Shown here: positions 1 through 64,000 of the stretch, one piece after another
Layout of the letters: the number at the start of each line of letters is the position of its first letter
Numbering within the stretch: position 1 is the stretch's first letter
Assembly (NCBI GenBank): GCA_016432345.1
Contig: CP066685.1
Span: 695,740-759,739 of the forward strand
Source: Candidatus Levyibacteriota bacterium
Lineage (GTDB): Bacteria > Patescibacteriota > Microgenomatia > Levybacterales > UBA12049
Direction of reading: 5' to 3'
DNA length: 64,000 nt
Translations under genes and position numbers: made by a program
Notes under the pieces: generated by a model
What the model was told of the DNA's origin: nothing
Databases searched by the model: none
Seen by the model: the letters and a program-made list of their open reading frames with translations, nothing else

Positions 1-195
1 TCGTGAAGAAAAAAACAATACATCAACAACAATCACATTGATAAAAAGGACAAAAATAAAACCCAAAAGGACAAATACAGTAGCTTTATTTTCAAAAAGA
101 TACCCTGCGCTACTCGTAAATGCTTGGATTTTACTTGGAGAATCTTCCTGGGAATCGTCCATACAAATAGTATAGCAAAAGAGGAAAAAGAAATC

Positions 196-270
196 TGGTC
201 GGGGTGAGAGGAATTGGACCTCCTGCTTCTCGGTCCCAAACCGAGCGTTCTACCGATGAACTACACCCCG
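196..270 (-). tRNA. tRNA-Pro (anticodon TGG)
   Basis: Reverse complement reads CGGGGTG...CTCGG-TTTGGGA-CCGAG...CACCCCG-A-CCA: 7-bp acceptor stem, anticodon stem-loop with TGG, T-loop GTCCAATTC, encoded CCA. Confidence 0.85.
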
Positions 271-272
271 AG

Positions 273-357
273 TGCCGCGAGAGAGAGTCGAACTCTCACA
301 CCCTTTTAGGATAAAGGCTCTTAAGGCCTTCGTGTCTGCCATTCCACCACCGCGGCG
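273..357 (-). tRNA. tRNA-Leu (anticodon TAA), type II with long variable arm
   Basis: Reverse complement GCCGCGG...AAGGC-CTTAAGA-GCCTT...long variable arm...GTTCGACTC...CCGCGGC-A; anticodon TAA. Confidence 0.85.
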
Positions 358-394
358 TTTTACCACTCTATTCTACTGCATATAACATATACTA

Positions 395-1363
395 TCAACC
401 ATGTGAAGGTGGAGTGATTCCTAAAACTTTCAACGAATAATCCAAAAGCTCCTTCATATCCTCACGCCTGTTATTACTATTAAGAAGCACGCCAATTATC
501 TGATGATTATTGTAATCTAAATATGTTGCCAAACAAAGACCAGCCTCTGGCGTATAGCCTGTTTTAACGCCTTTTACTCCAGGATAAGTTGTCAGAAGAT
601 TTGTTTCATTTTCTAAATAAAACGCTTTGTGCGTTTGCGAATAGGGAATTTGGTACTCTGACGTTTCAACTATTTTTTGGAAAAGAGGAAAATGCTCAAA
701 TGCGTATTTTGTGATAATAAGTAAATCATAGACGGTTGTATACTGCTTGCCATCTCCCTGCAGTCCGCTTGAGTTAGTAAAATGCGTATCCAAAAGACCA
801 AATGATTTTGCCTTATTATTCATAGCTAAAATAAACGCCTCGCGTCCTAAAGGATAATTACTGGCCAAAACCTCGGCTGCATCATTACCCGATGGCAGCA
901 TAAGCCCATACAAAAGCTCTTCTTGAGTCAGAATTTCGTTTTCGCCCAAACCCATACTATCTTCTCCCACCAAATTCTCTTTCGATACGATATACCTATC
1001 GTCTTCTTTTTTGTTTTCCAAAGCAATTATGGCGGTCATTATTTTAGTTAATGACGCCATGGGAAGTTTTCGATGCTCATTTTTGGTATAAAGCGCAGTA
1101 TCAGACGTCAAATCGTACACAATCGCGGCCTCTGCCGAAATCTGAGGCTTTTCCAAAGCTAAGCTTTGCATAATGTTTTCTTTGGGAAACCAAAGATCAA
1201 TAGATGAAACTTGGCTGTTTTCCCATAGGTTTAAAAAAGAGGGGAGAGGAGAAACAACTTTTGATTTTGCCAAAATATTTGGAGATATATACCACATAAT
1301 TAATCCTGCAAGCAAAAAAAGACAAATACTTGTTGCTATATACGAAAACCAAATATGCCGCAT
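395..1363 (-). CDS. D-alanyl-D-alanine carboxypeptidase (serine peptidase S11, PBP5/6-like) with N-terminal membrane anchor
   Basis: 322-aa ORF containing the three active-site motifs SLTK (SxxK), SGN and KTG in canonical order and spacing. Confidence 0.85.
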   Translation of the reverse strand: MRHIWFSYIATSICLFLLAGLIMWYISPNILAKSKVVSPLPSFLNLWENSQVSSIDLWFPKENIMQSLALEKPQISAEAAIVYDLTSDTALYTKNEHRKLPMASLTKIMTAIIALENKKEDDRYIVSKENLVGEDSMGLGENEILTQEELLYGLMLPSGNDAAEVLASNYPLGREAFILAMNNKAKSFGLLDTHFTNSSGLQGDGKQYTTVYDLLIITKYAFEHFPLFQKIVETSEYQIPYSQTHKAFYLENETNLLTTYPGVKGVKTGYTPEAGLCLATYLDYNNHQIIGVLLNSNNRREDMKELLDYSLKVLGITPPSHG

Positions 1364-1435
1364 TTTATTATTTTAGCAAAAAACATATATTAGCGCTAAA
1401 TTGACGGAGACTAATTGTTTTAGTATCATAGTAAA

Positions 1436-2011
1436 ATGAGCTTACTTTTTTTAAATCTGTTTTGGATTGCCACAAATATATTATTAGCCGTATTGGCGGT
1501 TGATTTTGGCTGGCTGGCGTGGAAAATAAAACAAACACAACTAAAACCAGCGCTTTGGTTTCTCTGGCTGCTTTTTGTTCCAAATACTATGTATATGGTT
1601 ACTGATCTCATTCACTTCCAAAAGCAATTTAACAAAGTTAATGCCAGCGCAACAGATATAGCAATATTAATTTTGCAATACAGTATTTTACTGCTGGCTA
1701 CATTAATTACATTTTTACTTGCTATGCATCCATTTGAAAAAACACTTATAAAAAAGCTAAAACATCCTTTATATGTTTCTTTCGCTATTTTTGTGGTCAA
1801 TTTTATTATTGCCTTTGGCATTGTGATTGGCCGGGTACAACGCACAAATTCATGGGAAGTATTTACTAATATCGGAAAAGTTATCCAAGACAGTAATAAT
1901 GTATTTACTTCCCAAGAACTAATGACGCTTGTAATTTTTTTTGGCGTCCTTAATAATTGCGTCTATTTCTTTTTTAGAAAAAAAGTTTATCTGTATGAAA
2001 TCGCAAAATAA
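1436..2011 (+). CDS. Polytopic integral membrane protein, function unknown
   Basis: 191-aa ORF with several hydrophobic helices; no recognisable catalytic motif. Confidence 0.5.
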   Translation: MSLLFLNLFWIATNILLAVLAVDFGWLAWKIKQTQLKPALWFLWLLFVPNTMYMVTDLIHFQKQFNKVNASATDIAILILQYSILLLATLITFLLAMHPFEKTLIKKLKHPLYVSFAIFVVNFIIAFGIVIGRVQRTNSWEVFTNIGKVIQDSNNVFTSQELMTLVIFFGVLNNCVYFFFRKKVYLYEIAK

Positions 2012-2372
2012 CGCCTGGCGACAAAGCCGTGTTTATCATGGTAAAAAACAAGGTCGGTTGCTTGGCTTCCCAACTCTTAATCTTGATCCTTTGGTTTTAC
2101 CAAAAGATCAAAAAGAAGGAGTCTATGCGGCGATAGTAAAACTTAAAGGAAAAACATACAAAGCAGCGCTTTTTTTTGGCCCGCGGATTGTGGTTGGCGA
2201 GACGTATAATACGCTGGAGCTTTATGTGTTTGATTTTTCAGATGAAATATACGATAAAAAAATAGAATTTCAAATTTTGGATTTTATTCGGGGAGTGATG
2301 GACTTTTCGTCATTTGAAGAACTTAAAAAACAAATAAAAAAAGATGTCGAAAAAATACAATCCTTGATATGA
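1995..2372 (+). CDS. Riboflavin kinase domain protein (RibF C-terminal-domain-like)
   Basis: GRLLGFPTLNL matches the riboflavin kinase GRxLGFPTANL motif. Start placed at the internal Met that gives the usual motif position; it overlaps the preceding ORF by 17 nt. Confidence 0.65.
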   Translation: MKSQNNAWRQSRVYHGKKQGRLLGFPTLNLDPLVLPKDQKEGVYAAIVKLKGKTYKAALFFGPRIVVGETYNTLELYVFDFSDEIYDKKIEFQILDFIRGVMDFSSFEELKKQIKKDVEKIQSLI

Positions 2373-3289
2373 AAAAAACCTCATTCTTTCCATTGTTTTT
2401 GTTGGCAATCGCGTTTCTTTACTTTTTCTATCCGCCTTTTTCTGCAATTGCCAATAAAGTTTTATATCAATCACCGTGCGACACGCCAAAAACCTACAAA
2501 ATTGGCATTGTTGATTTACGCTTTCAACTGCCCAAAAGTGATTTTCAAGAAAGAACAAAAGAAGCGGCGCGAATTTGGAATACAGCTCTTCAGAAAAATC
2601 TCCTTTTGTACGATCCGCAAGCAATACTTACAGTTAATCTTGTTTACGACCAAAGACAATCATTAAATACACAAATAAACTCGCTTGAAGGCACGCTAAA
2701 TAGTCAAAAATCATCTCTAGATTCCGAAATTGCAGAATACGAAAGCCTTGCGAAATCATTTGAAAGCAAACTTTCGGCGTTTAACACCCAGGTTAGCTAT
2801 TGGAATAGTCAAGGCGGCGCGCCTAAAGATGAATACGACAAGCTAAAAAAAGAGGAAGAAGAATTAAAAACGCAGGCGCAGCGAATAAATGCGTTGGCCA
2901 AAAAACTAAACTTTTCCACCCAAAATTACAATACCCAAGTTAATACTCTTAACACAACAATTCGTACATTCAAAAACGAACTTCAGAAAAAACCAGAAGA
3001 AGGAGTCTACAAACCAAAGGAGCAAAAAATTGATATTTTTTTTGACATCAACCATGATGAGCTTGTCCATACACTGGCGCATGAATTTGGCCACGCCTTA
3101 GACATTGACCATATTCCAAACGAAAACGCTATTATGTATCCCTTTACCACACAAACAATTAAACCCGCAGCAGAAGAAATTGCGGCTTTACAAAAAATCT
3201 GCGAGAAGCGTTTTATCGGAGAAATAGCATTTAAAAATGCGGTTATACTTACTCAAGAACTTATTACAAAAGTGAAAGAAACAAAATAA
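2369..3289 (+). CDS. Secreted metzincin-type zinc metallopeptidase with a coiled-coil region
   Basis: N-terminal signal peptide; HEFGHALDIDH (HExxHxxxxxH) followed by an AIMYP Met-turn; central region rich in heptad-like repeats. Confidence 0.65.
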   Translation: MKKTSFFPLFLLAIAFLYFFYPPFSAIANKVLYQSPCDTPKTYKIGIVDLRFQLPKSDFQERTKEAARIWNTALQKNLLLYDPQAILTVNLVYDQRQSLNTQINSLEGTLNSQKSSLDSEIAEYESLAKSFESKLSAFNTQVSYWNSQGGAPKDEYDKLKKEEEELKTQAQRINALAKKLNFSTQNYNTQVNTLNTTIRTFKNELQKKPEEGVYKPKEQKIDIFFDINHDELVHTLAHEFGHALDIDHIPNENAIMYPFTTQTIKPAAEEIAALQKICEKRFIGEIAFKNAVILTQELITKVKETK

Positions 3290-3314
3290 CCTCGTTTTCT
3301 GCTATAATATATAC

Positions 3315-3337
3315 ACCGCATAAGGCGGTTTTTTTAA
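3315..3337 (+). terminator. Putative intrinsic terminator after the metallopeptidase gene
   Basis: ACCGC-ataag-GCGGT hairpin followed by a T7 run, immediately 3' of the stop at 3289. Confidence 0.45.
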
Positions 3338-3339
3338 TT

Positions 3340-5160
3340 ATGGATATTCGTAATGTGGCCATTATCGCCCATGTTGACCATGGAAAAACAACATTGGTGG
3401 ACGCGCTGTTAAAGCAATCAAAAACAAAACTGCATAAAGACAGCGCTAGCTCGCTTATTATGGATAGCAACGAGCTTGAGCAAGAAAGGGGTATTACTAT
3501 TTTTTCCAAAAACGCCTCGGTGCTGTGGCATTCGCCAGCTGGCGAAACCAAAATAAATATTATTGACACCCCAGGACACGCAGATTTTGGCGGGGAAGTA
3601 GAAAGAGTTTTAAAAATGGCCGATGGATGCTTGCTGCTAATTGATGCCAAAGAAGGACCAATGCCCCAGACCCGTTTTGTTTTAAAAAAAGCGCTGGAGA
3701 TGAAATTAAAAATTATTGTGGTTGTTAATAAAATTGATAAAAAAGACGCCCGTATCCATTATGTGCTTAGTAAAACTCTTGATTTGTTTTTCGAATTAGG
3801 AGCCGATGAAGAAACCGCCGATTTTCCCATTATTTATGCATCGGCAAAAATGGGAAAAGCAGGACTCACAGAAGATTTAACAGCCATGACCGATATATCA
3901 CCGATATTTAACATGATTCTAGAAAAAATTCCATCCCCTGCTGGAGACAAAAATAAGCCACTTCAGATACTTATTACCACCCTTTCTACTGATCTGCATA
4001 AAGGACGCATTGCGATTGGACGAATATACAATGGCACAATTAAAAACGGCCAAGACATAGTCCAAATAAAAAGGGACCAAACAAAAAATACTTATAGAGT
4101 AACTTCTCTTATGACCTTTGTTGGGCTTGATAAAACAGAAGTAGAAAGTACAGAAAGCGGCGATCTTGTGGCTGTTTCTGGTATTGCCAATCCTGAAATT
4201 GGCGAAACAATTACTGATCCTACAGAATCAATCGCTCTGCCTGTACTTAATATCGAAGAACCAACGATTAGAGTTACTTTTATGGTAAACAGCTCTCCTT
4301 TTGCAGGACGGGAAGGGGAATTTAAAACCTCTCGCCAAGTTAGGGATAGATTATATAAAGAACTAGAAACCGACATGGCTCTTAGGGTACAAGACGATGC
4401 TTTAGGAGGTTGGGTTGTGTCGGGACGGGGAGAACTGCATATTGCAATTTTAATTGAGCGGATGCGGCGGGAAGGATACGAATTTCAAGTTGGCAGACCA
4501 CAAGTTATTGATAAAGTTATAAACGGCGAAAAACTTACTCCGTACGAACGCATATTTATAGAAATACCAGATGAATTTAGCGGTATTGTTATGCAAAAAT
4601 TAGGCGCAAGACGCGGCGAATTACAAGATATGAAGTCAGAAAACGGCACAACATATATGGAATTTATTATTTCCACCCGCGGGCTTTTTGGCTATCGAAG
4701 CGAATTTGTTACAGATACTCGGGGTTTAGGTATTATTAACACTTCATTTTACAAATACGATAAAGACAATGGTTATTCTCACGAAAGGGAAAGAGGTTCG
4801 CTTGTTGTTCACGAAAATGGCATAACCAATTTATATGGCCTTACCAATGCCCAAGATAGAGGAATACTTTTTGTTGGACCCGGCATAGATGTTTACAAAG
4901 GACAAGTTGTTGGAGAAAATGCCAGATCAGAAGATATGACAATTAATGTCTGCAAAGAAAAACAACTCTCCAACATGCGCTCCAAAGGCGAAGGCGGCAT
5001 GGAACATTTTAATACACCAAAACAAATGGGGCTTGAAGACGCGCTGGAATTTATTGCCGATGACGAACTTGTTGAAGTAACACCTAAAAATATTCGAATT
5101 AGGAAAGCCATACTTGACGAAGTTGAAGCCCGCCGCAAACGCTCCCAAGGATTGATTTAA
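3340..5160 (+). CDS. typA: Translational GTPase TypA/BipA
   Basis: 606 aa; N-terminus VAIIAHVDHGKTTLVD, DTPGHADF, NKIDK G-motifs; full TypA-length C-terminal domains. Confidence 0.9.
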   Translation: MDIRNVAIIAHVDHGKTTLVDALLKQSKTKLHKDSASSLIMDSNELEQERGITIFSKNASVLWHSPAGETKINIIDTPGHADFGGEVERVLKMADGCLLLIDAKEGPMPQTRFVLKKALEMKLKIIVVVNKIDKKDARIHYVLSKTLDLFFELGADEETADFPIIYASAKMGKAGLTEDLTAMTDISPIFNMILEKIPSPAGDKNKPLQILITTLSTDLHKGRIAIGRIYNGTIKNGQDIVQIKRDQTKNTYRVTSLMTFVGLDKTEVESTESGDLVAVSGIANPEIGETITDPTESIALPVLNIEEPTIRVTFMVNSSPFAGREGEFKTSRQVRDRLYKELETDMALRVQDDALGGWVVSGRGELHIAILIERMRREGYEFQVGRPQVIDKVINGEKLTPYERIFIEIPDEFSGIVMQKLGARRGELQDMKSENGTTYMEFIISTRGLFGYRSEFVTDTRGLGIINTSFYKYDKDNGYSHERERGSLVVHENGITNLYGLTNAQDRGILFVGPGIDVYKGQVVGENARSEDMTINVCKEKQLSNMRSKGEGGMEHFNTPKQMGLEDALEFIADDELVEVTPKNIRIRKAILDEVEARRKRSQGLI

Positions 5161-5268
5161 CAACCTTTTTAACGACTGTCGTTATAGATGTTGATACGAC
5201 AACCTAAAATCAATCTCCCTCTGTCTGTTCTTGAACAAAAACTCCAAATCTTGTATCATAATAAACAT

Positions 5269-5340
5269 TGCTGAGTCGTCTAATGGTAGGACAACGGACT
5301 TTGGATCCGTTTATTCTGGTTCGAATCCAGGCTCAGCAGC
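5269..5340 (+). tRNA. tRNA-Gln (anticodon TTG)
   Basis: TGCTGAG acceptor stem pairing with CTCAGCA; anticodon stem ACGGA/TCCGT with loop CTTTGGA; T-loop GGTTCGAATCC. Confidence 0.85.
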
Positions 5341-5394
5341 CTAGGCTTTAGTATCGGAAATTTCATTAATCTTAACCACCTTATTAAACTTATC

Positions 5395-6438
5395 ATGAAT
5401 AATTTTTTTCGAAATAAAATACTTATTGTTGTACTTCTCCTAATTAACGCTACTCTTATTGTATTTCTTCCAAAGAATAAATCAATAAGTACTCCTTTAA
5501 ACAAAAACACAATAAACCCGCAAACCAAACAAAACCTTAACCCTTTGTCAATTGAAGCCATGCGCGAGAAAACATATCCAGGCAGCGATATTATAATCGA
5601 ACAAACTCTACCTTCTACCAGTAATTACAATCAGTATCTTACTTCCTACCAATCGGACGGTCTAAAAATCTACGCTCTGTTAACTGTTCCTATTGGCCAA
5701 AAACCCAAAAATGGTTGGCCGGTGATTGTTTTTAATCATGGCTATATTCCGCCCGAAGTTTACCGGACAACCGAAAGGTATGTTGCTTACATTGATGCTT
5801 TTGCCAGAAACGGCTATATAGTTTTTAAACCAGATTACAGAGGAAATGGTAATTCCCAAGGAAAACCCGAAGGCGCATATTACTCTGCGGCTTACGCAAC
5901 CGATGATTTAAATGCAATTTCCTCAATTAAAAAATATAAAGACGCAAACCCCCAAAGAATTGGCGTTTGGGGCCACTCAATGGGCGGCAATATTACCCTT
6001 CGGGATTTGGTTGTAAACACAAAAGATATAAAAGCGGCTGTAATTTGGGGTGGGGTTGTTGGCTCGTACGAAGACTTAATGTATAACTGGCAACGAAAAG
6101 TAACTTATCGTCCATCAGGAAGAGAACTAACACTTCGAAATTCATCCAGACAACAATTAATAGACAAATATGGGGACCCAAGAAAAAACCCGCAGTTTTG
6201 GAACTCGCTTGACCCTACCTACTTTGTAAAAGATATTACAGCGCCCATTCAATTGGACACAGGCGGCAGCGACGAAGAAGTACCGGTGGCTTTTTCTAAG
6301 TCTCTAAAAGACAAATTGCAAACGGCTGGAAAAACCGTTGAATATTTCGAATATCCAGGAGATGACCACAACATTTCTCAAAATTTTACCCCTGCCATGC
6401 AAAATTCAGTTAAATTTTTCGATAAATACCTAAAATAG
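5395..6438 (+). CDS. Membrane-anchored alpha/beta hydrolase (S9 peptidase / dienelactone hydrolase-like)
   Basis: N-terminal TM helix, linker, then a hydrolase fold with the GHSMGG nucleophile elbow. Confidence 0.7.
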   Translation: MNNFFRNKILIVVLLLINATLIVFLPKNKSISTPLNKNTINPQTKQNLNPLSIEAMREKTYPGSDIIIEQTLPSTSNYNQYLTSYQSDGLKIYALLTVPIGQKPKNGWPVIVFNHGYIPPEVYRTTERYVAYIDAFARNGYIVFKPDYRGNGNSQGKPEGAYYSAAYATDDLNAISSIKKYKDANPQRIGVWGHSMGGNITLRDLVVNTKDIKAAVIWGGVVGSYEDLMYNWQRKVTYRPSGRELTLRNSSRQQLIDKYGDPRKNPQFWNSLDPTYFVKDITAPIQLDTGGSDEEVPVAFSKSLKDKLQTAGKTVEYFEYPGDDHNISQNFTPAMQNSVKFFDKYLK

Positions 6439-6711
6439 CTGACTTAGACTTTTAGCCTCAATTTTGATATAATCCGCGGATGCTTCCAAAAAAATCCGTA
6501 TTTATCATCCCGGGATTTAGGCACAAACCTACCAGCAAAGCAAGTAAAGGCAAAACAAAAACATTTCGCTACATTCCTTCAGTAGAAAAGTATCTAATAC
6601 AAATCCAAAAAACCGACCATGATATCGGAAATACCCGATATTTACAAACACTCCGCCTCGCAACAAAAGAATTATTGTAATAATTTTTTTTGTCTGTTAT
6701 ATTAGAACCGA

Positions 6712-7533
6712 ATGCGCAGAAACGATATACTGAAAGCAAATAAAAAATGGTGGAATGATGTTACCCCAATTCACGCAAAATCCAAACTCTATAATCTCGC
6801 CTCTTTTAAAAAAGGAAAAACCAGTTTAGAAAAAACAGAAATTACAGAATTGGGCAATAACGTTCGTGGAAAAACCTTATTACATCCCATGTGCCACTTT
6901 GGTATGGACACATTATCGTGGGCCAGAAAAGGCGCAATAACAACAGGTGTTGATTTATCAGATAAAGCAATTGAATTCGCAAAAGAATTAAGTAAAGAAA
7001 CCCATATTCCATCAACCTTTATATGTTCGGATTTTAATAAATTGCCAAAAGCACTCAACAAAAAATTTGATATTATTTTTATGTCTTATGGCGTACTTTG
7101 CTGGATAACAGACATTAATAAATGGGCAAAAATAATAAGTCATTTTTTAAAAAAAGGTGGCACTTTTTATATTATCGAACTTCATCCATTTACCAACATA
7201 TTAAGTTATGATTTTAAGATATCCTACAACTATTTTGATAAAGGCCCAGACATTGATGATTCAGAAGGCACCTATGCAGATTGGAATGCGCCGATAAAAA
7301 GCCCGACATATGTCTGGAGCTATACCATAAGTAATGTTATAAACGCGCTAACCCAACAAGGATTAAAAATAGAATATGTCCATGAATTTCCTTTTACCAT
7401 GTACGATCAGTTTCCCGGATTTATGAAGATAAACGAAAAAAACCAATATGTCTTAAAAAATAAAAAAATTCAAATACCTCTCTTGTTTTCCATAAAAGCT
7501 ACCAAACAAAACTTTAATACTGCCAAGTATTGA
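6712..7533 (+). CDS. Class I SAM-dependent methyltransferase
   Basis: LLHPMCHFGMDT (motif I-like), GVDLSDKAIEFAKE (motif post-I), FDIIFMSYGVL (motif II). Confidence 0.6.
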   Translation: MRRNDILKANKKWWNDVTPIHAKSKLYNLASFKKGKTSLEKTEITELGNNVRGKTLLHPMCHFGMDTLSWARKGAITTGVDLSDKAIEFAKELSKETHIPSTFICSDFNKLPKALNKKFDIIFMSYGVLCWITDINKWAKIISHFLKKGGTFYIIELHPFTNILSYDFKISYNYFDKGPDIDDSEGTYADWNAPIKSPTYVWSYTISNVINALTQQGLKIEYVHEFPFTMYDQFPGFMKINEKNQYVLKNKKIQIPLLFSIKATKQNFNTAKY

Positions 7534-7703
7534 AGTTTTTTACATAAAACTATGTCTCTTATTTTTACTATTCTAAGCTTTGGCTTTACCTGCGACTGCG
7601 TCATGCCATCGATGCTGACCACGTAGCGGCAATTACTACATTTGTCAACCGAGAGCAAAGCATCCGCTCTGCAGAAGTAAGGATACGACAGCTTTTTTAT
7701 TTG

Positions 7704-7775
7704 AGCGGCGGACCGGATTCGAACCGGCGACATCTTCCTTGGCAAGGAAGCATTCTACCACTGAATTACCACCGC
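7704..7775 (-). tRNA. tRNA-Gly (anticodon GCC)
   Basis: Reverse complement GCGGTGG-TA-ATTCAGTGGTAGAAT...CTTCC-TTGCCAA-GGAAG...GGTTCGAATCC...CCGCCGC. Confidence 0.85.
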
Positions 7776-7780
7776 ACGGG

Positions 7781-7853
7781 TGCCGAGAGCAGGAATCGAA
7801 CCCGCATAACCGCTTCTTCAGAGCGGCGCCTTGACCACGTTGGCAATCTCGGC
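7781..7853 (-). tRNA. tRNA-Phe (anticodon GAA)
   Basis: Reverse complement GCCGAGA...CCGCT-CTGAAGA-AGCGG...GGTTCGATTCC...TCTCGGC-A. Confidence 0.8.
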
Positions 7854-8135
7854 TTTCTGCTTTTGTATTCTAGCATAAGTTCTAACCCTATGACAATTCG
7901 CACAAACAAGGTCACATTTTATTATCTCTTTCTTTATTTTTTCTATATTTGATGTATCGTTAACAGCCATCCAAGAAATACTTCTTATTTTTGTTTCTCC
8001 ATCACGATGATCAAAATCCATTACATATGGTGGAAATAAATTACTACAATCCATACATGGTCTATCTTTCTTTAACTCAGTGATAAATCTACGGCGTTCT
8101 TCTTTGTATCTTGTTTTTCTTAGTAATGCTAACAT
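7818..8135 (-). CDS. HNH homing-endonuclease-like protein
   Basis: 105 aa with CMDCS...FDHRDGE...N...CANCH (CxxC, His-Asp, Asn, CxxCH: HNH/His-Me finger). The last 11 codons plus the TGA stop are the first 36 nt of tRNA-Phe. Confidence 0.7.
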   Translation of the reverse strand: MLALLRKTRYKEERRRFITELKKDRPCMDCSNLFPPYVMDFDHRDGETKIRSISWMAVNDTSNIEKIKKEIIKCDLVCANCHRVRTYARIQKQKAEIANVVKAPL

Positions 8136-8143
8136 AAGTTGTC

Positions 8144-8688
8144 TTGTTTGGTTCTGATGATATTGGTATTCATGTCTGCATTGTAGATCTTGATGTTGGC
8201 ATGGCTCGCAAGCCAGTTATTATTGAAGTAAAACGGGGAGATTATTTAATTGGCCCGGATAATGGCGTGCTTTTACCTGCTGTAAGAATGCTTGGAGGAG
8301 ATAAGAAAGTCTTTGTAATAATAAATAAAGATTTTATGCTTTTACCAATTTCACCAATTTTTCATGGACGACATATTTTTTCACCAGTTGCTGCACATTT
8401 ATCAAATGGTGTACCAATCGATCAATTTGGTCCAGTTATCAGATTTAACACTTTAGAACCAGCGCCATATCAAGAAGCAACCATTAAAAATGGCGTCATT
8501 GAAGCAGAAGTTATTACGATTAATAAATTTGGCTCGCTCAAGTAGAGACTTTTGGCCAAGTCAAACCCCAAGAACCCCTCATTCTCAAAGACGATTATGG
8601 AAGAGTGGAAATTGCGATCAACCTCGGTGAATTTGCAAAAAAATATAAAGTAAACGTTGACGATAGAGTTGTTATTAAAAAGTTGTAG
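8144..8688 (+). pseudogene. 5'-truncated and frameshifted SAM hydroxide adenosyltransferase (DUF62 / fluorinase-chlorinase family) remnant
   Basis: Conserved DUF62 core (VDLDVGMARK..GPDNGVL...FHGRHIFSPVAAHL) but missing roughly 90 N-terminal residues. The C-terminal part (ETFGQVKPQEPLILKDDYGRVEIAINLGEFAKKY...) continues in a different frame after the stop at 8545. Confidence 0.65.
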
Positions 8689-8691
8689 ATG

Positions 8692-8763
8692 TGGGCACTG
8701 AGGGATTTGAACCCCCGGCATCTTCGATGTAAACGAAGCGCTCTACCACTGAGCTAAGTGCCC
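8692..8763 (-). tRNA. tRNA-Val (anticodon TAC)
   Basis: Reverse complement GGGCACT-TAGCTCAGTGGTAGAGC...CTTCG-TTTACAT-CGAAG...GGTTCAAATCC...AGTGCCC-A. Confidence 0.85.
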
Positions 8764-8781
8764 GACTATTTTTATGATTAG

Positions 8782-8865
8782 TGCCGAGGACAGGAGTCGA
8801 ACCTGCACGCTTTTTATAGCACTACCACCTCAAGGTAGCGGGTATACCAGTTTCCCCACCTCGGC
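8782..8865 (-). tRNA. tRNA-Leu (anticodon GAG), type II
   Basis: Reverse complement GCCGAGG...CTACC-TTGAGGT-GGTAG, long variable arm, GGTTCGACTCC, CCTCGGC-A. Confidence 0.85.
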
Positions 8866-9486
8866 TTGTTTACTAATTATATCTAAACAGGCTTGAATTT
8901 TAAAGTACTTTCTTTTCAGGCAAGGTACTTTTTTGTTGTAATACATCTTTCCAACAAGAATCAACGATTCCCTTTTTGCGAATTTTAAGCTAAATGTTGA
9001 TTTTCCTTCAAATTTAATAGCACCAGATAATCCGAAGAAACGCTTTATCTCCTTTTGTAACCATTCAATATGATTTTCGCTTGCAGAAAGAAAACCAGTA
9101 TACATCATAAAACTACTTTTCCATCTTTTATCCCAATAACTATATGTGTAGCCATCACCGTCTAAATGACCTCTTAAGAAATCCGCAAAATATCTATCCG
9201 GAATTTTTATACTACCTAAAGTTTTGGTCTTATGTGGAGTTAATCCAATGGATAATAAAAACCTGTAGAATTTTACATTTCCAAACTGAACCTGGTAGTA
9301 TTTTTTTTCGTGCGTGTAAGAACTATACTTTAATCCGATCTTATTTTTTAAGTTTAATATTTTTATAAAGGTTTGAATTTGATCCAAATCTTTCGACGTT
9401 AAATTAATATGCCTTCCATCTATCGAAAGACTTCCATCAGTCGTAATTAATCCTACAGCGTATGCTATACCTCTACTCCATCTCAC
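8830..9486 (-). CDS. Double-motif LAGLIDADG homing endonuclease, free-standing
   Basis: 218 aa with two LAGLIDADG motifs (AVGLITTDGSL and FLRGHLDGDGYTY). The last 11 codons plus the TGA stop coincide with the first 36 nt of tRNA-Leu(GAG). Confidence 0.75.
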   Translation of the reverse strand: MRWSRGIAYAVGLITTDGSLSIDGRHINLTSKDLDQIQTFIKILNLKNKIGLKYSSYTHEKKYYQVQFGNVKFYRFLLSIGLTPHKTKTLGSIKIPDRYFADFLRGHLDGDGYTYSYWDKRWKSSFMMYTGFLSASENHIEWLQKEIKRFFGLSGAIKFEGKSTFSLKFAKRESLILVGKMYYNKKVPCLKRKYFKIQACLDIISKQAEVGKLVYPLP

Positions 9487-9544
9487 TGATAAATTGTAGC
9501 ATACTCAAGAATTAGCGTATACCATTTACTACTTGCTCTTTTTT

Positions 9545-9629
9545 GTGCCGAAGAGAGGATTCGAACCTCCACGAGCTTTAGGCTCACAGCGTTCTGAACA
9601 CTGCATGTCTACCATTCCATCACTTCGGC
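9545..9629 (-). tRNA. tRNA-Leu (anticodon CAG), type II
   Basis: Reverse complement GCCGAAG...CAGTG-TTCAGAA-CGCTG, long variable arm, GGTTCGAATCC, CTTCGGC-A. Confidence 0.8.
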
Positions 9630-9699
9630 AAGTACACCTATTCTAACAAACACTGTAAAACTTGACAACAAACCAAAAAATGTGCAACTATAAAATACC

Positions 9700-10281
9700 A
9701 TGGGCAAATTTTTTAGACTTGCAATTTTTTTGTGCTTAACACCCGTTGTTTTTTTATTACTCTTTGTTTCTATTTCTTACCTCTCATATCTTAAAGTTTT
9801 TCAAGATCCATACCACGTGCATCTTTCCCAAAGTCAAACTGTAGCTTACGCCGCTTTGCCATCTGCACAGGATATTATCGAACAAGAAGTAATCATGCAG
9901 GATGCCAGAGTAGAAATGATAAAACAATTCTTTGCCAAATATAAATCGCCGCTAGAACCGTACGCAAAAGAGGTTGTTAACTATGCCGATGATTTTGGTC
10001 TTGATTTTCGGCTTATTCCCTCTATCGCCATGCAAGAATCTAACCTTTGTCTTAAAGCTCCAGTTGACTCCAACAACTGCTGGGGATTTGGCATATATGG
10101 CGGCAAGGTAAGAATGTTTAAAGACTATAAAGAAGGGATTTATGAAGTTACCAAAACCCTTGCTACAAACTACAAGAAAAATGGCTTAGAAACGCCAGAA
10201 CAAATTATGACTCGCTACACCCCAGGAAGCAATGGCAGTTGGGCTAGAGGAGTAACCCACTTTATGAATCAGCTTCAGTAA
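9700..10281 (+). CDS. Secreted lysozyme-like / lytic-transglycosylase-like peptidoglycan hydrolase, paralog 1
   Basis: Signal anchor; conserved block IPSIAMQESNLC...WGFGIYGG (putative catalytic Glu-Ser context as in SLT-type muramidases); clear paralogy with the next gene. Confidence 0.5.
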   Translation: MGKFFRLAIFLCLTPVVFLLLFVSISYLSYLKVFQDPYHVHLSQSQTVAYAALPSAQDIIEQEVIMQDARVEMIKQFFAKYKSPLEPYAKEVVNYADDFGLDFRLIPSIAMQESNLCLKAPVDSNNCWGFGIYGGKVRMFKDYKEGIYEVTKTLATNYKKNGLETPEQIMTRYTPGSNGSWARGVTHFMNQLQ

Positions 10282-10336
10282 CCCATAGTAAACCCCTTGA
10301 CAAACCTATAGTTACATGATAAAATTCCCCCTTAGA

Positions 10337-10379
10337 TCCTAAGGTATGGCCTTCAAAACCCCATACGTTAGGATTTTTT
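10337..10379 (+). terminator. Compound hairpin plus T-run between the two paralogs
   Basis: ATCCTAA-GGTATGG...CCATACG-TTAGGAT nested stem followed by TTTTTT. Confidence 0.4.
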
Positions 10380-10380
10380 A

Positions 10381-10935
10381 ATGGTAAAAAAAGGAGTGCT
10401 TCTTTTTACAGTGCTGGCAATTATCTATCAAAACTTTATTCCAAATGTCTTTGCGCAGAAATCTGCAGGATCGTCTGCTGTGTCTATTGTCACACTTCCA
10501 GAACAAGAAGAAGACGCAAGAGTAAAAATTCTTAAAAAATATCTTGAAAAATACAATTCGCCTTTGGTAAATTATGCTAGTGTCTTTGTTGCGGAAGCTG
10601 ACAAAAACAATATTGATTATAGATTGCTTGTGGCTATATCTGGTGTCGAATCCACCTTTGGACAACAAATTCCTAATAATTCCTACAATGCGTGGGGATG
10701 GGGAATTTATGGCGATAATATGATTAGATTTTCGTCTTGGAACGAAGCTATTGCAACTATATCTGGCGAACTTAGACAAAAATATATAAATCAGTGGGGA
10801 GCTAAAGATGTCTATCAGATTGGAAGGTTTTATGCTGCTTCACCAACATGGGCATCCCGTGTTAATTACTTTATGGAAAAAATAAACGCGTTTGCCCTAA
10901 AAAATCCGGGGCAGTCTCTTCCCATTTCACTCTAA
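10381..10935 (+). CDS. Secreted lysozyme-like / lytic-transglycosylase-like peptidoglycan hydrolase, paralog 2
   Basis: Signal peptide; the same architecture (KYxSPLxxYA...DxRLLxAISGVESTFG...WGWGIYGD...) aligns along its whole length with the preceding ORF. Confidence 0.5.
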   Translation: MVKKGVLLFTVLAIIYQNFIPNVFAQKSAGSSAVSIVTLPEQEEDARVKILKKYLEKYNSPLVNYASVFVAEADKNNIDYRLLVAISGVESTFGQQIPNNSYNAWGWGIYGDNMIRFSSWNEAIATISGELRQKYINQWGAKDVYQIGRFYAASPTWASRVNYFMEKINAFALKNPGQSLPISL

Positions 10936-10959
10936 GTAAGGTATAATTGCCATTTAGAA

Positions 10960-11042
10960 GGGTCGGTGGCGGAACTAGGTATACGCGTATGGTTTAGGAC
11001 CATATCCCGAAAGGGTTGGAGGTTCGATTCCTCTCCGACCCA
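10960..11042 (+). tRNA. tRNA-Leu (anticodon TAG), type II
   Basis: GGGTCGG acceptor; anticodon stem TATGG/CCATA with loop TTTAGGA; long variable arm CCCGAAAGGG; GGTTCGATTCC; CCGACCC-A. Confidence 0.75.
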
Positions 11043-11055
11043 CCCGTAAATAATT

Positions 11056-11889
11056 ATGAACATTACATCAACAATCGAAAAGCTAAAAGACAATACAATT
11101 AAATTAACTATTACTATCCCCAGTAACATGGTTAAAAAAACCTGGGAAAAAGTAGTTGAGGAAACATCAAAAAACGCCAAAGTTTCGGGTTTTCGTAAAG
11201 GCAAGGCGCCAAAAAAATTGATTGAAGAACAAATTGACACCGAAAAAATACGTGAAGAGGTTCTTAAAGAATTACTTCCTCAAGCCTATATCGAAACTGT
11301 TAAAAAACACAACATTACCCCAATTGTTAATCCAAAAATTCATGTCGAAAAATTTGAAGAAGGTGGAGATTGGGAATTTACCGCCCTTACTTGCGAAACA
11401 CCAGAAGTAAATCTTGGTAAATATAAAGACGAGATTCAAAAAATTACTGCCAAATCAAAAATTATCATTCCTGGTAAAGAGCCGCAGCAACCAAACTTTG
11501 ATGAGATTGTAAAAACTCTGCTTGCAGCCACAACAGCAATTATTCCATCAATGCTTATCGAACACGAAGTAGATAGGCTTTTAAGCCAAACGCTTGACGA
11601 AGTAAAGCGGCTTGGCATGACACTTGAGCAGTACTTAAATGCTACAAAAAGAACACCGCAAAACCTTCGAGAAGAGTATCAAAAAAAGGCAGAAACCGAC
11701 ATAAAATTGGAGTTTGTTTTACAAAAAATTGCCGAAGCAGAAAAAATCGTTGTTGAAGAAAAAGAAATACAAGAAGCAATCCAAAAAGCCAAGGATGAAA
11801 CAGAACGAAAAAACCTGGAGGCAAACAAATATCTTCTAGCTTCAATCCTGCGACAACAAAAGACTCTTGATTTTCTGCGCAACCTGTGA
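11056..11889 (+). CDS. tig: Trigger factor, short form (277 aa; ribosome-binding N domain plus C-terminal arms; apparently lacking the PPIase domain)
   Basis: N-terminal domain with the GFRKGKAP ribosome-docking signature; total length about 150 aa shorter than canonical Tig. Confidence 0.7.
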   Translation: MNITSTIEKLKDNTIKLTITIPSNMVKKTWEKVVEETSKNAKVSGFRKGKAPKKLIEEQIDTEKIREEVLKELLPQAYIETVKKHNITPIVNPKIHVEKFEEGGDWEFTALTCETPEVNLGKYKDEIQKITAKSKIIIPGKEPQQPNFDEIVKTLLAATTAIIPSMLIEHEVDRLLSQTLDEVKRLGMTLEQYLNATKRTPQNLREEYQKKAETDIKLEFVLQKIAEAEKIVVEEKEIQEAIQKAKDETERKNLEANKYLLASILRQQKTLDFLRNL

Positions 11890-11917
11890 TAAGGTAAACC
11901 CGAAATGGGGAAGCGCT

Positions 11918-12511
11918 ATGCAAATTACAACGCAAAAAAAGCAGAAAAACTCTTTAGGGCAATTTGTTGATCAAAACCCGGTCGAAGCAATTCGCAGTAT
12001 CGGTGGTGGTACCGAGTGGACTAATGATTTTTGGGAACAACTACTTGGTGAGAAAGAAAAGAAACAACCTCAAAAAAGTGGCGAACTTCAGGAAGGACAA
12101 GATCTTAATTTATCAATTGAACCAGGAATTGATTACAGACGAGAAATAATTCATGGTTCAGAAAAAATAGCCTCCGAAGAAAACCAGGCTCTTATTCAAC
12201 AAATAGAAATGATAGTTCTTGAACTTAAACGCTTGAGCGCATCTTCAAAAGAATTGGAAATTGAATTCAAAGATGTAATTGTTACCCAAAATGTGGTTAA
12301 ACCCGGCAAATATCACCAGGGTTTTTTTGAATGGATGCTAATAATTATTAAAACTGCCCGCCTGCGAATAGAAGATGCTGGCGCCTGGCTTTCTGCCATG
12401 AAAGGCAAAAAAGGTAAAAAACAATCACAAAATTACTGGGAAAGATTTAAAAAAGAGGGCACCACTTTTGGCCTCTCCAACGAACGCGTCGTTTCCACCC
12501 AAACAGGGTAA
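11918..12511 (+). CDS. Hypothetical protein (charged, Lys/Glu-rich)
   Basis: Uninterrupted ORF with coding-like composition; no recognisable motif. Start chosen at the internal ATG downstream of the tig stop. Confidence 0.4.
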   Translation: MQITTQKKQKNSLGQFVDQNPVEAIRSIGGGTEWTNDFWEQLLGEKEKKQPQKSGELQEGQDLNLSIEPGIDYRREIIHGSEKIASEENQALIQQIEMIVLELKRLSASSKELEIEFKDVIVTQNVVKPGKYHQGFFEWMLIIIKTARLRIEDAGAWLSAMKGKKGKKQSQNYWERFKKEGTTFGLSNERVVSTQTG

Positions 12512-12529
12512 AATAAAAGGGTTATTAAT

Positions 12530-13150
12530 ATGAATGAGTTACCCACCGCTGGTAATCCCGAAACCTCCCGCTTTCCAGAATTTGAGTATGGAAGAGATTT
12601 ATATGTTCAACTTTTTAAGGATGATACTCCTTTTGTTAACTTAGGTTATCTTCCTTATCAAAGAATTATAGCAGAAAGGGCACTCAGTATTTTAGAAAAT
12701 GATGGACATATTAGGCTAACACCTATGCCTTGTGCTACGTTCACAGGAGAAAAAGGAGATCTTGGTGATGCTGTATATCTCTATTTGCTCAGGCATGACG
12801 GGTACAGTCTTCACGCTGATGTGGAAGTCCCAGAAGGCGGTATTGATCAATCTTGGATTTTAAGACATACTTTTTTTGGAAGTGAAGCTAGCAGCACAGT
12901 TGTAGAAATTAATATGCTTCCGGGAGACACTAATTGTGAAGATCTAACTAGTTTAGTTAGACATTTATATGAGGAAAAAGGAGTACAAATAGGTGGTCAT
13001 CCAGAAATTCATTTAGAACCGGACGCATTGTTATCCCGAGTAAAATCAGCTTTGTCTTCCTCAACACACCAGGTGTGTGGTAGCTTGACACATAAGGAAA
13101 AATGGTACAATCGTTATGATGATTACGAAGCTTTACTGTTATGTAGATGA
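12530..13150 (+). CDS. Hypothetical protein; region is GC-richer than its surroundings
   Basis: 206-aa ORF with no motif recognised; its end overlaps the DUF3800 gene start. Confidence 0.4.
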   Translation: MNELPTAGNPETSRFPEFEYGRDLYVQLFKDDTPFVNLGYLPYQRIIAERALSILENDGHIRLTPMPCATFTGEKGDLGDAVYLYLLRHDGYSLHADVEVPEGGIDQSWILRHTFFGSEASSTVVEINMLPGDTNCEDLTSLVRHLYEEKGVQIGGHPEIHLEPDALLSRVKSALSSSTHQVCGSLTHKEKWYNRYDDYEALLLCR

Positions 13151-13696
13151 AAGCGGTCAAAATACAAAAGGAAAAGTATTTGTCGTTTCTGTGGTTGTAA
13201 CAGGTCAAAAACGGGAAGAACTTATAAAGATTTGTGAACAATTAGAACAAGTTAGTGGTAAGCGGAAGGATAAATGGGGCGAAGCTGATCATGAAGAACG
13301 AATGCGTTATCTTCATCATATTTTTGCAGATGACCGTTTTAGGGGCTGTTTACGCTACGAAGTGTTTCGTCAAACAATCGATTACGATACGGCAACTATT
13401 AAAGGTATTGTTGCATCAATAAAATGGGAAAAACCGAGTAGCAAGTATACTACGCTTATATATTGATGGACTTAGAAAAACAAAACGGCATGAATATGGA
13501 GCAAAACTTCGTCATTTGGGACTATCTGTTAGAAAAGTACAAGGAATTGCGAAAGACGAAAGTAATACTTTAACTCGTCTTGCTGATGCTATTGCTGGCT
13601 TTGTACTTGACGCAGTGGATGGCACATCGGAAGAGATAAAAGCATTATTTCGAAAAGCAAAGCGGGATAGTATGCTTATTGAAGTTTCTCCATAAA
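13116..13696 (+). pseudogene. DUF3800-family protein, interrupted by a +1 frameshift near 13440-13466
   Basis: N-terminus KLYCYVDESG (DUF3800 YxDESG signature). Frame A stops at 13466; the downstream part (IDGLRKTKRHEYG...LTRLADAIAGFVLDA...) continues in frame +1 to 13696 and matches the conserved C-terminal half of the family. Confidence 0.55.
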
Positions 13697-13809
13697 AAAA
13701 CCACCCACTAAGGGGTGGAGGAGCCTAGTCTTTTGAGAGACACATGCCATAACGGACAGTTTTCAGCTCTGATTTGCATTATTTATATCACATTTCTGCT
13801 TTTTCGTCA

Positions 13810-13911
13810 ATGCCAAAAAATCAACAGTTGATTTTACTCGGAAAATTCTATACAATTCTAAAGGTGAAACAATTTTGCATTCTTACTGTCGTCCTTATTG
13901 ATCTCGCATAA
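13810..13911 (+). CDS. Putative ilv leader peptide (33 aa: MPKNQQLILLGKFYTILKVKQFCILTVVLIDLA), 14 of 33 residues Ile/Leu/Val
   Basis: Short ORF whose stop lies 2 nt before the first of the alternative stem-loop segments upstream of ilvB; the C-terminal third is ILTVVLIDL. Confidence 0.55.
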   Translation: MPKNQQLILLGKFYTILKVKQFCILTVVLIDLA

Positions 13912-13942
13912 ACGAGCGGGGCTGACTGTAGAAAAACATACT

Positions 13943-13966
13943 CCCGCTCATAAGCGGGATTTTTTT
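13943..13966 (+). terminator. Attenuator terminator: CCCGCT-cata-AGCGGG plus T7, abutting the ilvB ATG
   Basis: 6-bp GC-rich stem followed by TTTTTTT. The upstream segment GAGCGGGG (13914-13921) can pair with TCCCGCTC (13942-13949) as a mutually exclusive antiterminator. Confidence 0.55.
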
Positions 13967-15652
13967 ATGAAACAAATGTCGGGTGGGCATATGCTGATGG
14001 AAACTTTCTTAAAAGAAGGTGTGGATTTAATTTTTGGCTATCCAGGGGGCGCTATTATGCCTGTATATAATGCCCTGTATGATTACCGAGGAAAAATCCG
14101 CCATATCTTAGTCCGCCACGAGCAAGGCGCATCCCACGCCGCAGAAGGATATGCCCGCATAACTGGCAAACCAGGTGTTTGCTTGGCCACTTCTGGTCCC
14201 GGCGCCACCAATCTTATTACCGGCATTACCGATGCCTTAATGGACTCTGTGCCTTTAGTCTGTATTACAGGACAAGTTGCTTCCCATTTGGTTGGAACAG
14301 ATGCTTTTCAGGAAGCAGACATCGTTGGCATGACTACACCAATTACTAAATGGAATTACCAAATTACCAAAGCCTATGAAATCGTTAACGTCATTGCCAA
14401 AGCATTTAGTATTGCCAAATCAGGCAGACCTGGACCTGTTTTAATTGATATTACCAAAGACGCCCAAATTGATACAGGCAGTTTTTCCTACAAACCATAC
14501 CAGATTAAAAAAACATATCTCTCGCTTATTACACAAAAGAATAATATTAAAAAAGCAGCAGACCTTCTAAATAATGCCAAACGGCCTTATGTACTTATTG
14601 GTCATGGAGTGCAAATTTCATATGCCGAAAAAGAGCTTTTACAGTTTGTAGAAAAAGGCGGATTTCCGACTGCCGCAACCATCCACGGATTATCTTCTCT
14701 TCCCGCCAATCATCCTCTTTATGTTGGCATGCTTGGTATGCACGGCAATTACGGATCTAACATCCTAACAAACAAAGCAGATGTGATTATTGCCATCGGC
14801 ATGCGATTTGACGATAGGGTAACAGGAAGAATAAAAGACTATGCGCCTCAAGCCAAAATTGTTCATGTTGACATTGATCAAAGCGAGCACAATAAAATTA
14901 TAAAAACCGCTTTGGCAATAGTTGGCGACGCAAAAGAAGTTTTGCGAAAACTTATCCCCCTTATTAAGAAAAACTCTCACGCAGAGTGGATAAAAGAGTT
15001 TAGAAAATGTGATGCAATAGAATATGAAAAAGCCGTTCGCCCCGAAATGGCGCCAACAACCCCTCTTATCAAGATGGCAGAAGTTATCGCCATGCTGTCA
15101 AAAAAAACAAACGGCCAATCTATTATTGTTGCCGATGTGGGACAACATCAAATGATGGCAGCGCGTTATTATAAATTTCAAAAACCGAAAAGCTTTATCA
15201 CATCCGGCGGACTTGGCACTATGGGTTTTGCTTTACCGGCAAGTATTGGTGTCAAACTCGCCAGTCCAAAACGAAATGTAATTGCTGTTATTGGCGATGG
15301 CAGTTTTCAAATGACTATTCAAGAACTGGCAACAATTACCCAGGAAAAATTACCTGTTAAAATAATACTATTGAATAATAACTATTTAGGTATGGTGCGA
15401 CAATGGCAAGAGTTATTTTTTGACAGAAGGTATTCTTTTGTCGATTTAGATAATCCGGATTTTATCCAAGTGGCAAAAGGATTTCGCATTCCAGGCTTAA
15501 AAGTGGAAAAACGAAAAGATTTGGCAAAGGGAGTAGATAAAATGCTTTTAGCAAAAACACCATTTCTTTTGGAAGTGCATGTCGAAAAGGAAGGAAATGT
15601 TTTTCCCATGATGCCAACCGGCGCTTCGGTGGAGGAGATAAGACTGGAATAA
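13967..15652 (+). CDS. ilvB: Acetolactate synthase (acetohydroxy-acid synthase) large subunit
   Basis: ThDP enzyme: GVDLIFGYPGGAIMP N-terminal motif, GDGSFQM ThDP-binding motif; roughly 560 aa. The start could instead be the ATG at 13991 or 13997. Confidence 0.9.
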   Translation: MKQMSGGHMLMETFLKEGVDLIFGYPGGAIMPVYNALYDYRGKIRHILVRHEQGASHAAEGYARITGKPGVCLATSGPGATNLITGITDALMDSVPLVCITGQVASHLVGTDAFQEADIVGMTTPITKWNYQITKAYEIVNVIAKAFSIAKSGRPGPVLIDITKDAQIDTGSFSYKPYQIKKTYLSLITQKNNIKKAADLLNNAKRPYVLIGHGVQISYAEKELLQFVEKGGFPTAATIHGLSSLPANHPLYVGMLGMHGNYGSNILTNKADVIIAIGMRFDDRVTGRIKDYAPQAKIVHVDIDQSEHNKIIKTALAIVGDAKEVLRKLIPLIKKNSHAEWIKEFRKCDAIEYEKAVRPEMAPTTPLIKMAEVIAMLSKKTNGQSIIVADVGQHQMMAARYYKFQKPKSFITSGGLGTMGFALPASIGVKLASPKRNVIAVIGDGSFQMTIQELATITQEKLPVKIILLNNNYLGMVRQWQELFFDRRYSFVDLDNPDFIQVAKGFRIPGLKVEKRKDLAKGVDKMLLAKTPFLLEVHVEKEGNVFPMMPTGASVEEIRLE

Positions 15653-15653
15653 T

Positions 15654-15902
15654 ATGAACATTCAAACCTATACCATAACAGTTGAATCCGAAAATAAACC
15701 AGGAGTACTCTACCGTATCGCCGGTATTTTTGTGCGGCGAAAAATTAATGTTGAAAGTTTGTCTGTTGCCGAAACAAAAACTAAGGGCTTGTCAAAATTT
15801 TCAATTATTGCTAATATTACACCATACAACGCAAAAAGAGTTATTGAAAGCATTAAAAAAATTGTGGAAGTAACCGACGTTAATGCCGTAATCAAAAAAT
15901 GA
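15654..15902 (+). CDS. ilvN: Acetolactate synthase small (regulatory) subunit, minimal ACT-domain form
   Basis: 82 aa; ACT fold pattern ITVESENKPGVLYRIAGIFVRRKINVESL; positioned between ilvB and ilvC. Confidence 0.8.
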   Translation: MNIQTYTITVESENKPGVLYRIAGIFVRRKINVESLSVAETKTKGLSKFSIIANITPYNAKRVIESIKKIVEVTDVNAVIKK

Positions 15903-15946
15903 AACAAAATAATAATAACCTACAAAAACTCTAAACTGCCTCTTAT

Positions 15947-16993
15947 ATGAAAATAAATTTTGGCGGTGTCATCGAAGACGTGGTCACCCGAAAAGAATTT
16001 CCATTGACAAAAGCAAAGCAAGTGCTTAAAGACGAGGTAATTGCAGTAATTGGTTATGGCGTGCAAGGACCAGCCCAGGCATTAAACTTGCGGGATAACG
16101 GCTTTAGTGTGATTGTGGGACAACGAAAAGGTGGTCAGTCATTTGAAAAAGCCCAAAAAGACGGCTGGAAAGAGGGAAAAAACCTTTTCGATATAGAAGA
16201 AGCGGCAAAACGGGGAACCATTATTTGTTACCTTCTTTCCGATGCCGGGCAAATTCAATCCTGGCCGATTATTAAAAAACATCTAACACCTGGCAAAGCC
16301 TTATATTTTTCTCACGGCTTTGGTATAACTTACAAAAAACATACCAAGATTGTACCGCCAAAAAATGTTGATGTTATTTTGGTGGCCCCCAAAGGCTCGG
16401 GACGCACTGTCCGCAAACTCTTTACCGAAGGTAAAGGCATTAACAGCAGTTTTGCCATTTTCCAGGACGCCACAAAAAAAGCAAAAGAACGAATACTTGC
16501 AATAGGCATAGCCATAGGATCGGGTTATTTATTTGAAACAACGTTTGAAAAAGAGGTTTTTAGCGACCTAACAGGAGAAAGAGGCGTTTTAATGGGCGCC
16601 ATTGCCGGGGTTATGGAAGCGCAGTATAATTTGCTTCGCAAAAAGGGGCACACGCCATCGGAAGCATTTAACGAAACGGTCGAAGAAGCCACCCAAAGTC
16701 TTATTCCTTTAATTTCCGAAAACGGCATGGACTGGATGTTTGCCAATTGTTCAACCACGGCACAGCGCGGAGCGCTAGATTGGAAAGGAAAATTTAGAAA
16801 AGCTGTCGAACCGATATTTAATGATTTATACAAAAAAGTAAAATCAGGTTACGAAGCGCAGGTTACCATTAAAGCAAATAGCAAGAAAAATTATAAAGTT
16901 GGTTTGCAAAAAGAATTAGACACCATCAAAAATTCCGAAATGTGGAAAACAGGAACCACCGTCCGCTCCCTTCGCCCCGAACGACAAAAGTAA
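15947..16993 (+). CDS. ilvC: Ketol-acid reductoisomerase
   Basis: Rossmann motif GYGVQGPAQALNLRDNG; class I KARI length (348 aa). Confidence 0.9.
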   Translation: MKINFGGVIEDVVTRKEFPLTKAKQVLKDEVIAVIGYGVQGPAQALNLRDNGFSVIVGQRKGGQSFEKAQKDGWKEGKNLFDIEEAAKRGTIICYLLSDAGQIQSWPIIKKHLTPGKALYFSHGFGITYKKHTKIVPPKNVDVILVAPKGSGRTVRKLFTEGKGINSSFAIFQDATKKAKERILAIGIAIGSGYLFETTFEKEVFSDLTGERGVLMGAIAGVMEAQYNLLRKKGHTPSEAFNETVEEATQSLIPLISENGMDWMFANCSTTAQRGALDWKGKFRKAVEPIFNDLYKKVKSGYEAQVTIKANSKKNYKVGLQKELDTIKNSEMWKTGTTVRSLRPERQK

Positions 16994-16997
16994 GCGT

Positions 16998-17026
16998 TTG
17001 ACAAATAAGACACAACCTCTTATACT
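16998..17026 (+). promoter_or_regulatory. Sigma70-like promoter TTGACA-17 nt-TATACT; predicted start site falls at the leader ATG (leaderless leader mRNA)
   Basis: -35 TTGACA at 16998-17003, 17-nt spacer, -10 TATACT at 17021-17026, 7 nt before the ATG at 17034. Confidence 0.5.
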
Positions 17027-17033
17027 ACGATTA

Positions 17034-17090
17034 ATGAAGACAAATCAAAACATTCTCCTTACTATTGATCTCCTCCTTACGGAGATCTAA
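17034..17090 (+). CDS. Putative leu leader peptide (18 aa: MKTNQNILLTIDLLLTEI), 6 Leu and 3 Ile
   Basis: Short ORF ending 35 nt before the terminator hairpin; the Leu codons lie inside a self-complementary segment GATCTCC..GGAGATC. Confidence 0.6.
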   Translation: MKTNQNILLTIDLLLTEI

Positions 17091-17124
17091 TGGTTTGGGA
17101 GAAATAATTTTTAGATAATAACAA

Positions 17125-17150
17125 TCTCCCAAGCAAGGGAGATTTTTTTT
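17125..17150 (+). terminator. Attenuator terminator: TCTCCC-aagcaa-GGGAGA plus T8, abutting the leuA ATG
   Basis: Hairpin followed by TTTTTTTT. The upstream GGGAGA (17096-17101) and GGAGATC (17081-17087) can pair with ATCTCCC as alternatives; the 3' arm GGGAGA also serves as the Shine-Dalgarno for leuA. Confidence 0.6.
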
Positions 17151-18293
17151 ATGAAAAAACAGATTTTTATTTTTGACACAACTTTAAGGGATGGCGAGCA
17201 AGTACCCGGCTGTCAGTTAAATACTATTGAAAAAATTCAGGTGGCAAAAGCCTTAGACGAGCTTGGAATTGACATTATCGAAGCGGGCTTTCCAATCTCC
17301 AGCCCAGGAGATTTAAAATCTATTATTGAACTTTCCAAAGTCGTAACTCGGCCTACCATTTGCTCCTTATCCCGCGCTATTAAAGAAGATATTGATGCGG
17401 CCGCAGAAAGTCTAAAATTTGCCAAGCATAAACGAATACACACATTTATAAGCTCTTCCGATGTACAAATTAAATATCAGTTTAAATCCACCCGCGAAAA
17501 AATTATGCAGCAAGGCATTGAGGCTGTAAAATATGCCAAAAAGTTTACCCAGGATGTGGAATTTTCGGCCATGGACGCAGGCCGATCTGACAACGCATTT
17601 TTAGCAAAATTTATCGAAAATACAATCAAAGCCGGAGCCACTACTGTTAACATTCCCGACACTACAGGTTATTGTTTACCCGATGAGTTTGGTGAAAAAA
17701 TTAAATACTTATTCGAAAATGTCAAGGGAATTGATAAAGTAATTGTCAGCGTCCACTGCCATAACGACCTAGGACTAGCTACCGCTAATACCATTGCCGC
17801 TGTCCAAAATGGCGCGCGGCAAATAGAAGTAACTGTCAATGGTGTAGGCGAGAGGGCAGGCAACACCTCGCTTGAAGAAGCAGTGATGATCTTAAAAACA
17901 AGAGTTGATTTAAACGCTACAACCAGCATTAATACCAAATTAATTTGTCAAACATCTCAACTTGTTTCCAAACTTATGCACATGCCTGTTCAGCCAAACA
18001 AAGCCATCGTTGGCAAAAATGCCTTTGCCCACTCGTCAGGTATCCATCAAAACGGCGTCTTAAAAAACCGATTTACCTACGAAATTATTAACCCGGAAGA
18101 TGTTGGTGCTAAATCTTCGCTTGTTCTTACAGCCAGATCAGGACGATCAGCTTTAAGGTACCATTTAGAACGCTTGGGTTACAAAAAACTTTCCCAAACC
18201 CAAATTAATAGTACTTATCAAAAATTTTTAATGCTGGCAGACCAGAAAAAAGATTTAGGCGACAATGATTTAAAATATCTAATGAGTAATTAA
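17151..18293 (+). CDS. leuA: 2-isopropylmalate synthase, short form without the C-terminal regulatory domain (LeuA/CimA family)
   Basis: [10 protein letters not shown] motif and a HxH metal-site region in a DRE-TIM barrel; only 380 aa. Confidence 0.8.
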
Positions 18294-18295
18294 AT

Positions 18296-19978
18296 ATGAA
18301 AAGAAGCGATGCCTTAACTAAAGGAATTAAACGCGCGCCTGCCAGGGCAATGCTGCGGGCAGTTGGGTTTACAGATAAAGATTTTGGGAAACCAATTATA
18401 ACTGTGGCCTGTCCTTATACCAATGCCACCCCCTGCAATGCCCATATCCAGGATTTAGGCAACATAGCCCTGTCTGAAATAGAAAAAAAGGGTGGCAAAG
18501 GATTTATTTTTGGTACCCCTGTTGTCACAGATGGCGAAACAATGGGCATGGAAGGCATGAAGTATTCTCTTGTTAGCCGCGAACTTATTGCCGATTGCAT
18601 CGAAACCATGCACGAAGCGTATTCAGCCGATGCTGCTTTTACACTATCAGGATGCGACAAAACTATCCCAGCAGCTCTTATGCCACTGGCACGAAATAAC
18701 AATGTTGGACTAACACTTTATGGCGGAACAATTCGCCCAGGAAAATATAAAGGCAAAGATTTAACTATTGTTAGTACCTTTGAAGCAGTAGGAAGTTATA
18801 TTGCTGGAAAAATATCAGATGACGAACTTCATCAAATAGAGTGTCATTCTTGTCCAGGCAACGGCGCTTGCGGAGGCATGTATACGGCCAATACCATGGC
18901 TTCGGCGATTGAGGCTTTAGGAATGAGTATTCCGGGCAGCGCATCCCACCCGGCAGTTGATAAGCATAATAAAATTTCAGTAAAAAAAGTACAAGATATT
19001 AAAAAATCAATAACCGCACTCTTTATGCTTCTGGAAAAGAATATCCGAGCGCGGGATATTATAACTAAAAAGGCCTTTGAAAACGCTATCACAGTTGTTT
19101 TGGCATTGGGCGGTTCCACAAATGCAGTACTTCATCTTATTGCTCTTGCTCATGAAGCAGAAATAAATCTAACAATTGACGATTTTACTCGCATTGGCAA
19201 AAAAATTCCTTTAATTGGCAATTTTAAACCCTTTGGCGACTATGTAATGGAAGATTTAGATAATATTGGCGGCGTACCAATGGTAATGAAAATGCTCCTT
19301 GATGCAGGACATCTATATGGAGATTGCCTAACAGTCACTGGAAAAACCGTGTCCGAAAATCTTAAAAATGCCCCAAAACGGGAAACCAACCAAAACGTTA
19401 TTTATAGTCTCGAAAAACCATTATCTCCTCCACAACATCATATTATTATTTTAAGAGGCAACCTTGCGCCTGATGGCGCAGTGTTAAAACTAAGCGGAAA
19501 AGAAATGAAGTTTCATTCTGGTCCTGCCCGGGTTTTTAACTGCGAAGAAGAAGCTTTGGACGCAATTCTGCAGGGAAAAATAAAAAAAGGCGATTGTGTT
19601 GTAATTCGCTACGAGGGGCCAAAAGGCGGCCCGGGCATGCGGGAAATGCTTTCGCCATCCAGCGCTTTAATGGGCGCGGGACTTGGCAAAGATGTAGCTT
19701 TAATTACCGATGGACGTTTTTCTGGCGGCACACACGGCATCATGGTTGGCCACATTGCGCCAGAAGCAGAAAGAGGCGGACCAATTGCAACTATAAAAGA
19801 GGGTGATACAATAACAATTGATCTTGCAAAACGGACAGTTGATGTCGAACTTTCGAATGTCGAAATTAAAAAACGGCTGACAAAATGGAAAGCGCCAAAA
19901 GCGCAATACACCAGGGGCGTTTTGGCAAAGTACGCAAAATTAGTCTCAAGCGCAAGTAAAGGAGCGGTAACATCATGA
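18296..19978 (+). CDS. ilvD: Dihydroxy-acid dehydratase
   Basis: [17 protein letters not shown] Fe-S cluster motif; 560 aa. Confidence 0.9.
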
Positions 19979-20346
19979 AAATAATCAAAACCAAAAAAGC
20001 GCCAGCTGCGATCGGACCATACTCACAAGCAATTGTAGCAGGAGATTTTGTTTTCTGTTCTGGTCAGATTGGTATCAATCCAACAACAGGTAACCTGGTT
20101 GAAGGAATCGAAGACCAAACCAAACAAGTAATCACAAATCTTCAAGCAGTGCTCAAAGCCGCAAGGTTAGACCTTGCAAGTGTGGTAAAGACAACAGTAT
20201 TTCTCAAAAATATAAATGATTTTCCAAAGATGAACAATGTGTTTGCTTCTTTTTTCGACAAACATAAACCAACCCGCTCCACAATCGAAGCATCAAATCT
20301 CCCTAAAAATGCACTAGTCGAGATAGACGCGATAGCCCTCAAATGA
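19975..20346 (+). CDS. ridA: RidA (YjgF/TdcF) reactive enamine/imine deaminase
   Basis: 123 aa; [11 protein letters not shown]...FVSGQ-like signature; translationally coupled within the ilv-leu operon. Confidence 0.8.
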
Positions 20347-21719
20347 AACCAAAAACACTATTTGAAAAAATTTGGGATAGCCACGTGGTGTATCAAAAAA
20401 AGAACTATCCTGATGTTTTATATATCGACGCCCACTTAATCCACGAAGTTACCAGCCCCCAAGCCTTTGATGGTCTACGCAAAAGAAATCTCCCGGTTTT
20501 TCGCAGCATTCGCACCTGGGCCACAGCCGACCACAATGTCCCAACCAAAAATCAAGACAAACCAATCAAAGAAATACTCTCAAGAAAACAAGTTGAAATG
20601 CTTACCAAAAATTGCAAAGAGTTTGGTATTCGCCTCTATGGCCTTGGCCATCCATATCAAGGCATCGTCCATATTATTGGCCCGGAGCTTGGCATTACCA
20701 AACCTGGAATGACGATAGTTTGTGGTGATAGCCACACTTCCACTCACGGCGCGTTTGGCAATATTTCTTTTGGCATTGGTACAAGTGAAGTCGAACAGGT
20801 TTTAGCGACCCAAACTATCTTGCAATACAAACCCAAAACTATGCTGATAACTGTTGATGGAAAGTTAAAAAAAGGTGTTGTTGCAAAAGATATTATTCTT
20901 TACATTATTTCAAAAATATCAACAAGCGGCGCAACAGGCTACTTTGTTGAGTATGCCGGGTCAACCATTCAAAATCTTTCCATGGAAGCCAGAATGACTA
21001 TCTGCAACATGAGTATCGAAATAGGAGCCCGAGGTGGCCTAATTGCGCCAGATAAAACAACATTTGCCTACATGAAAAACCGAAAGTTTATGCCAAAAAA
21101 CAAAGAATGGGATAAAATAATCGCATATTGGAAAACCTTACCATCCGACAAAGACGCTATATACGACAAAGAGCTACATTTCGATGCAACAGACATAGAA
21201 CCAATGATTACCTATGGCACCAATCCCGGCATGGGAGTAAAAATCACAGAAAAAATCCCAAACGTTCCAACAGCCGAAAAAGCCCTTACCTATATGAATT
21301 TAAAAGCTGGAACTCCCATGATTGGATTAAAGATAGATTATGTTTTCTTGGGAAGCTGTACGAATTCCAGGATTGAAGACCTGCGTTTAGTTGCCAGTAT
21401 TGTTAAGGGGAAAAAGAAAGCAAAAAATGTTGATGTTTTTGTTATCCCAGGTTCCAAGCAAGTAGAAAAACAGGCCAAAAAAGAGGGGATAGATAAAACT
21501 CTTAAAAATGCTGGTTTCGAACTAAGGGAACCAGGATGTTCGGCCTGTTTGGGAATGAATGAAGACAAAATTCCTGCTGGAAAATACTGCATCTCAACAT
21601 CAAATCGCAACTTTGAAGGCCGCCAAGGCCCAGGTGCCAGAACTTTTTTAGCAAGTCCACTAACAGCCGCGGCGGCGGCAATTACAGGTAGAATTACAGA
21701 TGTCAGAACAATATTATGA
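20343..21719 (+). CDS. leuC: 3-isopropylmalate dehydratase large subunit
   Basis: Aconitase-family motifs ([21 protein letters not shown]); 458 aa. Confidence 0.9.
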
Positions 21720-22282
21720 AAACTATAATTTCAACCTGCGTACCATTACCAATAGAAAATATTGACACCGACCAAATTATTCCGGCCAGGTTTCTTAAAG
21801 CCACAACCCGAGAAGGTTTTGGTGAAAACTTATTTCGGGACTGGCGCGCAAAGGATAATTTTGTTCTTAACAATCCAGCATACTTTGGCAAAATTTTAGT
21901 TGCCGGGAAAAATTTTGGCTGCGGCTCCAGCCGCGAACACGCCGCCTGGGCTATAAAAGATTATGGCTTTAAAGCTGTAGTTTCCAGCTTTTTTGCGGAC
22001 ATATTTAAAAACAACGCACTCAACAACAACCTTCTTCCAGTCCAAATCAGCGAATCATTCCTGCAAAAACTTTTTAAAGCAATAGAAAAAGATCCAAAAA
22101 CAAAAGCAACTATTGACCTTGAAAAACAAATCATATCTTTTAACTCTCAAAAAGAAAAGTTTGATATTAACCCATATAAAAAAACGTGCTTAATATATGG
22201 ATATAACGATATAGAATACCTTTTGTCAATAAAAGACAAAATTAAAGAGTATGAGAAAAACAATAGCAATTTTGCCAGGTGA
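21716..22282 (+). CDS. leuD: 3-isopropylmalate dehydratase small subunit
   Basis: 188-aa aconitase swivel domain ([13 protein letters not shown]); overlaps leuC by 4 nt. Confidence 0.85.
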
Positions 22283-23306
22283 TGGGATAGGCCCAGAAAT
22301 TATAGAACAAGCAATAAAAGTGCTCAAAATTGTGGGTACAAAATTTAATCACGAATTTGTGTTCGAATATGGACTAATAGGTGCTATAGCAATAGATAAA
22401 ACTGGAAACCCTTTACCAAATGAAACGCTTAAACTATGTAAGTCAACAGACGCTATTTTATTCGGCGCAATCGGCGATCCAAAATACGACAATGATCCAA
22501 GCGCAAAAATTAGACCCGAACAAGGGCTTTTAAAACTTCGAAAATCCCTAGACCTTTATGTCAACGTCCGCCCAATTCGGGTATTTGAAAAACTAAAAAG
22601 CAAATCTCCTTTGAAAGGAGAAATTTTAGAAGGTGTTGATTTTGTGGTAGTACGAGAACTTATAGGAGGGATTTATTTTGGAAAGCGGGGAAGAAGAAAA
22701 AACGGAACAGTAGCCTACGATACCTCCACATATTCAAAAGCAGAAATTGAAAGAGTAGCAAAATTCGCCTTTGAGCTTGTGCTGACTCGGAAGAAACATA
22801 TCACAGTTGTTGATAAAGCCAATGTATTGGAAACTTCGCGCCTTTGGAGAGAAACAATTCAAGAACAATCGAAACAATATAACAATGTAACAATCGAATT
22901 CATGTTTGTCGACAACGCGGCAATGCAGATTATTAAAAAACCAAGTAGTTTCGATGTAATTTTAACCGAAAATATGTTTGGAGACATTCTCACGGATGAA
23001 GCCTCGGTCATCACTGGTTCAATTGGTATGTTGCCCTCTGCATCAATCGGCGCAAAAACCTCGCTGTATGAACCAATTCATGGCTCATATCCAAAAGCCA
23101 AAGGATTAAATACTGCAAATCCTATTGGGACAATCCTTTCTGCAGCAATGATGCTCGAATATAGTTTTGGACTTATAAAAGAAGCAAAATCAATAGAAAA
23201 CGCCGTCGAAAAAGCAATCAATCTTGGTTTCGGCACAAAAGACATCGTTTCAAATAATCCACTTGGTACTTCAGAACTAGGCACCAAAATCGCATCTTTG
23301 ATATAA
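22251..23306 (+). CDS. leuB: 3-isopropylmalate dehydrogenase
   Basis: [12 protein letters not shown]-terminus and [12 protein letters not shown] motif; 351 aa. Confidence 0.9.
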
Positions 23307-23497
23307 TAGATGTTAATGAACAGCCGAGTATTTACCCCAGATGAGGTTGCCAAAAACACCACTGAGGGAAAATTCTATTCTGTTTTTCAAGAAAAATAAT
23401 AAACATTACATCCTTCGCTGACAAAAATCTTCTTAAACACCAAAGCTACTGTAATTGTCTTTATCTAGCCAATTTGCTACAATAAATTAACTTTTTT

Positions 23498-23571
23498 GGG
23501 CGCATAGCTCAGTTGGTTAGAGCGTTACATTGACATTGTAAAGGTCTCAGGTTCGAATCCTGATGCGCCCA
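23498..23571 (+). tRNA. tRNA-Val (anticodon GAC)
   Basis: GGGCGCA-TAGCTCAGTTGGTTAGAGC...TTACA-TTGACAT-TGTAA...GGTTCGAATCC...TGCGCCC-A. Confidence 0.85.
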
Positions 23572-23659
23572 CAAGTGATCTAATTGGATTATAAAAAGAC
23601 CCAGTTGACACCCACGAAATTACTTTTGCTAGACTACTTATCACTCTATTTATCACTCT

Positions 23660-23998
23660 ATGAAAAAAGCAAAAACCAGTCCTCAAAACGAGAATCTCAC
23701 AGATATTCTTAAACTTCTTACCAAAAGAATCGAAGAAGTAGCTGTTGATGTATACGGAATAAAAGGGAGCATAGCAAGAATTGATCTTAAAGTGCATGCT
23801 ATAGACATGAATACCAAATTAACAAAATCGGACGTAGAAAGATTAAGTAAAGAAGTAAAAAAGGTTGAAAAAAGAATTATTAACGAAGTTGGAAAATTCA
23901 TTGATCAAGCTATTCTTCCACAACTCGATGATAAAGCCGATAAAAAAGATGTAGAACGATTGGAAGGAAAACTCGACAGTCTTTTACACGCAAATTAA
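23660..23998 (+). CDS. Hypothetical coiled-coil protein
   Basis: 112-aa Lys/Glu-rich ORF with heptad character and no identifiable motif. Confidence 0.35.
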   Translation: MKKAKTSPQNENLTDILKLLTKRIEEVAVDVYGIKGSIARIDLKVHAIDMNTKLTKSDVERLSKEVKKVEKRIINEVGKFIDQAILPQLDDKADKKDVERLEGKLDSLLHAN

Positions 23999-24003
23999 TT
24001 TGA

Positions 24004-24032
24004 TTGACAATAATAAATTTGTCTGCTAGTAT
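24004..24032 (+). promoter_or_regulatory. Sigma70-like promoter TTGACA-17 nt-TAGTAT, 7 nt upstream of the ilvA leader ATG
   Basis: -35 at 24004-24009, -10 at 24027-24032; leader ATG at 24040. Confidence 0.4.
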
Positions 24033-24039
24033 ACATACA

Positions 24040-24084
24040 ATGAATAAAAATCAAATTATCACAATTACCACCATTCCTTCCTAA
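24040..24084 (+). CDS. Putative ilvA leader peptide (14 aa: MNKNQIITITTIPS), 4 Ile and 4 Thr
   Basis: Short ORF whose stop codon is immediately followed by GGGAGGTG, the first arm of the alternative structures. Confidence 0.55.
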   Translation: MNKNQIITITTIPS

Positions 24085-24108
24085 GGGAGGTGTGTTTTTG
24101 TAAGAAAT

Positions 24109-24136
24109 ACCTCCCATAAAGGGAGGTTTTTTATTT
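24109..24136 (+). terminator. Attenuator terminator: ACCTCCC-ataaa-GGGAGGT plus U-run, 5 nt before the ilvA ATG
   Basis: 7-bp stem followed by TTTTTATTTT. The upstream GGGAGGTG (24085-24092) can pair with ACCTCCC as the antiterminator. Confidence 0.55.
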
Positions 24137-24141
24137 TAACC

Positions 24142-25392
24142 ATGAACAATACTGTTACAATTAAAACAATCGAAGAGGCTTCTAAACGAATCAATGGCAT
24201 AGCCAAAAATACACCACTGCAGCATGCCAAAAGACTTTCCGAACTTTTTGAAGCCACCATCTTTTTAAAACGCGAAGACCTTCAACGAGTGCGTTCTTAC
24301 AAAATTCGAGGCTCCTATAATCTGATGAAGTCGCTTTTGGACAAGGAAAAAGCAAACGGCGTTGTCTGCGCCAGCGCGGGCAACCACGCGCAAGGAGTAG
24401 CCTACAGCGCGGCAGCGCTTAAAATACATGCCGACATTTTTATGCCGGTTAAAACACCGCTGCAGAAAATAAACCGAGTCAAGCATTTCGGAGGAGCATG
24501 GATAAAAATCCACCTGGTTGGCAATACCTATGATGAAAGTTATAAAGAGGCTTTAAAGTATTGCAAAGATAAAAAAGCCACCCTTGTTCATCCCTTCGAT
24601 GATCCTCGCGTAATATCGGGAGCAGGCACCATTGCCAAAGAAATTTACGACGAGTTAGGCCAAAATATTGACTATATAATTTGTACAATTGGCGGAGGAG
24701 GATTAATTTCTGGAGTGGGAACATATCTTACTCAAAAAATAAAAAAAATAAAGGTGATAGGAACAGAACCAAAGGGAGCGCCAAGTATGTACGAGGCATT
24801 AAAAAAAAGAAAAGTTATTACACTCGATGCTATCGATACCTTTGTCGATGGGGCGGCAGTAAAAACAGTAGGCCAAAAAACATTTGATATTGCAAAAACT
24901 GTAGTAAGTGAGATTATTTTAGTTCCAGAAGGCAAAGTTTGCACTACTATGATTGATCTTTATCAAAATGAAGGGATTGTCGCAGAACCAGCAGGCGCGC
25001 TTTCGATCTCTGCTCTTGACTTTATGGCAGAAAAAATAAAAGGAAAAACTGTTGTTTGCATTTTAAGCGGCGGCAATAACGACATTTTAAGATACCCAGA
25101 AATTATGGAAAGAAGTCTTATATATCTTGGAAGAAAACACTATTTTCTTATTGAGTTTGCGCAAAAACCTGGACAGCTTAGACAGTTTGTGGATAAGGCG
25201 CTTGGTCCAACCGATGACATTGTGCGCTTTGAATACATCAAAAAAAGCGCCAAAGAAACAGGTCCGGCATTGGTTGGCATCGAGCAGGAAAAAAAAGAAG
25301 ATTACGATAAACTCATACACCAAATGAATAACTTTGGTATTATATACAAAATAATAACTTCTAATGATCTTATCTATAATTATCTTATATAA
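24142..25392 (+). CDS. ilvA: Biosynthetic threonine dehydratase (threonine ammonia-lyase) with a C-terminal regulatory domain
   Basis: PLP-lysine motif (KREDLQRVRSYKIRGSYN), glycine-rich loop (GNHAQG, GGGGLISG), ACT-like C-terminal domain; 416 aa. Confidence 0.85.
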   Translation: MNNTVTIKTIEEASKRINGIAKNTPLQHAKRLSELFEATIFLKREDLQRVRSYKIRGSYNLMKSLLDKEKANGVVCASAGNHAQGVAYSAAALKIHADIFMPVKTPLQKINRVKHFGGAWIKIHLVGNTYDESYKEALKYCKDKKATLVHPFDDPRVISGAGTIAKEIYDELGQNIDYIICTIGGGGLISGVGTYLTQKIKKIKVIGTEPKGAPSMYEALKKRKVITLDAIDTFVDGAAVKTVGQKTFDIAKTVVSEIILVPEGKVCTTMIDLYQNEGIVAEPAGALSISALDFMAEKIKGKTVVCILSGGNNDILRYPEIMERSLIYLGRKHYFLIEFAQKPGQLRQFVDKALGPTDDIVRFEYIKKSAKETGPALVGIEQEKKEDYDKLIHQMNNFGIIYKIITSNDLIYNYLI

Positions 25393-25432
25393 AAGCTTTG
25401 CATAGCGGTATTTTTTTGCTATAGTAATAACC

Positions 25433-26671
25433 ATGAAGGATACAAAAAATCTAAAAGATCACAAGCAAATTGGCCAAGAGCTTGAATTATTTTTTACTCA
25501 TGACATAGCTCCTGGCGCTCCATTTTGGCTTCCTCGCGGCCTGATTATCTTTAAACAACTTGAAAAATATATTAGAGAACTAACAGAAAATGCCGGATAT
25601 TTAGAAACATCAACCCCCATAATGGTAAAATCTGAGCTGTTTAAGCAATCTGGACACTGGGAAAAATTTGGCGCGCATAATATGTATAATTTACAACTTT
25701 CAGATGAAAATGATGATTCTAAACCAGTTAGTTATTCCCTAAAACCAATGAACTGTCCCGAATCAACCATAATTTATAGATTTAGACCCAGATCGTATAG
25801 AGAATTACCCTTAAGACTGTCCGAAATTGGCAGGCTTCATAGAAGAGAAAAATCAGGGGAAGTAAACGGACTGCTTCGAGTTAGACAGTTAACTATGGAC
25901 GATGCGCATATTTATGCTACTGAAGAGCAAATTTTTGATGAGGTTTCTAATATTTTGGACATGATGATACATTTTTACGAAAGTTTTGGTTTTGAGTATG
26001 AATTCCGATTTGCCACCAGACCAGAATCCAGAGCAGGAAATGATAAAATGTGGGACAAAGCGGAAAACGCGCTATATCAAGCTTTAAAAAAGAAAAAAAT
26101 TAAAGCAGGGGACAAAATGGGAGACGGAGCATTTTATGGACCAAAAATAGACTTGCACATTAAAGATTCCCAAAAAAGAGAATGGCAACTTGCAACAGTT
26201 CAACTGGACTTCCACCAACCAGAAGCGTTTAATTTAAAATATATAGATGAAAATGGCGAGTCGCAAAGACCTGTTATGATTCACAGGGCAATCTTTGGTT
26301 CATTTGAAAGATTTATTGGTATTCTAACAGAACACTATCAAGGTAAATTTCCGCTGTGGCTTTCTCCTGTGCAAATAATACTTGTTCCAATTGCTGATCG
26401 ACACAAAGAGAAGGCAGAAAAAATCTTCAAAAAGTTACAAAATGAAGGTATTAGAGTAGAAATTGATGATCGAAAAGAGACGATGCAATCTAAAATTAGA
26501 GATGCCACTTTACAAAAAGTGCCATATATGGGTATAATAGGAGATAAAGAAACCGAAAAATCGGGCGAGTTTCTTTTGTCTGTAAGAACACGAGAGGGAA
26601 AAGATCTAGGACAATTAGCTTTCCCAATGTTTTTACAAAGGGTAAAAGAAGAAATTGATACGAAGGTTTAA
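25433..26671 (+). CDS. thrS: Threonine--tRNA ligase, catalytic core plus anticodon-binding domain only (no TGS or N2 editing domains)
   Basis: Starts directly at the DHKQIGQELELFF motif (canonical DHRKLGxELDLF, which normally lies about 240 aa into ThrRS); class II motifs and the C-terminal anticodon-binding domain are present. Sits in the conserved thrS-infC-rpmI-rplT order. Confidence 0.8.
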   Translation: MKDTKNLKDHKQIGQELELFFTHDIAPGAPFWLPRGLIIFKQLEKYIRELTENAGYLETSTPIMVKSELFKQSGHWEKFGAHNMYNLQLSDENDDSKPVSYSLKPMNCPESTIIYRFRPRSYRELPLRLSEIGRLHRREKSGEVNGLLRVRQLTMDDAHIYATEEQIFDEVSNILDMMIHFYESFGFEYEFRFATRPESRAGNDKMWDKAENALYQALKKKKIKAGDKMGDGAFYGPKIDLHIKDSQKREWQLATVQLDFHQPEAFNLKYIDENGESQRPVMIHRAIFGSFERFIGILTEHYQGKFPLWLSPVQIILVPIADRHKEKAEKIFKKLQNEGIRVEIDDRKETMQSKIRDATLQKVPYMGIIGDKETEKSGEFLLSVRTREGKDLGQLAFPMFLQRVKEEIDTKV

Positions 26672-27245
26672 AAAACATAATCAAAGACAACAAGTATTCA
26701 GGATAAACGAACGCATCTTTGCTGTAAGTCTTCGCGTTTTAGATAGTGAAGGAAAACAAATAGGCATACTAAATCGTTTTGAAGCACTACAAAAGGCCAG
26801 AAATGCAGGACTAGATTTAGTAGAGATTGCACCAAGCGCAAAACCGCCTGTTGCTAAAATAGTTGATTTTAAAAAATTTTTATATCAAGAGGCGAAAAAG
26901 AAAAAGGAAGAGAAGAAAAAAGCCAAGGTGCCTGAAACCAAAGAAATTAGGTTAGGGCCTTTTATGAATAACCATGACTTAGATGTTATGGTAAGACGAG
27001 CACGAACGTTTTTGGAAAATGGAGATAAAGTAAAATTAGTTGTTAAATTTGTCGGAAGACAAATAACACATCCTGAGTTTGGAAAAGACATAACAAAAAA
27101 ATCAATTGATCATCTTTCTGATATATCAAAAATTGAAAGAGAGATGAAATTTGAAGGAAAAAATTTAATAACAATACTATCGCCAGAAAAGAAAAGAAAT
27201 AAACATGAAGAAGAAAACACGAAAGTCAGCCTTAAAACGGTTTAA
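26655..27245 (+). CDS. infC: Translation initiation factor IF-3
   Basis: RINERI...LRVLD N-domain and C-domain; the in-frame start is non-ATG (TTG at 26655), as is typical for infC; overlaps the thrS end. Confidence 0.8.
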   Translation: MIRRFKKHNQRQQVFRINERIFAVSLRVLDSEGKQIGILNRFEALQKARNAGLDLVEIAPSAKPPVAKIVDFKKFLYQEAKKKKEEKKKAKVPETKEIRLGPFMNNHDLDVMVRRARTFLENGDKVKLVVKFVGRQITHPEFGKDITKKSIDHLSDISKIEREMKFEGKNLITILSPEKKRNKHEEENTKVSLKTV

Positions 27246-27393
27246 AATAACGAAAAAAGGAAAAGTTATGTTTTCCCATCAGTATACTGGGCACTTAATG
27301 CGTAAAAAGGGCGCAAAAAGACAACGTAGACAAAAAGAACCAGGACAGCTTAGTGGCGCATTTGCTAAAAGACTAACAAAAATTCTTGAGTAA
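27205..27393 (+). CDS. rpmI: 50S ribosomal protein L35
   Basis: 62-aa basic protein with KTRKSALKRFKITKKGK; position between infC and rplT. Confidence 0.8.
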   Translation: MKKKTRKSALKRFKITKKGKVMFSHQYTGHLMRKKGAKRQRRQKEPGQLSGAFAKRLTKILE

Positions 27394-27395
27394 TT

Positions 27396-27743
27396 ATGAG
27401 AGTAAAACGAGGTACAGTTTCTAGACGAAAACATAACAAACTTCATTCTCTTACCAAGGGATATAGAGGTACCAAAAGCCGCCTTACAAAGGTGGCAAAA
27501 GAAGCAATCCTTCATGCGGGCGCGTACGCGTTTCATGGAAGAAAACTTCGCAAACGAGACATACGCCAACTTTGGATTACACGTATTGGCGAAGCATCCA
27601 AACAGATGGGAATTTCTTACAGTGTTTTTATGAATAAGTTAAAAAAAGCAAATATTTTACTTGACAGAAAAATTCTAAGCGAACTTGTTGTAAATGATAC
27701 TGCTGCTTTTAAACAAGTAATTGACTCTGTTAAAAATATCTGA
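27396..27743 (+). CDS. rplT: 50S ribosomal protein L20
   Basis: MRVKRGTVSRRKHNK... canonical L20 N-terminus; 115 aa. Confidence 0.9.
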   Translation: MRVKRGTVSRRKHNKLHSLTKGYRGTKSRLTKVAKEAILHAGAYAFHGRKLRKRDIRQLWITRIGEASKQMGISYSVFMNKLKKANILLDRKILSELVVNDTAAFKQVIDSVKNI

Positions 27744-27749
27744 TAAGAT
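27721..27749 (+). promoter_or_regulatory. Sigma70-like promoter TTGACT-17 nt-TAAGAT overlapping the rplT 3' end, 10 nt upstream of the aromatic leader ATG
   Basis: -35 at 27721-27726, -10 at 27744-27749. Confidence 0.35.
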
Positions 27750-27759
27750 CAATCTACCA

Positions 27760-27813
27760 ATGAAACAATTCAACAATAGAAAAATTACTTTTTGGTTTTA
27801 TTTTACCTCCTAA
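27760..27813 (+). CDS. Putative aromatic leader peptide (17 aa: MKQFNNRKITFWFYFTS), with Phe-Trp-Phe-Tyr-Phe in 6 consecutive codons
   Basis: Short ORF directly followed by AGCGGGGA and a strong terminator before the DAHP synthase gene. Confidence 0.6.
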   Translation: MKQFNNRKITFWFYFTS

Positions 27814-27843
27814 AGCGGGGACTATTTGCGTGTTGCAAATAAG

Positions 27844-27866
27844 ATCCCCCAAAGGGGGATTTTTTG
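27844..27866 (+). terminator. Attenuator terminator: ATCCCCC-aaa-GGGGGAT plus TTTTT, 5 nt before the DAHP synthase ATG
   Basis: 7-bp stem (5 consecutive G-C pairs), 3-nt loop, U-run. The upstream GCGGGGA (27815-27821) can pair with TCCCCC as the antiterminator. Confidence 0.6.
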
Positions 27867-27871
27867 TATTT

Positions 27872-28630
27872 ATGACAAATAAAACAATTATTATAACAGG
27901 ACCATGCGCTGCCGAATCGGAAGAACAAATTCTTCTATCGGCAAAAGAAGCAAAAAAAAGGCAGGTTGACTTTTTACGGGTTAGTTTGTGGAAACCCCGC
28001 ACCAAACCCGGCTTTGACGGTTTAGGAGAAAAAGGTATCGAGCTTTTGGTAAAAGTGGCAAAAATGGGCGTAAATCCAGCTACCGAAGTTATTATTCCAT
28101 CCCATGCAGAAAAAGTTATAGACACTGTTTTAACAGCTGTACCAACCGCAAAGGTACTTCTCTGGATTGGAGCTCGAAACCAAAATCATTATATTCAGCA
28201 AGAAATTGCCCGAGCTATGGGAAACGAAAAAAGAGCATACTTAATGGTCAAAAATCAACCCTGGCCAAGCTTAGAACATTGGGAGGGAATTATTGAACAT
28301 GTACTTCATGGTGGTATTAGTAAAAACCGTCTGCTTATTTGCCATCGCGGCTTTAGTCCAAACGGACATGCAAATCCTTATGGATACCGAAATGTCCCAG
28401 ATTACGAAATGACCATGAAAATAAAAAATAAAACAAAACTTCCTGTGCTTTTTGATCCATCTCACACAGGAGGAAGTGTTGATAATGTATTTAGAATCGT
28501 CAAAGAAGCTGCAAAACATTCATTCGATGGTTTAATTATCGAAGTGCATCCAAATCCAAAAAACGCCAAAACCGATGCCAAACAACAGCTTACCTGGAAA
28601 CAATTCGATGAATTACTAAAATTAGTATGA
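27872..28630 (+). CDS. aroF: 3-deoxy-7-phosphoheptulonate (DAHP) synthase, class I-beta (KDO8PS-like), bare catalytic domain
   Basis: IITGPCAAESEEQ N-terminal motif of the Ibeta DAHPS/KDO8PS fold; roughly 250 aa; first gene of the shikimate cluster. Start set at the Met downstream of the attenuator. Confidence 0.7.
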   Translation: MTNKTIIITGPCAAESEEQILLSAKEAKKRQVDFLRVSLWKPRTKPGFDGLGEKGIELLVKVAKMGVNPATEVIIPSHAEKVIDTVLTAVPTAKVLLWIGARNQNHYIQQEIARAMGNEKRAYLMVKNQPWPSLEHWEGIIEHVLHGGISKNRLLICHRGFSPNGHANPYGYRNVPDYEMTMKIKNKTKLPVLFDPSHTGGSVDNVFRIVKEAAKHSFDGLIIEVHPNPKNAKTDAKQQLTWKQFDELLKLV

Positions 28631-29694
28631 CGCAAAAAACCTACATCATTGATACAACAGAAACAACTACTATTATTATAAATAATTATATTCTTAAAGA
28701 TATTGATTCTATTCTTAAAGAAAACAGTTATAGTATGTTTTTGCTTCTTTGTGACGATACAACAAAAAAACTTTTTATAAACAAAGTCTTAGAATCTCTA
28801 AAAAAACTTGGTAAACCCATTGAAATACATAGTCTCACTCCAGGAGAAGACAGTAAAAATACTATAAATCTTTTTCGAATTCTTGAACACATGGTTGAAA
28901 AAGGATTTGATCGAAAAAGCGCTGTTATCGCGCTTGGCGGGGGAGTTATTGGAGATATTGCGACAATCGCCGCGGGTGTATTTTTGCGGGGAATTGACTG
29001 TATTCAAATCCCAACAACACTGCTTGCCCAAGTCGATGCGGCAATTGGAGGAAAAGGCGCTGTAAATGTGCGTCATTACAAAAATATCATTGGAGTTATT
29101 AAACAACCCTCTTTTATTCTTATCGATCCAATGCTTTTAACAAAACTGCCAGAAAAACAATACAAGTCAGGAATAGGGGAAGTTTTAAAATATGCAATTG
29201 CCATGGATAAAAAACTTTTTGAACTTTTAGAAAAACAAACAAAACATACATCACTTCTTCCAATTATTAATCGCTGTGTTGAGCTGAAAACGAACATCGT
29301 GCAAAAAGACCCACATGAAAAAAGTGGAAAAAGGCAACAGCTAAATTTTGGCCATACCTTGGGGCACGCCATTGAACTCTATGCGCATCTTTCTCATGGA
29401 GAAGCAATTAGTATTGGCATGACTTTTGCAATTATTGTTAGCGAAAAATTAAATATGCTTAAAAAAGAGGACGCAAAAAAATCAATTGAACTTTTAAAAG
29501 TTTACAAACTTCCTACAACTATTTCAAAAAAATCAATTGCCAAAGACACAATTTATACACAAATGAAAAAAGACAAAAAAGCAATAGACGGCATGCCAAC
29601 TTTTGTACTCCTTGAAGGCATAGGAAAAACAAAATCTGGCTGCCATGTCCAAAGAGATATTATTGAGCAGACTTTAGACGAGATATTGATATGA
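28627..29694 (+). CDS. aroB: 3-dehydroquinate synthase
   Basis: LGGGVIGDIATIAAGVFLRGIDCIQIPTTLLAQVDAAIGGKGAVN NAD- and metal-binding motifs. Confidence 0.85.
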   Translation: MTQKTYIIDTTETTTIIINNYILKDIDSILKENSYSMFLLLCDDTTKKLFINKVLESLKKLGKPIEIHSLTPGEDSKNTINLFRILEHMVEKGFDRKSAVIALGGGVIGDIATIAAGVFLRGIDCIQIPTTLLAQVDAAIGGKGAVNVRHYKNIIGVIKQPSFILIDPMLLTKLPEKQYKSGIGEVLKYAIAMDKKLFELLEKQTKHTSLLPIINRCVELKTNIVQKDPHEKSGKRQQLNFGHTLGHAIELYAHLSHGEAISIGMTFAIIVSEKLNMLKKEDAKKSIELLKVYKLPTTISKKSIAKDTIYTQMKKDKKAIDGMPTFVLLEGIGKTKSGCHVQRDIIEQTLDEILI

Positions 29695-30125
29695 AAATTT
29701 TAGTTCTTAACGGGCCAAATCTTAATATCTTGGGAAAACGAAAAAAAGAGTTTTATGGAATATCTACACTTGATAATATCAATATCATTCTAAAAGACGC
29801 TGCAAAAAAATATGACTGCCAACTTTTATTTTTTCAATCAAATCATGAAGGAAGACTTATTGATTTTATTCAAAAACACGCAAAAAGCGCAGATGGCATA
29901 CTGATAAATCCTGGAGCGCTGACTCATTATGGGTATTCACTTCACGATGCACTAGTTGATACAAAATTACCAATTGTCGAAGTGCACCTTTCTGACATCA
30001 CAAAACGGGAAGACTTTAGAAAAATAGATGTATTTGATGGAATTGTAATTGAAAGAGTAATGGGAAAAAAAGAAAAAAGTTACGAAGAAGGACTGGAAAA
30101 ACTAATTAAACATATTAAAAAATGA
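29691..30125 (+). CDS. aroQ: 3-dehydroquinate dehydratase, type II
   Basis: ILVLNGPNLNxLGxR...HEGxLID type II DHQase signature; 144 aa. Confidence 0.85.
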   Translation: MKILVLNGPNLNILGKRKKEFYGISTLDNINIILKDAAKKYDCQLLFFQSNHEGRLIDFIQKHAKSADGILINPGALTHYGYSLHDALVDTKLPIVEVHLSDITKREDFRKIDVFDGIVIERVMGKKEKSYEEGLEKLIKHIKK

Positions 30126-31279
30126 ATATTAAGATCTATCCATCTAAAATATCAGGAGTCATAAATGCGCCGCCATCCAAAAGTATAACACACCGAGCTA
30201 TTATTGCCGCTGCTTTAGCGCATGGAACCTCTGTAATAAAAAACGTGCTTTTTTCCGATGACACAAAATACACAATTCATGCGCTACAACAACTAGGTGT
30301 AGAAATAGAACAAAACAAAACAACACTAACTATTTATGGAACTGGTGGAAAACTTATTGCTCCCAAAAAACCGCTATATGTAGGCAACTCCGGGTCAACA
30401 CTTCGCATGATCACTGCTATTGCGTCATTAGCAAAAGGTGAAACAATAATTACAGGAGAAAAACGACTGCAAAAACGCCCCATCCAAGATCTTCTTGACG
30501 CGTTAAAACAAATCAATACAAGTATAATTACAATTGATGGATCGAAAAGCTCACAGTATATTACCGCACTGCTGCTTATTGCTCCATTTGCAAAAAACAC
30601 TTTGGAAATTATTATTAAAGGGGATCTTCGTTCAAAACCATATGTTCTATTAACTCTTGATGTAATGAAATCATTCGGCGTTTCTTTCCACCTTAGAGGT
30701 GGAAACCTATTGACACCTTTGGAAAAAAACCAAAAATATAAAGGTAGAAAATATACGGTTGAAGGAGATTTTTCCTCTGCGGCATACTTTTTTGCAGCGG
30801 CCGCAATAACAAAAGGCAAAATAACAGTAAAAAATCTTAATAAGAATTCTGCGCAGGGAGACAAGAATTTTCTTAACCTCCTGCAAAAAATAGGAAGCAC
30901 TGTTGATATGAATGATTATCCTGATATTGTTCAAACACTGGCTGTTGTTGCTGCCTTTACCAAAGGAAAAACCACTATTACAAATATAAATCATTTAAAA
31001 GACAAAGAAACAAATCGTATTTCTGCGACTGCAAAGGAGCTTAGGAAAATGGGAATTGCAGTAAAAGCAACAAATGACAAACTCATTATACAGGGGGGAA
31101 TACCAAAAGGAGCAGTAATTAACACATATAACGATCACAGAATGGCCATGAGTTTTGCTGTTGCTGGTCTTGCCGCAATGGGTGAAACGATTATTCAAAA
31201 TGCAGAAGTAGTTAACAAATCGTATCCCAATTTTTGGAAAGATTTGCAAAATCTTGGAGCAAAAATAGAAGTTATATGA
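30122..31279 (+). CDS. aroA: 3-phosphoshikimate 1-carboxyvinyltransferase (EPSP synthase)
   Basis: PPSKSITHRAIIAAALA N-terminal motif, VEGDFSSAAYFFAAAAI; 385 aa. Confidence 0.85.
   Translation: MNIKIYPSKISGVINAPPSKSITHRAIIAAALAHGTSVIKNVLFSDDTKYTIHALQQLGVEIEQNKTTLTIYGTGGKLIAPKKPLYVGNSGSTLRMITAIASLAKGETIITGEKRLQKRPIQDLLDALKQINTSIITIDGSKSSQYITALLLIAPFAKNTLEIIIKGDLRSKPYVLLTLDVMKSFGVSFHLRGGNLLTPLEKNQKYKGRKYTVEGDFSSAAYFFAAAAITKGKITVKNLNKNSAQGDKNFLNLLQKIGSTVDMNDYPDIVQTLAVVAAFTKGKTTITNINHLKDKETNRISATAKELRKMGIAVKATNDKLIIQGGIPKGAVINTYNDHRMAMSFAVAGLAAMGETIIQNAEVVNKSYPNFWKDLQNLGAKIEVI
30684..30722 (+). repeat. REP-like hairpin copy inside the aroA coding sequence (TTCCACCTTAGAGGTGGAA plus CTATTGACACCTT)
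   Basis: A 37-39-nt near-identical match to the left flank of the Y1 transposase gene at 39614-39653; encodes FHLRGGNLLTPLE in frame. Confidence 0.7.
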
Positions 31280-31779
31280 ACATTGTTTTAATTGGTATGA
31301 GGGGAGCTGGTAAAACAACTGTGGCAAAACTGTTGTCTAAAAAACTGCAAAAAGAAGTTTTGGAAACAGATGACTTTATTGCAAAAAAGGCAGGTATGAC
31401 TATTGCCGAAATTGTTTTAATGAAGGGTTGGGATTATTTTCGCGATGTTGAAACGGAAGTAATTGCCGATATTTCAAAAAAAGATAATGTAATTATTTCC
31501 TGCGGCGGGGGCGTTGTAATAAGACCAAAAAATATAGATTTGTTAAAACAAAATGGGAAAATTTTTTGGCTGCAAGTTAGTGTTGCAACGCTTCTTAACA
31601 GAATCGGACACGACCAAAACCGACCATCACTCACTGGTAAGCCGCAAAAAGAGGATATGGAAGAAACGCTAAAAAAACGATATACACTATATAAAAACGC
31701 AAGCAATGTTAGTATTGATACAGAAAAACTAACTAAAAAAGAAGTGGCGCAAAAAATAATTGATTCATTATGGAAATAA
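31276..31779 (+). CDS. aroK: Shikimate kinase
   Basis: IVLIGMRGAGKTT P-loop; 167 aa; start chosen at the ATG overlapping the aroA stop (ATGA). Confidence 0.85.
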   Translation: MNIVLIGMRGAGKTTVAKLLSKKLQKEVLETDDFIAKKAGMTIAEIVLMKGWDYFRDVETEVIADISKKDNVIISCGGGVVIRPKNIDLLKQNGKIFWLQVSVATLLNRIGHDQNRPSLTGKPQKEDMEETLKKRYTLYKNASNVSIDTEKLTKKEVAQKIIDSLWK

Positions 31780-32546
31780 ATTCACAAACACAACTTTGCT
31801 GCATTATCGGTAATCCAGTAGAACATTCTCTTTCGCCAACAATTCATAATGCAGCTTATGATAATTTAGGACTAAATTTTGTTTACCTGTCATTTCGGGT
31901 AACTGATGTAAAAAATGCCATTGCGGGAATTAGAGCCCTCGGAATAAAAGGAATAAGTATTACAATTCCTCATAAAATCACTGTTATGCCGCTACTTGAT
32001 GAAATTGATAAATCAGCAAAAGAAATTGGCGCAGTGAATACTATTATAAACAACAACGGAAAACTAAAAGGTTTTAATACCGATTATAAAGGCGCCATAC
32101 GAGCTCTTGAAGAAAAAACAACGCTTACCGGAAAACACGTTGTATTACTCGGTAAAGGTGGAGCAGGAAAAGCAATTGCCTTTGGGCTTAAAGAAAAAAA
32201 TGCATCAGTCTTTATCGTTAACAGAGCAATAGAAAAGACAAAAGTTTTAGCAGAAATTAAGAAAGCAGATATACTAATCAATGCCACGCCTATTGGCATG
32301 CATCCAAAAACAGAAGAATCGTTAATACCCAAAAAATATCTTCATAAAAACCTGATTGTTTTCGATATTGTCTATAACCCAAAAGAAACAAAATTACTAA
32401 AATATGCAAAAGAAGCTGGATGTGCAATTGTCTATGGTTATAAAATGCTCTTATACCAGGCAGTATCGCAGTTTGAGCTTTTTACCAATCACAAAGCGCC
32501 AGTTGCTATAATGGAGGAGGCTTTATTATTATGCTTAAATTCTTAA
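31770..32546 (+). CDS. aroE: Shikimate dehydrogenase
   Basis: GNPVEHSLSPTIHNAAY substrate-binding motif; GKGGAGKA Rossmann motif. Confidence 0.85.
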   Translation: MEINSQTQLCCIIGNPVEHSLSPTIHNAAYDNLGLNFVYLSFRVTDVKNAIAGIRALGIKGISITIPHKITVMPLLDEIDKSAKEIGAVNTIINNNGKLKGFNTDYKGAIRALEEKTTLTGKHVVLLGKGGAGKAIAFGLKEKNASVFIVNRAIEKTKVLAEIKKADILINATPIGMHPKTEESLIPKKYLHKNLIVFDIVYNPKETKLLKYAKEAGCAIVYGYKMLLYQAVSQFELFTNHKAPVAIMEEALLLCLNS

Positions 32547-33658
32547 CAGCAGGCGAATCACACGGTAAAGCAGAAATTGCTATTTTAGAAGGCATGCCGG
32601 CCGGTCTTTTCATTTCCCATGAAGACATAAATCGCGAATTAAAAAAGCGCATGCATGACTACGGACGAGGAGGACGGGCAGAAATAGAAACTGACGAGGC
32701 GAAAATTCTCTCCGGAGTTAGACAGGGAAAAACCATCGGCAGCCCAATTGCCTTGCTTGTAGAAAACAAAGACCAGGCTAAATGGGAAGATAAAATAACC
32801 AAACCCCGTCCAGGACACGCAGATTTAGCGGGAAGTTTAAAATACGGCTTTGATGATGTCCGAAATGTTTTGGAAAGAGCATCGGCTCGAGAAACAGTGA
32901 TGCGGGTGGCAGTTGGCGCTGTTTGTAAAAAGTTTTTATCTGAATTTGGCATAGAAATTGCCAGTCATACAATTCGTATCGGCAAAATTGCCATTACAAA
33001 AACTGATTATTCATTTGATGAAATAAAAGATATTTATATAAAAGATCCCGATGTCCATTGTATTGACAAAAACACTCAAGAAAAAATGAAACAAGAAATA
33101 ACAAATGCTCGTCTTAACAAAGATACCTTGGGAGGAATTGTAGAAATTATTGCTCATAATGTTCCAGTAGGTCTTGGCAGTTATGTTCATTTTGACAAAA
33201 GACTTGATGCCAACATTGCACAAGCTTTAATGAGTGTACCATCGGTAAAAGCTGTAGAAATCGGCAATGGCATCGAAGCATCTGGCAAAACAGGAAAAGA
33301 AATACAAGATGCAATTACTGTTTCTAATAATTCTATACAACGAAAAACCAATAATATGGGAGGCATTGAAGGCGGCATGAGCAATGGAGAAGATATTGTC
33401 TGTCGAGTCTACCATAAACCTCTTTCGACAATTTATGATCCTCTCCCAACTGTTGATATAAAAACAAAAGAAAAAACTGTTGCAGCTATTGAAAGATCGG
33501 ATGTATGCGTGGCGCCTCGCGCTGGGGTTGTATCAGAAAGCATGATTGCATATACACTTGCTCAAGCAATGTTAGAAAAATTTGGCGGAGATTCATTACA
33601 AGAAACAAAAAGAAATTTTGACGCATACATTAAATTACTGCCGATTAAACGCGTATGA
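32531..33658 (+). CDS. aroC: Chorismate synthase
   Basis: FLTAGESHG N-terminus, GGRxSARETxxRVAxGA motif; 375 aa. Confidence 0.9.
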   Translation: MLKFLTAGESHGKAEIAILEGMPAGLFISHEDINRELKKRMHDYGRGGRAEIETDEAKILSGVRQGKTIGSPIALLVENKDQAKWEDKITKPRPGHADLAGSLKYGFDDVRNVLERASARETVMRVAVGAVCKKFLSEFGIEIASHTIRIGKIAITKTDYSFDEIKDIYIKDPDVHCIDKNTQEKMKQEITNARLNKDTLGGIVEIIAHNVPVGLGSYVHFDKRLDANIAQALMSVPSVKAVEIGNGIEASGKTGKEIQDAITVSNNSIQRKTNNMGGIEGGMSNGEDIVCRVYHKPLSTIYDPLPTVDIKTKEKTVAAIERSDVCVAPRAGVVSESMIAYTLAQAMLEKFGGDSLQETKRNFDAYIKLLPIKRV

Positions 33659-35328
33659 AAAATAATCAACCATTAATTGGCATTATTGGCGGAACTGGAA
33701 AAATGGGGCAGTGGTTCACCCAGTTTTTCCAGGATCATGAGCTATTGGTACTCACTGCTTCGAGAAAAACAGCTCTTTCGATAGAATCTCTTGCCAAAAA
33801 AGCAAACATCATTATAGTTTCTGTTCCCATCTCCGAAACGCAAAAAACACTTAAAAAAATTATTCCGCATATATCAAAAGACAAACTTCTAACAGACTTA
33901 ACATCATTCAAAGTAATGCCCATGGAAACAATGAAAGAGGCAGAATCTGGAACGTTAGGCATGCATCCGCTTTTTGGACCAAGCGCAACGCTTGATCAAA
34001 AATTAAAAATAGTTTTTTGCAAACAAAAAAATAATTCTCATGTTACTTTTTTAGAAGATCTTTTTACAAAATCAGGCATTGAAATAATTGAAATATCTGC
34101 CGAAGAACACGACTACCAAATGGCTTACATTCAAGCATTCACCAATGCTATAAATTTACTATATGCCAAAATTATTTTTGAGCATAAAAACGTGCTAGAA
34201 AACAAACTGCATACACCTATTTTTACTTTACAATCACTTATTATGGGTAGAGTTTTAAACCAGGATATAAAATTAACCAGTGATTTACAATTATATAATC
34301 CCTATTTTTTGCCCGTACTAGAAGCATTTGTTACTCAGGCAAAAAAGTTAGAAACTATTATTGAAAAAGAAGATGAAAAAGCATTTGTCGAAATGTTTTC
34401 CGAAGAACAAGCGTTGACAAAAAATTTTGCCAGTTTTTCCACATTACAAACAAATAAGCTGCTGCTGCAAGTCAACAATGTTACAGTAACAATTCCATCT
34501 AAAATTTCGGAAATTGATTTGTCAAAAAATGCAGATGTTGCATATTTAGGACCGGAAGGAACATTTTCTCATCTGGCAGTTTTAACTGCTATGCCTCATA
34601 ATACAAAAGTTTCCTACGAAACTATATATGATATTTTTAACGCCGTACAAAATGGAGATATTAAATTAGGCATTATCCCCGCAGAAAACTCAATAGAGGG
34701 AACAGTTAAAGAAACATTAGATTATCTTATTGATTTTTCTTTAATGGTTATTGGTTCTTTCGAACTTCCTATTCATCAACAGTTTCTCTCGAAAGAAAAA
34801 AATTTAACAAATATTCACACTGTCGCATCACATCCTCAAGCCCTTGCCCAATGCAGAAACTGGATTAAAAAGCATGTGCCAAACGCCAAAACAATTTCAA
34901 CATCAAGCACTACAAACGCCTTACAAAATCCCCAAAAAGGCTACGCCTACATTGCGTCAAAACTTGCTGCAAAGCAATACCATATGTCTATCCTTGTAAA
35001 AGACATAGAAGATAACCCAAACAACAGGACAAAATTCTATATTGTAGCCAGAAAAAAAATAAAAATTGATGGCATAAGCAATAACAAAACATTGATCTTT
35101 GCTACAGTGCATAATAGAGTAGGAATCCTTCGCGACATTCTAAACGTTTTTGCAACCCATCAAATAAATTTAACAAAATTAGAATCAAGACCAAGCGGCG
35201 GCAAACATGTTTGGGACTATCACTTTTTTATTGAATTTGAAAAGAATCAAAAAAATGTTTCCCTCTCACAACTGTTTAGCGAACTTAAGCCATACTGCCC
35301 AATCATTCGAACCTTGGGAAAAACATGA
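33655..35328 (+). CDS. Fused prephenate dehydrogenase (TyrA) and prephenate dehydratase with ACT domain (PheA)
   Basis: N-terminal roughly 280 aa: NAD Rossmann IGIIGGTGKMGQWF and GMHPLFGP (TyrA). C-terminal half: AYLGPEGTFSH, GIIPAENSIEG, TKLESRP and a terminal ACT region (PDT-ACT). One uninterrupted 557-aa ORF. Confidence 0.75.
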   Translation: MKNNQPLIGIIGGTGKMGQWFTQFFQDHELLVLTASRKTALSIESLAKKANIIIVSVPISETQKTLKKIIPHISKDKLLTDLTSFKVMPMETMKEAESGTLGMHPLFGPSATLDQKLKIVFCKQKNNSHVTFLEDLFTKSGIEIIEISAEEHDYQMAYIQAFTNAINLLYAKIIFEHKNVLENKLHTPIFTLQSLIMGRVLNQDIKLTSDLQLYNPYFLPVLEAFVTQAKKLETIIEKEDEKAFVEMFSEEQALTKNFASFSTLQTNKLLLQVNNVTVTIPSKISEIDLSKNADVAYLGPEGTFSHLAVLTAMPHNTKVSYETIYDIFNAVQNGDIKLGIIPAENSIEGTVKETLDYLIDFSLMVIGSFELPIHQQFLSKEKNLTNIHTVASHPQALAQCRNWIKKHVPNAKTISTSSTTNALQNPQKGYAYIASKLAAKQYHMSILVKDIEDNPNNRTKFYIVARKKIKIDGISNNKTLIFATVHNRVGILRDILNVFATHQINLTKLESRPSGGKHVWDYHFFIEFEKNQKNVSLSQLFSELKPYCPIIRTLGKT

Positions 35329-35340
35329 TATACTAAATAT

Positions 35341-35601
35341 ATGGATCAACTAGAAATATTACGAAAAAATATAGACCAGATTGACAACGATATTTTAACT
35401 CTTTTAGTAAAACGGTTTTCTCTTGTTAAAAAAATTGGAGTGTATAAAAAAAATAATAATATGTTGATTGTAAATAAAAATAGGGAAGAAGAAAAAATAA
35501 ATGCTTTAATCAAAACTGGCAATATGTTTAACATGTCAAAAGAATTTATCCAAAATATCTGGCAAACAATTTTTGCAGAAAGTTATAAACTGGAAATATA
35601 A
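35341..35601 (+). CDS. Chorismate mutase, AroQ class, monofunctional
   Basis: 86 aa; LRKNIDQIDNDILTLLVKRFSL helix-1 signature of AroQ-type chorismate mutases. Confidence 0.75.
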   Translation: MDQLEILRKNIDQIDNDILTLLVKRFSLVKKIGVYKKNNNMLIVNKNREEEKINALIKTGNMFNMSKEFIQNIWQTIFAESYKLEI

Positions 35602-35607
35602 TATCTT

Positions 35608-36525
35608 ATGCCAACAGTATATTTTAACGGCAAATTTATTCCCGAAAACCAAGCTTTAGTACCAATCAATACTCATGCTTTGCATTATGGCACTGGCTGT
35701 TTTGAAGGAATAAGAGCTTACTATTCGGAAAAAGAAAATGCCTTATTAGTATTTCGCATGCAGGATCATTACAAAAGATTTTTGCAATCGTGTAAAATCT
35801 TAATGACAACCCCTGAAGAATCGGTTGATAAATTATGTGAGATAACAACTAAACTTATTCAAAAAAACTTTGAAAAAATTGATTTATACATTCGACCGCT
35901 GGCTTACAAAGCCGATCGGGCTGTCGGGAATTTTAATTTAAAATTCCTTAAAAACGGCTTGGCAATTTATACAATTGCCTTTGGCCGCTACCTTAACACC
36001 GACAAAGGTATTAGAGCAAACGTTAGCTCCTGGCGAAGAATTCCTGACAATGTTATTCCTGCTAGAGCCAAAATTACCGGCGGTTATGTAAATAGTTCTT
36101 TGGCCAAAACAGAAAGTTTGTTAGCCGGATATGAAGAAGCGCTATTCTTAGATAATCAAGGACACGTCATGGAAGGCACTGGAGAAAATATTTTTATTGT
36201 TAGAGACGGCATTGTTATAACCCCGCCAGAATCAGACGATATTTTAATTGGCATCACAAGACTTACCGTGATGACTCTTTTAAAAAATGATTTGGGAATC
36301 ACAGTTATTGAAAGGAGTATTGATAGAGCAGAGCTTTATCAAACCGACGAAGTTTTTGTGGTAGGAACTGCCGCAGAAGTTACGCCAGTTGTAGAAATCG
36401 ATGGAAGAATAATTAGCAACGGTAAAATTGGCAAAATAACAGCAGATGTAAAAGATTTATATTTTAAACTTGTTCATGGAGATTATCCAAAATATAGAAA
36501 ATTTATCACAAAAGTAGAGCTATAA
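35608..36525 (+). CDS. ilvE: Fold-type IV PLP aminotransferase (branched-chain amino-acid aminotransferase IlvE-like)
   Basis: HALHYGTGCFEGIRAY motif typical of BCAT; 305 aa. Lies at the end of the aromatic cluster, so it may serve both pathways. Confidence 0.65.
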   Translation: MPTVYFNGKFIPENQALVPINTHALHYGTGCFEGIRAYYSEKENALLVFRMQDHYKRFLQSCKILMTTPEESVDKLCEITTKLIQKNFEKIDLYIRPLAYKADRAVGNFNLKFLKNGLAIYTIAFGRYLNTDKGIRANVSSWRRIPDNVIPARAKITGGYVNSSLAKTESLLAGYEEALFLDNQGHVMEGTGENIFIVRDGIVITPPESDDILIGITRLTVMTLLKNDLGITVIERSIDRAELYQTDEVFVVGTAAEVTPVVEIDGRIISNGKIGKITADVKDLYFKLVHGDYPKYRKFITKVEL

Positions 36526-36527
36526 AC

Positions 36528-37565
36528 ATGGAAGAGCAACTAATCGATATTAAAAATGCCGCGCTTTCTTTAATTCTTGATGCAAAAGATAAGGCAGAAC
36601 TCGAGGAAATAAAATTACAATTTTTAGGAAGAAACGGCACATTTACTTTAATATTAAAAGACCTTCCAAAAATCCCAAAAGAAAAAAGGCCTGCCGTTGG
36701 ACAACTAGCTAATAGTGTCAAAATAACGATCTCTGACGCAATTGATAGACAAAACTTAAAACTAAAAACCGAAAAACCAAAACAGCAAAAAGATGTTCTT
36801 GATGTTACCATGCCTGGCCACAAACCGCCGCTTGGACACCATCATCTTATTACCCAAGCAATTTCAGAGATTACTGCTATATTTGAAAAAATTGGTTTTA
36901 CCCGCGTCAAATACCCAGAGGTCGAATGGGATTGGTACGCCTTTGAAGGATTGAATTTTCCTAAAGATCACCCAGCCCGAGACGACTGGGAAACATTTTT
37001 TATCAAACAAAAACCAGATCCTAAAAAAGGCCCGGTTATTTTAACCCCTCATACTTCTTCCGGGCAGATTAGAGAAATGGAACGGGTAAAAACTCCTCCA
37101 ATTAGAATGCTTAACATCGCCAAATGCTACCGAAGACAATCTGACGTTTCTCATTCACCAATGTTTCACCAATTTGAAGGATTAGTAGTAGACAAAAATA
37201 TTTCAATCACACATCTAAAAGGAACGCTTGATTATTTTGTTAAATCATACTTTGGCGCCAACAGAAAATCTCGAATTAGACCATACCATTTTCAGTTTAC
37301 CGAACCGTCATTTGAAGTTGATGTTTCCTGTGGCATTTGTCTTGGCCGAGGATGTAAACTTTGTAAAGCAGGATGGTTGGAAATGGGAGGAGCAGGCATG
37401 GTCCATCCAAATGTTCTAAAATTTGGGGGAATTAATTCTAAAGAGTACTCTGGATTTGCTTTTGGTTGGGGAGTCGAACGAGTGTTGATGATGAAAGAAG
37501 GAATAGAGATAGACGATCTGCGATTATTATATTCCAATAATTTAGATTTCTTAGAGCAATTCTAG
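36528..37565 (+). CDS. pheS: Phenylalanine--tRNA ligase alpha subunit
   Basis: Class II motifs (FPKDHPARD, CYRRQSDVSHSPMFHQFEGL, GWLEMGGAGMVHP); 345 aa. Confidence 0.9.
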   Translation: MEEQLIDIKNAALSLILDAKDKAELEEIKLQFLGRNGTFTLILKDLPKIPKEKRPAVGQLANSVKITISDAIDRQNLKLKTEKPKQQKDVLDVTMPGHKPPLGHHHLITQAISEITAIFEKIGFTRVKYPEVEWDWYAFEGLNFPKDHPARDDWETFFIKQKPDPKKGPVILTPHTSSGQIREMERVKTPPIRMLNIAKCYRRQSDVSHSPMFHQFEGLVVDKNISITHLKGTLDYFVKSYFGANRKSRIRPYHFQFTEPSFEVDVSCGICLGRGCKLCKAGWLEMGGAGMVHPNVLKFGGINSKEYSGFAFGWGVERVLMMKEGIEIDDLRLLYSNNLDFLEQF

Positions 37566-37647
37566 TATCAGCGTATAGTTAATAGCGTCTAGCGTATAGT
37601 TTTAGATTTAACTAAACGCTAATTTCTAAACGCTATACGCTAAATAT
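37566..37647 (+). repeat. Imperfect palindromic repeat element of the AGCGTATAG / CTAAACGCT family filling the pheS-pheT spacer
   Basis: CAGCGTATAGTT, TAGCGTCTAGCGTATAGTT ... CTAAACGCTATACGCTA: inverted arms able to form a long hairpin; shares motifs with 48901-48977 and 49946-49976. Confidence 0.7.
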
Positions 37648-39609
37648 ATGAATATAAAAATTTTAGACAGTTGGCTTCGTCAACACATAAAAACAAAAGC
37701 CACGCCGGAAAAAATTGCCGAAATTTTATCTCTTACTTCTGTATCTGTTGAAAGAATTGAAAAAATCGACAATGATTTTATCTATGATATCGAAGTAACA
37801 ACAAACAGGCCAGACATTATGTCTGTTATTGGGCTGGCACGAGAAACTGCAGCAGCCTTAAAACAGTCCGGAATCGATGCAACATATATTCCTTATCTAC
37901 CAAAAGGGCTCGAAAAAGTAAAAAGTAATACCAAAGTTATTATTAAAAATGATGCAAGACTGGTAAATAGAATTTGTGCTGTTGTAATGGATGTGAACAT
38001 AAAACCAACTCCGGATATTATTACAAAAAGAATCGAAGCATCAGGCATTCGATCACTCAATAATCTTATTGATATAACAAATTATGTCATGCTGGAAATT
38101 GGTCATCCAACCCATGTCTTTGATTACGATAGATTACTAGAATCTACCCTTATCATTCGAGAGTCTAAAAAAGGAGAAAAAGTTACTACCCTTGATAACA
38201 AAACGCATACACTTCTAGGCGGAGATATTGTGGCAGATAACGGAAAAGGAGAAATTATAGATTTGCTGGGGATTATGGGCACAAAAAACAGTGTGGTAAC
38301 CAACAATACAAAAAGAATACTCTTCTTTATCGACAACAACGATCCTGTTCGCATTAGAAAAACATCTATGTCTTTAGGCATTCGAACAGATGCTGCTGTA
38401 ATAAACGAAAAAAATATCGATCCAACACTTGCTATGACTTCGCTGCTTGCCGGAATCGAGTTATACAAGGAATCGACAGATGGAAAAATGCTCTCCAACA
38501 TCATAGATATCTACCCAAATAAAGTAAAACCAAAAATAGTATCTGTAACACTCAAAAAAATTCAAACCCTTTTGGGCATCAACATAAACCTATCAACTGT
38601 TATACAAATCCTTAAAAGCCTAGAATTTGAAGTAGTAAGTAAAAAAAACGACCAATTGGTAGTTTCTGTACCCAGTTTTAGGACAAACGACGTTACGATA
38701 GAAGAGGATATTTGTGAAGAAGTCGCCCGCCTTTACGGGTACCATAACTTGCCGACTTTGCTTCCTCCACTTTCAAGTATCCAACATTACTCTGTTGAAA
38801 AAAACAGTTTTTATTGGGAGGAACGAATTAAAAATATCCTTAAGTACTGGGGATTTACCGAAATGTATACATATTCGTTGGTTTCAGAAGACTTGTTTGA
38901 TGGACCGGTAGAAAATGCAGTCAAGCTATCAAACCCATTAACAGAAGATATGTTATATCTACGAAAAACACTAATTCCCAGTCTTTTGCAGACGGTAAGA
39001 GAAAATAAAAACCGAGAGTCTATGATGATTTTTGAAATTGCCAATATTTACGAAAAAACAGATGACAAACATCTTCCTAACGAAATCCCAATGCTGGCCG
39101 GCATTGTAAAAAAACAAGATGTAACATTTTTCGACGTCAAGGGAATACTGGAACAGCTTTTTGCCGATGTAGGAATATCAAATATCCAATTCAAAAAAAA
39201 TAAAGAGGGGATAGAAAAAATACATATCCACTGCAATAACTCTGTTATTGGAGAAGTTGAAATCCTGGAAGAAACTTTAATTAACTTTGAAATAAATTTT
39301 GTAAAGTTATTGTCTTTCGTAAACAACAAAAAAGTCTATACCCCAATTGGCAAATATCCGCCAATTATTGAGGACATCGCTTTTATTTTTGAAAAACCAA
39401 TTACAGTTGGAGATGTTATTTCAGAAATAAAAAGCCAAGATCCTCTTATTAAAGAAGTTTCCCTATTAGATGCTTATGAGCATACAAAAACATTTCATAT
39501 TATTTACCAACATAGAGAAAAAAATCTTACTTCAGAGGATGTTGCACCCATCCGGGAAAAAATCCTCAAAGCAATTAAAGAAACCTTCTGTGCAAAAATA
39601 AAAGAATAA
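37648..39609 (+). CDS. pheT: Phenylalanine--tRNA ligase beta subunit, short form (653 aa; apparently lacking the N-terminal EMAP-type tRNA-binding domain)
   Basis: B3/4 and B5 region motifs (DIEVTTNRPDIMSVIGLARE); length about 150 aa less than typical bacterial PheT. Confidence 0.8.
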   Translation: MNIKILDSWLRQHIKTKATPEKIAEILSLTSVSVERIEKIDNDFIYDIEVTTNRPDIMSVIGLARETAAALKQSGIDATYIPYLPKGLEKVKSNTKVIIKNDARLVNRICAVVMDVNIKPTPDIITKRIEASGIRSLNNLIDITNYVMLEIGHPTHVFDYDRLLESTLIIRESKKGEKVTTLDNKTHTLLGGDIVADNGKGEIIDLLGIMGTKNSVVTNNTKRILFFIDNNDPVRIRKTSMSLGIRTDAAVINEKNIDPTLAMTSLLAGIELYKESTDGKMLSNIIDIYPNKVKPKIVSVTLKKIQTLLGININLSTVIQILKSLEFEVVSKKNDQLVVSVPSFRTNDVTIEEDICEEVARLYGYHNLPTLLPPLSSIQHYSVEKNSFYWEERIKNILKYWGFTEMYTYSLVSEDLFDGPVENAVKLSNPLTEDMLYLRKTLIPSLLQTVRENKNRESMMIFEIANIYEKTDDKHLPNEIPMLAGIVKKQDVTFFDVKGILEQLFADVGISNIQFKKNKEGIEKIHIHCNNSVIGEVEILEETLINFEINFVKLLSFVNNKKVYTPIGKYPPIIEDIAFIFEKPITVGDVISEIKSQDPLIKEVSLLDAYEHTKTFHIIYQHREKNLTSEDVAPIREKILKAIKETFCAKIKE

Positions 39610-39613
39610 ACTA

Positions 39614-39653
39614 CTTTTCCACCTTAGAGGTGGAATGCTATTGACACCTTGGG
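39614..39653 (+). repeat. Left REP-like hairpin of the Y1-transposase unit (TTCCACC-TTAGA-GGTGGAA plus downstream CTATTGACACCTT)
   Basis: Perfect 7-bp stem hairpin; its exact reverse complement occurs at 40378-40396. Confidence 0.7.
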
Positions 39654-40353
39654 TATTTTCGTTTACTCTAGCAATATGCCGGGAAGAAAAACGCCACTGG
39701 TAAATAACGAAATATACCACATCTTTAATAGAGGTGTCGCATCGCAACCAACATTTCTCAATAAAAGAGACTATGACAGAGCTTTAGAAACAATTTTCTA
39801 CTATCAAAATAGCATTCCTCCAATAAAATACTCTCGTTTCCTATCTTTATCTACAGAAGATAGAACTGAGTTATTCGAAAATTTAGCAAAACAGAAAAAT
39901 TTTCTAGTAGAAATCATTTCGTACTGCCTTATGCCTAATCACTTTCATTTTCTGTTGAGACAAATAAAAGATGGTGGTATTGCAAAGTTTATAAGTAACT
40001 TTACAAATAGTTATACCCGCTTTTTCAATACAAAACGAGAAAGAACAGGGCCGCTTTTTACAGGAAAGTTTAAATCTGTAAGGATTGAAACACAAGAACA
40101 ACTTCTCCACGTTTCAAGATATATCCATTTGAATCCATATACTTCTTTTGTTGCAAAAACACTTAAAGACCTTGAAACTTATCCCTATTCTTCTTTTCCA
40201 GAATTCATTAACAAAGTAAAATCAAATTTTTGTACTAAGGACATTGTTTTAGCTAACTACAAAAATATAGAATCTTATAAACAATTCGTTTTTGACCAAG
40301 CAGACTACCAACGATCATTAGGTCTAATAAAACATCTAACCACAGAGAATTAG
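39649..40353 (+). mobile_element. HUH-Y1 transposase of the IS200 / REP-associated tyrosine transposase (RAYT) type
   Basis: YHIFNRG N-terminal motif, HUH motif MPNHFHFLL, catalytic-Tyr helix VSRYIHLNPY (YIxxNP signature); flanked by inverted REP-like hairpins. Confidence 0.7.
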
Positions 40354-40377
40354 GTATTACCAGAGGTGGCGTATCTG

Positions 40378-40396
40378 TTCCACCTCTAAGGTGGAA
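40378..40396 (+). repeat. Right REP-like hairpin (TTCCACC-TCTAA-GGTGGAA), the exact inverse of the left one
   Basis: Reverse complement of 39617-39635; 22 nt beyond the convergent PBP1A stop. Confidence 0.7.
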
Positions 40397-40418
40397 AATG
40401 ATAACAGGAGAAACTTAG

Positions 40419-42776
40419 TCAAAGTGTTGACGTCGGTGTTGGAATAGAGGTATTGGTTGGCGTTGGAGTAGGAGTATCTGAAACAACCCGCGTTGATTTT
40501 TCGGTTGGAGGGTGATAAAAAGGATCATCTTTATAATGCTCGTTTATCCATTCATTAATACCATCTTGCCATCTGTTTTTTCCATCACCCGAAAATGGAT
40601 CTTCTTCCGCAAAATTAATAAATTTTTTGGTATCGTACTCGTTATGCGCAATTTCTGAATCGCTGGCAAGCTTATTATTATCTGCTTTGGAAACTTTAAA
40701 CTCCTTATATATTGCTGACGGTCCTTGCGGCTGTGTCCCTTTAATATAATATTCTGCTCTGGTTTTTTGTCCGTCCACTGGTAACCCTCCGCCCAAACTA
40801 TCTATAGTTACTGCTGTTACATTATCTGGTTTATTAAATTCTTCATTTGGTTTATTTTTTAGCGCTTCTAAAATAATTCTCCTCCAAATTGGCGCGGCGC
40901 CTGTTACGCCTGACGCCACATTCCCCATTGGACTGTTGTCGTTATTCCCAACCCAAGTCGCCACCAAAATACTTGGCGTCCATCCAATTGTCCAGTTATC
41001 TCTTTTATCATCAGTTGTTCCTGTTTTTACAGCAATTTCTCGTCCAGTAATATTTAAATAACTGTTTTCTCCAAAAGTAATCAGTCTGGCATTATTATCA
41101 AATAATATATGAGAAACAATAAACGCCACCTCGGAACTTAATACTCTTTTTGGCGATGCTTCCTTATTTTCGTACAAAACTTTTCCTTTTCTATCGGTTA
41201 CTTTAAGAATCGCAATCGGTTCAACATGATACCCGCCATTGGCAAACGCGCTGTATGCCGATGCCAATTCCATCATGTGTACCTCGCCGCCGCCAAGTGT
41301 TATAGACAAACCAAAATGTTTCACATTATCATCTGATGGTTCAAAAGTGGAAATACCCATACTATATGCGGTTGTTAACATATTTTTTACACCAACTTGC
41401 GCTAGCATCTTTACAGCCGGAATATTAAGCGAGGATCCAAGCGCAAAACGCATCTGTACCGGCCCATGAAATTTACCATCGTAATTCTTTGGCTCGTAAT
41501 CTTTTCCTCCCTGATTTGGAAATACTGTTTTTGTATCCATAAGAAGTGTCGATGCGCTAAAACCTTTTAAAAGCGCGGTGGCGTATGTTACAGGTTTTAT
41601 AGAAGAACCTGGTTGTCTTAATGCTTGAGTTACCACATTAAATTGTCCATCAAAAGACACTCTTTTTAAAGTTCCCGACTCTGTGGCAAAGAAATCTTTA
41701 CTCCCCACCATTGCTAAAATTTCTCCATTCTTAGGATTTATCACAATGCTTGCTCCGTTACCAACCTTAAGAGAAGCCGCAGCATCAACTTCTTCTTTTA
41801 CAATCTCTTCTGCTTTTTGTTGTAGTTTATAATCAATGGTTGTTGTTACCTGTAAACCCCCTTGTTCAACCATATTTTCTCCAAATTTTTTAATAAGTAG
41901 ATCTTTTACATAAAAAGAAAAATGCGGCGCTTTTATAGATTGACTTTTAGATAAAAATTCAACTTTGTCTAAAGATTTTACCGCTTCTTTTTCTTGTTTT
42001 TCTGTAATATAGCCATCCTCCTGCATTCGCCGCAAGACGTCTTTTGTACGATTAATATATGCTTTTTTATTTAACCCATAAGGAGAATAATAAGAAGGAA
42101 GCTGGGGAAACCCAGCTAAAATTGCCGATTCTGCAAGAGTTAAATCTTTGGCTTTTTTGCCAAAATACCCCTCACTTGCCGCCTCAACACCAACCATAGT
42201 TCCTCCATATGGCGCGATATTAAGATAAAGTTCCAGAATCTGATCTTTTTTATACTTTTTATCTACTTGAATTGCTAAAATAAGCTCTTTTATTTTTCGA
42301 GGCAAAGAACGCTCTGATGTTAAAAGCGTATTTTTTACCAACTGCTGCGTCAGTGTTGATCCTCCGGTAACGCGGCGAAATAAAAGCGCATCACGAAAAA
42401 CCCGCAAGTATGCCATGGGAGAAAATCCTTGATTTGTGTAAAAATCTTTGTCTTCAATGGCAATTGTTGCGAGTTTTATACTTTTAGGAATATCTTTTAA
42501 TTCCACATACGTTCTATTTTGATCTTCAAAAATATCGTATAGTAAAACCTCATTTCTGTCGAAAATCTTTGTTGATTGCGACAAGTTGCTGGCTGACAAC
42601 TTGCCAGGAGTTGGCAAATCGCGGCCATACCAGAAAAAAAGCGCTATCACAAATAAAACAAGTCCAATTGTCCCAAAAAAAACCAGTTTCACCAAACCGC
42701 TAATTAACAAAAGGTTTTTAGATCTATAAACTCGATCGCGTCTTCGACTTCTAAATCCTAACATGATTATACGCAT
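40419..42776 (-). CDS. Class A penicillin-binding protein (PBP1A; glycosyltransferase plus transpeptidase) with a Thr/Pro-rich C-terminal tail
   Basis: N-terminal TM anchor; GT51 motifs (EDKDFYTNQGFS, RKIKELILA); transpeptidase SxxK/SxN/KTG (STLK, SLN, KTGTT); C-terminus TPTPTPTNTSIPTPTSTL. Confidence 0.85.
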   Translation of the reverse strand: MRIIMLGFRSRRRDRVYRSKNLLLISGLVKLVFFGTIGLVLFVIALFFWYGRDLPTPGKLSASNLSQSTKIFDRNEVLLYDIFEDQNRTYVELKDIPKSIKLATIAIEDKDFYTNQGFSPMAYLRVFRDALLFRRVTGGSTLTQQLVKNTLLTSERSLPRKIKELILAIQVDKKYKKDQILELYLNIAPYGGTMVGVEAASEGYFGKKAKDLTLAESAILAGFPQLPSYYSPYGLNKKAYINRTKDVLRRMQEDGYITEKQEKEAVKSLDKVEFLSKSQSIKAPHFSFYVKDLLIKKFGENMVEQGGLQVTTTIDYKLQQKAEEIVKEEVDAAASLKVGNGASIVINPKNGEILAMVGSKDFFATESGTLKRVSFDGQFNVVTQALRQPGSSIKPVTYATALLKGFSASTLLMDTKTVFPNQGGKDYEPKNYDGKFHGPVQMRFALGSSLNIPAVKMLAQVGVKNMLTTAYSMGISTFEPSDDNVKHFGLSITLGGGEVHMMELASAYSAFANGGYHVEPIAILKVTDRKGKVLYENKEASPKRVLSSEVAFIVSHILFDNNARLITFGENSYLNITGREIAVKTGTTDDKRDNWTIGWTPSILVATWVGNNDNSPMGNVASGVTGAAPIWRRIILEALKNKPNEEFNKPDNVTAVTIDSLGGGLPVDGQKTRAEYYIKGTQPQGPSAIYKEFKVSKADNNKLASDSEIAHNEYDTKKFINFAEEDPFSGDGKNRWQDGINEWINEHYKDDPFYHPPTEKSTRVVSDTPTPTPTNTSIPTPTSTL

Positions 42777-42815
42777 AGTATAGCAAATTTCAGTTTTTCT
42801 TGTTATACTTTAGGC

Positions 42816-43988
42816 ATGGATGCAATCACGGAATTATTAACGCGAGGCGTTGATACCATCTATCCCGATAAGGTTGAACTCGAAAAAGTGCTTCGAGAAG
42901 GGCAAAAACTACGAGTCTACCAGGGATTCGACCCAACTTCCCCACAGTTTCATATTGGACATATGGTAGGACTACGTAAACTTTCTCAATGGCAAAATTT
43001 GGGACATGAAGTAATCTTTCTTATTGGAGATTTTACCGCTATGACAGGCGACCCAACAGGAAAAGATAAAACCCGAATTCCTTTAACTCGAGAGCAGGTT
43101 TTAGAAAATGCAAAAACATACAAAGAACAGGCATCGAAAATTCTTAATTTTAGTGGAAAAAATCCAACCGTTATCAAATATAACAGCGATTGGCTGGCAA
43201 AAATGTCTGTATTGGAATTTGCAAATTTAGCTTATCATTTATCTCTTAACCAGATAATAAAAAGAGATATGTTTCAAAAAAGAATTGCGAATAATATGGA
43301 TATCTCTATGACAGAAATTTTTTATCCGCTTATGCAAGGATACGACTCTGTTGCGATGAATGTTGATGTGGAAGTCGGAGGAAGTGATCAAATGTTTAAC
43401 ATGATGACAGGACGCGACCTTATGCATAAAATAAAAAGAAAAAACAAATTCGTTATGACTACACCTCTTCTCACAGATTCACAAGGAGTAAAAATAGGTA
43501 AAACCGAAGGCAATTCGATTGCTCTTACCGACAAACCCGAAGATTTGTTTGGGAAAATAATGACACTCCCAGATGATGTTATGCAAAAGGGCTTTGAATA
43601 TCTTACCGACGTGCCAATGGATGAAATTAATTCAATGAACAATGATTTTATGAAAAATAAAAAAAGGCTGGCATATGAAATTGTTAAACAACTTAATAAT
43701 GAAAGCGCGGCAAAAGAGGCCGAAAGATATTTTGAAAAAACAGTTCAGAAAAAAGAAATACCAAGCGATATCAAGGAATTTTCGTGGTCTACCGGAAAGT
43801 CTTTGGTAGATTTTCTTACTGAATCAAAACTCGCAACAAGCAAAACTGATGCCAAACGCTTAATCGAACAAGGCGGAGTGGCAATTGATGAAGAAATAAT
43901 AACCGATTCCAACGCGCCGTTTTCGGGAACAGATGACTCTATCGTACGAGTTGGAAAAAGAAAATTTATTAGAGTCTCTATAAAGTAA
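42816..43988 (+). CDS. tyrS: Tyrosine--tRNA ligase
   Basis: Class I HIGH (FHIGHMVG) and KMSKS-like (KIGKTEG) motifs; S4-like C-terminal domain; 390 aa. Confidence 0.85.
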   Translation: MDAITELLTRGVDTIYPDKVELEKVLREGQKLRVYQGFDPTSPQFHIGHMVGLRKLSQWQNLGHEVIFLIGDFTAMTGDPTGKDKTRIPLTREQVLENAKTYKEQASKILNFSGKNPTVIKYNSDWLAKMSVLEFANLAYHLSLNQIIKRDMFQKRIANNMDISMTEIFYPLMQGYDSVAMNVDVEVGGSDQMFNMMTGRDLMHKIKRKNKFVMTTPLLTDSQGVKIGKTEGNSIALTDKPEDLFGKIMTLPDDVMQKGFEYLTDVPMDEINSMNNDFMKNKKRLAYEIVKQLNNESAAKEAERYFEKTVQKKEIPSDIKEFSWSTGKSLVDFLTESKLATSKTDAKRLIEQGGVAIDEEIITDSNAPFSGTDDSIVRVGKRKFIRVSIK

Positions 43989-43989
43989 C

Positions 43990-45507
43990 ATGCAAAATAA
44001 ATACGCTTTAATTAGTGTTTTTGATAAAACTGGAATTGCCGATTTTGCAAAACAAATTGTAAATTTTGGATACAAAATTATTTCAACTGGCGGTACTGCA
44101 AAAACCCTCCAAGAAAATGGAGTACAAATTATCCCCATTCAAGATATAACAGGCAGCCCCGAAAGCTTTGACGGCAGAATGAAAACAATTAGTTTTCAAA
44201 TTGAGTCTGGAATTTTATTCGATCGGTCAAATTTAAAACACGTTAAGCAAGCTGAAGCACTAAAAATAAAACCGATTGACCTTGTTATCTGTAATCTCTA
44301 TCCATTTGAAAAAGAGCAAACAATCGAAAATATTGACGTGGGCGGCCCGACTATGATTAGGGCAGCAGCTAAGAATTTTAAAAACGTAATTGTTGCCGTT
44401 GATCCTAATGATTATGAAAAAGTTGCAAATGAACTCAAAAAACCCACGCCTGAATTAAGAAAAAAACTTGCCGCCAAAGCGTTTGCGCATTTATCTCTTT
44501 ATGACAGTCAAATTGCAAAATATCTCACATCTGAACTTTTTCCGAATGAAGTTACTATTCCAGGTAGAAAAGCAAAAGACCTTCGCTATGGAGAAAACCC
44601 TCATCAACAAGCAAGCCTTTATTTTTTTCCAAATACCAATTCTCCACTCAAAAAACTAGAACGACTATGGGGCAGAGAACTATCCCTGCTAAATGTTACC
44701 GATATAAACGCAGGTCTGGCATCAGTAAAAATGTTTAACGAACCCGCAGCAGCTGTAATAAAGCATAACAACCCATGCGGTATTGCTCTTGGCAAAAATG
44801 CAGCCGAAGCCCTAAAGCTGGCAATTGCAGCAGATCCCGAATCTGCCTTCGGCGGAGTTATGGTATTAAACAAGCCAATCAATACAGCAACTGCAAGCGT
44901 TATCACAATGTTTAAAGATGAAAAAAAAAGTAATGTAGATATACTAGCAGCGCCAGAAATAGATAAAGAAGCCTTTGCTGTTCTATCGAAACTTCGAAAA
45001 AGTATGGGAATTTATGTATTTGGCGCTATACCAAAAATAACAGATCCAATGGATATCAAACATATCGAAGGCGGTTTTATTCTCCAAACCGCAGATGATG
45101 TTTTGAATGGATTTTCTGGTTGGGAAGTAGTTACGCAGAAAAAACCAACCGAGCAACAACTACAGCAAATGCAGATTGCCTGGAAATTTATTACTAGAAT
45201 TAAATCAAATGCTGTCATTGTTGTTGACAAAGATTTGCCAATGACACGAGGCATTGGCACAGGCCAAACATCAAGAGTTAGAGCAGTAAAAATTGCGCTT
45301 GAACAGGCAGGGGATCATATCAAAAATGCAATACTTGCCAGCGACAGCTTTTTCCCATTTGGCGACTCTGTGGCACTTGCGGCAAACAAGGGTATTTCAG
45401 CAATAGTCCAACAAGGCGGATCAATCAATGACCAATCATCCATTGATGCGGCAAACAAAGCAGGAATTGCGATGGTCTTTACCCACCGCCGCGCGTTTTG
45501 GCACTAA
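43990..45507 (+). CDS. purH: Bifunctional AICAR transformylase / IMP cyclohydrolase
   Basis: MGS-like N-terminus (ALISVFDKTGI...ISTGGTAK) plus an AICARFT domain; 505 aa. Confidence 0.85.
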   Translation: MQNKYALISVFDKTGIADFAKQIVNFGYKIISTGGTAKTLQENGVQIIPIQDITGSPESFDGRMKTISFQIESGILFDRSNLKHVKQAEALKIKPIDLVICNLYPFEKEQTIENIDVGGPTMIRAAAKNFKNVIVAVDPNDYEKVANELKKPTPELRKKLAAKAFAHLSLYDSQIAKYLTSELFPNEVTIPGRKAKDLRYGENPHQQASLYFFPNTNSPLKKLERLWGRELSLLNVTDINAGLASVKMFNEPAAAVIKHNNPCGIALGKNAAEALKLAIAADPESAFGGVMVLNKPINTATASVITMFKDEKKSNVDILAAPEIDKEAFAVLSKLRKSMGIYVFGAIPKITDPMDIKHIEGGFILQTADDVLNGFSGWEVVTQKKPTEQQLQQMQIAWKFITRIKSNAVIVVDKDLPMTRGIGTGQTSRVRAVKIALEQAGDHIKNAILASDSFFPFGDSVALAANKGISAIVQQGGSINDQSSIDAANKAGIAMVFTHRRAFWH

Positions 45508-45634
45508 AATATGGTATTATAGATATATGGACACATTTCGAAAACACCAGTGGATTTGGAAAATAATCGTTGTTGTTTCTTCTTTGGCGCTTATCGCAAC
45601 ATCTGTGCTTCCTTTCCTACCGCGTTAATACCGT

Positions 45635-47653
45635 ATGAATCTTAAAACGCCAATTGCCAATGCGGATAGACCGTATAAAATGTATGCCTCGCGCCTGGAA
45701 AAGCTGGGCATAATAAAACTAGAAGATTTCTTATATCATGTTCCGTCCCGCTACGAAGACTATTCTATTATTTCTTCTATACGACATTTGCAAGCTGGAG
45801 AAATTGTTACTATTCAAGGAACTGTTGCTGCAATAGAAAACGAGTACGCTAAAAACTATAAAAAATTACAAAAAGCAACAATAGAAGATAACAGCGGAAC
45901 AATAGATGTTGTTTGGTTTAATCAACAATACATTACTAAAATTATCAAAAAAGGGACAAAAGTTTCTTTGTCGGGCAAAGTTGATTGGTTCTCCCGTAAA
46001 TTAACTATTGCTTCGCCAGAATACGAAATTATGTACGATAATTCAGAACCAATTCATACTGGCAGAATTGTGCCGATTTATCCAGAAACAAGAGGTGTTT
46101 CTTCCAAGTGGCTGCGCCGCCAAGTATATAAAATTCTACAAGAACAAAATGTACTCGAGTACATTCCTGATTCAATTATTATAAATAATTCTCTTACCAA
46201 CATTACAGATGCAATACAACAAATACATTTTCCCAAAAATATAGAAAATGCAAAAAGAGCCAAAGACCGTTTGGCATTTGACGAACTCTTTTTGCTGCAG
46301 CTTGCATCTTTACAAAGAAGAAACGCTTGGGAAAAACAACTTGTTGGACATCCGTTTTCTATTTCCACATTTCAAAAACAAATAGGGGAGTTTTGGAAAA
46401 GACTGCCATTTACACTAACTGACGCCCAAAAAAGAGCAGTCAAAGATATTTTTGCCGACCTTGCTTCAAAAAAACCAATGAACAGACTACTAGAGGGAGA
46501 CGTAGGAAGCGGAAAGACAGTTGTTTCTGCAATTGCTATGTATGTTGCATATCTTAATGGCTTTCAATCAGTTCTTATGGCGCCAACAGAGATACTCGCA
46601 CAACAACATTTGGCAACGATCTCTAATCTTTTATCTTCATTGGGAGTCAAGGTTGACCTCGTAACAAGCAGCAAAAAGCCGCGAGCCACACGCGCATTTG
46701 ATATTCTTGTTGGCACTCATGCTATTCTTTCGGATAAGATTAATTTAGATAAATTAGGTCTGGTGGTGATTGACGAACAACAGCGGTTTGGTGTTGAGCA
46801 ACGAAGCATTATTCGGCAAAAAGGCAAAAACCCGCATGTCTTAACAATGACAGCAACTCCAATCCCGCGAACTGTGGCATTAACACTCTATGGAGATTTA
46901 GATTTATCTTATCTTGACGAAATGCCAAAAGGCAGACAAAAAATAAAAACCTGGCTTGTCCCTCCACAAAAACGAGAAAACGCTTACAAATGGATAAATA
47001 AGCAAATTCAAGAAAATAGGGATCAAGTTTTTATTATTTGTCCATTTATTGAACAGTCGGAAAGCATGCAAACCGTTAAAGCAGCGGCAATTGAATTTGA
47101 GCGCCTGCAAAAAGAAGTTTTCCCAAACTTAAAAATTGGCTTGCTTCATGGCAAACTAAAATCCAAAGAAAAAGACGAAGTGCTGCGGCAATTTAAAGAG
47201 AAAAAATTTGATATACTCGTTGCTACACCAGTAGTTGAAGTAGGTATAGATATCCAAAACGCCACCATTATGCTTATTGAAGCATCCGAACGTTTTGGAC
47301 TAGCACAGCTTCATCAACTGCGAGGTCGGGTAGGCAGGGGAGACAAACAATCATATTGTTTACTATTTACAGAATCAAAAAGCCCACAAACTCTGGAAAG
47401 ACTAAAAGCCTTAGAAACCATGCATGTCGGAGCAGAACTTGCAGAACTGGACTTACGCCTTCGCGGGCCTGGAGAAATGTATGGCACCATGCAGCACGGC
47501 GCAAAACAACTTAAAGTTGCTTCATTTTCTGATTTTCCACTGATCGAAAAAACAAGAAGAGCGACAGAAAGTATTTTTCCAAAACTTTCTCAATATCCAA
47601 ATCTGCAAGAAAAATTACATAGTATAATTATTCAAGAAGTCTCTCCAGATTAA
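45635..47653 (+). CDS. recG: ATP-dependent DNA helicase RecG
   Basis: Wedge/OB N-terminal region; SF2 helicase motifs (LLEGDVGSGKT, DEQQRFGV, TATPIPRT, QLRGRVGRG); 672 aa. Confidence 0.9.
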   Translation: MNLKTPIANADRPYKMYASRLEKLGIIKLEDFLYHVPSRYEDYSIISSIRHLQAGEIVTIQGTVAAIENEYAKNYKKLQKATIEDNSGTIDVVWFNQQYITKIIKKGTKVSLSGKVDWFSRKLTIASPEYEIMYDNSEPIHTGRIVPIYPETRGVSSKWLRRQVYKILQEQNVLEYIPDSIIINNSLTNITDAIQQIHFPKNIENAKRAKDRLAFDELFLLQLASLQRRNAWEKQLVGHPFSISTFQKQIGEFWKRLPFTLTDAQKRAVKDIFADLASKKPMNRLLEGDVGSGKTVVSAIAMYVAYLNGFQSVLMAPTEILAQQHLATISNLLSSLGVKVDLVTSSKKPRATRAFDILVGTHAILSDKINLDKLGLVVIDEQQRFGVEQRSIIRQKGKNPHVLTMTATPIPRTVALTLYGDLDLSYLDEMPKGRQKIKTWLVPPQKRENAYKWINKQIQENRDQVFIICPFIEQSESMQTVKAAAIEFERLQKEVFPNLKIGLLHGKLKSKEKDEVLRQFKEKKFDILVATPVVEVGIDIQNATIMLIEASERFGLAQLHQLRGRVGRGDKQSYCLLFTESKSPQTLERLKALETMHVGAELAELDLRLRGPGEMYGTMQHGAKQLKVASFSDFPLIEKTRRATESIFPKLSQYPNLQEKLHSIIIQEVSPD

Positions 47654-47696
47654 AATAACCTTGCGGTTAAAGAAAAAACAAGATATAATACAACGT

Positions 47697-47900
47697 ATGC
47701 CGCAGGAGCCAAAAAAACGCCATTCAAGACAAAGACAAGGAAAAAGAAGAGCAAGTATTCATTTACAAATACCAAAAGGCGCAGCGTGCGCAAATTGCAG
47801 TAACATTACATTGCCTCATACCGTATGTAAACAATGCGGATACTATGATGGACGACAAGTTTTGGCAATAAAAAAGAATAAAAATGAAAACCGCTCTTGA
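47697..47900 (+). CDS. rpmF: 50S ribosomal protein L32
   Basis: [15 protein letters not shown]...CANC...[17 protein letters not shown] zinc-ribbon L32 pattern. The upstream in-frame ATG at 47661 is possible but would give an atypical N-terminal extension. Confidence 0.7.
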
Positions 47901-48240
47901 TCCCCGTCATAAAACGCGGCAAAAACTTATCGAAGAATTGTTTGCGATGGATTTTAATAATCAAAAATCATCAGAAAAGACCAAAAGTATATTTTCTCAA
48001 AAACAAGAAATAGATGCGGTGATTCAAAAAGCCGCAACAGAATTTCCCATAGATAAAATCAATAAAATTGATCTGGCAATCTTGCGGTTGGCTGTCTATG
48101 AATTATTACTCGAAAAAACCCAGCCCAAAAAAGTTATTATTGACGAAGCAATAGAACTGGCCAAAGAATACGGCGGGGATTTAAGCCCGAGTTTTATTAA
48201 CGGCGCTTTAGGCAAAATTATTTCTTATGCAGCTTCCTAA
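47884..48240 (+). CDS. nusB: Transcription antitermination factor NusB
   Basis: [17 protein letters not shown]... and [13 protein letters not shown] helices; 118 aa. Confidence 0.75.
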
Positions 48241-48889
48241 ATTTAATAATAAACAATTATTACAACAGGCGTTTACTCATCGCTCGTATCTTAACGAAAC
48301 AAGAGAAAATATAGAGTCTAATGAACGCCTTGAATTTTTAGGCGACAGCATTTTATCTTTTGTCGTTTCCAACTATTTATATGAAACATATCCCAAGTTT
48401 GATGAAGGAACGCTTACCAACTTGCGCTCTTTGCTGGTCAATACCAAAAGCTTAGCCGAAAGCGCAAGACAGCTTAAATTTGGAGATATGCTACGGCTTT
48501 CTAAAGGCGAGGAAGAATCAAAAGGACGACAAAACCAAAGTCTTTTAGCAGATTGTTTTGAAGCATACATCGGGGCGCTATTTTTAGACCAAGGACTTGA
48601 AGCTGTAAATACGTTTATTTTGCAAACTATTTTGGAGAAGATAAAAGATATTATTACCAAAAAATCATTAAAAGATCCCAAAAGCTTGCTGCAGGAATAT
48701 GTTCAATCTCAAAAACAAAAATCTCCGGTGTATAAAGTAATAAATGAAGAAGGTCCTGCCCACGCCAAAACATTTACGGTAGGAGCATATATAGATAATA
48801 TTTTACAAGGAAAAGGTATTGGCAAATCCAAACAGCAAGCAGAAGAATACGCAGCTAACGTAGCACTTGAGAAGCTGCAGAAAAAATGA
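48227..48889 (+). CDS. rnc: Ribonuclease III
   Basis: RNase III signature [11 protein letters not shown]; C-terminal dsRBD; 220 aa. Confidence 0.9.
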
Positions 48890-48900
48890 TAAAATAACAA

Positions 48901-48977
48901 TTAGCGTATAGATACTAGCATCTAGCGTTTAGTTAAAAAAACTATACGCTAATTTACTAGACGCTAAACGCTGTATT
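48901..48977 (+). repeat. Palindromic repeat element (TAGCGTATAG ... CTATACGCTA ... TAGACGCTAAACGCT) filling the rnc-rpsP spacer
   Basis: Same motif family and arm arrangement as 37566-37647; ends 1 nt before the rpsP ATG. Confidence 0.7.
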
Positions 48978-49208
48978 ATGAGTGTTGTTATTCGGCTAAC
49001 ACAAATGGGTAAAAAAGGCGAGCGAAAGTTTCGTGTTGTGGTAAAAGAAAAACGAAGCCGCAGGGACGGCAAACCAGTAGAATCTTTAGGCTGGTACGAA
49101 AAACGAACAGATAAGGTAATAAAAAATATAGATCGGGAGCGTTTTGAGTATTGGCTGCAAAAGGGAGCCAAACCAACCGCCACAGTTACCAAACTTTTGA
49201 CTGTATGA
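48978..49208 (+). CDS. rpsP: 30S ribosomal protein S16
   Basis: MSVVIRLTQMGKKGERKFRVVV canonical S16 N-terminus; 76 aa. Confidence 0.9.
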   Translation: MSVVIRLTQMGKKGERKFRVVVKEKRSRRDGKPVESLGWYEKRTDKVIKNIDRERFEYWLQKGAKPTATVTKLLTV

Positions 49209-49444
49209 AAAAGGCTTTACAATATATTGTTTCTTCAATTGTTGATAATCCAAAAGACGCAAAAATAGCAGAGCAGAAACAGGATGAAATGACACAACTT
49301 ATTATAACAGTAAATCCAGAAGATATGGGTAAGATAATAGGTAAAGAAGGTAAAGTTATCCGAAGCATCCGAAATGTCATGAAAATTTTAGCCATGAAAC
49401 ACAACGAAAAAATAAATATTTCATTAAGCGAAACCCCTCAATGA
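49205..49444 (+). CDS. KH-domain RNA-binding protein (YlqC/UPF0109 family)
   Basis: GKIIGKEGKVIRSIR GxxG KH loop; conserved position between rpsP and trmD; start overlaps the rpsP stop (ATGA). Confidence 0.75.
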   Translation: MKKALQYIVSSIVDNPKDAKIAEQKQDEMTQLIITVNPEDMGKIIGKEGKVIRSIRNVMKILAMKHNEKINISLSETPQ

Positions 49445-50166
49445 AAATCTCCATTCTAACGCTTTTCCCCGAAATGTTTGGGGGCGCTTTTGATCATTCA
49501 ATCATAAAAAAAGCGCAAGAAAAAAAAATTCTTAGTATTTCGTACGTTAACATCCGCGATTTTGGTATCGGCAAACACCGCATCGTTGATGACACACCCT
49601 ATGGCGGGGGAGCAGGCATGGTGATTAGAGTAGATGTGATTGCAAACGCTCTCGCACACGCCACACGCCACACGCCACACGCCACACGCCGAATTCTTCT
49701 TGATCCGCAGGGAGAAAAATTCACTCAAAAAAAAGCGCAAGAATTATCAAAATACGATCATCTGATCTTAATTTGCGGCCGCTACGAGGGAGTGGACGAA
49801 CGGGTGCGAAAATTTGTTGACGAGGAAATTTCGATCGGCGACTATGTCTTAACAGGCGGAGAAATTCCCGCCATGGTTATTACTGATGCTGTTTGTAGAT
49901 TGCTGCCAGATGTAATTAAAGAAGAATCGCCAAAAAACGAATCTTTTTCCAACCATACGCTAGACGCTAAACGCTATACGCTATTAGAGTACTCCCAATA
50001 CACCCGTCCGCCGATTTTTAATGGCAAAAAAGTTCCAATTATTCTTACCAAAGGAGATCATCAAAAAATAGCAGGGTGGAGAAATCAAGAAGCGCTAAAA
50101 AAAACAAAAAAGAAAAGGCCGGATTTATTGCAGCTTGAAAGCGGCAAGTTGATTCAAAAGCGATAA
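49441..50166 (+). CDS. trmD: tRNA (guanine37-N1)-methyltransferase TrmD carrying two in-frame repeat insertions
   Basis: SPOUT-fold TrmD motifs (ILTLFPEMF, DDTPYGGGAGMV, ICGRYEGVDERV, VLTGGE). Extra segments ATRHTPHATR (from the CGCCACA repeats) and HTLDAKRY (from the TAGACGCTAAACGCTATACG repeat) are present relative to canonical TrmD. Confidence 0.85.
   Translation: MKISILTLFPEMFGGAFDHSIIKKAQEKKILSISYVNIRDFGIGKHRIVDDTPYGGGAGMVIRVDVIANALAHATRHTPHATRRILLDPQGEKFTQKKAQELSKYDHLILICGRYEGVDERVRKFVDEEISIGDYVLTGGEIPAMVITDAVCRLLPDVIKEESPKNESFSNHTLDAKRYTLLEYSQYTRPPIFNGKKVPIILTKGDHQKIAGWRNQEALKKTKKKRPDLLQLESGKLIQKR
49645..49682 (+). repeat. Heptanucleotide tandem repeat (CGCCACA), about 5 units, inside the trmD coding sequence
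   Basis: GCACA-CGCCACA-CGCCACA-CGCCACA-CGCCACA-CGCCG read directly in the sequence. Confidence 0.9.
49946..49976 (+). repeat. Half-copy of the AGCGTATAG/TAGACGCTAAACGCT repeat element embedded in frame in trmD
   Basis: ATACGCTAGACGCTAAACGCTATACGCTATT matches the right arm of the elements at 37566-37647 and 48901-48977. Confidence 0.7.
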
Positions 50167-50790
50167 CTGATCTTGTGATAAAGGCTGTATCTGTCTGCCT
50201 GGATCAAAATTAACCGAGTCGTACGGTTTGTAATAAAATAAAACTTTAATTGTCGAGGTAGATTCGCTAACATTTATATTTGTCGCCTCTGACAAAGGAA
50301 ACCTCTCCATCAGCATGCGCAAAAACTGTTTACTGCTTACAATATCGCCGTTAATGCTAAGCGATATCTCGATAGGATAAGCGTTTGTAACCTTGGTTTT
50401 ACTAGCAGACAATTCTCCAATCTGAAAAGAAAAATCTCCCAAAACAACATTTGCCTCTGTCGCCGCCTGGGCAATAGCCCGTAAAATCCCGCCAAAATCT
50501 TTTTCCGCTGGCAAAGCCGATGAAACAACTTTTAATTTTTCATCTAAATTTGTTTCGTCTACAGCTAAAAGGGTATTGGTATTGCTTTTAACTACATTTA
50601 CTCTTTCTTTAATATTTTTTTCCTCGTCTAAATACGAAAAATAATCGTTTATCTGGGGCATAACCGCCAAATACACCAGCGCAATCGCCAGCGCAATAAG
50701 TAAAAACGGCAGCAGATATACCTTATTTTTGTAATAAAGTAGTCTAAAAGTATTCTGATCAAATACGTCTTTTACGATACCTGTATTCAT
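50125..50790 (-). CDS. pilO: Type IV pilus assembly protein PilO-like
   Basis: 221 aa; single N-terminal TM helix followed by a periplasmic domain; third gene of a pilM-pilN-pilO array; overlaps the trmD 3' end convergently. Confidence 0.6.
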   Translation of the reverse strand: MNTGIVKDVFDQNTFRLLYYKNKVYLLPFLLIALAIALVYLAVMPQINDYFSYLDEEKNIKERVNVVKSNTNTLLAVDETNLDEKLKVVSSALPAEKDFGGILRAIAQAATEANVVLGDFSFQIGELSASKTKVTNAYPIEISLSINGDIVSSKQFLRMLMERFPLSEATNINVSESTSTIKVLFYYKPYDSVNFDPGRQIQPLSQDQLSLLNQLAAFKLQ

Positions 50791-51377
50791 GGCAAATTAC
50801 CAGTTAAAGAAATAGTATATTTCCCGGTTTTTGGATCAACAGTCAACCCTTCCAGGGTAATTTTGGCAAAAATTTTTTTATTTTCCGATAAATTTTCAAA
50901 GCCGTTTAAAAGCTTATCAATAGACAAAAGAGAAGACGATGTTATAGTCATTGATAAATTTTTTTTATCCAAATTTAAAGACTGTACGGTAATATTAGAC
51001 GGAATCACATTTACAGTCTCTGTAATTACCCCGTCAAACGTGGACCGCTTTTTTAAGATATCCGAAATATCTTTTATCCGACTTTCCGCATAAAGCAGTT
51101 TCCCGGCTTTTTTGCTTACAGCGGTAATTTGAGAAATAGCGGCATTTTCTTTTTCTTTAAGCGATTCTACCCCCAGTCTAAATTTAAGAAAGAAAAAAAT
51201 CAAAGAAGTTAAAACCACCAAAGTCAAAGAAACAACAGAAGAAATTCTAATTATCTTTAATATCTTTTCCTGCCGAAAACGTTTGGCCTTGCTGCCTTTT
51301 AAGAGATTAATTTTGTCATTCATATTCCCGCATTGCCAACCCGCATACCACAGTAAAATTAGCCGCATCATCGGCAA
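50787..51377 (-). CDS. pilN: Type IV pilus assembly protein PilN-like
   Basis: 196 aa; short cytoplasmic N-terminus, TM helix (IIRISSVVSLTLVVLTSLIFFFL), periplasmic domain; between pilM and pilO. Confidence 0.6.
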   Translation of the reverse strand: MPMMRLILLWYAGWQCGNMNDKINLLKGSKAKRFRQEKILKIIRISSVVSLTLVVLTSLIFFFLKFRLGVESLKEKENAAISQITAVSKKAGKLLYAESRIKDISDILKKRSTFDGVITETVNVIPSNITVQSLNLDKKNLSMTITSSSLLSIDKLLNGFENLSENKKIFAKITLEGLTVDPKTGKYTISLTGNLP

Positions 51378-52353
51378 TTTCTTTTGGCAGCAAAGACACG
51401 TCTATACCAAGCTCTTTAAAAGGATTAGCAACCACTGTTTCTATGCTGCAATTTTGGGCAAAAAATAAATCAATCCCGGGCAAACGGGCGCTTCCCCCGG
51501 ACAAAATAATTTGTTGAATCGGCAATTCGCTTTGATACTTCTGGGAATAAAATTCCATCGCTTTTTTAACTTCGTTAATAATAGACATTAAAATTGGTTC
51601 TGTGGCTTTGCCAATCTTTACATTCTGCCCTTGCTGCAAAATACCATGCACTTTTTTATACTCCTGCGCTTGAGCAATGTTTAATCCAAGATCGCCTGCT
51701 ATGGCTCGCGTAATGGCAATACTGCCGGTGGCTATAGTATAAGAAAAAACAATTACTCCGTTTTTGATAATGGCAAAGGAGGTGCTTAAATCCCCGATAT
51801 ACACAACAAGGATGCTTGGCACTTGATTTCTAATAAGAGGCCTTATGGTAGATAATATCTCGGTTTCAACCACATTAATACTTAATCCTGCCAAATCGAG
51901 AATTTTTTGATACCTATCCAAAAGCATGGTGGGAGTACCCACAAGAAGCACTTGCATTTTTTGTCCCTGGATCGGCTTTTGCGGCTTTTGCAGTACCGTC
52001 CAATCCAGAGTAACGTTTTTTAACGGCAAAGGAATATACTGTTCCGCTTCCCAATAAATAGCAGACGACAACTCCTGATCGGATAAAATCGGTAAATCTA
52101 TTACCCTGGTGTAAACCTGGCTATCAGGCAAGGCGATATTTACATATGGCGTGGTAATTTTCCCCTGCATCAGCATTTGTTTAATGCTTTGCGCCATTGC
52201 CTCCTGATCGAAGGGCGAATCAGACAGCATACCCTTAGACGAGGTAGGCATTTGCGCAATCGCCGCAACATTAAATTTTTCTTTATCTTCAGCAAGCCAA
52301 ATTGCTCTGGTTAAAATTGGCCCGATATCAAGCCCGAAAGGTTTTGTTTTCAT
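51316..52353 (-). CDS. pilM: Type IV pilus assembly ATPase-fold protein PilM (actin/FtsA-like)
   Basis: 345 aa; FGLDIGP N-terminal phosphate-1 motif and actin-like ASKHA-fold pattern (DIGxxxT, GGGS); upstream of pilN and pilO. Confidence 0.7.
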   Translation of the reverse strand: MKTKPFGLDIGPILTRAIWLAEDKEKFNVAAIAQMPTSSKGMLSDSPFDQEAMAQSIKQMLMQGKITTPYVNIALPDSQVYTRVIDLPILSDQELSSAIYWEAEQYIPLPLKNVTLDWTVLQKPQKPIQGQKMQVLLVGTPTMLLDRYQKILDLAGLSINVVETEILSTIRPLIRNQVPSILVVYIGDLSTSFAIIKNGVIVFSYTIATGSIAITRAIAGDLGLNIAQAQEYKKVHGILQQGQNVKIGKATEPILMSIINEVKKAMEFYSQKYQSELPIQQIILSGGSARLPGIDLFFAQNCSIETVVANPFKELGIDVSLLPKEIADDAANFTVVCGLAMREYE

Positions 52354-53222
52354 TGTTGAGACGAAAAAAGAATATACTGAAAAAACTCATTTGGAAGTTT
52401 GGGAAACCCCTGATAATAAGTTATTTTTCTGGCAGTGTCTCCCGATTTACCGGTTGAATTTATGCTTTTACCCTGGGAAGGAAATGCTCTTGTACCCTTA
52501 ATTCCAATTTGCGTATTCGCATACAAAGGAACAACCCTAACAACTATACCTCTTGATGAATCGGCAATATAAATTGATTTTCTATAAGCAAAAGTTTTGC
52601 CCGCCACCGATCCAACGCCGCCATCTTCCGAAGAAAACTTATTAACTAATCTTCTATCCGAACAGGGATCAACGGCATACCGCGTGGACACTGGCGACTG
52701 CGGCCTACCCGATATCACAATTATTTCGACTGCCGCCATAGTATTTATAATGGAATCAGTATTGCATTTATCGCTTGTCAAACCCCAGTAAACAGTAATG
52801 CCTGCGCTACCCGCTGTTGTCTGCCAACCGCTATTATAATTAAGCGTGCCGTCTGTCATATGATCAACCAGCCAAACATCAACTCCATCGTCTTTGGCAA
52901 CTGGCGCAATGTTTTGGCACAAACTTGCATCAGCGCCGCAATTAACTATAAATTCATTTCCTCCAACTGTTGTCGGCTTATTAGCCTTAACGACAGCATT
53001 ATTTCCAAGCGATAATTCTACCTCTTCACCTGTTTTAAGCGCCTCCTCAACTCCTGCTTCTGCTGCCGAAAACGCTCGCTGCGAGTTATCCTCCTCTGTG
53101 CTGATGCGCAAATTAACTATCGAGCGCGAAGCAAGCGACAAACCAACAGTTAAAGAAACTACCACTATCAAAATCACAATTAAAAGTGTTTGTCCGCTTT
53201 CCGAATTGAAAATTGTCTTCAT
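52350..53222 (-). CDS. PilX-like minor pilin / pilus assembly protein
   Basis: N-terminal hydrophobic segment GQTLLIVILIVVVSLTVGL followed by QRAFSAAEAGVEEAL (PilX_N-type motif). Confidence 0.5.
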   Translation of the reverse strand: MKTIFNSESGQTLLIVILIVVVSLTVGLSLASRSIVNLRISTEEDNSQRAFSAAEAGVEEALKTGEEVELSLGNNAVVKANKPTTVGGNEFIVNCGADASLCQNIAPVAKDDGVDVWLVDHMTDGTLNYNSGWQTTAGSAGITVYWGLTSDKCNTDSIINTMAAVEIIVISGRPQSPVSTRYAVDPCSDRRLVNKFSSEDGGVGSVAGKTFAYRKSIYIADSSRGIVVRVVPLYANTQIGIKGTRAFPSQGKSINSTGKSGDTARKITYYQGFPKLPNEFFQYILFSSQQ

Positions 53223-53268
53223 CTTTCTATACGATTAGCGTATCAGTTTATCACATAAACTGTCAATG

Positions 53269-53826
53269 CTACCTTGGCGCGTTTCTCATGGTAACAGTTG
53301 TTTGGAAAGGAACTTTGGCCGCATTTTCTAAAAGCAAACCACTGCGGGTGGTAAGAGCAAAATTAATTCCAATAACAGGCGCGTCAGTCGCGCTAGCCTG
53401 CATACAGGTGAATGCGGGTAAATTACTTGGATCATCGCAAGCCAAAGTTACAGCAGAGTCTAAAAAAGAAATGCCATTTGTATAAATGGTAGGTGGAGAA
53501 GATGCGCATGAAAAAGCAAAAGTAGTATATGTCTTTTTATCATAAGCTGTTAATCGCACATAGTTATATGTTTCTGGCTCTGCTGGACAAACACTAATAA
53601 AATCTGTGCCATTGTTGCTTACACCATAAAAACCCTCGGCGTTGCGGATGGTTTTGGCCATTTGCGAAATGGCATAGTTGCCGTTTTGTCTAACCAGCGT
53701 GATAGCATTTGTCTTGTTGGCTCCCCTAAGCGAAGAAAACAAAATAGCGCCAATAATTGCTCCTACCGCAATCAAAACAACCATCACTACCAACAGCTCG
53801 ATTAAGGTAAAACCTTTATCTTTCAT
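53269..53826 (-). CDS. Type IV minor pilin (prepilin-type N-terminal methylation domain)
   Basis: MKDKGFTLIELLVVMVVL class III signal with the G/F cleavage site and Glu+5. Confidence 0.7.
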   Translation of the reverse strand: MKDKGFTLIELLVVMVVLIAVGAIIGAILFSSLRGANKTNAITLVRQNGNYAISQMAKTIRNAEGFYGVSNNGTDFISVCPAEPETYNYVRLTAYDKKTYTTFAFSCASSPPTIYTNGISFLDSAVTLACDDPSNLPAFTCMQASATDAPVIGINFALTTRSGLLLENAAKVPFQTTVTMRNAPR

Positions 53827-53831
53827 TTTTA

Positions 53832-54611
53832 TTACTCACCCCCACAACTACCACCTAAAACAACCTCTACAATATCAGATAAGCCGCTAGTTATACCCCC
53901 TCCATAATCGGTACTACCAGCAAATCTGTATATAATAGCATCACAGGTACTAGTTATATAGCTATAAGTATTAAAACTAGTTGTACCAGGAGCAAATCTA
54001 ACTAAGATACCTCCAGGCGTACATTGATAACCAGAACAGTAATAGATTATATATCCTGCCGCTCCATCCACAGAAGTCCAGGACAAATTAGGATTATTAG
54101 GATCATCATTATACGACAGCGCTGGGGGGACGCGGTTTGTCCCAGGAGTTGGGACAGCAGCCGAGGACAAACACGACACCTGCTTGGCGCTGTGGCAATA
54201 AAGATTGCCTGGGTTTGTACACTTGCTGTCCGACCACGATGTTGACACCGTAACTTCTGCCCCGCTTGAGCATGATGACGACAACTCTTTATTTATGGTT
54301 ACTTCCCGAACAAAAACATCAACATTTTGTCCACATCCAGTACCTTTTGGTGTAAGACTGCTCTTATCTTTATCCAAACAGTTATTGGGAGGAAATAAAT
54401 TAAACTGCGTAAAATTACTATCTCTTATTTTTCTTACTATCTCCATTCCTTGCTGAGAATATTGAGTGGCTAAATTTTGATTTTTGCTAAACTGGGCGTT
54501 GTAAAGAGCAGAAATTACCACAATTGTAATGGCCGAAACCAAAACCACAGCTATGCCAAAAGCCGCCAAAACCTCAATCAGCGTTTGCCCGTCCTCATTT
54601 TTCATTAGCAC
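53832..54611 (-). CDS. Type IV minor pilin / pseudopilin-like protein
   Basis: GQTLIEVLAAFGIAVVLV prepilin-like N-terminal helix (non-canonical Q instead of F at +1). Confidence 0.55.
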   Translation of the reverse strand: MLMKNEDGQTLIEVLAAFGIAVVLVSAITIVVISALYNAQFSKNQNLATQYSQQGMEIVRKIRDSNFTQFNLFPPNNCLDKDKSSLTPKGTGCGQNVDVFVREVTINKELSSSCSSGAEVTVSTSWSDSKCTNPGNLYCHSAKQVSCLSSAAVPTPGTNRVPPALSYNDDPNNPNLSWTSVDGAAGYIIYYCSGYQCTPGGILVRFAPGTTSFNTYSYITSTCDAIIYRFAGSTDYGGGITSGLSDIVEVVLGGSCGGE

Positions 54612-55111
54612 CCTCCTCCTATGCTTATGTTGCTTGCGCTATTAACCGATATTTTTTTACAATTGCCATACCCTGTTACTTTTATTTCGCCACCCGACCC
54701 CGAAATACCCCCTGAAATTGTGTTAAATTCAACAACCGCTATAGAAGTTTTATCAAAACTGATATTTGCCGGTAATTTTTTAGTATCCAAAGTATAAAAA
54801 CTACCACCACAGGAAACCCTAAACTCATAGTCTTTAAGATCGGGATCGGTAGCGCCGCGACATGATCCGTCGCAAATCTCCACTCTATATGCATTAAGCT
54901 GCTGCGTATCGCTGCACTGCGTTGGCTTTACCTGCGACTGCGCCCTAGATTTAGCCAACTGCAGCATGGTTGCCACCTCTGAAGTAGCAGCAGAAAGTGT
55001 TTGCGCTCTACTGTAATTTACAAATGCCGCAATGCCAACCACCGATAGGACTGCCGTAATAGCTATCACAATAATAAGCTCAATCAGCGTAAAACCTTTA
55101 TCATTTATCAT
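54605..55111 (-). CDS. Type IV minor pilin (FimT/GspH-like)
   Basis: MINDKGFTLIELIIVIAI prepilin signal; 168 aa. Confidence 0.65.
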   Translation of the reverse strand: MINDKGFTLIELIIVIAITAVLSVVGIAAFVNYSRAQTLSAATSEVATMLQLAKSRAQSQVKPTQCSDTQQLNAYRVEICDGSCRGATDPDLKDYEFRVSCGGSFYTLDTKKLPANISFDKTSIAVVEFNTISGGISGSGGEIKVTGYGNCKKISVNSASNISIGGGC

Positions 55112-55582
55112 TTACGGGTTTGTGAAGGTAATAGACCAATTTGTTGAACCATCACAGTATGTAGTATTATTATTTAGATCCTTATCGTTATCATTAACAT
55201 TCTCCAAACAAGCATACAAATTGTATCCCGTTCCACTTCCAGCTTGAACATAGGTATACACATATTTGCCAGTATTTAACGGATCGCAGGGAATTTTTTG
55301 TATGTAAGTTGCTGGCGGACTTCCCCCTACAAACGCATTATTACAAGCGGGCAATGAACTTGGATAACTGCCAAGGTCAGCTCGATAAATCTCTAAAGCT
55401 GCTTGAATTTGACGCAAGTTTGACTTTCTTTGTCCATCGCGAGCCCGCTGTCTAATCCCTATAAAATTTGCCATCAAAAGCGTTGTTAAAATACCAATAA
55501 TAACAATCACCACCAAAAGCTCAATTAAAGTAAATCCTTTTTTCATGGGCTCACGTTCGGGCTTGACACTGCATAGTTGCAA
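55112..55582 (-). CDS. Type IV pilin / GspG-like pseudopilin
   Basis: KKGFTLIELLVVIVIIGILTT...RARDGQRKSNLRQIQAALEIY, a classical T2SS/T4P major (pseudo)pilin N-domain. Confidence 0.75.
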   Translation of the reverse strand: MQLCSVKPEREPMKKGFTLIELLVVIVIIGILTTLLMANFIGIRQRARDGQRKSNLRQIQAALEIYRADLGSYPSSLPACNNAFVGGSPPATYIQKIPCDPLNTGKYVYTYVQAGSGTGYNLYACLENVNDNDKDLNNNTTYCDGSTNWSITFTNP

Positions 55583-56139
55583 ATTTTTCCGCAGGCAGAC
55601 GAATCTATATTGTTAAACTTTAAACTTGCTTGCGGATTTGCTCCTCCTCTTTCTAAACTAGCATACAACCAATAGGCTTGTCCATTGCTGCTGGCATAAT
55701 ATACGTACCTTCTAGTATCTGTGTCTTTAGGCAAAACAGCCATGTAGGGCGACCATTCCTCACCCCAATCTATAATTTGGTGATCTGCTTTAAATCCTTT
55801 TATTCTATAGGGAAGCTTGTCCTCTTTTGCTGTGCTTAGTGGATAACTACTATTATCTTTATGGTACTGCTCCAAAGCTTTTTGCATTTGTTCAAGGTCG
55901 GATTTTCTTATATTATCATTTGCTTTTTGCATTTGCGCCAGGGGATCAAAGTAAACAAATGCGCTTATCCCCAAAACACCAATCACAGCCATCGCCGCCA
56001 AAAGCTCAATTAGGGTAAAACCAGTCTGCAAGCGTATAGCAGGTAGCGTATAGCGTATAGTTTTTAATAAATTTTGCATTTTGAACTTTGAATTACTTTC
56101 CATCGTAGCAACGAAGAAAATATATGTCAAGGAAAACAA
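55543..56139 (-). CDS. Type IV pilin with a long leader; 5' end duplicated at 59809-59940
   Basis: ...LQTGFTLIELLAAMAVIG...KANDNIRKSDLEQMQKALEQY pilin N-domain. The first roughly 45 codons and 80 nt of upstream sequence are identical to those of the pilin gene at 58786-59940. Confidence 0.7.
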   Translation of the reverse strand: MFSLTYIFFVATMESNSKFKMQNLLKTIRYTLPAIRLQTGFTLIELLAAMAVIGVLGISAFVYFDPLAQMQKANDNIRKSDLEQMQKALEQYHKDNSSYPLSTAKEDKLPYRIKGFKADHQIIDWGEEWSPYMAVLPKDTDTRRYVYYASSNGQAYWLYASLERGGANPQASLKFNNIDSSACGKICNYAVSSPNVSP

Positions 56140-56141
56140 TC
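56000..56141 (-). repeat. About 140-bp segment (pilin 5' coding plus upstream leader with an AGCGTATAG x3 array), identical copy 1
   Basis: Identical by eye to 59809-59940, including AGCGTATAGCAGGTAGCGTATAGCGTATAG. Confidence 0.85.
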
Positions 56142-56161
56142 CTTAAAATAAAAGTTTACAA

Positions 56162-57289
56162 TTATGCAATAAAATTTAGGTAGTTTTTAGGCGTAACTGC
56201 CGCAAAAGCCGCTTGGGGATATGAAGTTATCCAATCCTTTGGCGCAACCACTTTTTTCTTGTTAGACCACTTGCATTCATACCCAAATAACTTACCGTCG
56301 CGGTCCTCCACCAAATCTATCTCCTGCTGACTATATGTGCGCCAAAAATACTGGTTGCTATAAATTCCTTTATATGAACGTTTTTTAAGCCTCTCAACCA
56401 CTACAAAATTCTCCCACAATTTTCCACCATCATCCCTCATATCAAGGCCGTTAAATTGCGCTATTATTCCATTACGTATCCCGTTGTCCAGAAAAAAATA
56501 TTTATTTTTACTAGTAATTTCAGAACGCAGATTTCTGCTTAATCCTCCTAATGATAGGATTACAAAAGATTTCTCCAACAAATCAAGATATCTGGCAACT
56601 GTTTTAATATCAATGCCAAGTTTCATTGATAACTCATTTAAAGATACTTCGCTGCCCAATTGAAATGCCAATAATTTTAACAAATCCAGTAATACTTTTG
56701 ATCCTTTGATTTTTTCTAATGACAGTACATCCTTTAACAAATAAGAATTAACTATTTCTTCAATAATACTTACTTTTTCTTGCTTGGTTTTAGCGGTTAA
56801 TACTTCTGGATAAACGCCAAAAATTAAAAATTCATTTAATCTTTCTCTAAGCTCGTGCTTATTATAAATCTCTGAAAGCTCAAGTTGAGAAATAGGAAAT
56901 AACGTAACAGTATTTTTTCTACCGGTTAAAGGTTCGCCAATCTGGTGGGAAAGGTCAAAAGACGATGATCCTGTGGCAATCACCTTAATATTTGGTATTT
57001 GATCTATAATAATCTTTAAACCCATGCCTATATTAGGAATTTGTTGCGCTTCATCAATTGCGATCAATTCATACCCTTGGGCATACTCCAAAATTTGGGA
57101 AAAATCCTGCGATCCTAAAATTTGTTGAGTACGGATATTATCTCCTATATCCAGCTTATATTTTAATTGAGTGCTGTTTAAATAATCCTGCAGCATAGTA
57201 GTTTTGCCTACACGTCTTGGCCCATAAATTACCAGCACTTTTTGTGGTTTTAACAGCTTTCCAATATCATATATTCTAGGTATAAGCAT
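56162..57289 (-). CDS. AAA+ superfamily ATPase (COG1373 / AAA_14 plus DUF4143-like)
   Basis: Walker A IYGPRRVGKTT, Walker B LIAIDEAQ; 375 aa; a paralog lies divergently downstream. Confidence 0.7.
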   Translation of the reverse strand: MLIPRIYDIGKLLKPQKVLVIYGPRRVGKTTMLQDYLNSTQLKYKLDIGDNIRTQQILGSQDFSQILEYAQGYELIAIDEAQQIPNIGMGLKIIIDQIPNIKVIATGSSSFDLSHQIGEPLTGRKNTVTLFPISQLELSEIYNKHELRERLNEFLIFGVYPEVLTAKTKQEKVSIIEEIVNSYLLKDVLSLEKIKGSKVLLDLLKLLAFQLGSEVSLNELSMKLGIDIKTVARYLDLLEKSFVILSLGGLSRNLRSEITSKNKYFFLDNGIRNGIIAQFNGLDMRDDGGKLWENFVVVERLKKRSYKGIYSNQYFWRTYSQQEIDLVEDRDGKLFGYECKWSNKKKVVAPKDWITSYPQAAFAAVTPKNYLNFIA

Positions 57290-57462
57290 AAAAATATGCT
57301 ATCACAACTCCACAAATTTGTCAAAATTTATGGAGTATTGATCCTTAAATTATTTTGTTAAACGTTATTTGGCAAGGTAGAAAGGGTACAACCTAGTCAA
57401 CCATTGACTTCCTTAAATAACCCTGCTAAAATTTAGATATTATTCAAAATAACCCTGCTAAA

Positions 57463-58746
57463 ATGAATTACTACCCAAGAAAACTGCTAAGTAAAATAGA
57501 ACCCTTTTATAAACTTAGGGAGATTATCGCCATAGTTGGCGCGAGACAAGTGGGTAAAACTACCCTTCTAAAAATTATTTTTGATCATTTATCAAAAAAA
57601 CATAAATGTTTATTTTTAACTTTTGAAAATCGTTCTGATTTAGAAATATTTGACACAGATATTGAAAACTTTAAAAAACTGTATTGTTTGGATTACGAAA
57701 TAATTTTTATAGATGAGTTTCAATATGCTAAAGATGCCGGGCAAAAACTAAAATATCTGTATGATACTACCAAAGTGAAGTTTTTTATTAGTGGTTCTGC
57801 TTCGCTGCAGATAAAAGAAGCAGGTAAATACCTGGTAGGCAGAGTGTTTACTTTTGATTTACATTCATTTTCTTTTGAGGAATACTTGGAAGTAACAAAT
57901 CCTGCTTTGTATCATATTGTCAAAAAAGGCTTTAACATAGTAAAAAATCTTTTAGCAGGAAACGAACCTAAAATCACAAATTTCATAAAAAGCGAAGCCC
58001 TAAATGCTAAATTAACAAATCTTTTCGAACAGTATTTGATATTTGGAGGTTATCCTAGAGTAGTAACTTCTAAAACAGACGACGAAAGAAAACAAGTTCT
58101 TGCCAGCATCATAGATAATTATTTATTGCGGGATATTAGTTCTTTACTGCATTTGGCAACGGAAAATCAGTTGTTAAATTTAAGCCGATTTTTAAGTCTG
58201 CAAACAGGTAATTTAATCTCTTACACAGAGTTATCTACAACTATCGGCATGCCTTACAAAGAAGTTAAAAACCACATCAAAATACTTGAGCAGACTTTTG
58301 TTGTTAATTTGGTTTATCCATATTTTGGCAATAGAAGAACAGAACTAGTTAAAAACCCTAAAGTATACTTTTTGGACAACGGTTTTAGAAATAAAGTGAT
58401 TGACAATTTTTCTTCTTTGTCAGACAGGTCGGATATGGGGGCATTAGCAGAAAATTTTATATTCAATAGTCTAATTAGAGGCAACATAATAGATTCAAAC
58501 AAGGTAAATTTTTGGAGAACAAAATCACAGGCCGAGGTTGATTTTATAGTTTTTAGAGAAGGGGAAATTATCCCTGTGGAAGTAAAATACGCTCCCATCA
58601 ATCAAAAAGTTGCGGGGAAAAGTCTGTTTAGTTTTATCAATAAATACTCTCCCAAAACAGCAGTTATTACTACCAACAAAGAATTTGGGGCGCGTCAAAT
58701 TAAAAACACAAATCTATACTTTATTCCTATTTTCTTTTTAGACTAG
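57463..58746 (+). CDS. AAA+ superfamily ATPase (COG1373 / AAA_14 plus DUF4143-like), paralog
   Basis: Walker A IVGARQVGKTT, Walker B IIFIDEFQ; 427 aa. Confidence 0.7.
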   Translation: MNYYPRKLLSKIEPFYKLREIIAIVGARQVGKTTLLKIIFDHLSKKHKCLFLTFENRSDLEIFDTDIENFKKLYCLDYEIIFIDEFQYAKDAGQKLKYLYDTTKVKFFISGSASLQIKEAGKYLVGRVFTFDLHSFSFEEYLEVTNPALYHIVKKGFNIVKNLLAGNEPKITNFIKSEALNAKLTNLFEQYLIFGGYPRVVTSKTDDERKQVLASIIDNYLLRDISSLLHLATENQLLNLSRFLSLQTGNLISYTELSTTIGMPYKEVKNHIKILEQTFVVNLVYPYFGNRRTELVKNPKVYFLDNGFRNKVIDNFSSLSDRSDMGALAENFIFNSLIRGNIIDSNKVNFWRTKSQAEVDFIVFREGEIIPVEVKYAPINQKVAGKSLFSFINKYSPKTAVITTNKEFGARQIKNTNLYFIPIFFLD

Positions 58747-58785
58747 GCCGGCCCTACAGGGAGGGGTATCCTTCTTTTTTCATAA

Positions 58786-59940
58786 TTATTGCTCAAAACA
58801 ATATAATCTCTTTGATTCGTTACAATAAACACCACCACAAGAGCTTGTCCAAGAATTATCTGTTGCCAGATAGCCACCTGTTACAGCACTGTATAAAAAA
58901 GATGTCGTTGACCAATCACTACATGGATTACCATCGCTGCTGCCACTTGAATTAGTTTGCGTCCATACTGTACAACTGGCAGATGAAGTCAAAACATCCC
59001 CGTTTTCTGTTACGTTAATTCCATGCCTCAAATAGGAAGAGTCTGATTTCTGTGTAATCAAATCACTCCAGCTATTTGCAACTAACGTATCATCAATAAG
59101 ATTGTATGATGATGTTTTAGTAAACCTTGTACCAGGGCCGTTTGTACTATCTGAAAGCCATGTCATCCATGTCCTCCCATGCAAATTAGTAACAGTGGAA
59201 TTATCTGCTAAACTTTTGCAAATCTTATCTGCTCCATCCAAACCGCTAGTACCACTACCAGCACTTTTTAAATCACCATTATACACTTGGCTGGTCACAA
59301 AAACATACTTACTTGTGAGAGTTGGTGTAGCTGTGGGAACGGGAGTAGAAGTTGCGGTTGGTTCTGGCGTTGAAGTTGGAGCAGGAGTAGAAGTTGGAGA
59401 TGCAACTTGACCTTGACAAAGCGTGGCTGGACATGGAGCAACCGTTAAATTGGAGGATGTAGCGCTGTAATTGTATGGATCGCTGCATGGAATAACTTGT
59501 GGGCCAACTTGCGAGTCGTTTACGCAGTGATCAAGTTTGGCAAAAAGACGATAGCCGCCAGCATCAAGCCCATATTTATAAGGCATATTAGAATCCTGCG
59601 GCACTTTTTCCATATATCCTGGCCATAAATCTCCAAATGGCACGGTGTCAGGATAAGTACCGTTATCATTGTAATACACTTCAAGCGCCCTTTGAATTTG
59701 CGCCAGCTCCTGTTTCCTTTGAGTATCTCTGGCCCTTTGTATCTGATCTATTGGATTAACAACCACTAAAATCCCTGCCGTTAAAATTCCAAGAATGGCA
59801 ATCACCACCAAAAGCTCAATTAGGGTAAAACCAGTCTGCAAGCGTATAGCAGGTAGCGTATAGCGTATAGTTTTTAATAAATTTTGCATTTTGAACTTTG
59901 AATTACTTTCCATCGTAGCAACGAAGAAAATATATGTCAA
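58786..59940 (-). CDS. Long type IV pilin: pilin N-domain, Thr/Pro-rich linker, roughly 190-aa C-terminal extension domain
   Basis: GFTLIELLVVIAILGIL...RARDTQRKQELAQIQRALEVYY; linker PTSTPAPTSTPEPTATSTPVPTATPT; the N-terminal leader is identical to the gene at 55543-56139. Confidence 0.7.
   Translation of the reverse strand: MTYIFFVATMESNSKFKMQNLLKTIRYTLPAIRLQTGFTLIELLVVIAILGILTAGILVVVNPIDQIQRARDTQRKQELAQIQRALEVYYNDNGTYPDTVPFGDLWPGYMEKVPQDSNMPYKYGLDAGGYRLFAKLDHCVNDSQVGPQVIPCSDPYNYSATSSNLTVAPCPATLCQGQVASPTSTPAPTSTPEPTATSTPVPTATPTLTSKYVFVTSQVYNGDLKSAGSGTSGLDGADKICKSLADNSTVTNLHGRTWMTWLSDSTNGPGTRFTKTSSYNLIDDTLVANSWSDLITQKSDSSYLRHGINVTENGDVLTSSASCTVWTQTNSSGSSDGNPCSDWSTTSFLYSAVTGGYLATDNSWTSSCGGVYCNESKRLYCFEQ
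59809..59940 (-). repeat. About 140-bp segment (pilin 5' coding plus upstream leader), identical copy 2
   Basis: See 56000-56141. Confidence 0.85.
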
Positions 59941-59958
59941 GAAACCCCAGGTGGTAAA

Positions 59959-60531
59959 TTATTTTAGTGGTTTAGATGTTGGTGTAACTGTGGGAGTGGG
60001 GGTTGAAGTTGCGGTTGGTTCTGGCGTTGAGGTTGGAGCAGGAGTAGAAGTTGGGACCACAACTGGACAAAGCGCTGTATCCGCGCATGGAGCAACCGTT
60101 AAATTGGGGGAGGTAACGCTGTAGTTGTAAGTGGTTGTACTACATGTTGCAGAGTCAATAACTTGATTGTCATCGCACCGCTCGAGTTTGGCAAAAAGAC
60201 GATAAGAACTCCCATCTGTAGCAGGCTGATACGAATACTCAAAAGAACCACCTGGATCTTTTGGCATCTTCATAAGATACGGTGAAAACGGTTCGCCCCA
60301 TACGACTTCGGAGGATGAAGGATATTTGCCGTTATCTGCATAGTAGGATTCCAGGGCATTGCGTACCTGCAAAAGTTCCTGTTTTCTCTGCGAATCCCGA
60401 GCCTTTTTAAGTAAATCTACCGGATTTATAATCGTCAGCAGTCCGGCAGCAAGAATCCCCAAAATAGCAATCACTACTAAAAGCTCAATCAGAGTAAAAG
60501 CCCGCTCGGCAAATAACAATCGCTTTTTCAT
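59959..60531 (-). CDS. Type IV pilin with a Thr/Pro-rich C-terminal tail; mosaic relative of the N-terminal half of the 58786-59940 pilin
   Basis: AFTLIELLVVIAILGILAAG...KARDSQRKQELLQVRNALESYY; shares NLTVAPC and the TSTPAPTSTPEPTATSTP segment (nearly identical DNA) with the preceding pilin. Confidence 0.7.
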   Translation of the reverse strand: MKKRLLFAERAFTLIELLVVIAILGILAAGLLTIINPVDLLKKARDSQRKQELLQVRNALESYYADNGKYPSSSEVVWGEPFSPYLMKMPKDPGGSFEYSYQPATDGSSYRLFAKLERCDDNQVIDSATCSTTTYNYSVTSPNLTVAPCADTALCPVVVPTSTPAPTSTPEPTATSTPTPTVTPTSKPLK

Positions 60532-60573
60532 CTTAATGATAAGGTATCAATTCGCCAAAATTATGTCAAGCCC

Positions 60574-63500
60574 CTACGGAGCAACCTCCTGCCAAATATA
60601 GTTGGGGGATTTAAGAAAATCAGGAGCATTTAAAATAAAGTCTAATCGCTCGAAAACTTTAAACGATGGCGTGGTTTTGTTATTACTGCAAAGGTTTCTG
60701 TGATTTATTATCTGTCCTCCTTGCAATTTAGCATTAGTTACCAAAGCGCCGGCAATACTAAGCTGGGTATCTGGTGTTGGAGGGCTGGCTTGACAGCCGG
60801 CAATATCGTTTCCCTCCAATACAATGTCTGAATCACTGCTGTAAAATCCTTCCAATTTGGTAACTGCTTTATCAACTGTAATTTTCCCAGATACCGAAAA
60901 GGTAACAGTCGAACCAACCGGTACAATAATATTCTCGCTGATATTAAGGTTGCCATTTACCAGTATGACATAATTTTTACCATTCGGGAAAGTATATCCG
61001 GTACCAGACAATGTTAAATCGCCTTCTGATTTATACAAACCATTTGTTAATTGACTAATATCCGATGGAAAAGGATTTGGGACAATCCCGTTTTGCCTGG
61101 CGGTGGTGGTCATATAATCGTAGGAGGTTCTAATTGCTCCGCTCACAGGCGTAAATGTTTCTTTCCACAATCCCGAACCAGCTTGCCAATCGTAGTCTTT
61201 CGATGCCCGGCCGCCTGCTACCCCAAAATTTGGGGTGGATCCGCCGGAAAAGATTACTCCAGGTGTTTGGCCGCCGCCGCCATCACCTCTGCCAGGCAAA
61301 GACGCGTATGGCTCCATACCCGTTCTACCCTGGGGAATTGAGTCCACAAACCCGCTATCCATGCGCATATCCCCGCCCACTCCCTGAAACCAGGACGAAG
61401 TACGAACATTTACAGTAACTCTAATAGATTGTGGAATACAATTACGTTGGGCTATCAGCGGATCGCTAGATACCCCTGCATCCTCATTTACTGTTAGCGT
61501 AGCTGTTCCCTCACTAATAGCATTAACTGTAATAATTGCTCCTTGAGGAACTCCCCTAGAAATTCCAATTATTTGACTCTCGGGATCACTAGTATACCAG
61601 CCTATTAAACCTGGATTTCCATTATAGCCAGTGGCGGTTAAGGTGAGCGTTTGTCCAGGCTCCATGGTTATATTTAATCCCGGTGATACCCGCAGGATGC
61701 TGCACCAATACGAAACATCGGTACTGCAGTAGTTGCTAAAAAGACCATTGCTGTTTTTGGCATAGGATTTTGGGTGAAACTGACCCGCAGAATCATATCT
61801 GTGCGTAGCGGTCGAGCCGCCTGGAGTAAGAAAAAGCGAGGTTATAGGATCATCGAAATTGTAGAAATAACTGCTGATTGCCTGCGGCGGGGCGGGGCTG
61901 GTATCAATGCTGGCCGAGTATTGACTTGTTATTATGTTTGAATATCCACTCAAAAACAAAGGTCTAACAAAGGCAAAAAGGTAGCTTCCGGCCGGGGTAA
62001 TTAGATAATCCCGTTCTCCGCCTATCATATGGCTTACGCCCGGTATCCTTTTTAAAGGCAGCCACGGGCCTAAAGTGCCGTCGCTGCTATTAACAGCCGA
62101 AACAAAATCAACGCTAGTCTGTAAGCCGTTTTCTGTAAAACGCAGTCCTGTTACAAAAGCGTAGCCGTTAGACGCAAAAGCATTTGAAAAGTGACCATTT
62201 GGCGGGGCCGTAAGCCGCGCCCAGGAATCTAACGACCCGCCCCCAGATCTTATCCGCGCTCCAAAAACATTTGTTGTTGTCCCATTGAAATCAATTAAAT
62301 AAAGATAATCGTTGGCTACAAACAGATCCTTTATTCCATAAGGAGAGTCCACCTGGGGCATAGGTAATTCTTCCCAGTTAAGACTGTCTGTTGAGCGCAA
62401 AATTTTTGCTGTTACCGCGCCTGCTTCGCTTCTTGTTCCCGAAACAATTAATTTATTACCATAACTAGTCATCGAATAAGGCGTAAACCCCGCAGGGAAA
62501 TTTGGGTCACGGGAAAGCCAAGAACCAAGACTGCCATCGCTACTATTAACTTGAACATTGTAAAACTTATACACATTAGCGCCATAATGATTGTAATTGG
62601 CAATTACATAGATATTATTGCCTCTGTTTGCAACAAGCTGACCAGGATTTAAAGTATAAGAAGGATCAGCGCTGGTGCCGGGATTAGGCAGCGACCATTC
62701 CGGTTTGCTAACCCACGGGCCTAAAGTGCCGTCTGTTTGATATTGCGCTCTAAGCACATTAGCAAGAGAAGCTGTGCCATAAGCCCCCCCAACCATAAAA
62801 AGATAATTATTCACCATTACAGGTTTTGAGTACCAAATAGGAGGATAAGACTGATAAGTGTTTTCAAAAGACTGCAGTGTGCCGTTGGCGTTGATTTTGG
62901 CGGCAAGACTGGCATTAAGCGAGGTTGTTACAACAACAATATACCCGTTTGCTAAAACCGCAGATTGCGGCCATGCGCCAATAAAAGTTGGCGTTTCGGA
63001 CATCTGCCATCCTTCTTCTCTAAGAGTGCCATTATTTTGGTTTATAGGAGCAAATTGCGTAAATCCACCGCTGGTAACATACAAATAATTACCCGATACC
63101 GCAGAATTACTCATTACACCAGGATAAGATAAATCAGTAAGGGTCTGCCATGCGTTTATAGTACCATCGCTATTTACATAAGCTGATTTTACTGTTTTTA
63201 TCCATCCGCTATTATCATTGCCCCCTGCTATAAAAATGTAATCGTTGGCGGCCGCGGCTGAATGATAATACAATGGGATTGAAAGTTTTGTAGTTTCTGT
63301 CCAATCGCCTAAAGAAACGCTGTCTCCGTTGATAGTTATTTTGGCGGAGTAAGTTGTATCTTTGGAGAAACTTCCATACAAACCTCCTGTTACAAACAAA
63401 TATCCTTTAATTGCGACAGTAGCATGAGTATATCGAGGCTGCGGCAGGGACGTAAGGGTTGTCCACTGGTCTAAAGTGCCGTCATCGTTAACCTTGGCGG

Positions 63501-64000
63501 CATAGACGGCGGATTGCGTTGTACCATCGTTTGCCATACCACCGACTACAAAAAGAAAACCATTATACACAGTGGCAGTATGATTATGAAGCTGTTTGGG
63601 CAAAGAAGAAACAGTGCTCCACTGGCCTAAAGTGCCGTCATCGTTAACCTTGGCGGCATAGACGGCGGAAGAATAATATCCTCCTGTAATATAAACATAA
63701 CCATTAACCGCGGCTGTGGCGTATCCAACCATCTCTTGTGATGTAAGAGGAACTGCCATAGGATTCCACTTCGCAACAACATTGCTGGGATTAGCGGCAA
63801 TGGTGTTAAAGACAACGTCAAGCGGCCGCTCGCCCCTATCTGGCTGCGCAGTTAGGCTTTGACAAAAAGGCCTATCCGCCTCGCCCGCAAAACCAAAAGA
63901 AACACTTTGGCTATAAACAGAACAACTTCTATCTTCACAGTTATAAAGGCCGGAGTTAACATTGGAAAATTCCGGCGCGCCGCCTGGTCCAATCGTGTCG
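60574..64000 (-). CDS. Giant secreted beta-propeller (Kelch/galactose-oxidase-like repeat) protein, likely pilus-associated adhesin; N-terminus lies beyond the window edge
   Basis: Repeated roughly 45-aa units (YITGGYYSSAVYAAKVNDDGTLGQWSTVSSLP / FVVGGMANDGTTQSAVYAAKVNDDGTLDQWTTLTSLP ...). The minus-strand reading frame stays open from 63759 up to coordinate 64000 with no stop. Confidence 0.6.
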   Translation of the reverse strand, partial: DTIGPGGAPEFSNVNSGLYNCEDRSCSVYSQSVSFGFAGEADRPFCQSLTAQPDRGERPLDVVFNTIAANPSNVVAKWNPMAVPLTSQEMVGYATAAVNGYVYITGGYYSSAVYAAKVNDDGTLGQWSTVSSLPKQLHNHTATVYNGFLFVVGGMANDGTTQSAVYAAKVNDDGTLDQWTTLTSLPQPRYTHATVAIKGYLFVTGGLYGSFSKDTTYSAKITINGDSVSLGDWTETTKLSIPLYYHSAAAANDYIFIAGGNDNSGWIKTVKSAYVNSDGTINAWQTLTDLSYPGVMSNSAVSGNYLYVTSGGFTQFAPINQNNGTLREEGWQMSETPTFIGAWPQSAVLANGYIVVVTTSLNASLAAKINANGTLQSFENTYQSYPPIWYSKPVMVNNYLFMVGGAYGTASLANVLRAQYQTDGTLGPWVSKPEWSLPNPGTSADPSYTLNPGQLVANRGNNIYVIANYNHYGANVYKFYNVQVNSSDGSLGSWLSRDPNFPAGFTPYSMTSYGNKLIVSGTRSEAGAVTAKILRSTDSLNWEELPMPQVDSPYGIKDLFVANDYLYLIDFNGTTTNVFGARIRSGGGSLDSWARLTAPPNGHFSNAFASNGYAFVTGLRFTENGLQTSVDFVSAVNSSDGTLGPWLPLKRIPGVSHMIGGERDYLITPAGSYLFAFVRPLFLSGYSNIITSQYSASIDTSPAPPQAISSYFYNFDDPITSLFLTPGGSTATHRYDSAGQFHPKSYAKNSNGLFSNYCSTDVSYWCSILRVSPGLNITMEPGQTLTLTATGYNGNPGLIGWYTSDPESQIIGISRGVPQGAIITVNAISEGTATLTVNEDAGVSSDPLIAQRNCIPQSIRVTVNVRTSSWFQGVGGDMRMDSGFVDSIPQGRTGMEPYASLPGRGDGGGGQTPGVIFSGGSTPNFGVAGGRASKDYDWQAGSGLWKETFTPVSGAIRTSYDYMTTTARQNGIVPNPFPSDISQLTNGLYKSEGDLTLSGTGYTFPNGKNYVILVNGNLNISENIIVPVGSTVTFSVSGKITVDKAVTKLEGFYSSDSDIVLEGNDIAGCQASPPTPDTQLSIAGALVTNAKLQGGQIINHRNLCSNNKTTPSFKVFERLDFILNAPDFLKSPNYIWQEVAP

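Follow-up and report, generated by a model that had tools for sequence, protein, structure and literature searches.

Leader peptide attenuation is a textbook mechanism in the Proteobacteria and has also been described in the Actinobacteria, some Firmicutes, and Deinococcus. The locus studied here raises the question of whether the same mechanism controls ilvA, the gene for threonine ammonia-lyase, in a genome whose nearest relatives are mostly labelled Levyibacteriota. Within the window, by which we mean the whole 64,000-nucleotide stretch of DNA that was analyzed, ilvA is preceded by a promoter, a very short Ile-rich reading frame, and a predicted terminator. We favor, with a probability of about 85%, a ribosome-mediated leader peptide transcription attenuator that would set ilvA expression according to the supply of charged tRNA-Ile.

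Promoter and leader of ilvA

The identity of the downstream gene, given as ilvA in a preliminary description of this DNA, was confirmed by profile matches to NF006390 (621.6 bits, against a cut-off of 421) and TIGR02079 (602.6 bits). The features of the leader are collected in Table 1. The two promoter hexamers are separated by a 17-nt spacer, and a pattern scan found this promoter independently, with 10 of 12 matches and the TG present. The gap from the -10 hexamer to the leader ATG at 24040 is 7 nt. The leader codons are ATG AAT AAA AAT CAA ATT ATC ACA ATT ACC ACC ATT CCT TCC TAA, with the stop codon at 24082-24084. Immediately 3' of the stop is GGGAGGTG (24085-24092), and farther downstream are ACCTCCC (24109-24115), GGGAGGT (24121-24127), and TTTTTATTTT (24128-24137). 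When read from the sequence, the preliminary description was right in all of these positions, those of the promoter included. It had counted eight Ile or Thr residues among the 14, one too many: there are seven, four Ile and three Thr, which form the single contiguous run IITITTI.

Table 1. Features of the ilvA promoter and leader, in window coordinates
Feature	Position	Strand	Basis
-35 hexamer TTGACA	24004-24009	+	sequence reading and pattern scan
TG-extended -10, TGcTAGTAT (TG 24024-24025; TAGTAT 24027-24032)	24024-24032	+	sequence and pattern scan
Leader ORF, 14 codons, MNKNQIITITTIPS and TAA; no upstream Shine-Dalgarno (SD) sequence	24040-24084	+	sequence
Regulatory codons IITITTI (ATT ATC ACA ATT ACC ACC ATT)	24055-24075	+	sequence and constrained fold
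Region 1, 3' part of the leader ORF; partner, region 2	24061-24081	+	minimum free energy folds
Region 2, core GGGAGGUGU at 24085-24093; partner, region 1 or region 3	24083-24101	+	folds
U-rich tract behind the 1:2 hairpin, putative pause site	24094-24099	+	sequence
Region 3, AUACCUCCC; 3' arm of antiterminator and 5' arm of terminator	24107-24115	+	folds, covariation
Region 4 (GGGAGGU) and U tract UUUUUAUUUU	24121-24137	+	pattern scan, folds
ilvA, threonine ammonia-lyase, 416 aa, regulated gene	24142-25392	+	NCBIfam profile match

The intrinsic terminator predicted by the pattern scan (24109-24137) has a 7-bp stem with five G-C pairs and a 5-nt loop, followed by UUUUUAUUUU. The whole leader RNA is compact, at about 98 nt. 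It is predicted to fold with -30 kcal/mol, compared with -18.7 ± 3.1 kcal/mol for shuffled sequences (z = -3.6), and none of 200 shuffles folded as well. Of the ATG-started ORFs of 10-25 codons in the window, 560 on the two strands together, no other has a run of seven Ile or Thr codons out of seven.

Predicted RNA folding and switch logic

The minimum free energy fold of the leader consists of a hairpin between regions 1 and 2 (24061-24081 with 24083-24101) and the terminator, with the leader stop codon in or beside the loop of the 1:2 hairpin. The presence of the 1:2 hairpin makes the ilvA element a full four-segment attenuator. When folded singly, the helices are of comparable stability, with -10.8 kcal/mol for the 1:2 core, -14.0 for 2:3 (24085-24115), and -11.9 for 3:4. 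The preliminary description had missed the 1:2 hairpin, which spans 24061-24101.

The effect of ribosome position was modelled in constrained folds, in which the transcript ended before region 4 and ribosome-covered positions were barred from pairing; the footprint is a fixed approximation, with its 3' edge 11 nt past the A-site codon. With the A site on any of codons 5-11 (Q I I T I T T), the predicted structure is the 2:3 antiterminator, GGGAGGUGU with AUACCUCCC, at -15.5 kcal/mol. The 2:3 pairing is partial (-8.4 kcal/mol) with the A site on codon 12. A ribosome whose A site is at the stop codon covers region 2, and region 3 then has no partner (0.0 kcal/mol). When no ribosome is present, the 1:2 hairpin forms at -15.5 kcal/mol and region 3 is left free. 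As modelled, the states of the leader by ribosome position are exactly those of classical attenuator logic, and the mutual exclusion of antiterminator and terminator that had been claimed earlier was borne out by the constrained folding.

The 1:2 hairpin is followed by UGUGUUUUUG, and the pattern scan classes it, as CCTTCC-TAA-GGGAGG with TGTGTTTTTG, among terminator-like structures. By analogy with the trp and his leaders, the hairpin and its U-rich tract could be a pause site that lets the ribosome catch up with the polymerase.

The attenuator would operate as follows. Polymerase would start at A24040 or 1 nt earlier, so that the mRNA opens with the AUG of the 14-codon ORF, and a ribosome would load on this 5'-terminal AUG without an SD sequence, most likely by leaderless 70S initiation. 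If Ile-tRNA were plentiful, the ribosome would reach the UAA at 24082 and cover region 2 (24085-24093), leaving region 3 free to pair with region 4, and the 7-bp hairpin and U tract would stop transcription about 5 nt before ilvA. If Ile-tRNA were scarce, the ribosome would stall within codons 6-12 and mask region 1; region 2 would then pair with region 3 ahead of the synthesis of region 4, and polymerase would enter ilvA. Scarcity of Thr-tRNA would have an equivalent effect by codon position. Should no ribosome load, 1:2 pairing together with the terminator would constitute a default off state. We infer that termination and read-through would actually occur at the predicted leader terminator.

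Conservation and covariation in relatives

With the IlvA protein as query, a scan that took a single genome for each GTDB species gave 24 loci. At eight of them ilvA heads a transcription unit, and each of these shows, in matching order, a promoter, an Ile-rich small ORF, and a terminator (Table 2). Together with the window this gives nine loci, all of which have the terminator; they are not independent, since the window, L001, and L002 belong to one clade, which leaves about seven independent lineages. The leader ORF has 13-21 codons across the eight relatives and 14 codons, as in the window, in the closest ones. Between the window and L001 the length of the ORF is kept and Ile codons swap synonymously between ATT and ATC.

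Table 2. Leader peptides upstream of ilvA in eight relatives
Locus	IlvA identity to window	Leader
L001	91%	MNKNQIIAITITLL
L002	90%	MNKKLIIAITTTLL
L004	72%	VKKFSSIQIISIISIMES
L006	63%	MHRSLQIIDIIIPS
L007	62%	MKIQKITIIDFITS
L010	62%	MAKGIISIIGIIITSFGGALA
L014	57%	MLQSQIIIAMISLPLTGAALS
L023	58%	MTIKNISIKIITS

The leader was absent at loci where ilvA lies within an operon: in L003, where it follows leuB, and at those loci from L008 to L017 where it follows ilvC, ilvB, or leuA. It was likewise absent at L019, L021, and L024, where ilvA follows ridA. A metagenome scan with an IlvA alignment gave 80 loci, mostly distant (≤61% identity), among which the only plausible leader was that of a high-G+C relative, L026 (MVTVTRAGASIIGIT with a terminator). 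A leader candidate at another metagenome locus, L050, seems to be a false positive. No record matched the IlvA of the window in an exact-sequence look-up. Among the relatives, the metagenome-assembled genomes (MAGs) for L002, L003, L004, L007, L017, and L023, which come from several MAG collections, are labelled Candidatus Levyibacteriota, a lineage within the Microgenomates group of the Patescibacteria. Further relatives are labelled Patescibacteria, Saccharibacteria, or Parcubacteria, and "binchicken" and co-assembly MAGs carry the label "uncultured Gammaproteobacteria."

The predicted switch is kept in these relatives. In constrained folds of all eight, the antiterminator forms when the ribosome stalls at the Ile codons, and region 3 is left unpaired by one that sits on the stop codon. 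Without a ribosome, five of the eight are predicted to adopt the 1:2 state; in the no-ribosome folds of L007, L014, and L023, region 3 already has a partner. The helix sequences themselves vary between loci, with CCUCCC, UCUCCC, CCCCGC, and GCCCCGG all occurring, and region 3 is found as ACCUCCC, AACCCCGC, AAAUCUCCC, GACCUCCCA, AACCUCCU, AAGCCCCGG, or CUCCC. In the per-sequence folds, changes in region 3 are matched by changes in the segments of regions 2 and 4 that pair with it, and the region 1 partner of region 2 follows suit at loci with a predicted 1:2 helix. This covariation was tabulated from the constrained folds of each sequence, with no independent alignment, because MAFFT, applied to the nine leaders, did not bring the stems into register. 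A matrix of cognate and non-cognate pairings calculated with RNAduplex was uninformative, because region 2 lies inside the ORF in L010 and L014 and the CCUCCC core is common to many loci.

Alternative explanations

The hairpin ahead of ilvA could instead do no more than terminate the 112-aa gene upstream, or act as an insulator, with the small ORF a product of chance in AT-rich sequence. The upstream gene ends at 23998 with no other terminator predicted for it, and Ile codons are frequent in this 38% G+C genome (Ile makes up 9.8% of residues). A strong promoter nevertheless stands between that gene and the hairpin, and the ORF, the promoter spacing, and the alternative helices are kept in spite of differing upstream genes, for example leuB at L004, with unrelated genes at L006, L007, L010, L014, and L023. 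Chance is also a poor match to the frequencies: a loose composite, defined as a small ORF with at least three Ile in seven codons and a terminator-like hairpin within 70 nt, occurs 56 times on both strands of 505 kb of the window and related loci, or 0.037 times per 330 nt, compared with 9 of 25 loci directly upstream of ilvA. We give this explanation the slimmest chance of those considered here. The chance is hardly better that control is translational, with the GGGAGG of region 4 serving as the SD sequence of ilvA and being hidden in the terminator hairpin. GGGAGG-like 3' arms are indeed found at leuA of the window and at ilvA of L023 and L006, 7-9 nt ahead of the ATG, but L001 and L002 have GCGGGG at the position of region 4, and a canonical U tract comes after the hairpin. 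Region 4 was rejected as the ilvA SD sequence because the genes of the window almost never have one and because GGGAGG ends 15 nt before the window ilvA ATG.

Attenuation could also depend on a ligand or a protein, through a small riboswitch, a T-box-like element, or an RNA-binding protein, with the ORF left untranslated. Terminator and antiterminator pairs are common to all such mechanisms, and the ilv-leu operon of Firmicutes is under T-box control. The Rfam comparisons argue against this explanation. At gathering level, a scan of the whole window returned tRNAs only. A permissive scan of 23950-24200 gave sub-threshold matches throughout, the best of which, Phe_leader (RF01859; 27.4 bits, gathering score 55), is itself a leader peptide family; His_leader (RF00514) scored 19.7 bits against 49 and Thr_leader (RF00506) 13.2 bits against 55, and the T-box (RF00230) gave no match in this interval even at E values up to 10. 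The leader of about 98 nt also has no conserved unpaired sequence for ligand or tRNA binding, and what is conserved, with synonymous changes, is the reading frame and its Ile codons, not the nucleotide sequence. We regard ligand- or protein-dependent control as very unlikely. As the core interpretation of the ilvA leader, the attenuator reading is strongly supported by the sequences and the modelled folds. A similar-looking ilvB leader in Streptomyces coelicolor, where mutations of the regulatory codons had no effect (PMC1262725), indicates that appearance alone can mislead.

The amino acid probably sensed and the possible link to thrS

Each of the nine leaders contains three to seven Ile residues and at least one II pair, and Ile accounts for 43 of their 143 residues (30%), compared with 9.8% in the proteins of the window. 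Thr occurs zero to three times per leader and is not conserved; in several leaders the sole Thr belongs to the ACC UCC of region 1. Of the conserved Ile- and Thr-rich small ORF that the preliminary description envisaged, the ORF, its frame, and its Ile codons are thus retained in the eight relatives and the Thr codons are not. Judged from the leader sequences, the conserved signal is Ile rather than Ile plus Thr. The description of Ile plus Thr as the logic of classical ilv attenuators was also imprecise. The E. coli ilvGMEDA leader (ilvL), an ORF led by an SD sequence, carries Ile, Leu, and Val codons in runs; it is the leader of the thr operon that combines Ile with Thr.

Runs of two or three consecutive or nearly consecutive Thr codons occur only in the window, L001, and L002, and only in these is ilvA directly followed by thrS-infC-rpmI-rplT. 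The leader could be a dual sensor of Ile and Thr for an ilvA-thrS-infC-rpmI-rplT read-through unit, a refinement of the Ile model that is compatible with it but that we think rather unlikely. The Thr codons would then answer a shortage of Thr-tRNA by raising threonyl-tRNA synthetase and, along with it, ilvA. The coincidence of Thr runs with the downstream thrS-infC-rplT genes is exact, although the three genomes form a single clade (at least 90% IlvA identity), so that the pattern is effectively one observation. The pattern scan predicts no terminator between ilvA and thrS, and the antiterminator is also predicted on stalls at Thr codons 8, 10, and 11; a Thr leader peptide ahead of thrS has been proposed in Streptomyces lividans (PMC8079986). 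Against this, a conserved TG-extended -10 promoter of thrS itself lies 6-7 nt ahead of the ATG of that gene, and read-through from ilvA is therefore not needed; the Thr codons may merely be tolerated.

Thr codons ahead of ilvA are metabolically odd, in that a shortage of Thr would induce a Thr-consuming enzyme. A separate Thr leader for thrS in L023 was considered and ruled out; thrS is full length there and the sequence upstream of it is coding.

Predicted initiation of leader translation

At all nine loci a TANNNT hexamer precedes the leader start codon, ending 6-7 nt from it. It is TG-extended at six of them, and TTGACA or TTGACT is found with 17-nt spacing at seven. This promoter geometry would place the transcription start on the leader start codon or 1 nt before it. 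With the -10 hexamer so close to the start codon, a ribosome-binding site would find no space, and leader peptide translation probably proceeds on a leaderless mRNA. The preliminary description had given the 7-nt gap without its implication for ribosome binding.

The same 7-nt spacing is found at the leaders of ilvB (GTG 13864) and leuA (ATG 17034). SD-like motifs are almost absent across the 59 ORFs of the window, and a -10-like hexamer lies 5-8 nt ahead of 14 of the 59 starts, and many operons have such a hexamer at their first gene; the 14 starts include thrS and those at 1363 (minus strand), 1436, 2369, 6712, 35608, 42816, and 57289 (minus strand). From the near-absence of SD motifs and the close -10 hexamers, leaderless or SD-independent initiation looks like the default of this organism.

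Leaderless leader peptides are known from other bacteria, ahead of branched-chain and aromatic amino acid genes (PMC11857589, PMC8079986, PMC4007540). For Corynebacterium glutamicum ilvBNC, a paper summarizing Morbach 2000 (PMC11857589) places the start site 1 nt from the leader start codon and states that leader translation was shown with a lacZ fusion and with start-codon and Val-codon mutants. Transcription start site mapping has indicated eight leaderless leader peptides in S. lividans (PMC8079986) and fourteen in Deinococcus deserti (PMC4007540).

Other leaders in the window

The ilvA gene lies in a region devoted largely to amino acid biosynthesis. The order of genes is ilvB, ilvC, leuA, ilvD, ridA, leuC, leuD, leuB, a tRNA, the 112-aa ORF (which has no assigned function), and ilvA, and then thrS, infC, rpmI, rplT, an aro operon, an aminotransferase, and pheST. 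The aro operon runs from DAHP synthase to chorismate synthase and ends in a prephenate dehydrogenase/dehydratase fusion. Predicted leader peptide attenuators precede four units of the window: ilvA, ilvB (leader VKQFCILTVVLIDLA), leuA (leader MKTNQNILLTIDLLLTEI), and the aro operon at DAHP synthase (leader MKQFNNRKITFWFYFTS). In each case the peptide is matched to the pathway, and four such candidates in one window would be hard to explain without function. The ilvA leader and its three sisters suggest that a small-genome organism makes its own branched-chain and aromatic amino acids and regulates their synthesis.

The window also encodes PilM (type IV pilus), a short trigger factor, and DUF5660, which do not speak against the Patescibacteria and are no proof of that affiliation. 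Given the disagreement among the MAG labels, we consider placement in the CPR probable.

We tentatively propose a broader picture, although the odds are somewhat against it in full: a member of the Patescibacteria/CPR (Levyibacteriota) that would run ilvB, leuA, ilvA, and aro on ribosome-mediated attenuators with leader peptides made from leaderless mRNAs, and with the Thr codons of the ilvA leader tying ilvA to thrS-infC-rplT. If true, this would be the first RNA-based amino acid sensing described in the Patescibacteria/CPR radiation, and it would mean that, where initiation is SD-independent, attenuation can be synchronized through the loading of 70S ribosomes on a 5'-terminal AUG. A full-text literature search found no paper joining leader peptides, attenuation, and the Patescibacteria, and a search on amino acid biosynthesis in Levybacteria found nothing useful.

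Comparison with known attenuators

As of 2010, leader peptide systems were thought to be limited to the Proteobacteria and Actinobacteria, with the Firmicutes newly added (PMC2965389). For Staphylococcus aureus and Listeria, two reports describe leader peptide control of the branched-chain ilv-leu genes, that is, outside the Proteobacteria, and in S. aureus a leucine-rich attenuator peptide is reported to act alongside CodY (PMC5794164, PMC5864092). The ilvA element works like a classical attenuator yet fits no curated Rfam family. Rfam has no entry for these leader ORFs, from which new families could be started.

The closest parallels in architecture are the enterobacterial attenuators of trp, his, thr, ilvGMEDA, leu, and pheA. 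As in these, there are four segments that can form 1:2, 2:3, and 3:4 helices, the regulatory codons lie in a short ORF whose stop codon adjoins region 2, and an intrinsic terminator stands just ahead of the structural gene that comes first. The Ile and Thr composition of the window leader recalls thrL. The differences from the enterobacterial systems are in size, with about 98 nt here compared with 140-200 nt there, in the lack of an SD sequence before the leader ORF, and in the control of ilvA as a separate unit. Unlike ilvL of ilvGMEDA, the leaders of most relatives have Ile only, and that of the window has no Leu or Val codons.

In its probable mode of initiation the ilvA leader resembles the leaderless peptides of C. 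glutamicum, S. lividans (ilvL, leuL, trpL, and thrL), and D. deserti, in which the peptide is likewise followed by hairpins and a U tract. It differs from the actinobacterial and Deinococcus cases in that the target is ilvA and not ilvB and in that the start is predicted here from promoter geometry alone. The genome is also low in G+C, with its nearest MAGs labelled Levyibacteriota or Patescibacteria, and no sequence homology to those cases is evident. The ilvA leader suggests that attenuation works with leaderless translation outside the Actinobacteria and Deinococcus. The proposed mechanism is an already known one, here in a clean, conserved, and compact form that is dedicated to ilvA in a poorly known, uncultured lineage.

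Leader-peptide attenuators in the window and in relatives

The architecture of the ilvA leader recurs in three further predicted leader-peptide attenuators in the window, those of ilvB, leuA, and DAHP synthase/the aro operon (see table). The gap between the -10 hexamer and the leader start codon is exactly 7 nt for the ilvB and leuA leaders, and 10 nt for the aro leader.

Two of the relatives' ilvA loci, L017 (near 2126) and L018 (near 780), have small ORFs with Ile, followed by terminators, directly upstream of ilvB; each probably makes up an ilvB attenuator like that of ilvA. At another such locus, L006, an additional 18-codon ORF (MALKDRDWLEKTQALLME, about 3925-3995) lies between the attenuator terminator and ilvA; the overlap of this ORF with the ilvA start as ATGA suggests that the two are translationally coupled.

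Translation starts

Among the 59 window ORFs examined, Shine-Dalgarno motifs are nearly missing upstream of gene starts, and many operon first genes have a -10-like hexamer 5-8 nt ahead of the start codon. Judged from these two sequence features, translation in this organism seems to be largely leaderless or Shine-Dalgarno-independent.

Neighboring genes

The first gene of thrS-infC-rpmI-rplT encodes a threonyl-tRNA synthetase that has both a class II core and an anticodon-binding domain but lacks the N-terminal TGS and editing domains. The same short form occurs in the two relatives L001 and L002; L023 has the full-length enzyme.

The ORFs at 9700-10281, 10381-10935, 12530-13466, and 23660-23998 had no match in Pfam or NCBIfam. 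The last of these, encoding 112 amino acids directly upstream of the ilvA attenuator, has conserved counterparts in both L001 and L002 (48-74% identity). Nine of the ten window tRNA genes are within the first 11 kb.

Predicted attenuators and other features of the window
Feature	Position	Strand	Remarks
ilvB attenuator (predicted)	13864-13966		GTG start; peptide VKQFCILTVVLIDLA; terminator 13942-13959
leuA attenuator (predicted)	17034-17150		peptide MKTNQNILLTIDLLLTEI; terminator 17123-17144
DAHP synthase/aro operon attenuator (predicted)	27760-27871		peptide MKQFNNRKITFWFYFTS; terminator 27841-27863
tRNA gene	23498-23571		precedes 112-aa ORF
thrS promoter (predicted)	within 25397-25432		own promoter; TG-extended -10, 7 nt upstream of ATG
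thrS	25433-26671		threonyl-tRNA synthetase, 412 aa
IS200-like Y1 transposase	39649-40353		
AAA_14/DUF4143 ATPase	56162-57289	-	first of two, divergently placed
AAA_14/DUF4143 ATPase	57463-58746		second of two
Kelch-repeat protein	60574-63759	-	1061 aa

Lineage and pathways

Near-identical relatives carry conflicting taxonomic labels: L001 (91% IlvA identity) is labeled "uncultured Gammaproteobacteria" and L002 (90%) "Candidatus Levyibacteriota". Should the lineage indeed belong to the Patescibacteria, this small-genome lineage would retain complete-looking pathways for both branched-chain and aromatic amino acids, which would be unusual in Patescibacteria.

Follow-up and report, generated by a model that had tools for sequence, protein, structure and literature searches.

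The spacer that separates rplT from a DAHP synthase gene in a Candidatus Levyibacteriota (CPR/Patescibacteria) MAG very probably contains a classical ribosome-mediated leader-peptide transcription attenuator, which would report the charging of tRNA-Phe and probably also that of tRNA-Tyr and tRNA-Trp. The element lies in a 64,000-nt stretch of this genome, hereafter the window, and its features are collected in Table 1. The ORF, its codons, the alternative RNA structures, their geometry, and their conservation were examined in silico and by comparison among related loci, and the attenuator reading holds on each computational test applied. The micro-ORF, the terminator, a mutually exclusive antiterminator, and the spacing from codons to antiterminator strand are all conserved, in agreement with the original prediction that an attenuator occupies this site.

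Table 1. Features of the rplT-aro region, in window positions
Feature	Position	Strand	Details
rplT	27396-27743	+	TGA stop codon 27741-27743; final gene of thrS-infC-rpmI-rplT
Sigma-70-like promoter	27721-27749	+	-35 TTGACT 27721-27726; 17-nt spacer; -10 TAAGAT 27744-27749
Leader-peptide ORF	27760-27813	+	ATG 27760; TAA 27811-27813; 17 codons plus stop; encodes MKQFNNRKITFWFYFTS
Regulatory codons F-W-F-Y-F	27790-27804	+	Proposed ribosome stall sites; TTT 27790, TGG 27793, TTT 27796, TAT 27799, TTT 27802
Segment 1, CCTCC	27806-27810	+	Inside Thr-Ser codons
Segment 2, GGGGA	27817-27821	+	Antiterminator 5′ strand
Antiterminator	27817-27849	+	GGGGA 27817-27821 with UCCCC (TCCCC) 27845-27849, plus inner hairpin TATTTGC 27823-27829 / GCAAATA 27835-27841
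Intrinsic terminator	27844-27865	+	ATCCCCC 27844-27850 / GGGGGAT 27854-27860; loop AAA; T6 27860-27865
DAHP synthase, type I-beta	27872-28630	+	ATG 27872; first structural gene of the operon
Remaining co-directional array	28627-39609	+	Genes aroB through pheT
pheS	36528-37565	+	Operon gene
pheT	37648-39609	+	Last gene of the array

The 17-codon leader ORF and its run of five consecutive aromatic codons can be read directly in the DNA, as first described. This is the only plus-strand micro-ORF in the window that has at least five F/W/Y in seven residues and is then followed by a terminator. It has no Shine-Dalgarno sequence, and its translation would therefore depend on a leaderless start or on re-initiation after rplT. 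The single Trp codon and the single Tyr codon may contribute little to sensing; at Corynebacterium glutamicum aroR, Tyr availability was without effect (PMC11802643).

The TTGACT-17-TAAGAT promoter that had been claimed for this element is present, with its -35 hexamer inside the 3′ end of rplT and an extended -10 TG (27741-27742) one base 5′ of the -10 hexamer, for a score of 9/12 plus TG. Transcription is predicted to start near 27756, giving a 5′ UTR of about 4 nt; since the promoter ends only a few bases before the leader start, the leader mRNA would be nearly leaderless. Promoter-like hexamers are not significant by themselves in the window (69 sites, 61.5 expected). Across loci, however, their placement with respect to the leader start is conserved: matches of at least 9/12 that end 4 to 13 nt 5′ of the leader start occur at 68% of 47 loci, against 1.3% for control or random positions, and two related loci (L003 and L007) carry the identical TTGACT-17-TAAGAT together with the TG. 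No terminator was seen between the rplT stop codon and the leader ORF, and transcripts reading through from rplT would meet the attenuator too.

Downstream of the leader, the DAHP synthase gene is followed by aroB, aroQ, aroA, aroK, aroE, and aroC and then by a tyrA-pheA fusion, chorismate mutase, an IlvE-type aminotransferase, pheS, and pheT, gene assignments that agree with the operon content, from DAHP synthase to pheST, listed in the original prediction. All 12 genes are co-directional, and neighbors overlap or lie at most 12 nt apart except across the 82-nt pheS-pheT spacer, the largest gap; on the plus strand between 27865 and 39609 we found no strong terminator. This gene packing suggests that transcripts extend to pheT and that the attenuator would control the whole pathway plus pheST, with internal promoters possible. 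The trp branch is absent from the aro operon. A minus-strand cluster at 50125-57289, considered as a trp or other amino acid operon, was rejected as such and is a type IV pilus locus. The DAHP synthase (252 amino acids) is 100% identical to one Candidatus Levyibacteriota protein and consists of the catalytic barrel alone, with neither a regulatory nor a chorismate mutase domain at its N terminus; its alignments span positions 93 to 324 of a 338-position model and 118 to 348 of a 360-position fused-enzyme model. Given this lack of an allosteric domain, attenuation may be the main, perhaps even the only, feedback control where the pathway begins.

Both of the pairings claimed earlier, antiterminator and terminator, are present in the sequence. 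The terminator stem can be extended to 27841-27863 (10 bp, -13.6 kcal/mol), and its T-run ends 6 nt before the DAHP synthase start, a one-base correction to the 5 nt first given. The antiterminator includes an inner hairpin beyond those originally listed and forms a 13-bp interrupted stem (-15.6 kcal/mol, z = -3.7) that excludes the terminator. Segment 2 starts 12 nt past the last aromatic codon and 6 nt past the first base of the stop codon; its helix with segment 3 is only 5 bp in the window (shuffle P = 0.09). Pairing between segments 1 and 2 is weak (-4.4 kcal/mol) and is a candidate anti-antiterminator or pause hairpin. At equilibrium, combining the inner hairpin with the terminator gives a lower energy (-19.4 kcal/mol) than the antiterminator does, and the constrained folding that had been proposed as a check, with the ribosome footprint masked, always gave the terminator. 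With the terminator favored at equilibrium, read-through must be kinetic.

These features suggest the following mechanism. Transcription would begin at the promoter overlapping the end of rplT, a few bases 5′ of the leader AUG, and a ribosome would translate the leader peptide MKQFNNRKITFWFYFTS. When aromatic aminoacyl-tRNAs are scarce, the ribosome would stall on the F-W-F-Y-F codons with its footprint covering segment 1 and leaving GGGGA free to pair with UCCCC once the latter is transcribed; the resulting 13-bp antiterminator would block the terminator, and RNA polymerase would enter the operon. When the tRNAs are charged, the ribosome would reach the UAA codon at 27811 and mask GGGGA, so that the terminator stem and its U-run would form and transcription would stop 6 nt before the DAHP synthase start.

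We compared the region with 77 loci that have related DAHP synthases, defining an aromatic micro-ORF as one with at least five F/W/Y in seven residues. Such an ORF is present in 47 of 73 upstream regions (64%; proximal 330 nt), while the control rates are 0.5% in shuffled sequences, 1.6% in other stretches of the same loci, and 1 of 73 in the reverse complement, an enrichment of roughly 40- to 100-fold over shuffled and nonhomologous controls. About 59 of the 77 loci have a leader once those with GTG starts and those preceding an inserted first gene are counted. The carriers are MAGs labeled Levy-, Davies-, Roizman-, and Pacebacteria along with 12 Vampirovibrionales. A homolog search had been named as a check on the leader, and an absence of aromatic micro-ORFs at orthologous positions as grounds for refuting it; the search recovered them at orthologous and nonorthologous positions alike, and the leader keeps to the operon start with or without rplT upstream and whatever the first gene. 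Some 14 evaluable relatives are without a leader, and some of these have a TrpR/YerC-like or trpF-like gene upstream instead. Across the 47 leaders the aromatic runs total 157 F, 97 Y, and 23 W residues, with F in all 47 runs, Y in 46, and W in 23. Both synonymous codons are used for Phe (TTT, 146; TTC, 37) and for Tyr (TAT, 61; TAC, 45), which suggests that selection acts on the decoded amino acid. Leader length ranges from 14 to 27 amino acids, and both the N terminus and the C-terminal tail are variable, leaving the aromatic run alone conserved.

The RNA structures are conserved as well. Alignment of 36 leader-to-terminator sequences with MAFFT and RNAalifold recovered only three terminator pairs, and the register of the G-rich and C-rich segments was inconsistent; conservation statistics were instead taken from per-locus shuffles, between-locus permutation, and per-sequence folding. 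In 47 of 48 leaders, the stop codon is followed at no more than 80 nt by a GC-rich hairpin with a T-run (7.7% expected), and in 47 of 47 the sequence 5′ of the terminator 3′ arm folds into a long hairpin that consumes the terminator 5′ arm. The latter folds were unconstrained and covered the stretch that begins 6 nt past the final aromatic codon and stops where the terminator 5′ arm ends; every one has a closing helix that uses this arm (mean z = -3.8), and the median energy over the 47 leaders is -19.1 kcal/mol for the antiterminator folds and -13.3 for the terminators. In 60% of loci, segments 2 and 3 are more complementary than their shuffled counterparts (P < 0.05). Leaders match their own terminator arms (score, 786) better than those of other loci (662 ± 16), a value reached in 0 of 5,000 permutations, and the antiterminator strand follows the variant of the terminator arm lineage by lineage.

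Spacing is conserved relative to the codons. Between the last aromatic codon and segment 2, the 47 leaders have a median spacing of 12 nt (range, 9 to 20), whereas the distance from the stop codon varies between -27 and +6, placing that codon anywhere from 6 nt upstream to 27 nt downstream of the point where segment 2 begins. A constant distance from the codon run combined with a variable stop position fits the footprint of a stalled ribosome. With a generally known ribosome footprint size, the geometry suits a ribosome stalled at the codons that frees segment 2 and a ribosome at the stop codon that masks it.

Several other explanations of these features can be weighed against the attenuator. 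The hairpin might be the plain terminator of the thrS-infC-rpmI-rplT operon and the micro-ORF a chance product of a T-rich spacer: the hairpin stands 100 nt past rplT with no other terminator between, and five loci (L080, L081, L095, L106, and L152) do have a leaderless plain terminator after rplT. We nonetheless regard this explanation as very improbable, since the micro-ORF, terminator, and antiterminator also occur together where rplT is not upstream (L011 to L014, L017 to L019, L027, and all Vampirovibrionales) and before an inserted kinase gene, and since aromatic micro-ORFs arise by chance at a rate of only 0.5 to 1.6%. That the ORF instead encodes a functional small hydrophobic peptide, membrane associated or toxin-like, rather than a cis-acting sensor appears least likely of all. 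The conserved hydrophobic aromatic core is what such a peptide would show, but nothing besides the aromatic run is retained: the N terminus, the length, and the tail all differ among leaders, segments 1 and 2 impose a nucleotide-level constraint on the tail, and the ORF is always coupled to the terminator/antiterminator pair and to aromatic biosynthesis genes.

We consider it improbable, though less so than the preceding two explanations, that the leader senses aromatic tRNA charging but acts through Rho-dependent polarity, through control of message stability, or through a hairpin that occludes the first gene's ribosome-binding region. In CPR bacteria, intrinsic termination is not known to have been demonstrated, and the GGGGGA of the window's terminator 3′ arm is 12 nt 5′ of the DAHP synthase ATG; in the window and at three related loci (L003, L007, and L010), this arm reads GGGGGA or GGGAGG, similar to a Shine-Dalgarno sequence, and lies 6 to 12 nt before the start codon. 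Set against this, the hairpin is 30 to 200 nt from the first gene at many loci, so occlusion is not a general mechanism; a canonical GC stem with a T-run directly after it is found in every leader; and four of the six strongest plus-strand hairpin-plus-T-run sites in the window are located at leader ORFs. Firmicutes commonly place aromatic and aminoacyl-tRNA synthetase genes under T-boxes or TRAP (background in PMC1262725), and the spacer might by analogy be a ligand-, tRNA-, or protein-binding riboregulator (T-box, TRAP-like, PCE-like, or riboswitch) to which the ORF is irrelevant. We regard this reading, too, as very improbable: in neither the window nor 20 related loci does any Rfam family score at its gathering threshold, T-box (RF00230) has no match in 27500-28100 even at E ≤ 10, the conserved parts of the roughly 105-nt element are an in-frame aromatic run and two stems with no binding pocket, and the spacing follows the codon run.

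The closest functional analogue of the proposed attenuator is the aroR-aroF attenuator of C. glutamicum, as described by Neshat et al. 2014 in the summary given in PMC11802643 and first noted in PMC4046766. There too, mixed aromatic codons (Phe-Tyr-Phe) directly precede an operon led by DAHP synthase, stalling of the ribosome raises read-through by the logic proposed here, and leader peptides are translated without a ribosome-binding site. The C. glutamicum element belongs to a different phylum and has no detectable sequence relationship to ours. It is experimentally supported, while the window element is predicted from sequence; the latter has five consecutive aromatic codons that include Trp, and it precedes the whole common pathway with the Phe/Tyr branch and pheST, led by a bare type I-beta barrel DAHP synthase.

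By position, the nearest counterpart is Escherichia coli pheM in rplT-pheM-pheST. The E. coli order thrS-infC-rpmI-rplT-pheM-pheS-pheT corresponds to thrS-infC-rpmI-rplT-leader-...-pheS-pheT in the window, where the leader is directly 3′ of rplT and 5′ of pheS-pheT on the same strand, with 10 aromatic biosynthesis genes intervening before pheS. The peptide tails are alike (FFFYFST in pheM and FWFYFTS, from ...ITFWFYFTS, in the window) but too short for homology testing; the antiterminator strand begins just past the stop codon in both; and the pheM terminator has the same makeup, with AGCCTCCC-loop-GGAGGCT ahead of a T-run. Unlike pheM, the window leader has Trp and Tyr codons besides Phe. In E. 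coli, by contrast, rplT is followed by a terminator of its own, and the 5′ UTR is longer. Convergence of the two leaders is plausible. An intermediate arrangement, in which a Phe-only leader sits immediately between rplT and pheS, occurs in other Patescibacteria (L135, L137, L140, L142, L148, and L154).

Rfam leader-peptide families (Phe_leader of the pheL-pheA type, Trp, His, Leu, and Thr) represent the same mechanism class, but neither they nor any other Rfam family match the window element or 20 orthologous leaders at gathering thresholds. The best weak match, Phe_leader (RF01859; 22 bits against a gathering score of 55, E = 0.33), aligned mainly on the terminator, and everything else from a permissive search was noise (a reverse-strand CRISPR-DR63 match at the hairpin, snoRNA models, and sRNA models). 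We found no literature on attenuation or leader peptides in CPR/Patescibacteria or Vampirovibrionales, with earlier mention in other phyla possible.

A wider, phylum-spanning form of the attenuator reading can be put forward only tentatively, and we think it unlikely to hold as a whole. The element at the rplT/pheS junction would be an old pheM-type attenuator common to Proteobacteria and Patescibacteria, which in the Levybacteria lineage would have taken over the whole aromatic pathway and widened its sensing from Phe only to Phe/Trp/Tyr. The module of leader and bare DAHP synthase would later have passed between Patescibacteria and Vampirovibrionales, with leaderless leader mRNAs and no Rfam model, and would replace the missing allostery of DAHP synthase.

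The aro leader has counterparts elsewhere in the window, where three more leader-plus-terminator units with matching codons lie upstream of ilvB, leuA, and ilvA. One CPR genome thus has four biosynthetic operons (ilvB, leuA, ilvA, and aro), each with a predicted leader-peptide attenuator in front, together with a complete and tightly packed aromatic amino acid operon. CPR bacteria are usually described as metabolically dependent, and to our knowledge almost nothing is known of their gene regulation, including transcription-translation coupling and intrinsic termination. The aro leader, present in about 59 genomes including Vampirovibrionales, could become an RNA family model for use in annotation, and the parallel with rplT-pheM-pheST may offer a concrete case of how an attenuator acquires new genes. 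If these elements work as proposed, CPR organisms would monitor the charging of their own tRNAs and adjust de novo amino acid synthesis in response, with transcription coupled to translation and intrinsic terminators in use.

All elements listed in the original prediction, which proposed an aromatic leader-peptide attenuator from sequence, are present on reading positions 27300 to 28200, although their coordinates need a one-base correction (see table). Folding gave -13.6 kcal/mol for the terminator (segments 3:4, 27841-27863), -15.6 kcal/mol for the antiterminator (27814-27850), in which the segment 2:3 helix stacks on the inner hairpin, and -4.4 kcal/mol for the segment 1:2 hairpin. The 2:3 helix of the window is short (5 bp, p = 0.09 versus shuffles). 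Because equilibrium favors the terminator form here (-19.4 versus -15.6 kcal/mol), read-through must be kinetic.

Features of the aromatic leader and of other elements in the window (window coordinates)
Feature	Position	Strand	Detail
ilvB leader-like unit	13810-13959		33-codon ORF MPKNQQLILLGKFYTILKVKQFCILTVVLIDLA, Ile/Leu/Val-rich end
leuA leader	16998-17144		ORF MKTNQNILLTIDLLLTEI, 17034-17090; promoter TTGACA-17-TATACT
ilvA leader	24004-24127		ORF MNKNQIITITTIPS, 24040-24084; promoter TTGACA-17-TAGTAT
Promoter -35 TTGACT	27721-27726	+	inside rplT 3' end
rplT stop TGA	27741-27743	+	sequence read
Promoter -10 TAAGAT	27744-27749	+	17-nt spacer from TTGACT; TG one base upstream of hexamer
Aromatic leader micro-ORF MKQFNNRKITFWFYFTS	ATG 27760 to TAA 27811-27813	+	sequence read
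Five consecutive aromatic codons	TTT 27790, TGG 27793, TTT 27796, TAT 27799, TTT 27802	+	
Segment 1 CCTCC	27806-27810	+	
Segment 2 GGGGA	27817-27821	+	
Inner hairpin TATTTGC/GCAAATA	27823-27841	+	
Segment 3 ATCCCCC	27844-27850	+	then loop AAA
Segment 4 GGGGGAT	27854-27860	+	then T6, 27860-27865
DAHP synthase start ATG	27872	+	
Palindromic element of TAGCGTN heptamers	37566-37647; 48902-48966, 49953-49983, 56030-56060, 59840-59870		

We compared the leader with 77 loci that encode DAHP synthase relatives (one genome per species; handles beginning with L), defining an aromatic micro-ORF by an ATG start, 8 to 45 codons, and at least five F/W/Y in seven residues within 330 nt upstream. Such an ORF precedes DAHP synthase in 47 of 73 loci, against control rates of 8/1460 in shuffles, 34/2106 in windows elsewhere in these loci, and 1/73 in the reverse complement. 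Inspection of apparent negatives added leaders with a GTG start (L002, L031, L032), and others lie ∼1 to 2 kb upstream, ahead of a gene inserted before DAHP synthase (L021-L024, L033, L040, L049, L077); with the inspected additions, ∼59 loci bear a leader. Going by record titles, many of which are generic TPA labels and so carried no weight in the analysis, the set comprises Levy-, Davies-, Roizman-, and Pacebacteria, other Patescibacteria, and 12 Vampirovibrionales (the V. chlorellavorus leader is MKNTRWQNSFYFFYFYGFPVGVVC). Phe occurs in all 47 aromatic runs, Tyr in 46, and Trp in 23, and both synonymous codons are used for Phe and for Tyr, which suggests that selection targets the decoded residues. 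The single Trp and single Tyr codons of the window leader may carry little weight.

The aromatic leader is absent from L026 and L030 (both Peribacteria labelled), where the gene immediately before DAHP synthase encodes a small TrpR/YerC-like helix-turn-helix protein, and from L015 and L025, where the upstream gene is trpF-like; these neighbors suggest alternative regulatory solutions. A PfkB-family kinase-like gene separates leader and DAHP synthase in L022-L024, L033, L040, L049, and L077; no aroK homologue was seen in the fetched flanks of these loci, and the gene may supply shikimate kinase by non-orthologous replacement or be a passenger with no link to the pathway. The Waddliaceae-labelled L072 carries a Tyr-rich micro-ORF (MQPFAANSAANSYYYRYLPTRRQGIG) about 170 to 90 nt upstream of DAHP synthase, followed by AAGCCCCGC...GCGGGGCTT and a T-run, a unit by which an environmental chlamydia may sense Tyr through attenuation.

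Promoters were scored as at least 9/12 matches to TTGACA-16/18-TATAAT with the -10 ending 4 to 13 nt before the leader start codon; 68% of the 47 loci have such a match, compared with 1.3% at random positions. The window, L003, and L007 share TTGACT-17-TAAGAT with the TG, and two other leaders of the window, those of leuA and ilvA, have -10 hexamers that end exactly 7 nt before their ATGs. The predicted transcription start site of the window leader is near 27756, which would leave a 5' untranslated region of ∼4 nt. No Shine-Dalgarno sequence was found ahead of the leader ORFs, and this, together with the promoter spacing, suggests that near-leaderless translation of leader peptides is likely the rule here.

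Downstream of the stop codon, 47 of 48 leaders have a GC-rich hairpin followed by a T-run at no more than 80 nt, usually 19 to 45 nt away (background expectation, 7.7%), with stems that vary by lineage (CCTCCC/GGGAGG, CCCCGC/GCGGGG, TCCCCC/GGGGGA, AGCTCCC/GGGAGCT, GGCCTCCC/GGGAGGCC). Complementarity to the terminator 5' arm, in a segment lying after the aromatic codons and before the terminator, beats shuffles (p < 0.05) in 60% of loci, and matches to a locus's own arm exceed those to the arms of other loci (786 versus 662 ± 16; 0/5000 permutations reach the observed value). When each leader was folded without constraint from 6 nt past its last aromatic codon through the terminator 5' arm, a long hairpin closed by a helix involving that arm formed in all 47 (mean z, -3.8; 94% below -1.64), with a median energy of -19.1 kcal/mol versus -13.3 kcal/mol for the terminators. 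Alignment of these structures across loci with MAFFT and RNAalifold was not usable.

The antiterminator strand begins 9 to 20 nt after the last aromatic codon (median, 12; interquartile range, 10 to 14), while the stop codon may lie as much as 27 nt downstream or 6 nt upstream of that strand; this geometry matches the prediction of a ribosome-footprint mechanism. A ribosome stalled at the aromatic run would cover segment 1 and just spare segment 2, and one reaching the stop codon would cover segment 2. The window has its stop codon starting at 27811 and segment 2 at 27817, close enough for the footprint of a ribosome terminating there to include segment 2. The terminator 3' arm (GGGGGA or GGGAGG; window 27854-27859, L003, L007, L010) also resembles a Shine-Dalgarno sequence and in some loci lies 6 to 12 nt ahead of the DAHP synthase start, and therefore the hairpin could also mask the first gene's ribosome-binding site.

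By NCBIfam, the leader follows ilvA, thrS (short form), infC, rpmI, and rplT on the + strand and precedes type I-beta DAHP synthase, aroB, aroQ, aroA, aroK, aroE, aroC, a tyrA-pheA fusion, chorismate mutase, an IlvE-type aminotransferase, pheS, and pheT, all likewise on the + strand. From DAHP synthase to pheT the genes overlap or lie at most 12 nt apart, except for the 82-nt pheS-pheT spacer, and by this spacing they are predicted to be co-transcribed as far as pheT. No strong + strand terminator was found between 27865 and 39609. The DAHP synthase (252 amino acids [aa]) has a 100% identical counterpart in a Candidatus Levyibacteriota MAG, which assigns the window to a candidate phyla radiation (CPR)/Patescibacteria genome; against longer enzymes with regulatory or fused domains, it aligns with the catalytic portion only. 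Two synthetases of the window are short: ThrRS (25433-26671, 412 aa) matches only positions 168 to 564 of a 565-position bacterial model and is without the N-terminal editing/TGS region, and PheT (37648-39609, 653 aa) matches positions 156 to 797 of 798 and is without the N-terminal tRNA-binding domain. Truncated synthetases are typical of reduced genomes.

The order rplT-leader-DAHP synthase is found again in L002-L008, L010 (where pheS follows DAHP synthase), L016, and L051, and a scan with PheS placed pheS directly after rplT in most relatives. In E. coli the order is thrS-infC-rpmI-rplT-pheM-pheS-pheT, with a pheM terminator of AGCCTCCC-AGT-GGAGGCT and a T-run; by this comparison the window element occupies the pheM position. 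pheM is the closest positional precedent, from which the window differs by ten aromatic genes inserted behind the leader; the likeness may reflect either common descent or convergence. The rplT-pheS spacers of L135, L137, L140, L142, L148, and L154 hold a Phe-rich micro-ORF (MKSFFFASFFG, MKVFFFASFFGYI, MIRTFFFSG..., MKLFTFTSFFFRI) and a hairpin (AGCTCTCC...GAGAGC) with a T-run, a predicted pheM-like attenuator; those of L080, L081, L095, L106, and L152 hold only a plain terminator. Loci with no rplT can also have the leader beside DAHP synthase, for example those of Vampirovibrionales (operon order DAHP synthase-aroA-aroK-aroC).

Four of the six strongest + strand hairpin-plus-T-run sites in the window lie at amino-acid leaders. 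The ilvB unit continues with GAGCGGGG, a terminator (TCCCGCTC-ATAA-GCGGGA), and a T-run directly ahead of the gene for the large subunit of acetolactate synthase, which starts near 13968. The leuA terminator (AATCTCCC...GGGAGATT plus T-run, 17123-17144) ends 6 nt before leuA, whose operon goes on with ilvD, ridA, leuC, leuD, and leuB, and the ilvA leader has segments CCTTCC/GGGAGG/CCTCCC/GGGAGG with a terminator at 24109-24127. The TAGCGTN element (23 matches to a 10-mer versus 2 expected) fills the pheS-pheT spacer with a strong repeat-derived hairpin (-27.4 kcal/mol; z, -4.1). An ORF just after pheT (39649-40353) resembles a REP-associated tyrosine transposase, and element and ORF together have the look of a CPR version of a REP/RAYT-like system, one that may affect pheT expression. 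On the - strand, a ten-gene cluster (50125-57289) with PilM-like and GspG/pseudopilin-like proteins is a type IV pilus locus, common in CPR genomes.

Neither the window nor 20 orthologous loci scored at or above the gathering threshold of any Rfam family; the best weak match was Phe_leader (22 bits versus 55). The closest functional precedent is aroR of Corynebacterium glutamicum, a Phe-Tyr-Phe leader that lies ahead of aroF and responds to Phe and not Tyr (PMC11802643, PMC4046766). Aminoacyl-tRNA synthetase genes, too, have known attenuators, in gamma-proteobacteria and Streptomyces (PMC1262725). Our literature search for attenuation or leader peptides in Patescibacteria, the candidate phyla radiation, or Vampirovibrio found nothing. 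Leader, terminator, antiterminator, and geometry, compared across loci, support both the observation and the interpretation of the original prediction. By mechanism class the window leader is predicted to belong to classical attenuation, and sequence comparison supports a new, widely conserved leader-peptide attenuator of a kind not described before in these lineages. Its mechanism is ordinary, and it is of moderate interest for its phylogenetic setting, its probable near-leaderless layout, a leader that combines three aromatic amino acids, and its connection with the pheM position.

Follow-up and report, generated by a model that had tools for sequence, protein, structure and literature searches.

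Heptamer-phased palindromes at operon junctions and within genes of Levybacteria and other Microgenomates

A 64,000-nucleotide stretch of a Candidatus Levyibacteriota genome, analyzed here as a whole and referred to as the window, holds similar palindromes in the spacer between pheS and pheT and in that between rnc and rpsP, with related repeats inside trmD and at the 5′ ends of two pilin genes. What are these repeats, and how did they come to lie inside operons and genes? Genomes of the candidate phyla radiation (CPR), to which Levybacteria belong, are tiny and tightly packed, and repeats residing in operon junctions of 0-5 nt and in the essential proteins TrmD and DnaX show which insertions can be tolerated there. 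A preliminary description of this DNA had pointed out the repeat clusters and named the genes around them, and both observations are borne out. The 10-mer TAGCGTNTAG has 16 exact matches in the window vs 0.19 expected from shuffled sequence, and all 16 fall into five clusters. The names pheS, pheT, rnc, rpsP and trmD hold, khpA can be added to them, and the two pilins carry an N-methyl motif. By itself, the hexamer TAGCGT is at background in the window (31 occurrences vs 26 expected), so the enrichment signal comes wholly from the clusters. As single motifs are not enriched outside the clusters, we rejected a role as a DNA-uptake sequence.

Tandem Repeats Finder reported a period of 7 at every cluster. 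The repeating unit is therefore not the 'core nonamer' first proposed but a phased heptamer, (TAGCGTN)n or (CTANACG)n. An nhmmer profile built from 82 arms of the element and run across the window at E<=10 found seven arms and no other match. These arms make up two complete palindromes of ~75 bp, one per spacer, and three further sites with single 33-nt arms. The features of the window are as follows.

37569-37642, full element 1: left arm 37569-37601 (minus strand), loop 37602-37609, right arm 37610-37642 (plus strand); arm profile
48902-48972, full element 2: left arm 48902-48934 (minus strand), loop 48935-48939, right arm 48940-48972 (plus strand); arm profile
49951-49983, plus strand: solo arm in frame in trmD, AACCATACG CTAGACG CTAAACG CTATACG CTA; arm profile
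56031-56062, minus strand: solo arm at the 5′ end of a type IV pilin gene, AACTATACG CTATACG CTACCTG CTATACG CT; arm profile
59841-59872, minus strand: solo arm at the 5′ end of the second pilin gene, identical to the arm at 56031-56062; arm profile
53225-53245, minus strand: possible two-unit remnant, GATACG CTAATCG TATAG, 4 nt 5′ of the ATG at 53222; below significance
49655-49690, plus strand: perfect heptamer array (CACACGC)x5 in trmD, in frame in a variable loop; family membership uncertain
56070-56094, minus strand: a second, different heptamer array, CAAAGTT CAAAATG CAAAATT, adjoining the pilin arm and duplicated at 59880-59904

Element 1 occupies the spacer between the pheS stop codon (37563-37565) and the pheT ATG (37648), and element 2, with the same polarity, that between the rnc stop codon (48887-48889) and the rpsP ATG (48978). 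Several of the smaller sites had been described before and need adjustment. The copy in trmD is in frame as claimed, with its position (given as 49946-49976) slightly shifted relative to the arm. An arm is indeed present at both pilin 5′ ends, but the two do not count separately: the segments 55988-56134 and 59798-59944, each of 147 nt and spanning the upstream region, the heptamer arrays and the N-terminal coding part, are 97% identical, and the second arm lies within this duplication and thus reflects no independent insertion. At 53225-53245, where a further match was claimed, the arm profile gave nothing at E<=10. The stretch from one pilin gene to the other contains two DUF4143/AAA_14 ATPase genes (56162-57289 and 57463-58746).

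Copies beyond the window allowed the design of the element to be read from many examples. Scanning one genome per species with a pattern for the central hairpin yielded 39 loci, about 35 with the whole ~80-bp architecture. Outside the window, 34 full copies from about 20 MAGs share the architecture seen in it. The carriers are Levy-, Davies-, Curtiss- and Woesebacteria and other Microgenomates or Patescibacteria MAGs. The element was also seen in several binchicken co-assemblies entered as 'uncultured Gammaproteobacteria' MAGs (L007, L011, L017-L022 and others); for at least one of them, comparison with a Levyibacteriota MAG (L012 vs L014) gave 83-92% identity over 7 kb, so the gammaproteobacterial label is unreliable. 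In Oceanihabitans and a MAG labeled 'DBS2' only the bare hairpin is present, and these look like chance matches. The hairpin pattern found no match in IMG/VR, on which ground a phage origin was rejected.

From the center outward, each arm consists of AA, four phased heptamers CTA[A/G/T]ACG and CT(A), ~33 nt in all. The variable base of the heptamer is nearly never C (A 72, G 63, T 31, C 1). We considered adenine mutagenesis of the kind found in diversity-generating retroelements (DGRs) as the source of this variable position and dropped it, as the neighboring adenines are invariant. In each arm one unit has given way to a distinctive filler, by which the arms fall into two types: A (F-F-d-F; fillers include CTAGAAG and CTATTCT) and B (F-d-F-F; CTAATTT(A) or the 8-nt unit CTAATTTA). 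A full element is built as rc(A)-loop-B or rc(B)-loop-A; it is therefore no mirror palindrome, and its polarity is intrinsic. Element 1 reads rc(A: F F d F)-loop-B (F d F F), and the right arm of element 2 includes CTAATTTA. Loop length varies from 3 to 14 nt among the full copies and from 5 to 8 nt in those of the window, and the inner ends of the arms, AGTT/AACT, recur across copies. With TAG every 7 nt, an arm of 7-7-7 spacing closes all three reading frames; the 8-nt filler keeps one frame open, which makes full copies able to sit within ORFs.

The inner units follow a further rule. In none of the 34 full copies do both carry the same N, where 36% would be expected (p=2.5e-7, an optimistic value given that the copies are partly related), and in 33 of the 34 one arm has A and the other G or T. 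The stem thus always contains a mismatch or wobble, without exception in 34 copies. On the sense strand of copies flanked by co-directional genes (25 in L005-L042 and the window), the inner mismatch is C.A or A.A in 18/23 and U.G or U.U in 5 (p about 0.01, based on crude gene calls and partly related copies), with the consequence that the arm adjoining the downstream gene usually has the inner unit CTAAACG. Arm-type polarity (A/B) showed no bias relative to gene direction, 4 vs 5.

A reading in which each site arose by heptamer slippage of its own, with nothing mobile, draws some encouragement from the perfect (CACACGC)x5 in trmD, which suggests that slippage acts here, and from the strain-variable heptamer number in Coxiella (PMC4990558). 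It does not account for the recurrence of 4+4 units, filler units, AGTT/AACT inner ends and A/B polarity at dozens of unrelated loci in many MAGs, nor for a 72-nt copy that is 98.6% identical at two unrelated loci. We regard local microsatellites as largely refuted and barely credible as an explanation for the family.

Are the elements then long-standing parts of the operons in which they lie? Comparison of orthologous spacers, proposed earlier as a check, revealed presence/absence polymorphism. Across 404 kb around 80 PheS loci, whose PheS is 61-77% identical to that of the window, TAGCGTNTAG does not occur once, and the element is absent from all 70 of these loci in which the pheS-pheT junction could be read. 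About 45 of the 70 relatives have a spacer of 0-5 nt (TAAnATG); the remaining spacers contain other small inserts, several of them heptamer-phased but built of other units (CTAGTAA, GATTTNN, TGAAAAT, CCAAATN). We also compared syntenic contigs of the closest TrmD relatives at the rnc-rpsP and trmD sites. The rnc-rpsP junction is 106 nt long and contains a full element of the same polarity as that of the window in L164/L165, and is empty in L162 (21 nt) and L166 (13 nt). Taken together, the filled and empty junctions indicate that the elements are insertions and not conserved structures. This also bears on the position of element 2 next to rnc: it is common to one relative and absent in two, so we treat the adjacency as coincidental, and no functional link to rnc is indicated.

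At the pheS-pheT junction of four loci (L045, L048, L057, L061) we observed a different palindromic insert of ~85-120 nt with the ends ATGAATCCCGTTAGAA...TTCTAACGGGATG; several element families have invaded this junction independently. Yet another small palindromic family, with ends like GTCATTGCGA / TGTCATCCTGAG...CCTCAGAATGACA, is represented at L022 1180-1320, L027 2595-2690 and L164 9924-10000; it sits precisely within the loops of two heptamer elements and also fills the khpA-trmD spacer of a relative.

The positions of the copies could also suggest a host cis-regulatory array, in which the heptamers are RNA or DNA binding sites for a regulator of the downstream gene. Arms typically stop 2-13 nt before a start codon, in either direction, and the operons concerned include translation-related ones (pheST, rpsP-trmD and, in L024, rplL); the possible orientation bias, with C.A or A.A on the sense strand in 18/23 copies at p about 0.01, would fit as well. 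However, nearly all relatives have the same junctions without the element, copies are also found between convergent genes and within coding sequence, and proximity to a start codon is expected of any surviving insert where spacers measure 0-5 nt. The elements also contain no promoter- or terminator-like consensus: neither includes sigma-70 promoter hexamers (-35/-10) or a GC-rich stem followed by a T-run terminator, and we rejected promoter or terminator identity on that basis. We consider regulation of the downstream gene quite unlikely as the explanation for the family. A promoter-like site does occur at the 3′ end of rnc (48867-48895, TTGAGA-17-TAAAAT, 10/12 matches, with an upstream TG); going by this consensus match only, a transcript started there would begin at about the first base of element 2, and the hairpin would form the 5′ end of the rpsP transcript.

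A regulatory role has been put forward for a similar repeat. TAACTGA heptamer arrays lie just 5′ of start codons, in regions poor in Shine-Dalgarno (SD) sites, in Beggiatoaceae, Cyanobacteria and Bacteroidetes, and those of Beggiatoaceae were proposed as cis-regulatory sites, in an account that does not mention S23p (PMC4679880). Heptamer direct-repeat families such as the cyanobacterial STRR and these TAACTGA repeats share with the window family the 7-nt unit, head-to-tail arrays (2-6 units) that stop shortly before start codons, the scarcity of SD sites, stop codons within the units and occasional copies inside ORFs, and there too the orthologous spacers of relatives are shorter and free of repeats (PMC4679880). 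They differ in being mostly direct arrays of one orientation, whereas the window elements are fixed inverted 4+4 structures with filler units and a defined center (PMC4679880).

Insertion has not been confined to spacers. The trmD arm codes for NHTLDAKRYTL and lengthens the interdomain linker by ~8 residues net; against solved TrmD structures its segment appears as an 8-residue insertion there. Only a sub-clade has the arm: NY[TS]L[DNG]AKRYT occurs in the TrmD proteins P0001-P0004, of which P0002-P0004 are from three relatives, and is absent in P0005-P0008, and the nearest TrmD relatives of P0001-P0004 read ESFST-PILEY at the arm site. At the nucleotide level, the arm (AACTATACGCTAGACGCTAAACGCTATAC[G/C]CTA) is found in L162 and L164 and missing in L166. 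The (CACACGC)x5 array elsewhere in trmD encodes HATRHTPHATR, and its unit ACGCCAC differs by one base from the family unit ACGCTAC; among relatives, L164 has a degenerate heptamer-phased form (CCACAAG CCACGAG CCACAAG) and L162 and L166 have none. As the array measures 35 nt, adding or losing one unit would put the gene out of frame. The pilin arm at 56031-56062 is either translated, from an ATG at 56079 with the leader MQNLLKTIRYTLPAIRLQTG, or part of the 5′ UTR, with a TTG start right after the arm that would yield the leader MQTG followed by FTLIE; the candidate ATG falls within the second heptamer array (56070-56094).

In other Microgenomates even full copies lie in frame within genes, namely in DnaX (L016 and L039, at the same site) and in a DHH-family protein (L018 and L029). 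Copies may persist where the harm is small, that is, at operon junctions of 0-20 nt and, in frame, in flexible protein loops (TrmD, DnaX, the DHH protein). Rickettsia palindromic elements (RPEs) are likewise short palindromes tolerated in frame in conserved protein genes as well as in spacers. RPEs are not known to have a sequence relationship to the window elements or a heptamer substructure, and they belong to a different host phylum.

What would such an insertion do to a transcript? Both full elements are predicted to fold as hairpins on either strand, with energies of -24.5 to -29.8 kcal/mol and z-scores of -3.6 to -4.7, in agreement with the long hairpins first proposed. Base pairs form only in the inner unit (12 bp), in the outer one (9 bp) and at the intervening CTA/TAG triplets, and the stems are broken by two 4x4 internal loops in addition to the obligatory mismatches. 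Rfam gave no match at the gathering threshold or at E<=1 over 37400-50100, and we therefore rejected identity with a known RNA family for this region. A transcribed full copy would form an imperfect hairpin over ~32 positions, the base of which would bring the stop codon on its 5′ side close to the start codon on its 3′ side. By analogy with the stems of rRNA intervening sequences (IVSs), the stem of a full copy is probably an RNase III substrate. A cut would separate pheS from pheT and rnc from rpsP into distinct transcripts, which should be tolerable where most translation starts without SD pairing. That seems to be the case in this Levybacteria genome: by a loose definition, SD-like motifs precede only 13/60 window genes (long ORFs), and upstream regions are AT-rich. 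Counting against the RNase III step are the internal loops and mismatches that interrupt the stems, as well as the harm that efficient cleavage of a full copy within dnaX would do. The missing SD before pheT and rpsP is a genome-wide trait and is not replaced by the element. With SD scarce genome-wide (13/60 window genes) and an arm-to-ATG distance of 2-13 nt, we discarded the idea of the element as an SD substitute or a maker of leaderless mRNA.

Our preferred reading, which we hold to be probable, is that these repeats form a small, non-coding, insertion-polymorphic palindromic family of Levybacteria and other Microgenomates, consisting of IVS-type stems that lack an ORF, are selfish or neutral and, by analogy, probably serve as RNase III substrates. 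From their distribution alone we infer that the elements are mobile. Two otherwise unrelated loci, L022 and L042, have only a 72-nt element in common, 98.6% identical. Copies are more similar within a MAG than between MAGs (0.81 vs 0.76, p=1.6e-4, with related copies included). Logan contigs carrying pheS end 33 nt beyond the stop codon, inside the left arm, or switch to another gene there, which makes the element a practical cause of assembly breaks. One such contig, from the same population as the window (L002, 2094-3014), passes from the left arm of element 1 into an oxidase-like ORF, and the arm encodes the C-terminus of that ORF, ...NYTLDAINYTLILELL. Either the assembly was joined through the repeat here, or another copy has become fused to the end of a gene.

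Mobility of a miniature element raises the matter of what moves it. The elements might depend on a transposase, as an IS-derived MITE or as a REP/REPIN mobilized by a RAYT (HUH) enzyme. They are indeed palindromic, short, multi-copy and insertion-polymorphic; the conserved stem mismatch is as in REP hairpins (0/34 inner pairs complementary); and the other palindromic elements nested in some loops mark loops as insertion targets. With a MITE they share terminal inverted repeats (the ~33-nt arms), small size (~75 bp) and multiple copies (five sites in 64 kb), and with REP/REPINs and the Correia elements of Neisseria the form of dispersed imperfect palindromes of 70-150 bp in operon spacers with conserved stem mismatches. 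Correia hairpins are RNase III substrates. Yet comparison of filled with empty pheS-pheT, rnc-rpsP and trmD sites revealed no target-site duplication, which sets the elements apart from MITEs at all three site pairs and from the TA duplication of Correia elements. In ~800 kb of retrieved loci no transposase is bounded by arms, nor was a RAYT found. The GTAG-type REP signature is absent, and in contrast to strictly extragenic REPs, copies lie within genes, in frame in trmD, dnaX and the DHH-family gene. Of the MITE- or REP-like unit suggested in the preliminary description, what finds support is its small size and mobile character, in view of empty junctions, polymorphism, near-identical copies at unrelated loci and contig breaks; its classing as a classical MITE or an extragenic REP is not supported. 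We consider dependence on a transposase unlikely.

TIGR arrays, which accompany TIGR-Tas systems and are common in CPR, were also considered. In such arrays, 36-nt units with two variable spacers of 8-10 nt follow one another in tandem, accompanied by box C/D-like motifs and a neighboring Tas gene with a Nop domain (PMC12045711). The window elements are solitary palindromes with variable parts of <=4-5 nt and no 36-nt periodicity, and this identity was rejected.

A connection to a protein family emerged from copies that are not empty. In L030, two arms lie 400 nt apart, and a 123-aa gene stands at the loop position, between AGTT and AACT. TAGCGTN arrays and the central hairpin also flank a homologous gene in an Ignavibacteriaceae MAG (L006). 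Against TIGR02436, 'four helix bundle protein', these two genes and one in L024 scored E=1e-34 to 1e-39, and the DGR protein Avd gave weaker matches; TIGR02436 corresponds to the Avd-like PF05635 family, '23S rRNA intervening sequence protein' (S23p). Four-helix-bundle genes are the only genes bracketed by arms in the retrieved loci. Around the L024 gene the inverted arrays are made of another heptamer, GGTATTT / AAATACN, and units differ elsewhere too: all 12 plasmid loci with four-helix-bundle genes (from Nostoc, Calothrix, Anabaena, Pseudanabaena, Stanieria, Picosynechococcus, Leptolyngbya, Riemerella, Bernardetia, Gemmatirosa, where the units are 8-mers, and Azospirillum) have short tandem arrays on one or both sides, usually inverted and with a locus-specific unit. 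Among IMG/VR bundle loci, found with a five-sequence alignment, arrays are present in about 22/26, and the two most distant, Avd-like matches are without them. An automated lag-7 test on 33 non-redundant genes, with controls from the same loci, was passed by 20/66 flank windows vs 8/475 control windows (Fisher p=5e-14). Heptamer arrays are thus strongly associated with the four-helix-bundle gene family in the loci examined, a general association that we did not find stated in the searchable literature.

The plasmid locus from Azospirillum lipoferum (L133, plasmid AZO_p2, about 9850-10480) has its four-helix-bundle gene within a 23S rRNA gene, in the helix-45 region, bracketed by the inverted heptamer-phased arrays CAGAGGA CGGATGA CAGAGGA... 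and ...TCCGTCC TCTGTCT TCTGTCA; it is a textbook IVS with the same repeat logic. The IVS of Coxiella has 2-3 GACAGAT heptamers directly before the S23p start, within a 28-bp terminal stem, interrupted by one mismatch and one bulge, that RNase III cuts, and the heptamer copy number differs among strains (PMC4990558). IVSs with an S23p ORF, as in Leptospira, Coxiella burnetii and Azospirillum (L133), thus share with the window family a long imperfect stem from terminal inverted repeats and tandem heptamers in that stem (in IVSs, next to the ORF start), and the TAGCGTN arms of the window family themselves bracket a TIGR02436 gene in L030 and L006. The window copies differ in being without an ORF, multi-copy and located in mRNA spacers and coding sequence rather than in rRNA helices. 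IVS elements are regarded as selfish, and IVS hairpins without an ORF exist, for example in Salmonella.

Bundle cassettes with heptamer arrays were also seen inside PglX-like methyltransferase ORFs (...VGCMFGRYSLD, then the cassette) and between cas6 and cas4 and between cas10 and cmr3, in IMG/VR (L148, L150) and plasmid loci (L126, L129, L130), which suggests that such cassettes split or insulate host genes.

How the window copies relate to these cassettes is a matter of graded likelihood. The 64-kb window contains no four-helix-bundle gene, and with a loop of 5-8 nt and no ORF its copies are at most ORF-less derivatives of bundle cassettes. The preferred reading of IVS-type stems would place their origin in 'stem only' forms ('mini-IVS') of cassettes with inverted heptamer arrays around a four-helix-bundle gene, a member of the gene family that is the hallmark of the classical IVS, and the window copies would then be selfish or neutral. 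A point against this origin comes from the closest relative with a four-helix-bundle gene, the Levybacteria relative L166, where that gene, three genes 5′ of rnc, is bracketed by a long, different inverted repeat. Bundle genes might instead insert into existing palindrome loops, making the association secondary. A transposase-dependent element on which bundle genes merely land would take this form; against it, heptamer arrays flank bundle genes in phyla without this element.

The family combines known kinds of element, namely heptamer repeats, IVS stems and in-frame palindromic elements, and the link to bundle genes joins ORF-less heptamer palindromes, inverted heptamer arrays and 'IVS protein' genes across several phyla. 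Two old puzzles, the heptamer repeats of cyanobacterial type and the function of the S23p/IVS protein, can in this way be drawn into one testable hypothesis. In its widest form, all bacterial tandem-heptamer arrays (CPR palindromes, STRR-like repeats, rRNA IVS repeats) would be the cis-acting ends of a single selfish cassette whose sole protein is a pentameric S23p/Avd-like bundle. That protein would recognize about one heptamer per subunit, in DNA or in an RNA stem, and drive spread or excision, and ORF-less arrays would be MITE-like derivatives. We offer this proposal tentatively, as possible rather than probable; if true, it would give a function to STRR repeats and to the IVS ORF, unexplained for ~30 years.

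On a Calothrix plasmid (L128, 13005-13046), a solitary intergenic array, TAGCGGT TAGCTAA TAGCTAA TAGCCAA, lies 3.8 kb from a four-helix-bundle gene that is itself flanked by a similar unit (TAGCGAT TAGCTGT...). This solitary array may be a cyanobacterial parallel to ORF-less copies that share the heptamer of a resident cassette.

Follow-up and report, generated by a model that had tools for sequence, protein, structure and literature searches.

Work on REP/RAYT systems has been confined almost wholly to proteobacteria. In the IS200/IS605 elements, subterminal hairpins are recognised on single-stranded DNA, the ends being asymmetric, with left-end and right-end hairpins that are recognised on one strand. 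The class 2 TnpAY1 proteins (RAYT/TnpAREP sensu lato) are defined by the motif Y---NP, whereas the IS200 TnpA has Y---Q (PMC6006769), and TnpAREP, the nearest solved relative of the protein described below, cleaves and joins REP DNA in vitro (PMC8266576). Canonical REPs are identified by a GT[AG]G tag 0-2 nt 5' of the hairpin foot (PMC6006769, Methods), and this GTAG is contacted by the TnpAREP residues W94, E100, H101 and R104 (PMC6006769). Another branch of the class is known under three equivalent names, TIRYT/TIRtron (Di Nocera et al. 2013, PMC3733652), TnpAY1 subclass 2.1 (Quentin et al. 2018, PMC6006769) and RAYT Group 1 (Bertels et al. 2017, PMC5581495); its motif set comprises NH[YF]H, W[EQ]/FQ, Y[IV]HLNP and a proximal SS, the median length is 238 aa and, according to Quentin et al., no REP-like hairpins adjoin its genes (PMC6006769). 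Intragenic REPs are known exceptions (PMC3733652), and for subclass 2.4 REPs have been reported inside the tnpAREP genes themselves (PMC6006769).

The locus analysed here, from a Candidatus Levybacteria (Patescibacteria) genome, probably represents a system of the REPtron/TIRtron type, in which a single-copy, vertically inherited and 'domesticated' Y1 HUH enzyme is associated with two inverted cognate elements of ~41 nt. On this reading it is neither an autonomous IS nor a set of terminators, and its repeats are devoid of the canonical GTAG tag and are not strictly extragenic. Directly observed in the genomes compared are its anatomy, the conservation and covariation of its parts, the numbers of copies, the shared gene order, the mark of purifying selection and the presence or absence of elements from one relative to another. 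The window, by which we mean the whole 64-kb stretch of DNA under analysis, holds one such gene, two flanking copies of the repeat and one solo copy (Table 1). A sequence-only reading had previously described the gene as bracketed by the hairpin TTCCACC-TTAGA-GGTGGAA and its reverse complement, and both are indeed found, at 39617-39635 and 40378-40396 respectively; the perfect inverted repeat itself extends over 21 nt (39615-39635 / 40378-40398), and the 19 nt originally noted belong to a longer unit. For the 19-mer, three sites are observed in the window against a chance expectation of 0.01. The convergent neighbours were likewise correctly named, since profile matches identify pheT (TIGR00472, 448.7 bits, cutoff 402.65) and a gene of the PBP1A family (TIGR02074, 514.8 bits, cutoff 508.75), and the distance of 22 nt from the right hairpin end at 40396 to the PBP1A stop at 40419 is as stated there. 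Other details require adjustment: the third hairpin copy exists, but at 30686-30704 rather than at 30684; the reported open reading frame of 234 aa is that of the Y1 gene but counts from a TTG, while the start is at the ATG, giving 225 aa, because all homologues begin with MPGR; and the designation as REPs holds for the inverted hairpins around the gene but not for the GT[AG]G tag or a strictly extragenic position.

Table 1. Features of the Y1 locus and of the solo repeat copy in the window
Feature	Position	Strand	Remarks
225-aa Y1 HUH endonuclease/transposase gene, RAYT/TnpAREP class	39676..40353	+	assigned by profile, alignment and AF2 fold
Upstream 'type A' element	39615..39655	+	hairpin, spacer, arm copy; includes -35 box
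Type A hairpin TTTTCCACCT-TAG-AGGTGGAA	39615-39635	+	
Type A spacer TGCTATTG	39636-39643	+	
Type A arm copy ACACCTTGGGTA	39644-39655	+	direct copy of 5' arm
-35 box TTGACA	39641-39646		inside type A element
-10-like hexamer TACTCT	39664..39669	+	17 nt past -35 box, 6 nt before ATG
Downstream 'type B' element	40358..40398	-	begins 4 nt past the gene's stop codon; arm copy towards gene
Type B parts: TTTTCCACCT-TAG-AGGTGGAA, spacer CAGATACG, arm copy CCACCTCTGGTA		-	read on the minus strand
Solo type A copy TTTCCACCTTAGAGGTGGAA-ACCTATTG-ACACCTTTGG	30685..30722	+	in frame within aroA, encoding ..SFHLRGGNLLTPLE..

The protein carries a HUH motif, H89-F-H91, within PNHFHFLL and a presumed catalytic tyrosine, Y149, in RYIHLNP, and in alignments of 24 and of 101 sequences the residues H89, H91, Y149 and N153-P154 are either invariant or conserved to 90% or more; the YIHLNP motif conforms to the Y---NP of class 2. 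Pfam recovers Y1_Tnp (PF01797) with 38.1 bits (cutoff 23, E 1.9e-9), and the top NCBIfam match is REP_Tyr_transpos (NF047646, E 1.1e-11), although the score of 44.8 bits lies under the curated cutoff of 80 for this RayT equivalog, and the protein is 60 aa longer than the E. coli TnpAREP. Searches of the PDB with the single sequence yielded only noise and a 24-sequence profile only weak matches, whereas the 101-sequence profile was informative, finding TnpAREP (4ER8; RAYT Group 2, subclass 2.2) at E 4.7e-6 and the ISDra2 TnpA at only 3e-3; its alignment to 4ER8 pairs the HUH motif, the WQ region, the catalytic tyrosine and the tail, with Y149 placed on the tyrosine of the 4ER8 motif YIYINP. Similarly, an AF2 model built from 24 close homologues reached a pLDDT of 58 with weak fold matches and was replaced by one from 101 sequences (pLDDT 95.6), for which 4er8_A is the best match in the PDB (E 8e-7, TM 0.68), followed by IS200/IS605 TnpAs, the top matches being exclusively Y1 transposases. 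Judged by profile and by predicted fold, then, the protein is nearer to the E. coli TnpAREP than to an IS200-type TnpA; with the latter (IS608, ISDra2) it has the HUH/Y1 fold in common, but it differs in having Y---NP rather than Y---Q and 225 aa rather than ~150 aa.

The motifs fit best with another affiliation. NHFH, YIHLNP and an SS at 172-173 are present, together with FT at the position where most homologues have FQ, and on these motifs the protein would belong with TIRYT, subclass 2.1 or RAYT Group 1 rather than with the E. coli type, a likeness extending to its length (225 aa against the median of 238) and to the low copy number of the gene. The GTAG-contacting residues W94, E100, H101 and R104 are not conserved in the 101-sequence profile alignment, which sets the protein apart from that of the E. 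coli REPtron. Beyond the region matching TnpAREP the protein continues in a C-terminal helical tail of ~50 aa, modelled by AF2 as helical over 189-223, in which a whole-protein Pfam search at E up to 1 detected no counterpart of the distal helix-turn-helix-like domain (Bac_DnaA_C, HTH_23 or HTH_28) of TIRYTs. A difference from subclass 2.1 is the host: the terms 'Microgenomates', 'Parcubacteria' and 'Patescibacteria' do not occur in PMC6006769, and in the literature covered by our search we found no earlier description in Patescibacteria.

The repeat itself falls into three parts. A stem of 8 bp closed by a 3-nt loop comes first and is followed, after a spacer of 8 nt, by a second, direct copy of the stem's 5' arm; on either side of the locus the arm copy faces the gene. 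By hand comparison, types A and B are identical at 31 of 41 positions over the whole element, and the upstream element is identical to that of the related locus L023 over 43 nt, in contrast to a pS of 0.60 at the synonymous sites of the gene beside it. Like a TIRtron, the locus has long, partly self-complementary inverted repeats flanking the gene and moderately abundant dispersed single or paired units (PMC3733652), but the TIR motif GGGGWSAS is missing and, as a difference from subclass 2.1, the repeat is built around a conserved hairpin core. With the E. coli REPtron it shares a single gene between inverted copies of a hairpin repeat, which in related MAGs is scattered through the genome, as well as vertical inheritance, but the stem pairs perfectly and has no bulge, the repeat includes a third arm, and the hairpin foot is without GTAG: a GT[AG]G within 0-2 nt of the foot was found on none of the 260 strands examined, GTAG occurring 3 nt from it on 12 of 260. 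The arm copy is single-sided in 75 of 130 hairpins, whereas in 14 of 130 it stands on both sides, generating a palindromic unit of ~60 nt which resembles a REP doublet. In this respect, and as short non-autonomous repeats tied to one RAYT, the elements recall the REPINs of Pseudomonas fluorescens (Bertels & Rainey 2011, PMC3116915), from which they differ in that most copies are single-sided and the sequence is conserved across several candidate phyla instead of being species-specific. Orientation of the 3-nt loop was considered as a marker of inverted versus direct repeats and rejected, because the loop flips between relatives, whereas the asymmetric arm copy always points towards the gene. 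Terminators were likewise rejected, the scan giving no sites and no T-run following either hairpin on either strand; Rfam returned no match at E up to 1.

The same organisation recurs well beyond this locus. In most of 80 homologous loci, collected by protein similarity alone, one hairpin precedes the ATG by 59-66 nt and another follows the stop codon at 20-60 nt, with the arm copy towards the gene on both sides. Stems vary by lineage (CCACCT, ACACCT, CAACCT, GTTCCG), as do loops (CTA, CCG, CGT, GGG), and the arm copy tracks the stem. Hairpin positions are 91% paired, with compensatory changes at 7 of 8 pairs, values reached by none of 500 shuffles, and between the 3' arm and the arm copy pairing amounts to 96.8%, with double changes at 4 of 5 pairs. 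A paralogue of 52% identity in the MAG JACPGP01 has a hairpin of its own, TTCCGAT...ATCGGAA, in the same layout. At the level of sequence, more than 60 related loci together with the present one show a Patescibacteria family that is consistently paired with a hairpin repeat, and the family is large, comprising 418 clusters at 50% identity (E below 1e-30).

Away from the gene, the elements are dispersed. A generic search of the window for a hairpin plus arm copy returned just the three known copies, and none in ten shuffles; one solo copy in 64 kb thus points to a moderate copy number. In 24 Patescibacteria MAGs the exact 19-mer was counted 84 times, and in the closest relatives exact hairpins number 15 in CAZIZQ01, 11 in JACOXO01, 10 in CAYZZG01 and 8 in JACPGP01, each with one gene among the fetched loci; copy numbers are in the tens per genome, as opposed to the hundreds of the E. 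coli REPtron. Since the hairpin at 30686-30704 lies inside the aroA reading frame, it is not extragenic; about a fifth of 87 exact copies are well inside long ORFs, and in one clade of homologues a hairpin lies within the Y1 gene itself. Such in-frame palindromes, which do not break the coding genes that contain them, recall the Rickettsia palindromic elements and intragenic REPs (PMC3733652), but the units here are ~40 nt rather than 100-150 nt, and in both worked examples the element takes the place of a similarly long stretch and is not a mere addition. The aroA element is present in CAZIZQ01 (L055, 81% aa identity) and absent from JACPGP01 (L063, 74%), and conversely relatives carry elements at three orthologous sites where the window has none, ~16993/4, 47659-47681 and 31741-31781. 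Deletion is an alternative origin of presence/absence differences between relatives. A scan of viral contigs for the 19-mer gave no matches, and nothing therefore points to a phage vehicle.

The upstream copy also contains a predicted promoter component. Its -35 box, which the downstream type B copy lacks, is followed by a -10-like hexamer whose match is weak in the window (3/6) and clearer among the homologues: of 69 distinct upstream regions, 52 have TTGAC[AG] at -45..-30, and in 46 of these 52 it is accompanied by a -10 hexamer with a score of 4 of 6 or higher, versus 9 of 52 after shuffling, the commonest gap between -10 and ATG being 6 nt. A generic scan did not call the hexamer of the window. 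As the hexamer lies only 6 nt before the ATG, the mRNA is predicted to be leaderless or near-leaderless.

How might such a pair operate? Catalysis, single-strand binding, mobilisation by the Y1 protein and autoregulation are proposed here by analogy with TnpAREP and the TnpAs of IS608 and ISDra2, the substrate logic of subterminal hairpins on single-stranded DNA being common to IS200/IS605. The enzyme would bind the hairpin once this has folded in single-stranded DNA, for which the replication fork is the most plausible setting, and Tyr149 would cut beside the hairpin, with a metal ion held by His89 and His91, whereupon the strands would be rejoined, such that the short elements, and not the gene, would be copied or moved. 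The arm copy, which could pair with the 3' arm of the hairpin, would be the best candidate for a cleavage-site or guide determinant, the role of GTAG in canonical REPs. Because the -35 box from which the gene itself would be transcribed lies in the upstream element, binding of the enzyme or extrusion of the hairpin at this site may feed back on expression. A more far-reaching version of this proposal, which we consider unlikely in its entirety, would see in the locus an ancient, lineage-wide partnership of Y1 enzyme and hairpin in Patescibacteria (Microgenomates), in which one hairpin sequence has been kept nearly constant across candidate phyla, the three-part element replaces the GTAG guide as a recognition and cleavage code, and the copies serve as portable promoters (TTGACA in type A) and as in-frame replacements in essential genes, the whole being a domesticated genome-shaping device and not a selfish remnant.

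Alternatively, enzyme and hairpins could form a host-function pair for which mobility is incidental, the enzyme nicking or resolving the hairpins where DNA is single-stranded, as at stalled forks, in the service of genome structuring or transcript-end processing, with the repeats spreading by other means such as slippage or gene conversion. This would accord with the very strong selection on the gene and its vertical inheritance, and with the identity of the 19-mer across five lineages (Levy-, Gottesman-, Shapiro-, Beckwith- and Blackburnbacteria) whose proteins are just 55-64% identical, a constancy unlike that of the species-specific proteobacterial REPs; the flipped loops, and the partial tandem duplications that adjoin some hairpins (14 of 184, versus 1 in a control region), also point to replication-linked processes. 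We nevertheless hold it to be improbable, since new copies at non-orthologous sites, some within genes, need a copying mechanism for which the Y1 enzyme is the only dedicated candidate nearby, and TnpAREP, as cited above, cleaves and joins REP DNA in vitro.

Evidence from synteny bears on a second alternative, that of an autonomous IS200-like IS, in which the 0.78-kb hairpin-gene-hairpin unit would transpose as a whole, with the solo hairpins as remnants of its ends or MITE derivatives. The order pheS-pheT-gene-PBP1A-tyrS-purH is kept in two related Levybacteria MAGs, in both of which the gene is 84-87% identical, as compared with 84-86% for PBP1A, and dN/dS against L023 is ~0.06. Among close relatives, and at that range only, the gene is vertically inherited and housekeeping-like. 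No relative has an empty pheT/PBP1A junction, the gene being equally placed in both syntenic relatives, and the earlier description of it as 'inserted' is not borne out. In the 80 metagenome loci, pheT, PBP1A, tyrS and purH never occur next to the gene; synteny is therefore established for close relatives only, and for the same reason occasional movement or horizontal transfer of the whole cassette may occur. The different gene neighbours in distant lineages would suit an IS, as would the Y1_Tnp fold, the compact unit bounded by inverted repeats and the description of Group 1 as the most IS-like of the RAYT groups (PMC5581495). Against this, the gene is single-copy in the window and, among the fetched loci, in related MAGs, has Y---NP rather than Y---Q, is without tnpB, keeps one chromosomal position in two relatives with housekeeping-like divergence and is outnumbered by solo elements 8-15 to 1; its two ends are inverted copies of one element, not the distinct left and right ends of IS200/IS605; and the viral scan found no whole unit. 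An autonomous IS is accordingly very improbable, and the preference of the sequence-only reading for REP/RAYT is upheld on each point that it had named as decisive: Y1_Tnp is recovered, the hairpin occurs far beyond the three places in the window, and multiple identical gene copies are absent, with one in the window and one per related MAG among the hairpin-bearing loci.

That the hairpins are ordinary regulatory signals, namely the promoter or operator of the gene and the terminators of pheT and PBP1A, their likeness reflecting a shared regulon, is hardly credible, for although a -35 box is embedded in the upstream element with a conserved -10 after it and the elements lie directly past stop codons, there is no T-run, terminator site or Rfam match, the downstream copy has no -35 box, copies occur inside reading frames and are present or absent by related genome, and the enzyme retains the HUH and tyrosine catalytic residues, which a pure DNA-binding regulator would not need.

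On the favoured reading as a REPtron/TIRtron-type system, the tiny-genome Patescibacteria would possess their own version of a REP/RAYT system, a kind known mainly from proteobacteria. The largest RAYT branch (Group 1 / subclass 2.1), hitherto described as hairpin-less, would here include a family that is consistently paired with hairpins, and its repeat combines compensatory covariation, a lineage-specific 'code' and an embedded promoter. These loci would offer a natural set of co-varying enzyme/substrate pairs from which to learn how GTAG-less Y1 enzymes choose their DNA, and they provide examples of short mobile DNA tolerated in frame within core genes. Likewise, in organisms whose genomes are very small and whose mobile elements are few, the element may serve to mark genome dynamics.

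The gene at 39676-40353 (+) encodes a 225-aa Y1 HUH endonuclease starting at the ATG at 39676 with MPGR, as in all homologues, and not the 234-aa ORF given in the sequence-only reading, which begins at an upstream TTG. The protein matches Pfam Y1_Tnp above cutoff, whereas its top NCBIfam match, REP_Tyr_transpos, falls below cutoff (44.8 vs 80 bits). A 101-sequence family profile retrieves the solved E. coli TnpAREP structure 4ER8 (E 4.7e-6) in an alignment spanning the HUH motif, WQ region, catalytic Tyr and tail, while the IS200-type ISDra2 TnpA scores 3e-3; similarly, the best fold match of the structure model (pLDDT 95.6) is 4er8_A (E 8e-7, TM 0.68), followed by the ISDra2, IS608 and IS200 TnpAs. 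With 4ER8 best by both profile and fold, the proposed assignment to the RAYTs rather than to the IS200 TnpAs is upheld. Residues H89, H91, Y149, N153 and P154 show no or almost no variation in the family alignments, the family comprises 418 clusters (50% identity, E below 1e-30), and dN/dS is 0.06 against the orthologue in locus L023 of the related Levybacteria MAG JACPGP01. Judged by its motifs (NHFH, (FQ), YIHLNP, SS) and length, the protein fits subclass 2.1 of Quentin et al. (PMC6006769), equivalent to Bertels Group 1 and mostly to the TIRYTs of Di Nocera.

The neighbours are, as first described, convergent pheT and PBP1A genes (TIGR00472 and TIGR02074, both above cutoff), and the hairpin TTCCACC-TTAGA-GGTGGAA indeed occupies 39617-39635, with its reverse complement at 40378-40396, ending 22 nt from the PBP1A stop codon. 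The perfect inverted repeat is longer than the 19 nt first stated, namely 21 nt (39615-39635 and 40378-40398), and the hairpin, taken earlier as the repeat unit, is present as part of a longer repeat. This 19-mer occurs at three window sites (0.01 expected); the additional copy reported elsewhere exists, but at 30686-30704, within the reading frame of aroA. None of the relatives compared has a pheT/PBP1A junction free of the gene, so the term 'inserted' is unsupported.

Two alignments, one of all public-genome copies of the exact 19-mer and the other of the flanks of protein-retrieved homologous genes, define an element of ~41 nt, comprising an 8-bp stem with a 3-nt loop (TTCCACCT-NNN-AGGTGGAA), an 8-nt spacer and a direct copy of the 5' arm, (C/A)CACCTYNGGTA. 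Since this arm copy lies between hairpin and gene at both ends of the window locus, whole elements are inverted. The loop (TAG/CTA here) is an unreliable orientation marker, since near and distant relatives alike (for example loci L003, L005, L018, L027 and L074-L077) have it inverted at one end; single-sided copies, read from hairpin to arm copy, carry TTAGA in 53 cases and TCTAA in 15. Over 43 nt the upstream element is identical to that of L023, with pS 0.60 at adjacent synonymous sites. Of 184 distinct elements, 14 are bordered by a tandem duplication of the outer flank and 5' arm, compared with 1 for a control region (L023 ~7220-7262; also L018, L028, L056, L076, L087, L090, L119, L120 and L122), as if by stuttered copying at the hairpin. 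Hairpins lacking the arm copy (ACT-hairpin-AGT type: L014 2517, L016 5245, L020 7524, L054 6421) lie at residue ~132-139 of ~235-266-aa ORFs in several MAGs; because the sequence around the hairpin is common to L014 and L016, a single gene family may have kept an in-frame copy.

Elements of the window and element-free sites matched by element-bearing regions of relatives
Feature	Position	Strand	Details
Upstream element, type A	39615-39655	+	spacer TGCTATTG
Downstream element, type B	40358-40398	-	spacer CAGATACG
Solo element	30685-30722		in frame inside aroA 30122-31279 (EPSP synthase); encodes SFHLRGGNLLTPLE
Empty site	16993/16994		right after stop of ORF 15947-16993; ~49-nt indel in CAZIZQ01, element at L034 5916
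Empty site	47659-47681		just past ORF 45635-47653; element in L001 at 313
Empty site	31741-31781		aroK/aroE junction; element in L063 at 5846

A set of 80 homologous loci was assembled on protein similarity (51-76% identity), DNA playing no part in the choice; in most of them one hairpin precedes the ATG by 59-66 nt and a second follows the stop codon by 20-60 nt. Stem (CCACCT, ACACCT, CAACCT, GTTCCG) and loop (CTA, CCG, CGT, GGG) vary by lineage, but each locus has one variant in both copies, and the arm copy tracks the stem. Pairing in the hairpin stands at 91% over 63 distinct upstream elements, with compensatory changes in 7 of 8 pairs, a level reached by 0 of 500 shuffles. The alternative pairing of 3' arm with arm copy is 96.8% paired, with at least one double change in 4 of 5 pairs, a smaller signal than the hairpin's (9 cells) from sequences related to one another. 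The hairpin is tied to the Y1 gene. JACPGP01 encodes a second, 52% identical paralogue (L026 3648-4313) whose hairpin, TTCCGAT-CCCGT-ATCGGAA, forms its own family, with spacer and arm copy laid out in the same way, following the 'one enzyme, one repeat family' pattern of RAYTs (PMC6006769). The identical 19-mer recurs in MAGs bearing the names Levy-, Gottesman-, Shapiro-, Beckwith- and Blackburnbacteria, with enzymes that are only 55-64% identical.

The TnpAs of IS608 and ISDra2 bind a hairpin and cut at a site set by short adjacent base-pairing. Single-stranded REPs are processed by TnpAREP in vitro (PMC8266576). By analogy, the enzyme would recognise the hairpin folded in single-stranded DNA and Tyr149 would cut, with subsequent rejoining, the 41-nt elements being copied and the gene not. 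Because none of 260 strands carries GT[AG]G at the foot of the hairpin, the GTAG-contacting residues of TnpAREP are unconserved in the family profile alignment to 4ER8, and the arm copy co-varies, the latter is the best candidate for a specificity determinant in place of GTAG.

The type A spacer holds TTGACA (39641-39646). Of 69 distinct upstream regions, 52 have TTGAC[AG] at 30-45 nt ahead of the ATG, and a -10-like hexamer follows 16-18 nt on in 46 of these 52 (9 of 52 when shuffled), most often 6 nt from the ATG. These features predict a promoter embedded in the element and a leaderless transcript. Since the -35 box lies between 3' arm and arm copy, transcription of the Y1 gene would be expected to respond when the enzyme binds, or the hairpin forms, at the upstream element. 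The window -10 is weak (TACTCT) and its promoter was missed by a generic scan. Both hairpins lack a T-run after them, a terminator scan found no terminator-like site, and there was no Rfam match.

The single gene copy, the many solo hairpins and the conserved synteny make an autonomous insertion sequence unlikely. The window has one Y1 gene, as does each MAG (one of its type) among 73 hairpin-bearing genome loci, while the hairpin extends beyond the three window sites, with 8-15 exact copies in four relatives' MAGs (CAZIZQ01 15, JACOXO01 11, CAYZZG01 10, JACPGP01 8). CAZIZQ01 (L001/L027), another Levybacteria MAG, and JACPGP01 (L023/L050) share the order pheS-pheT-gene-PBP1A-tyrS-purH with the window; in these two the Y1 gene is 84-87% identical, similar to PBP1A (84-86%). 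In distant lineages the neighbours differ, so the whole hairpin-gene-hairpin cassette may have moved or been transferred over the long term. In JACPGP01, identity to the window is 45% for pheS and 39% for pheT (L023 4184-7097 vs 36528-39609), far below that of the adjacent Y1 gene, PBP1A and purH (74-87%), pointing to a pheST replacement in one of the lineages. Records CAZIZQ01, CAYZZG01, CAZYIC01 and CAZDQA01 (L001, L002, L004, L007 and others), with genes 80-93% identical to the window, are titled 'uncultured Gammaproteobacteria' or 'uncultured Pseudomonadales'; these names look wrong.

Three hairpin-bearing regions of relatives align to window sites without the element; on these alignments, the short elements have probably moved. 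Through the aroK/aroE-junction element of JACPGP01 runs a 401-codon stop-to-stop frame (L063 5322-6525), so the element may join aroK and aroE in frame. The aroA copy is common to CAZIZQ01 (L055; aroA 81% identical), while JACPGP01 aroA (74% identical) shows the usual EVKNKDFKKFIVK there; with a net difference of +3 nt, the element is an in-frame replacement of a stretch of similar length. Likewise, a Beckwithbacteria-like clade (~55% identity) carries its cognate hairpin in frame within the Y1 gene, encoding KLSTSKVES, a location already reported for subclass 2.4 (PMC6006769). In this clade (L021 868-1530, L053, L125-L127, L131-L133; gene offset 530) the internal hairpin has an 11-bp stem, and the upstream copy, at -38..-42, has no TTGACA-bearing spacer.

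In arrangement and, by analogy, in its working, the system is a REPtron or its TIRYT counterpart, the TIRtron, and the earlier REP/RAYT interpretation is supported overall. It differs from the E. coli TnpAREP type in lacking the GTAG tag, in its perfect, bulge-free stem, in the third arm of the repeat, in its longer protein and in having tens rather than hundreds of copies. Hairpin repeats were reported absent from subclass 2.1 (PMC6006769) but are present here, and whereas proteobacterial REPs are species-specific, the identical 19-mer spans several named bacterial groups. No description of a comparable system in Patescibacteria was found in the literature searched. We regard the finding as real and of moderate significance, as a variant of REPtron/TIRtron systems.
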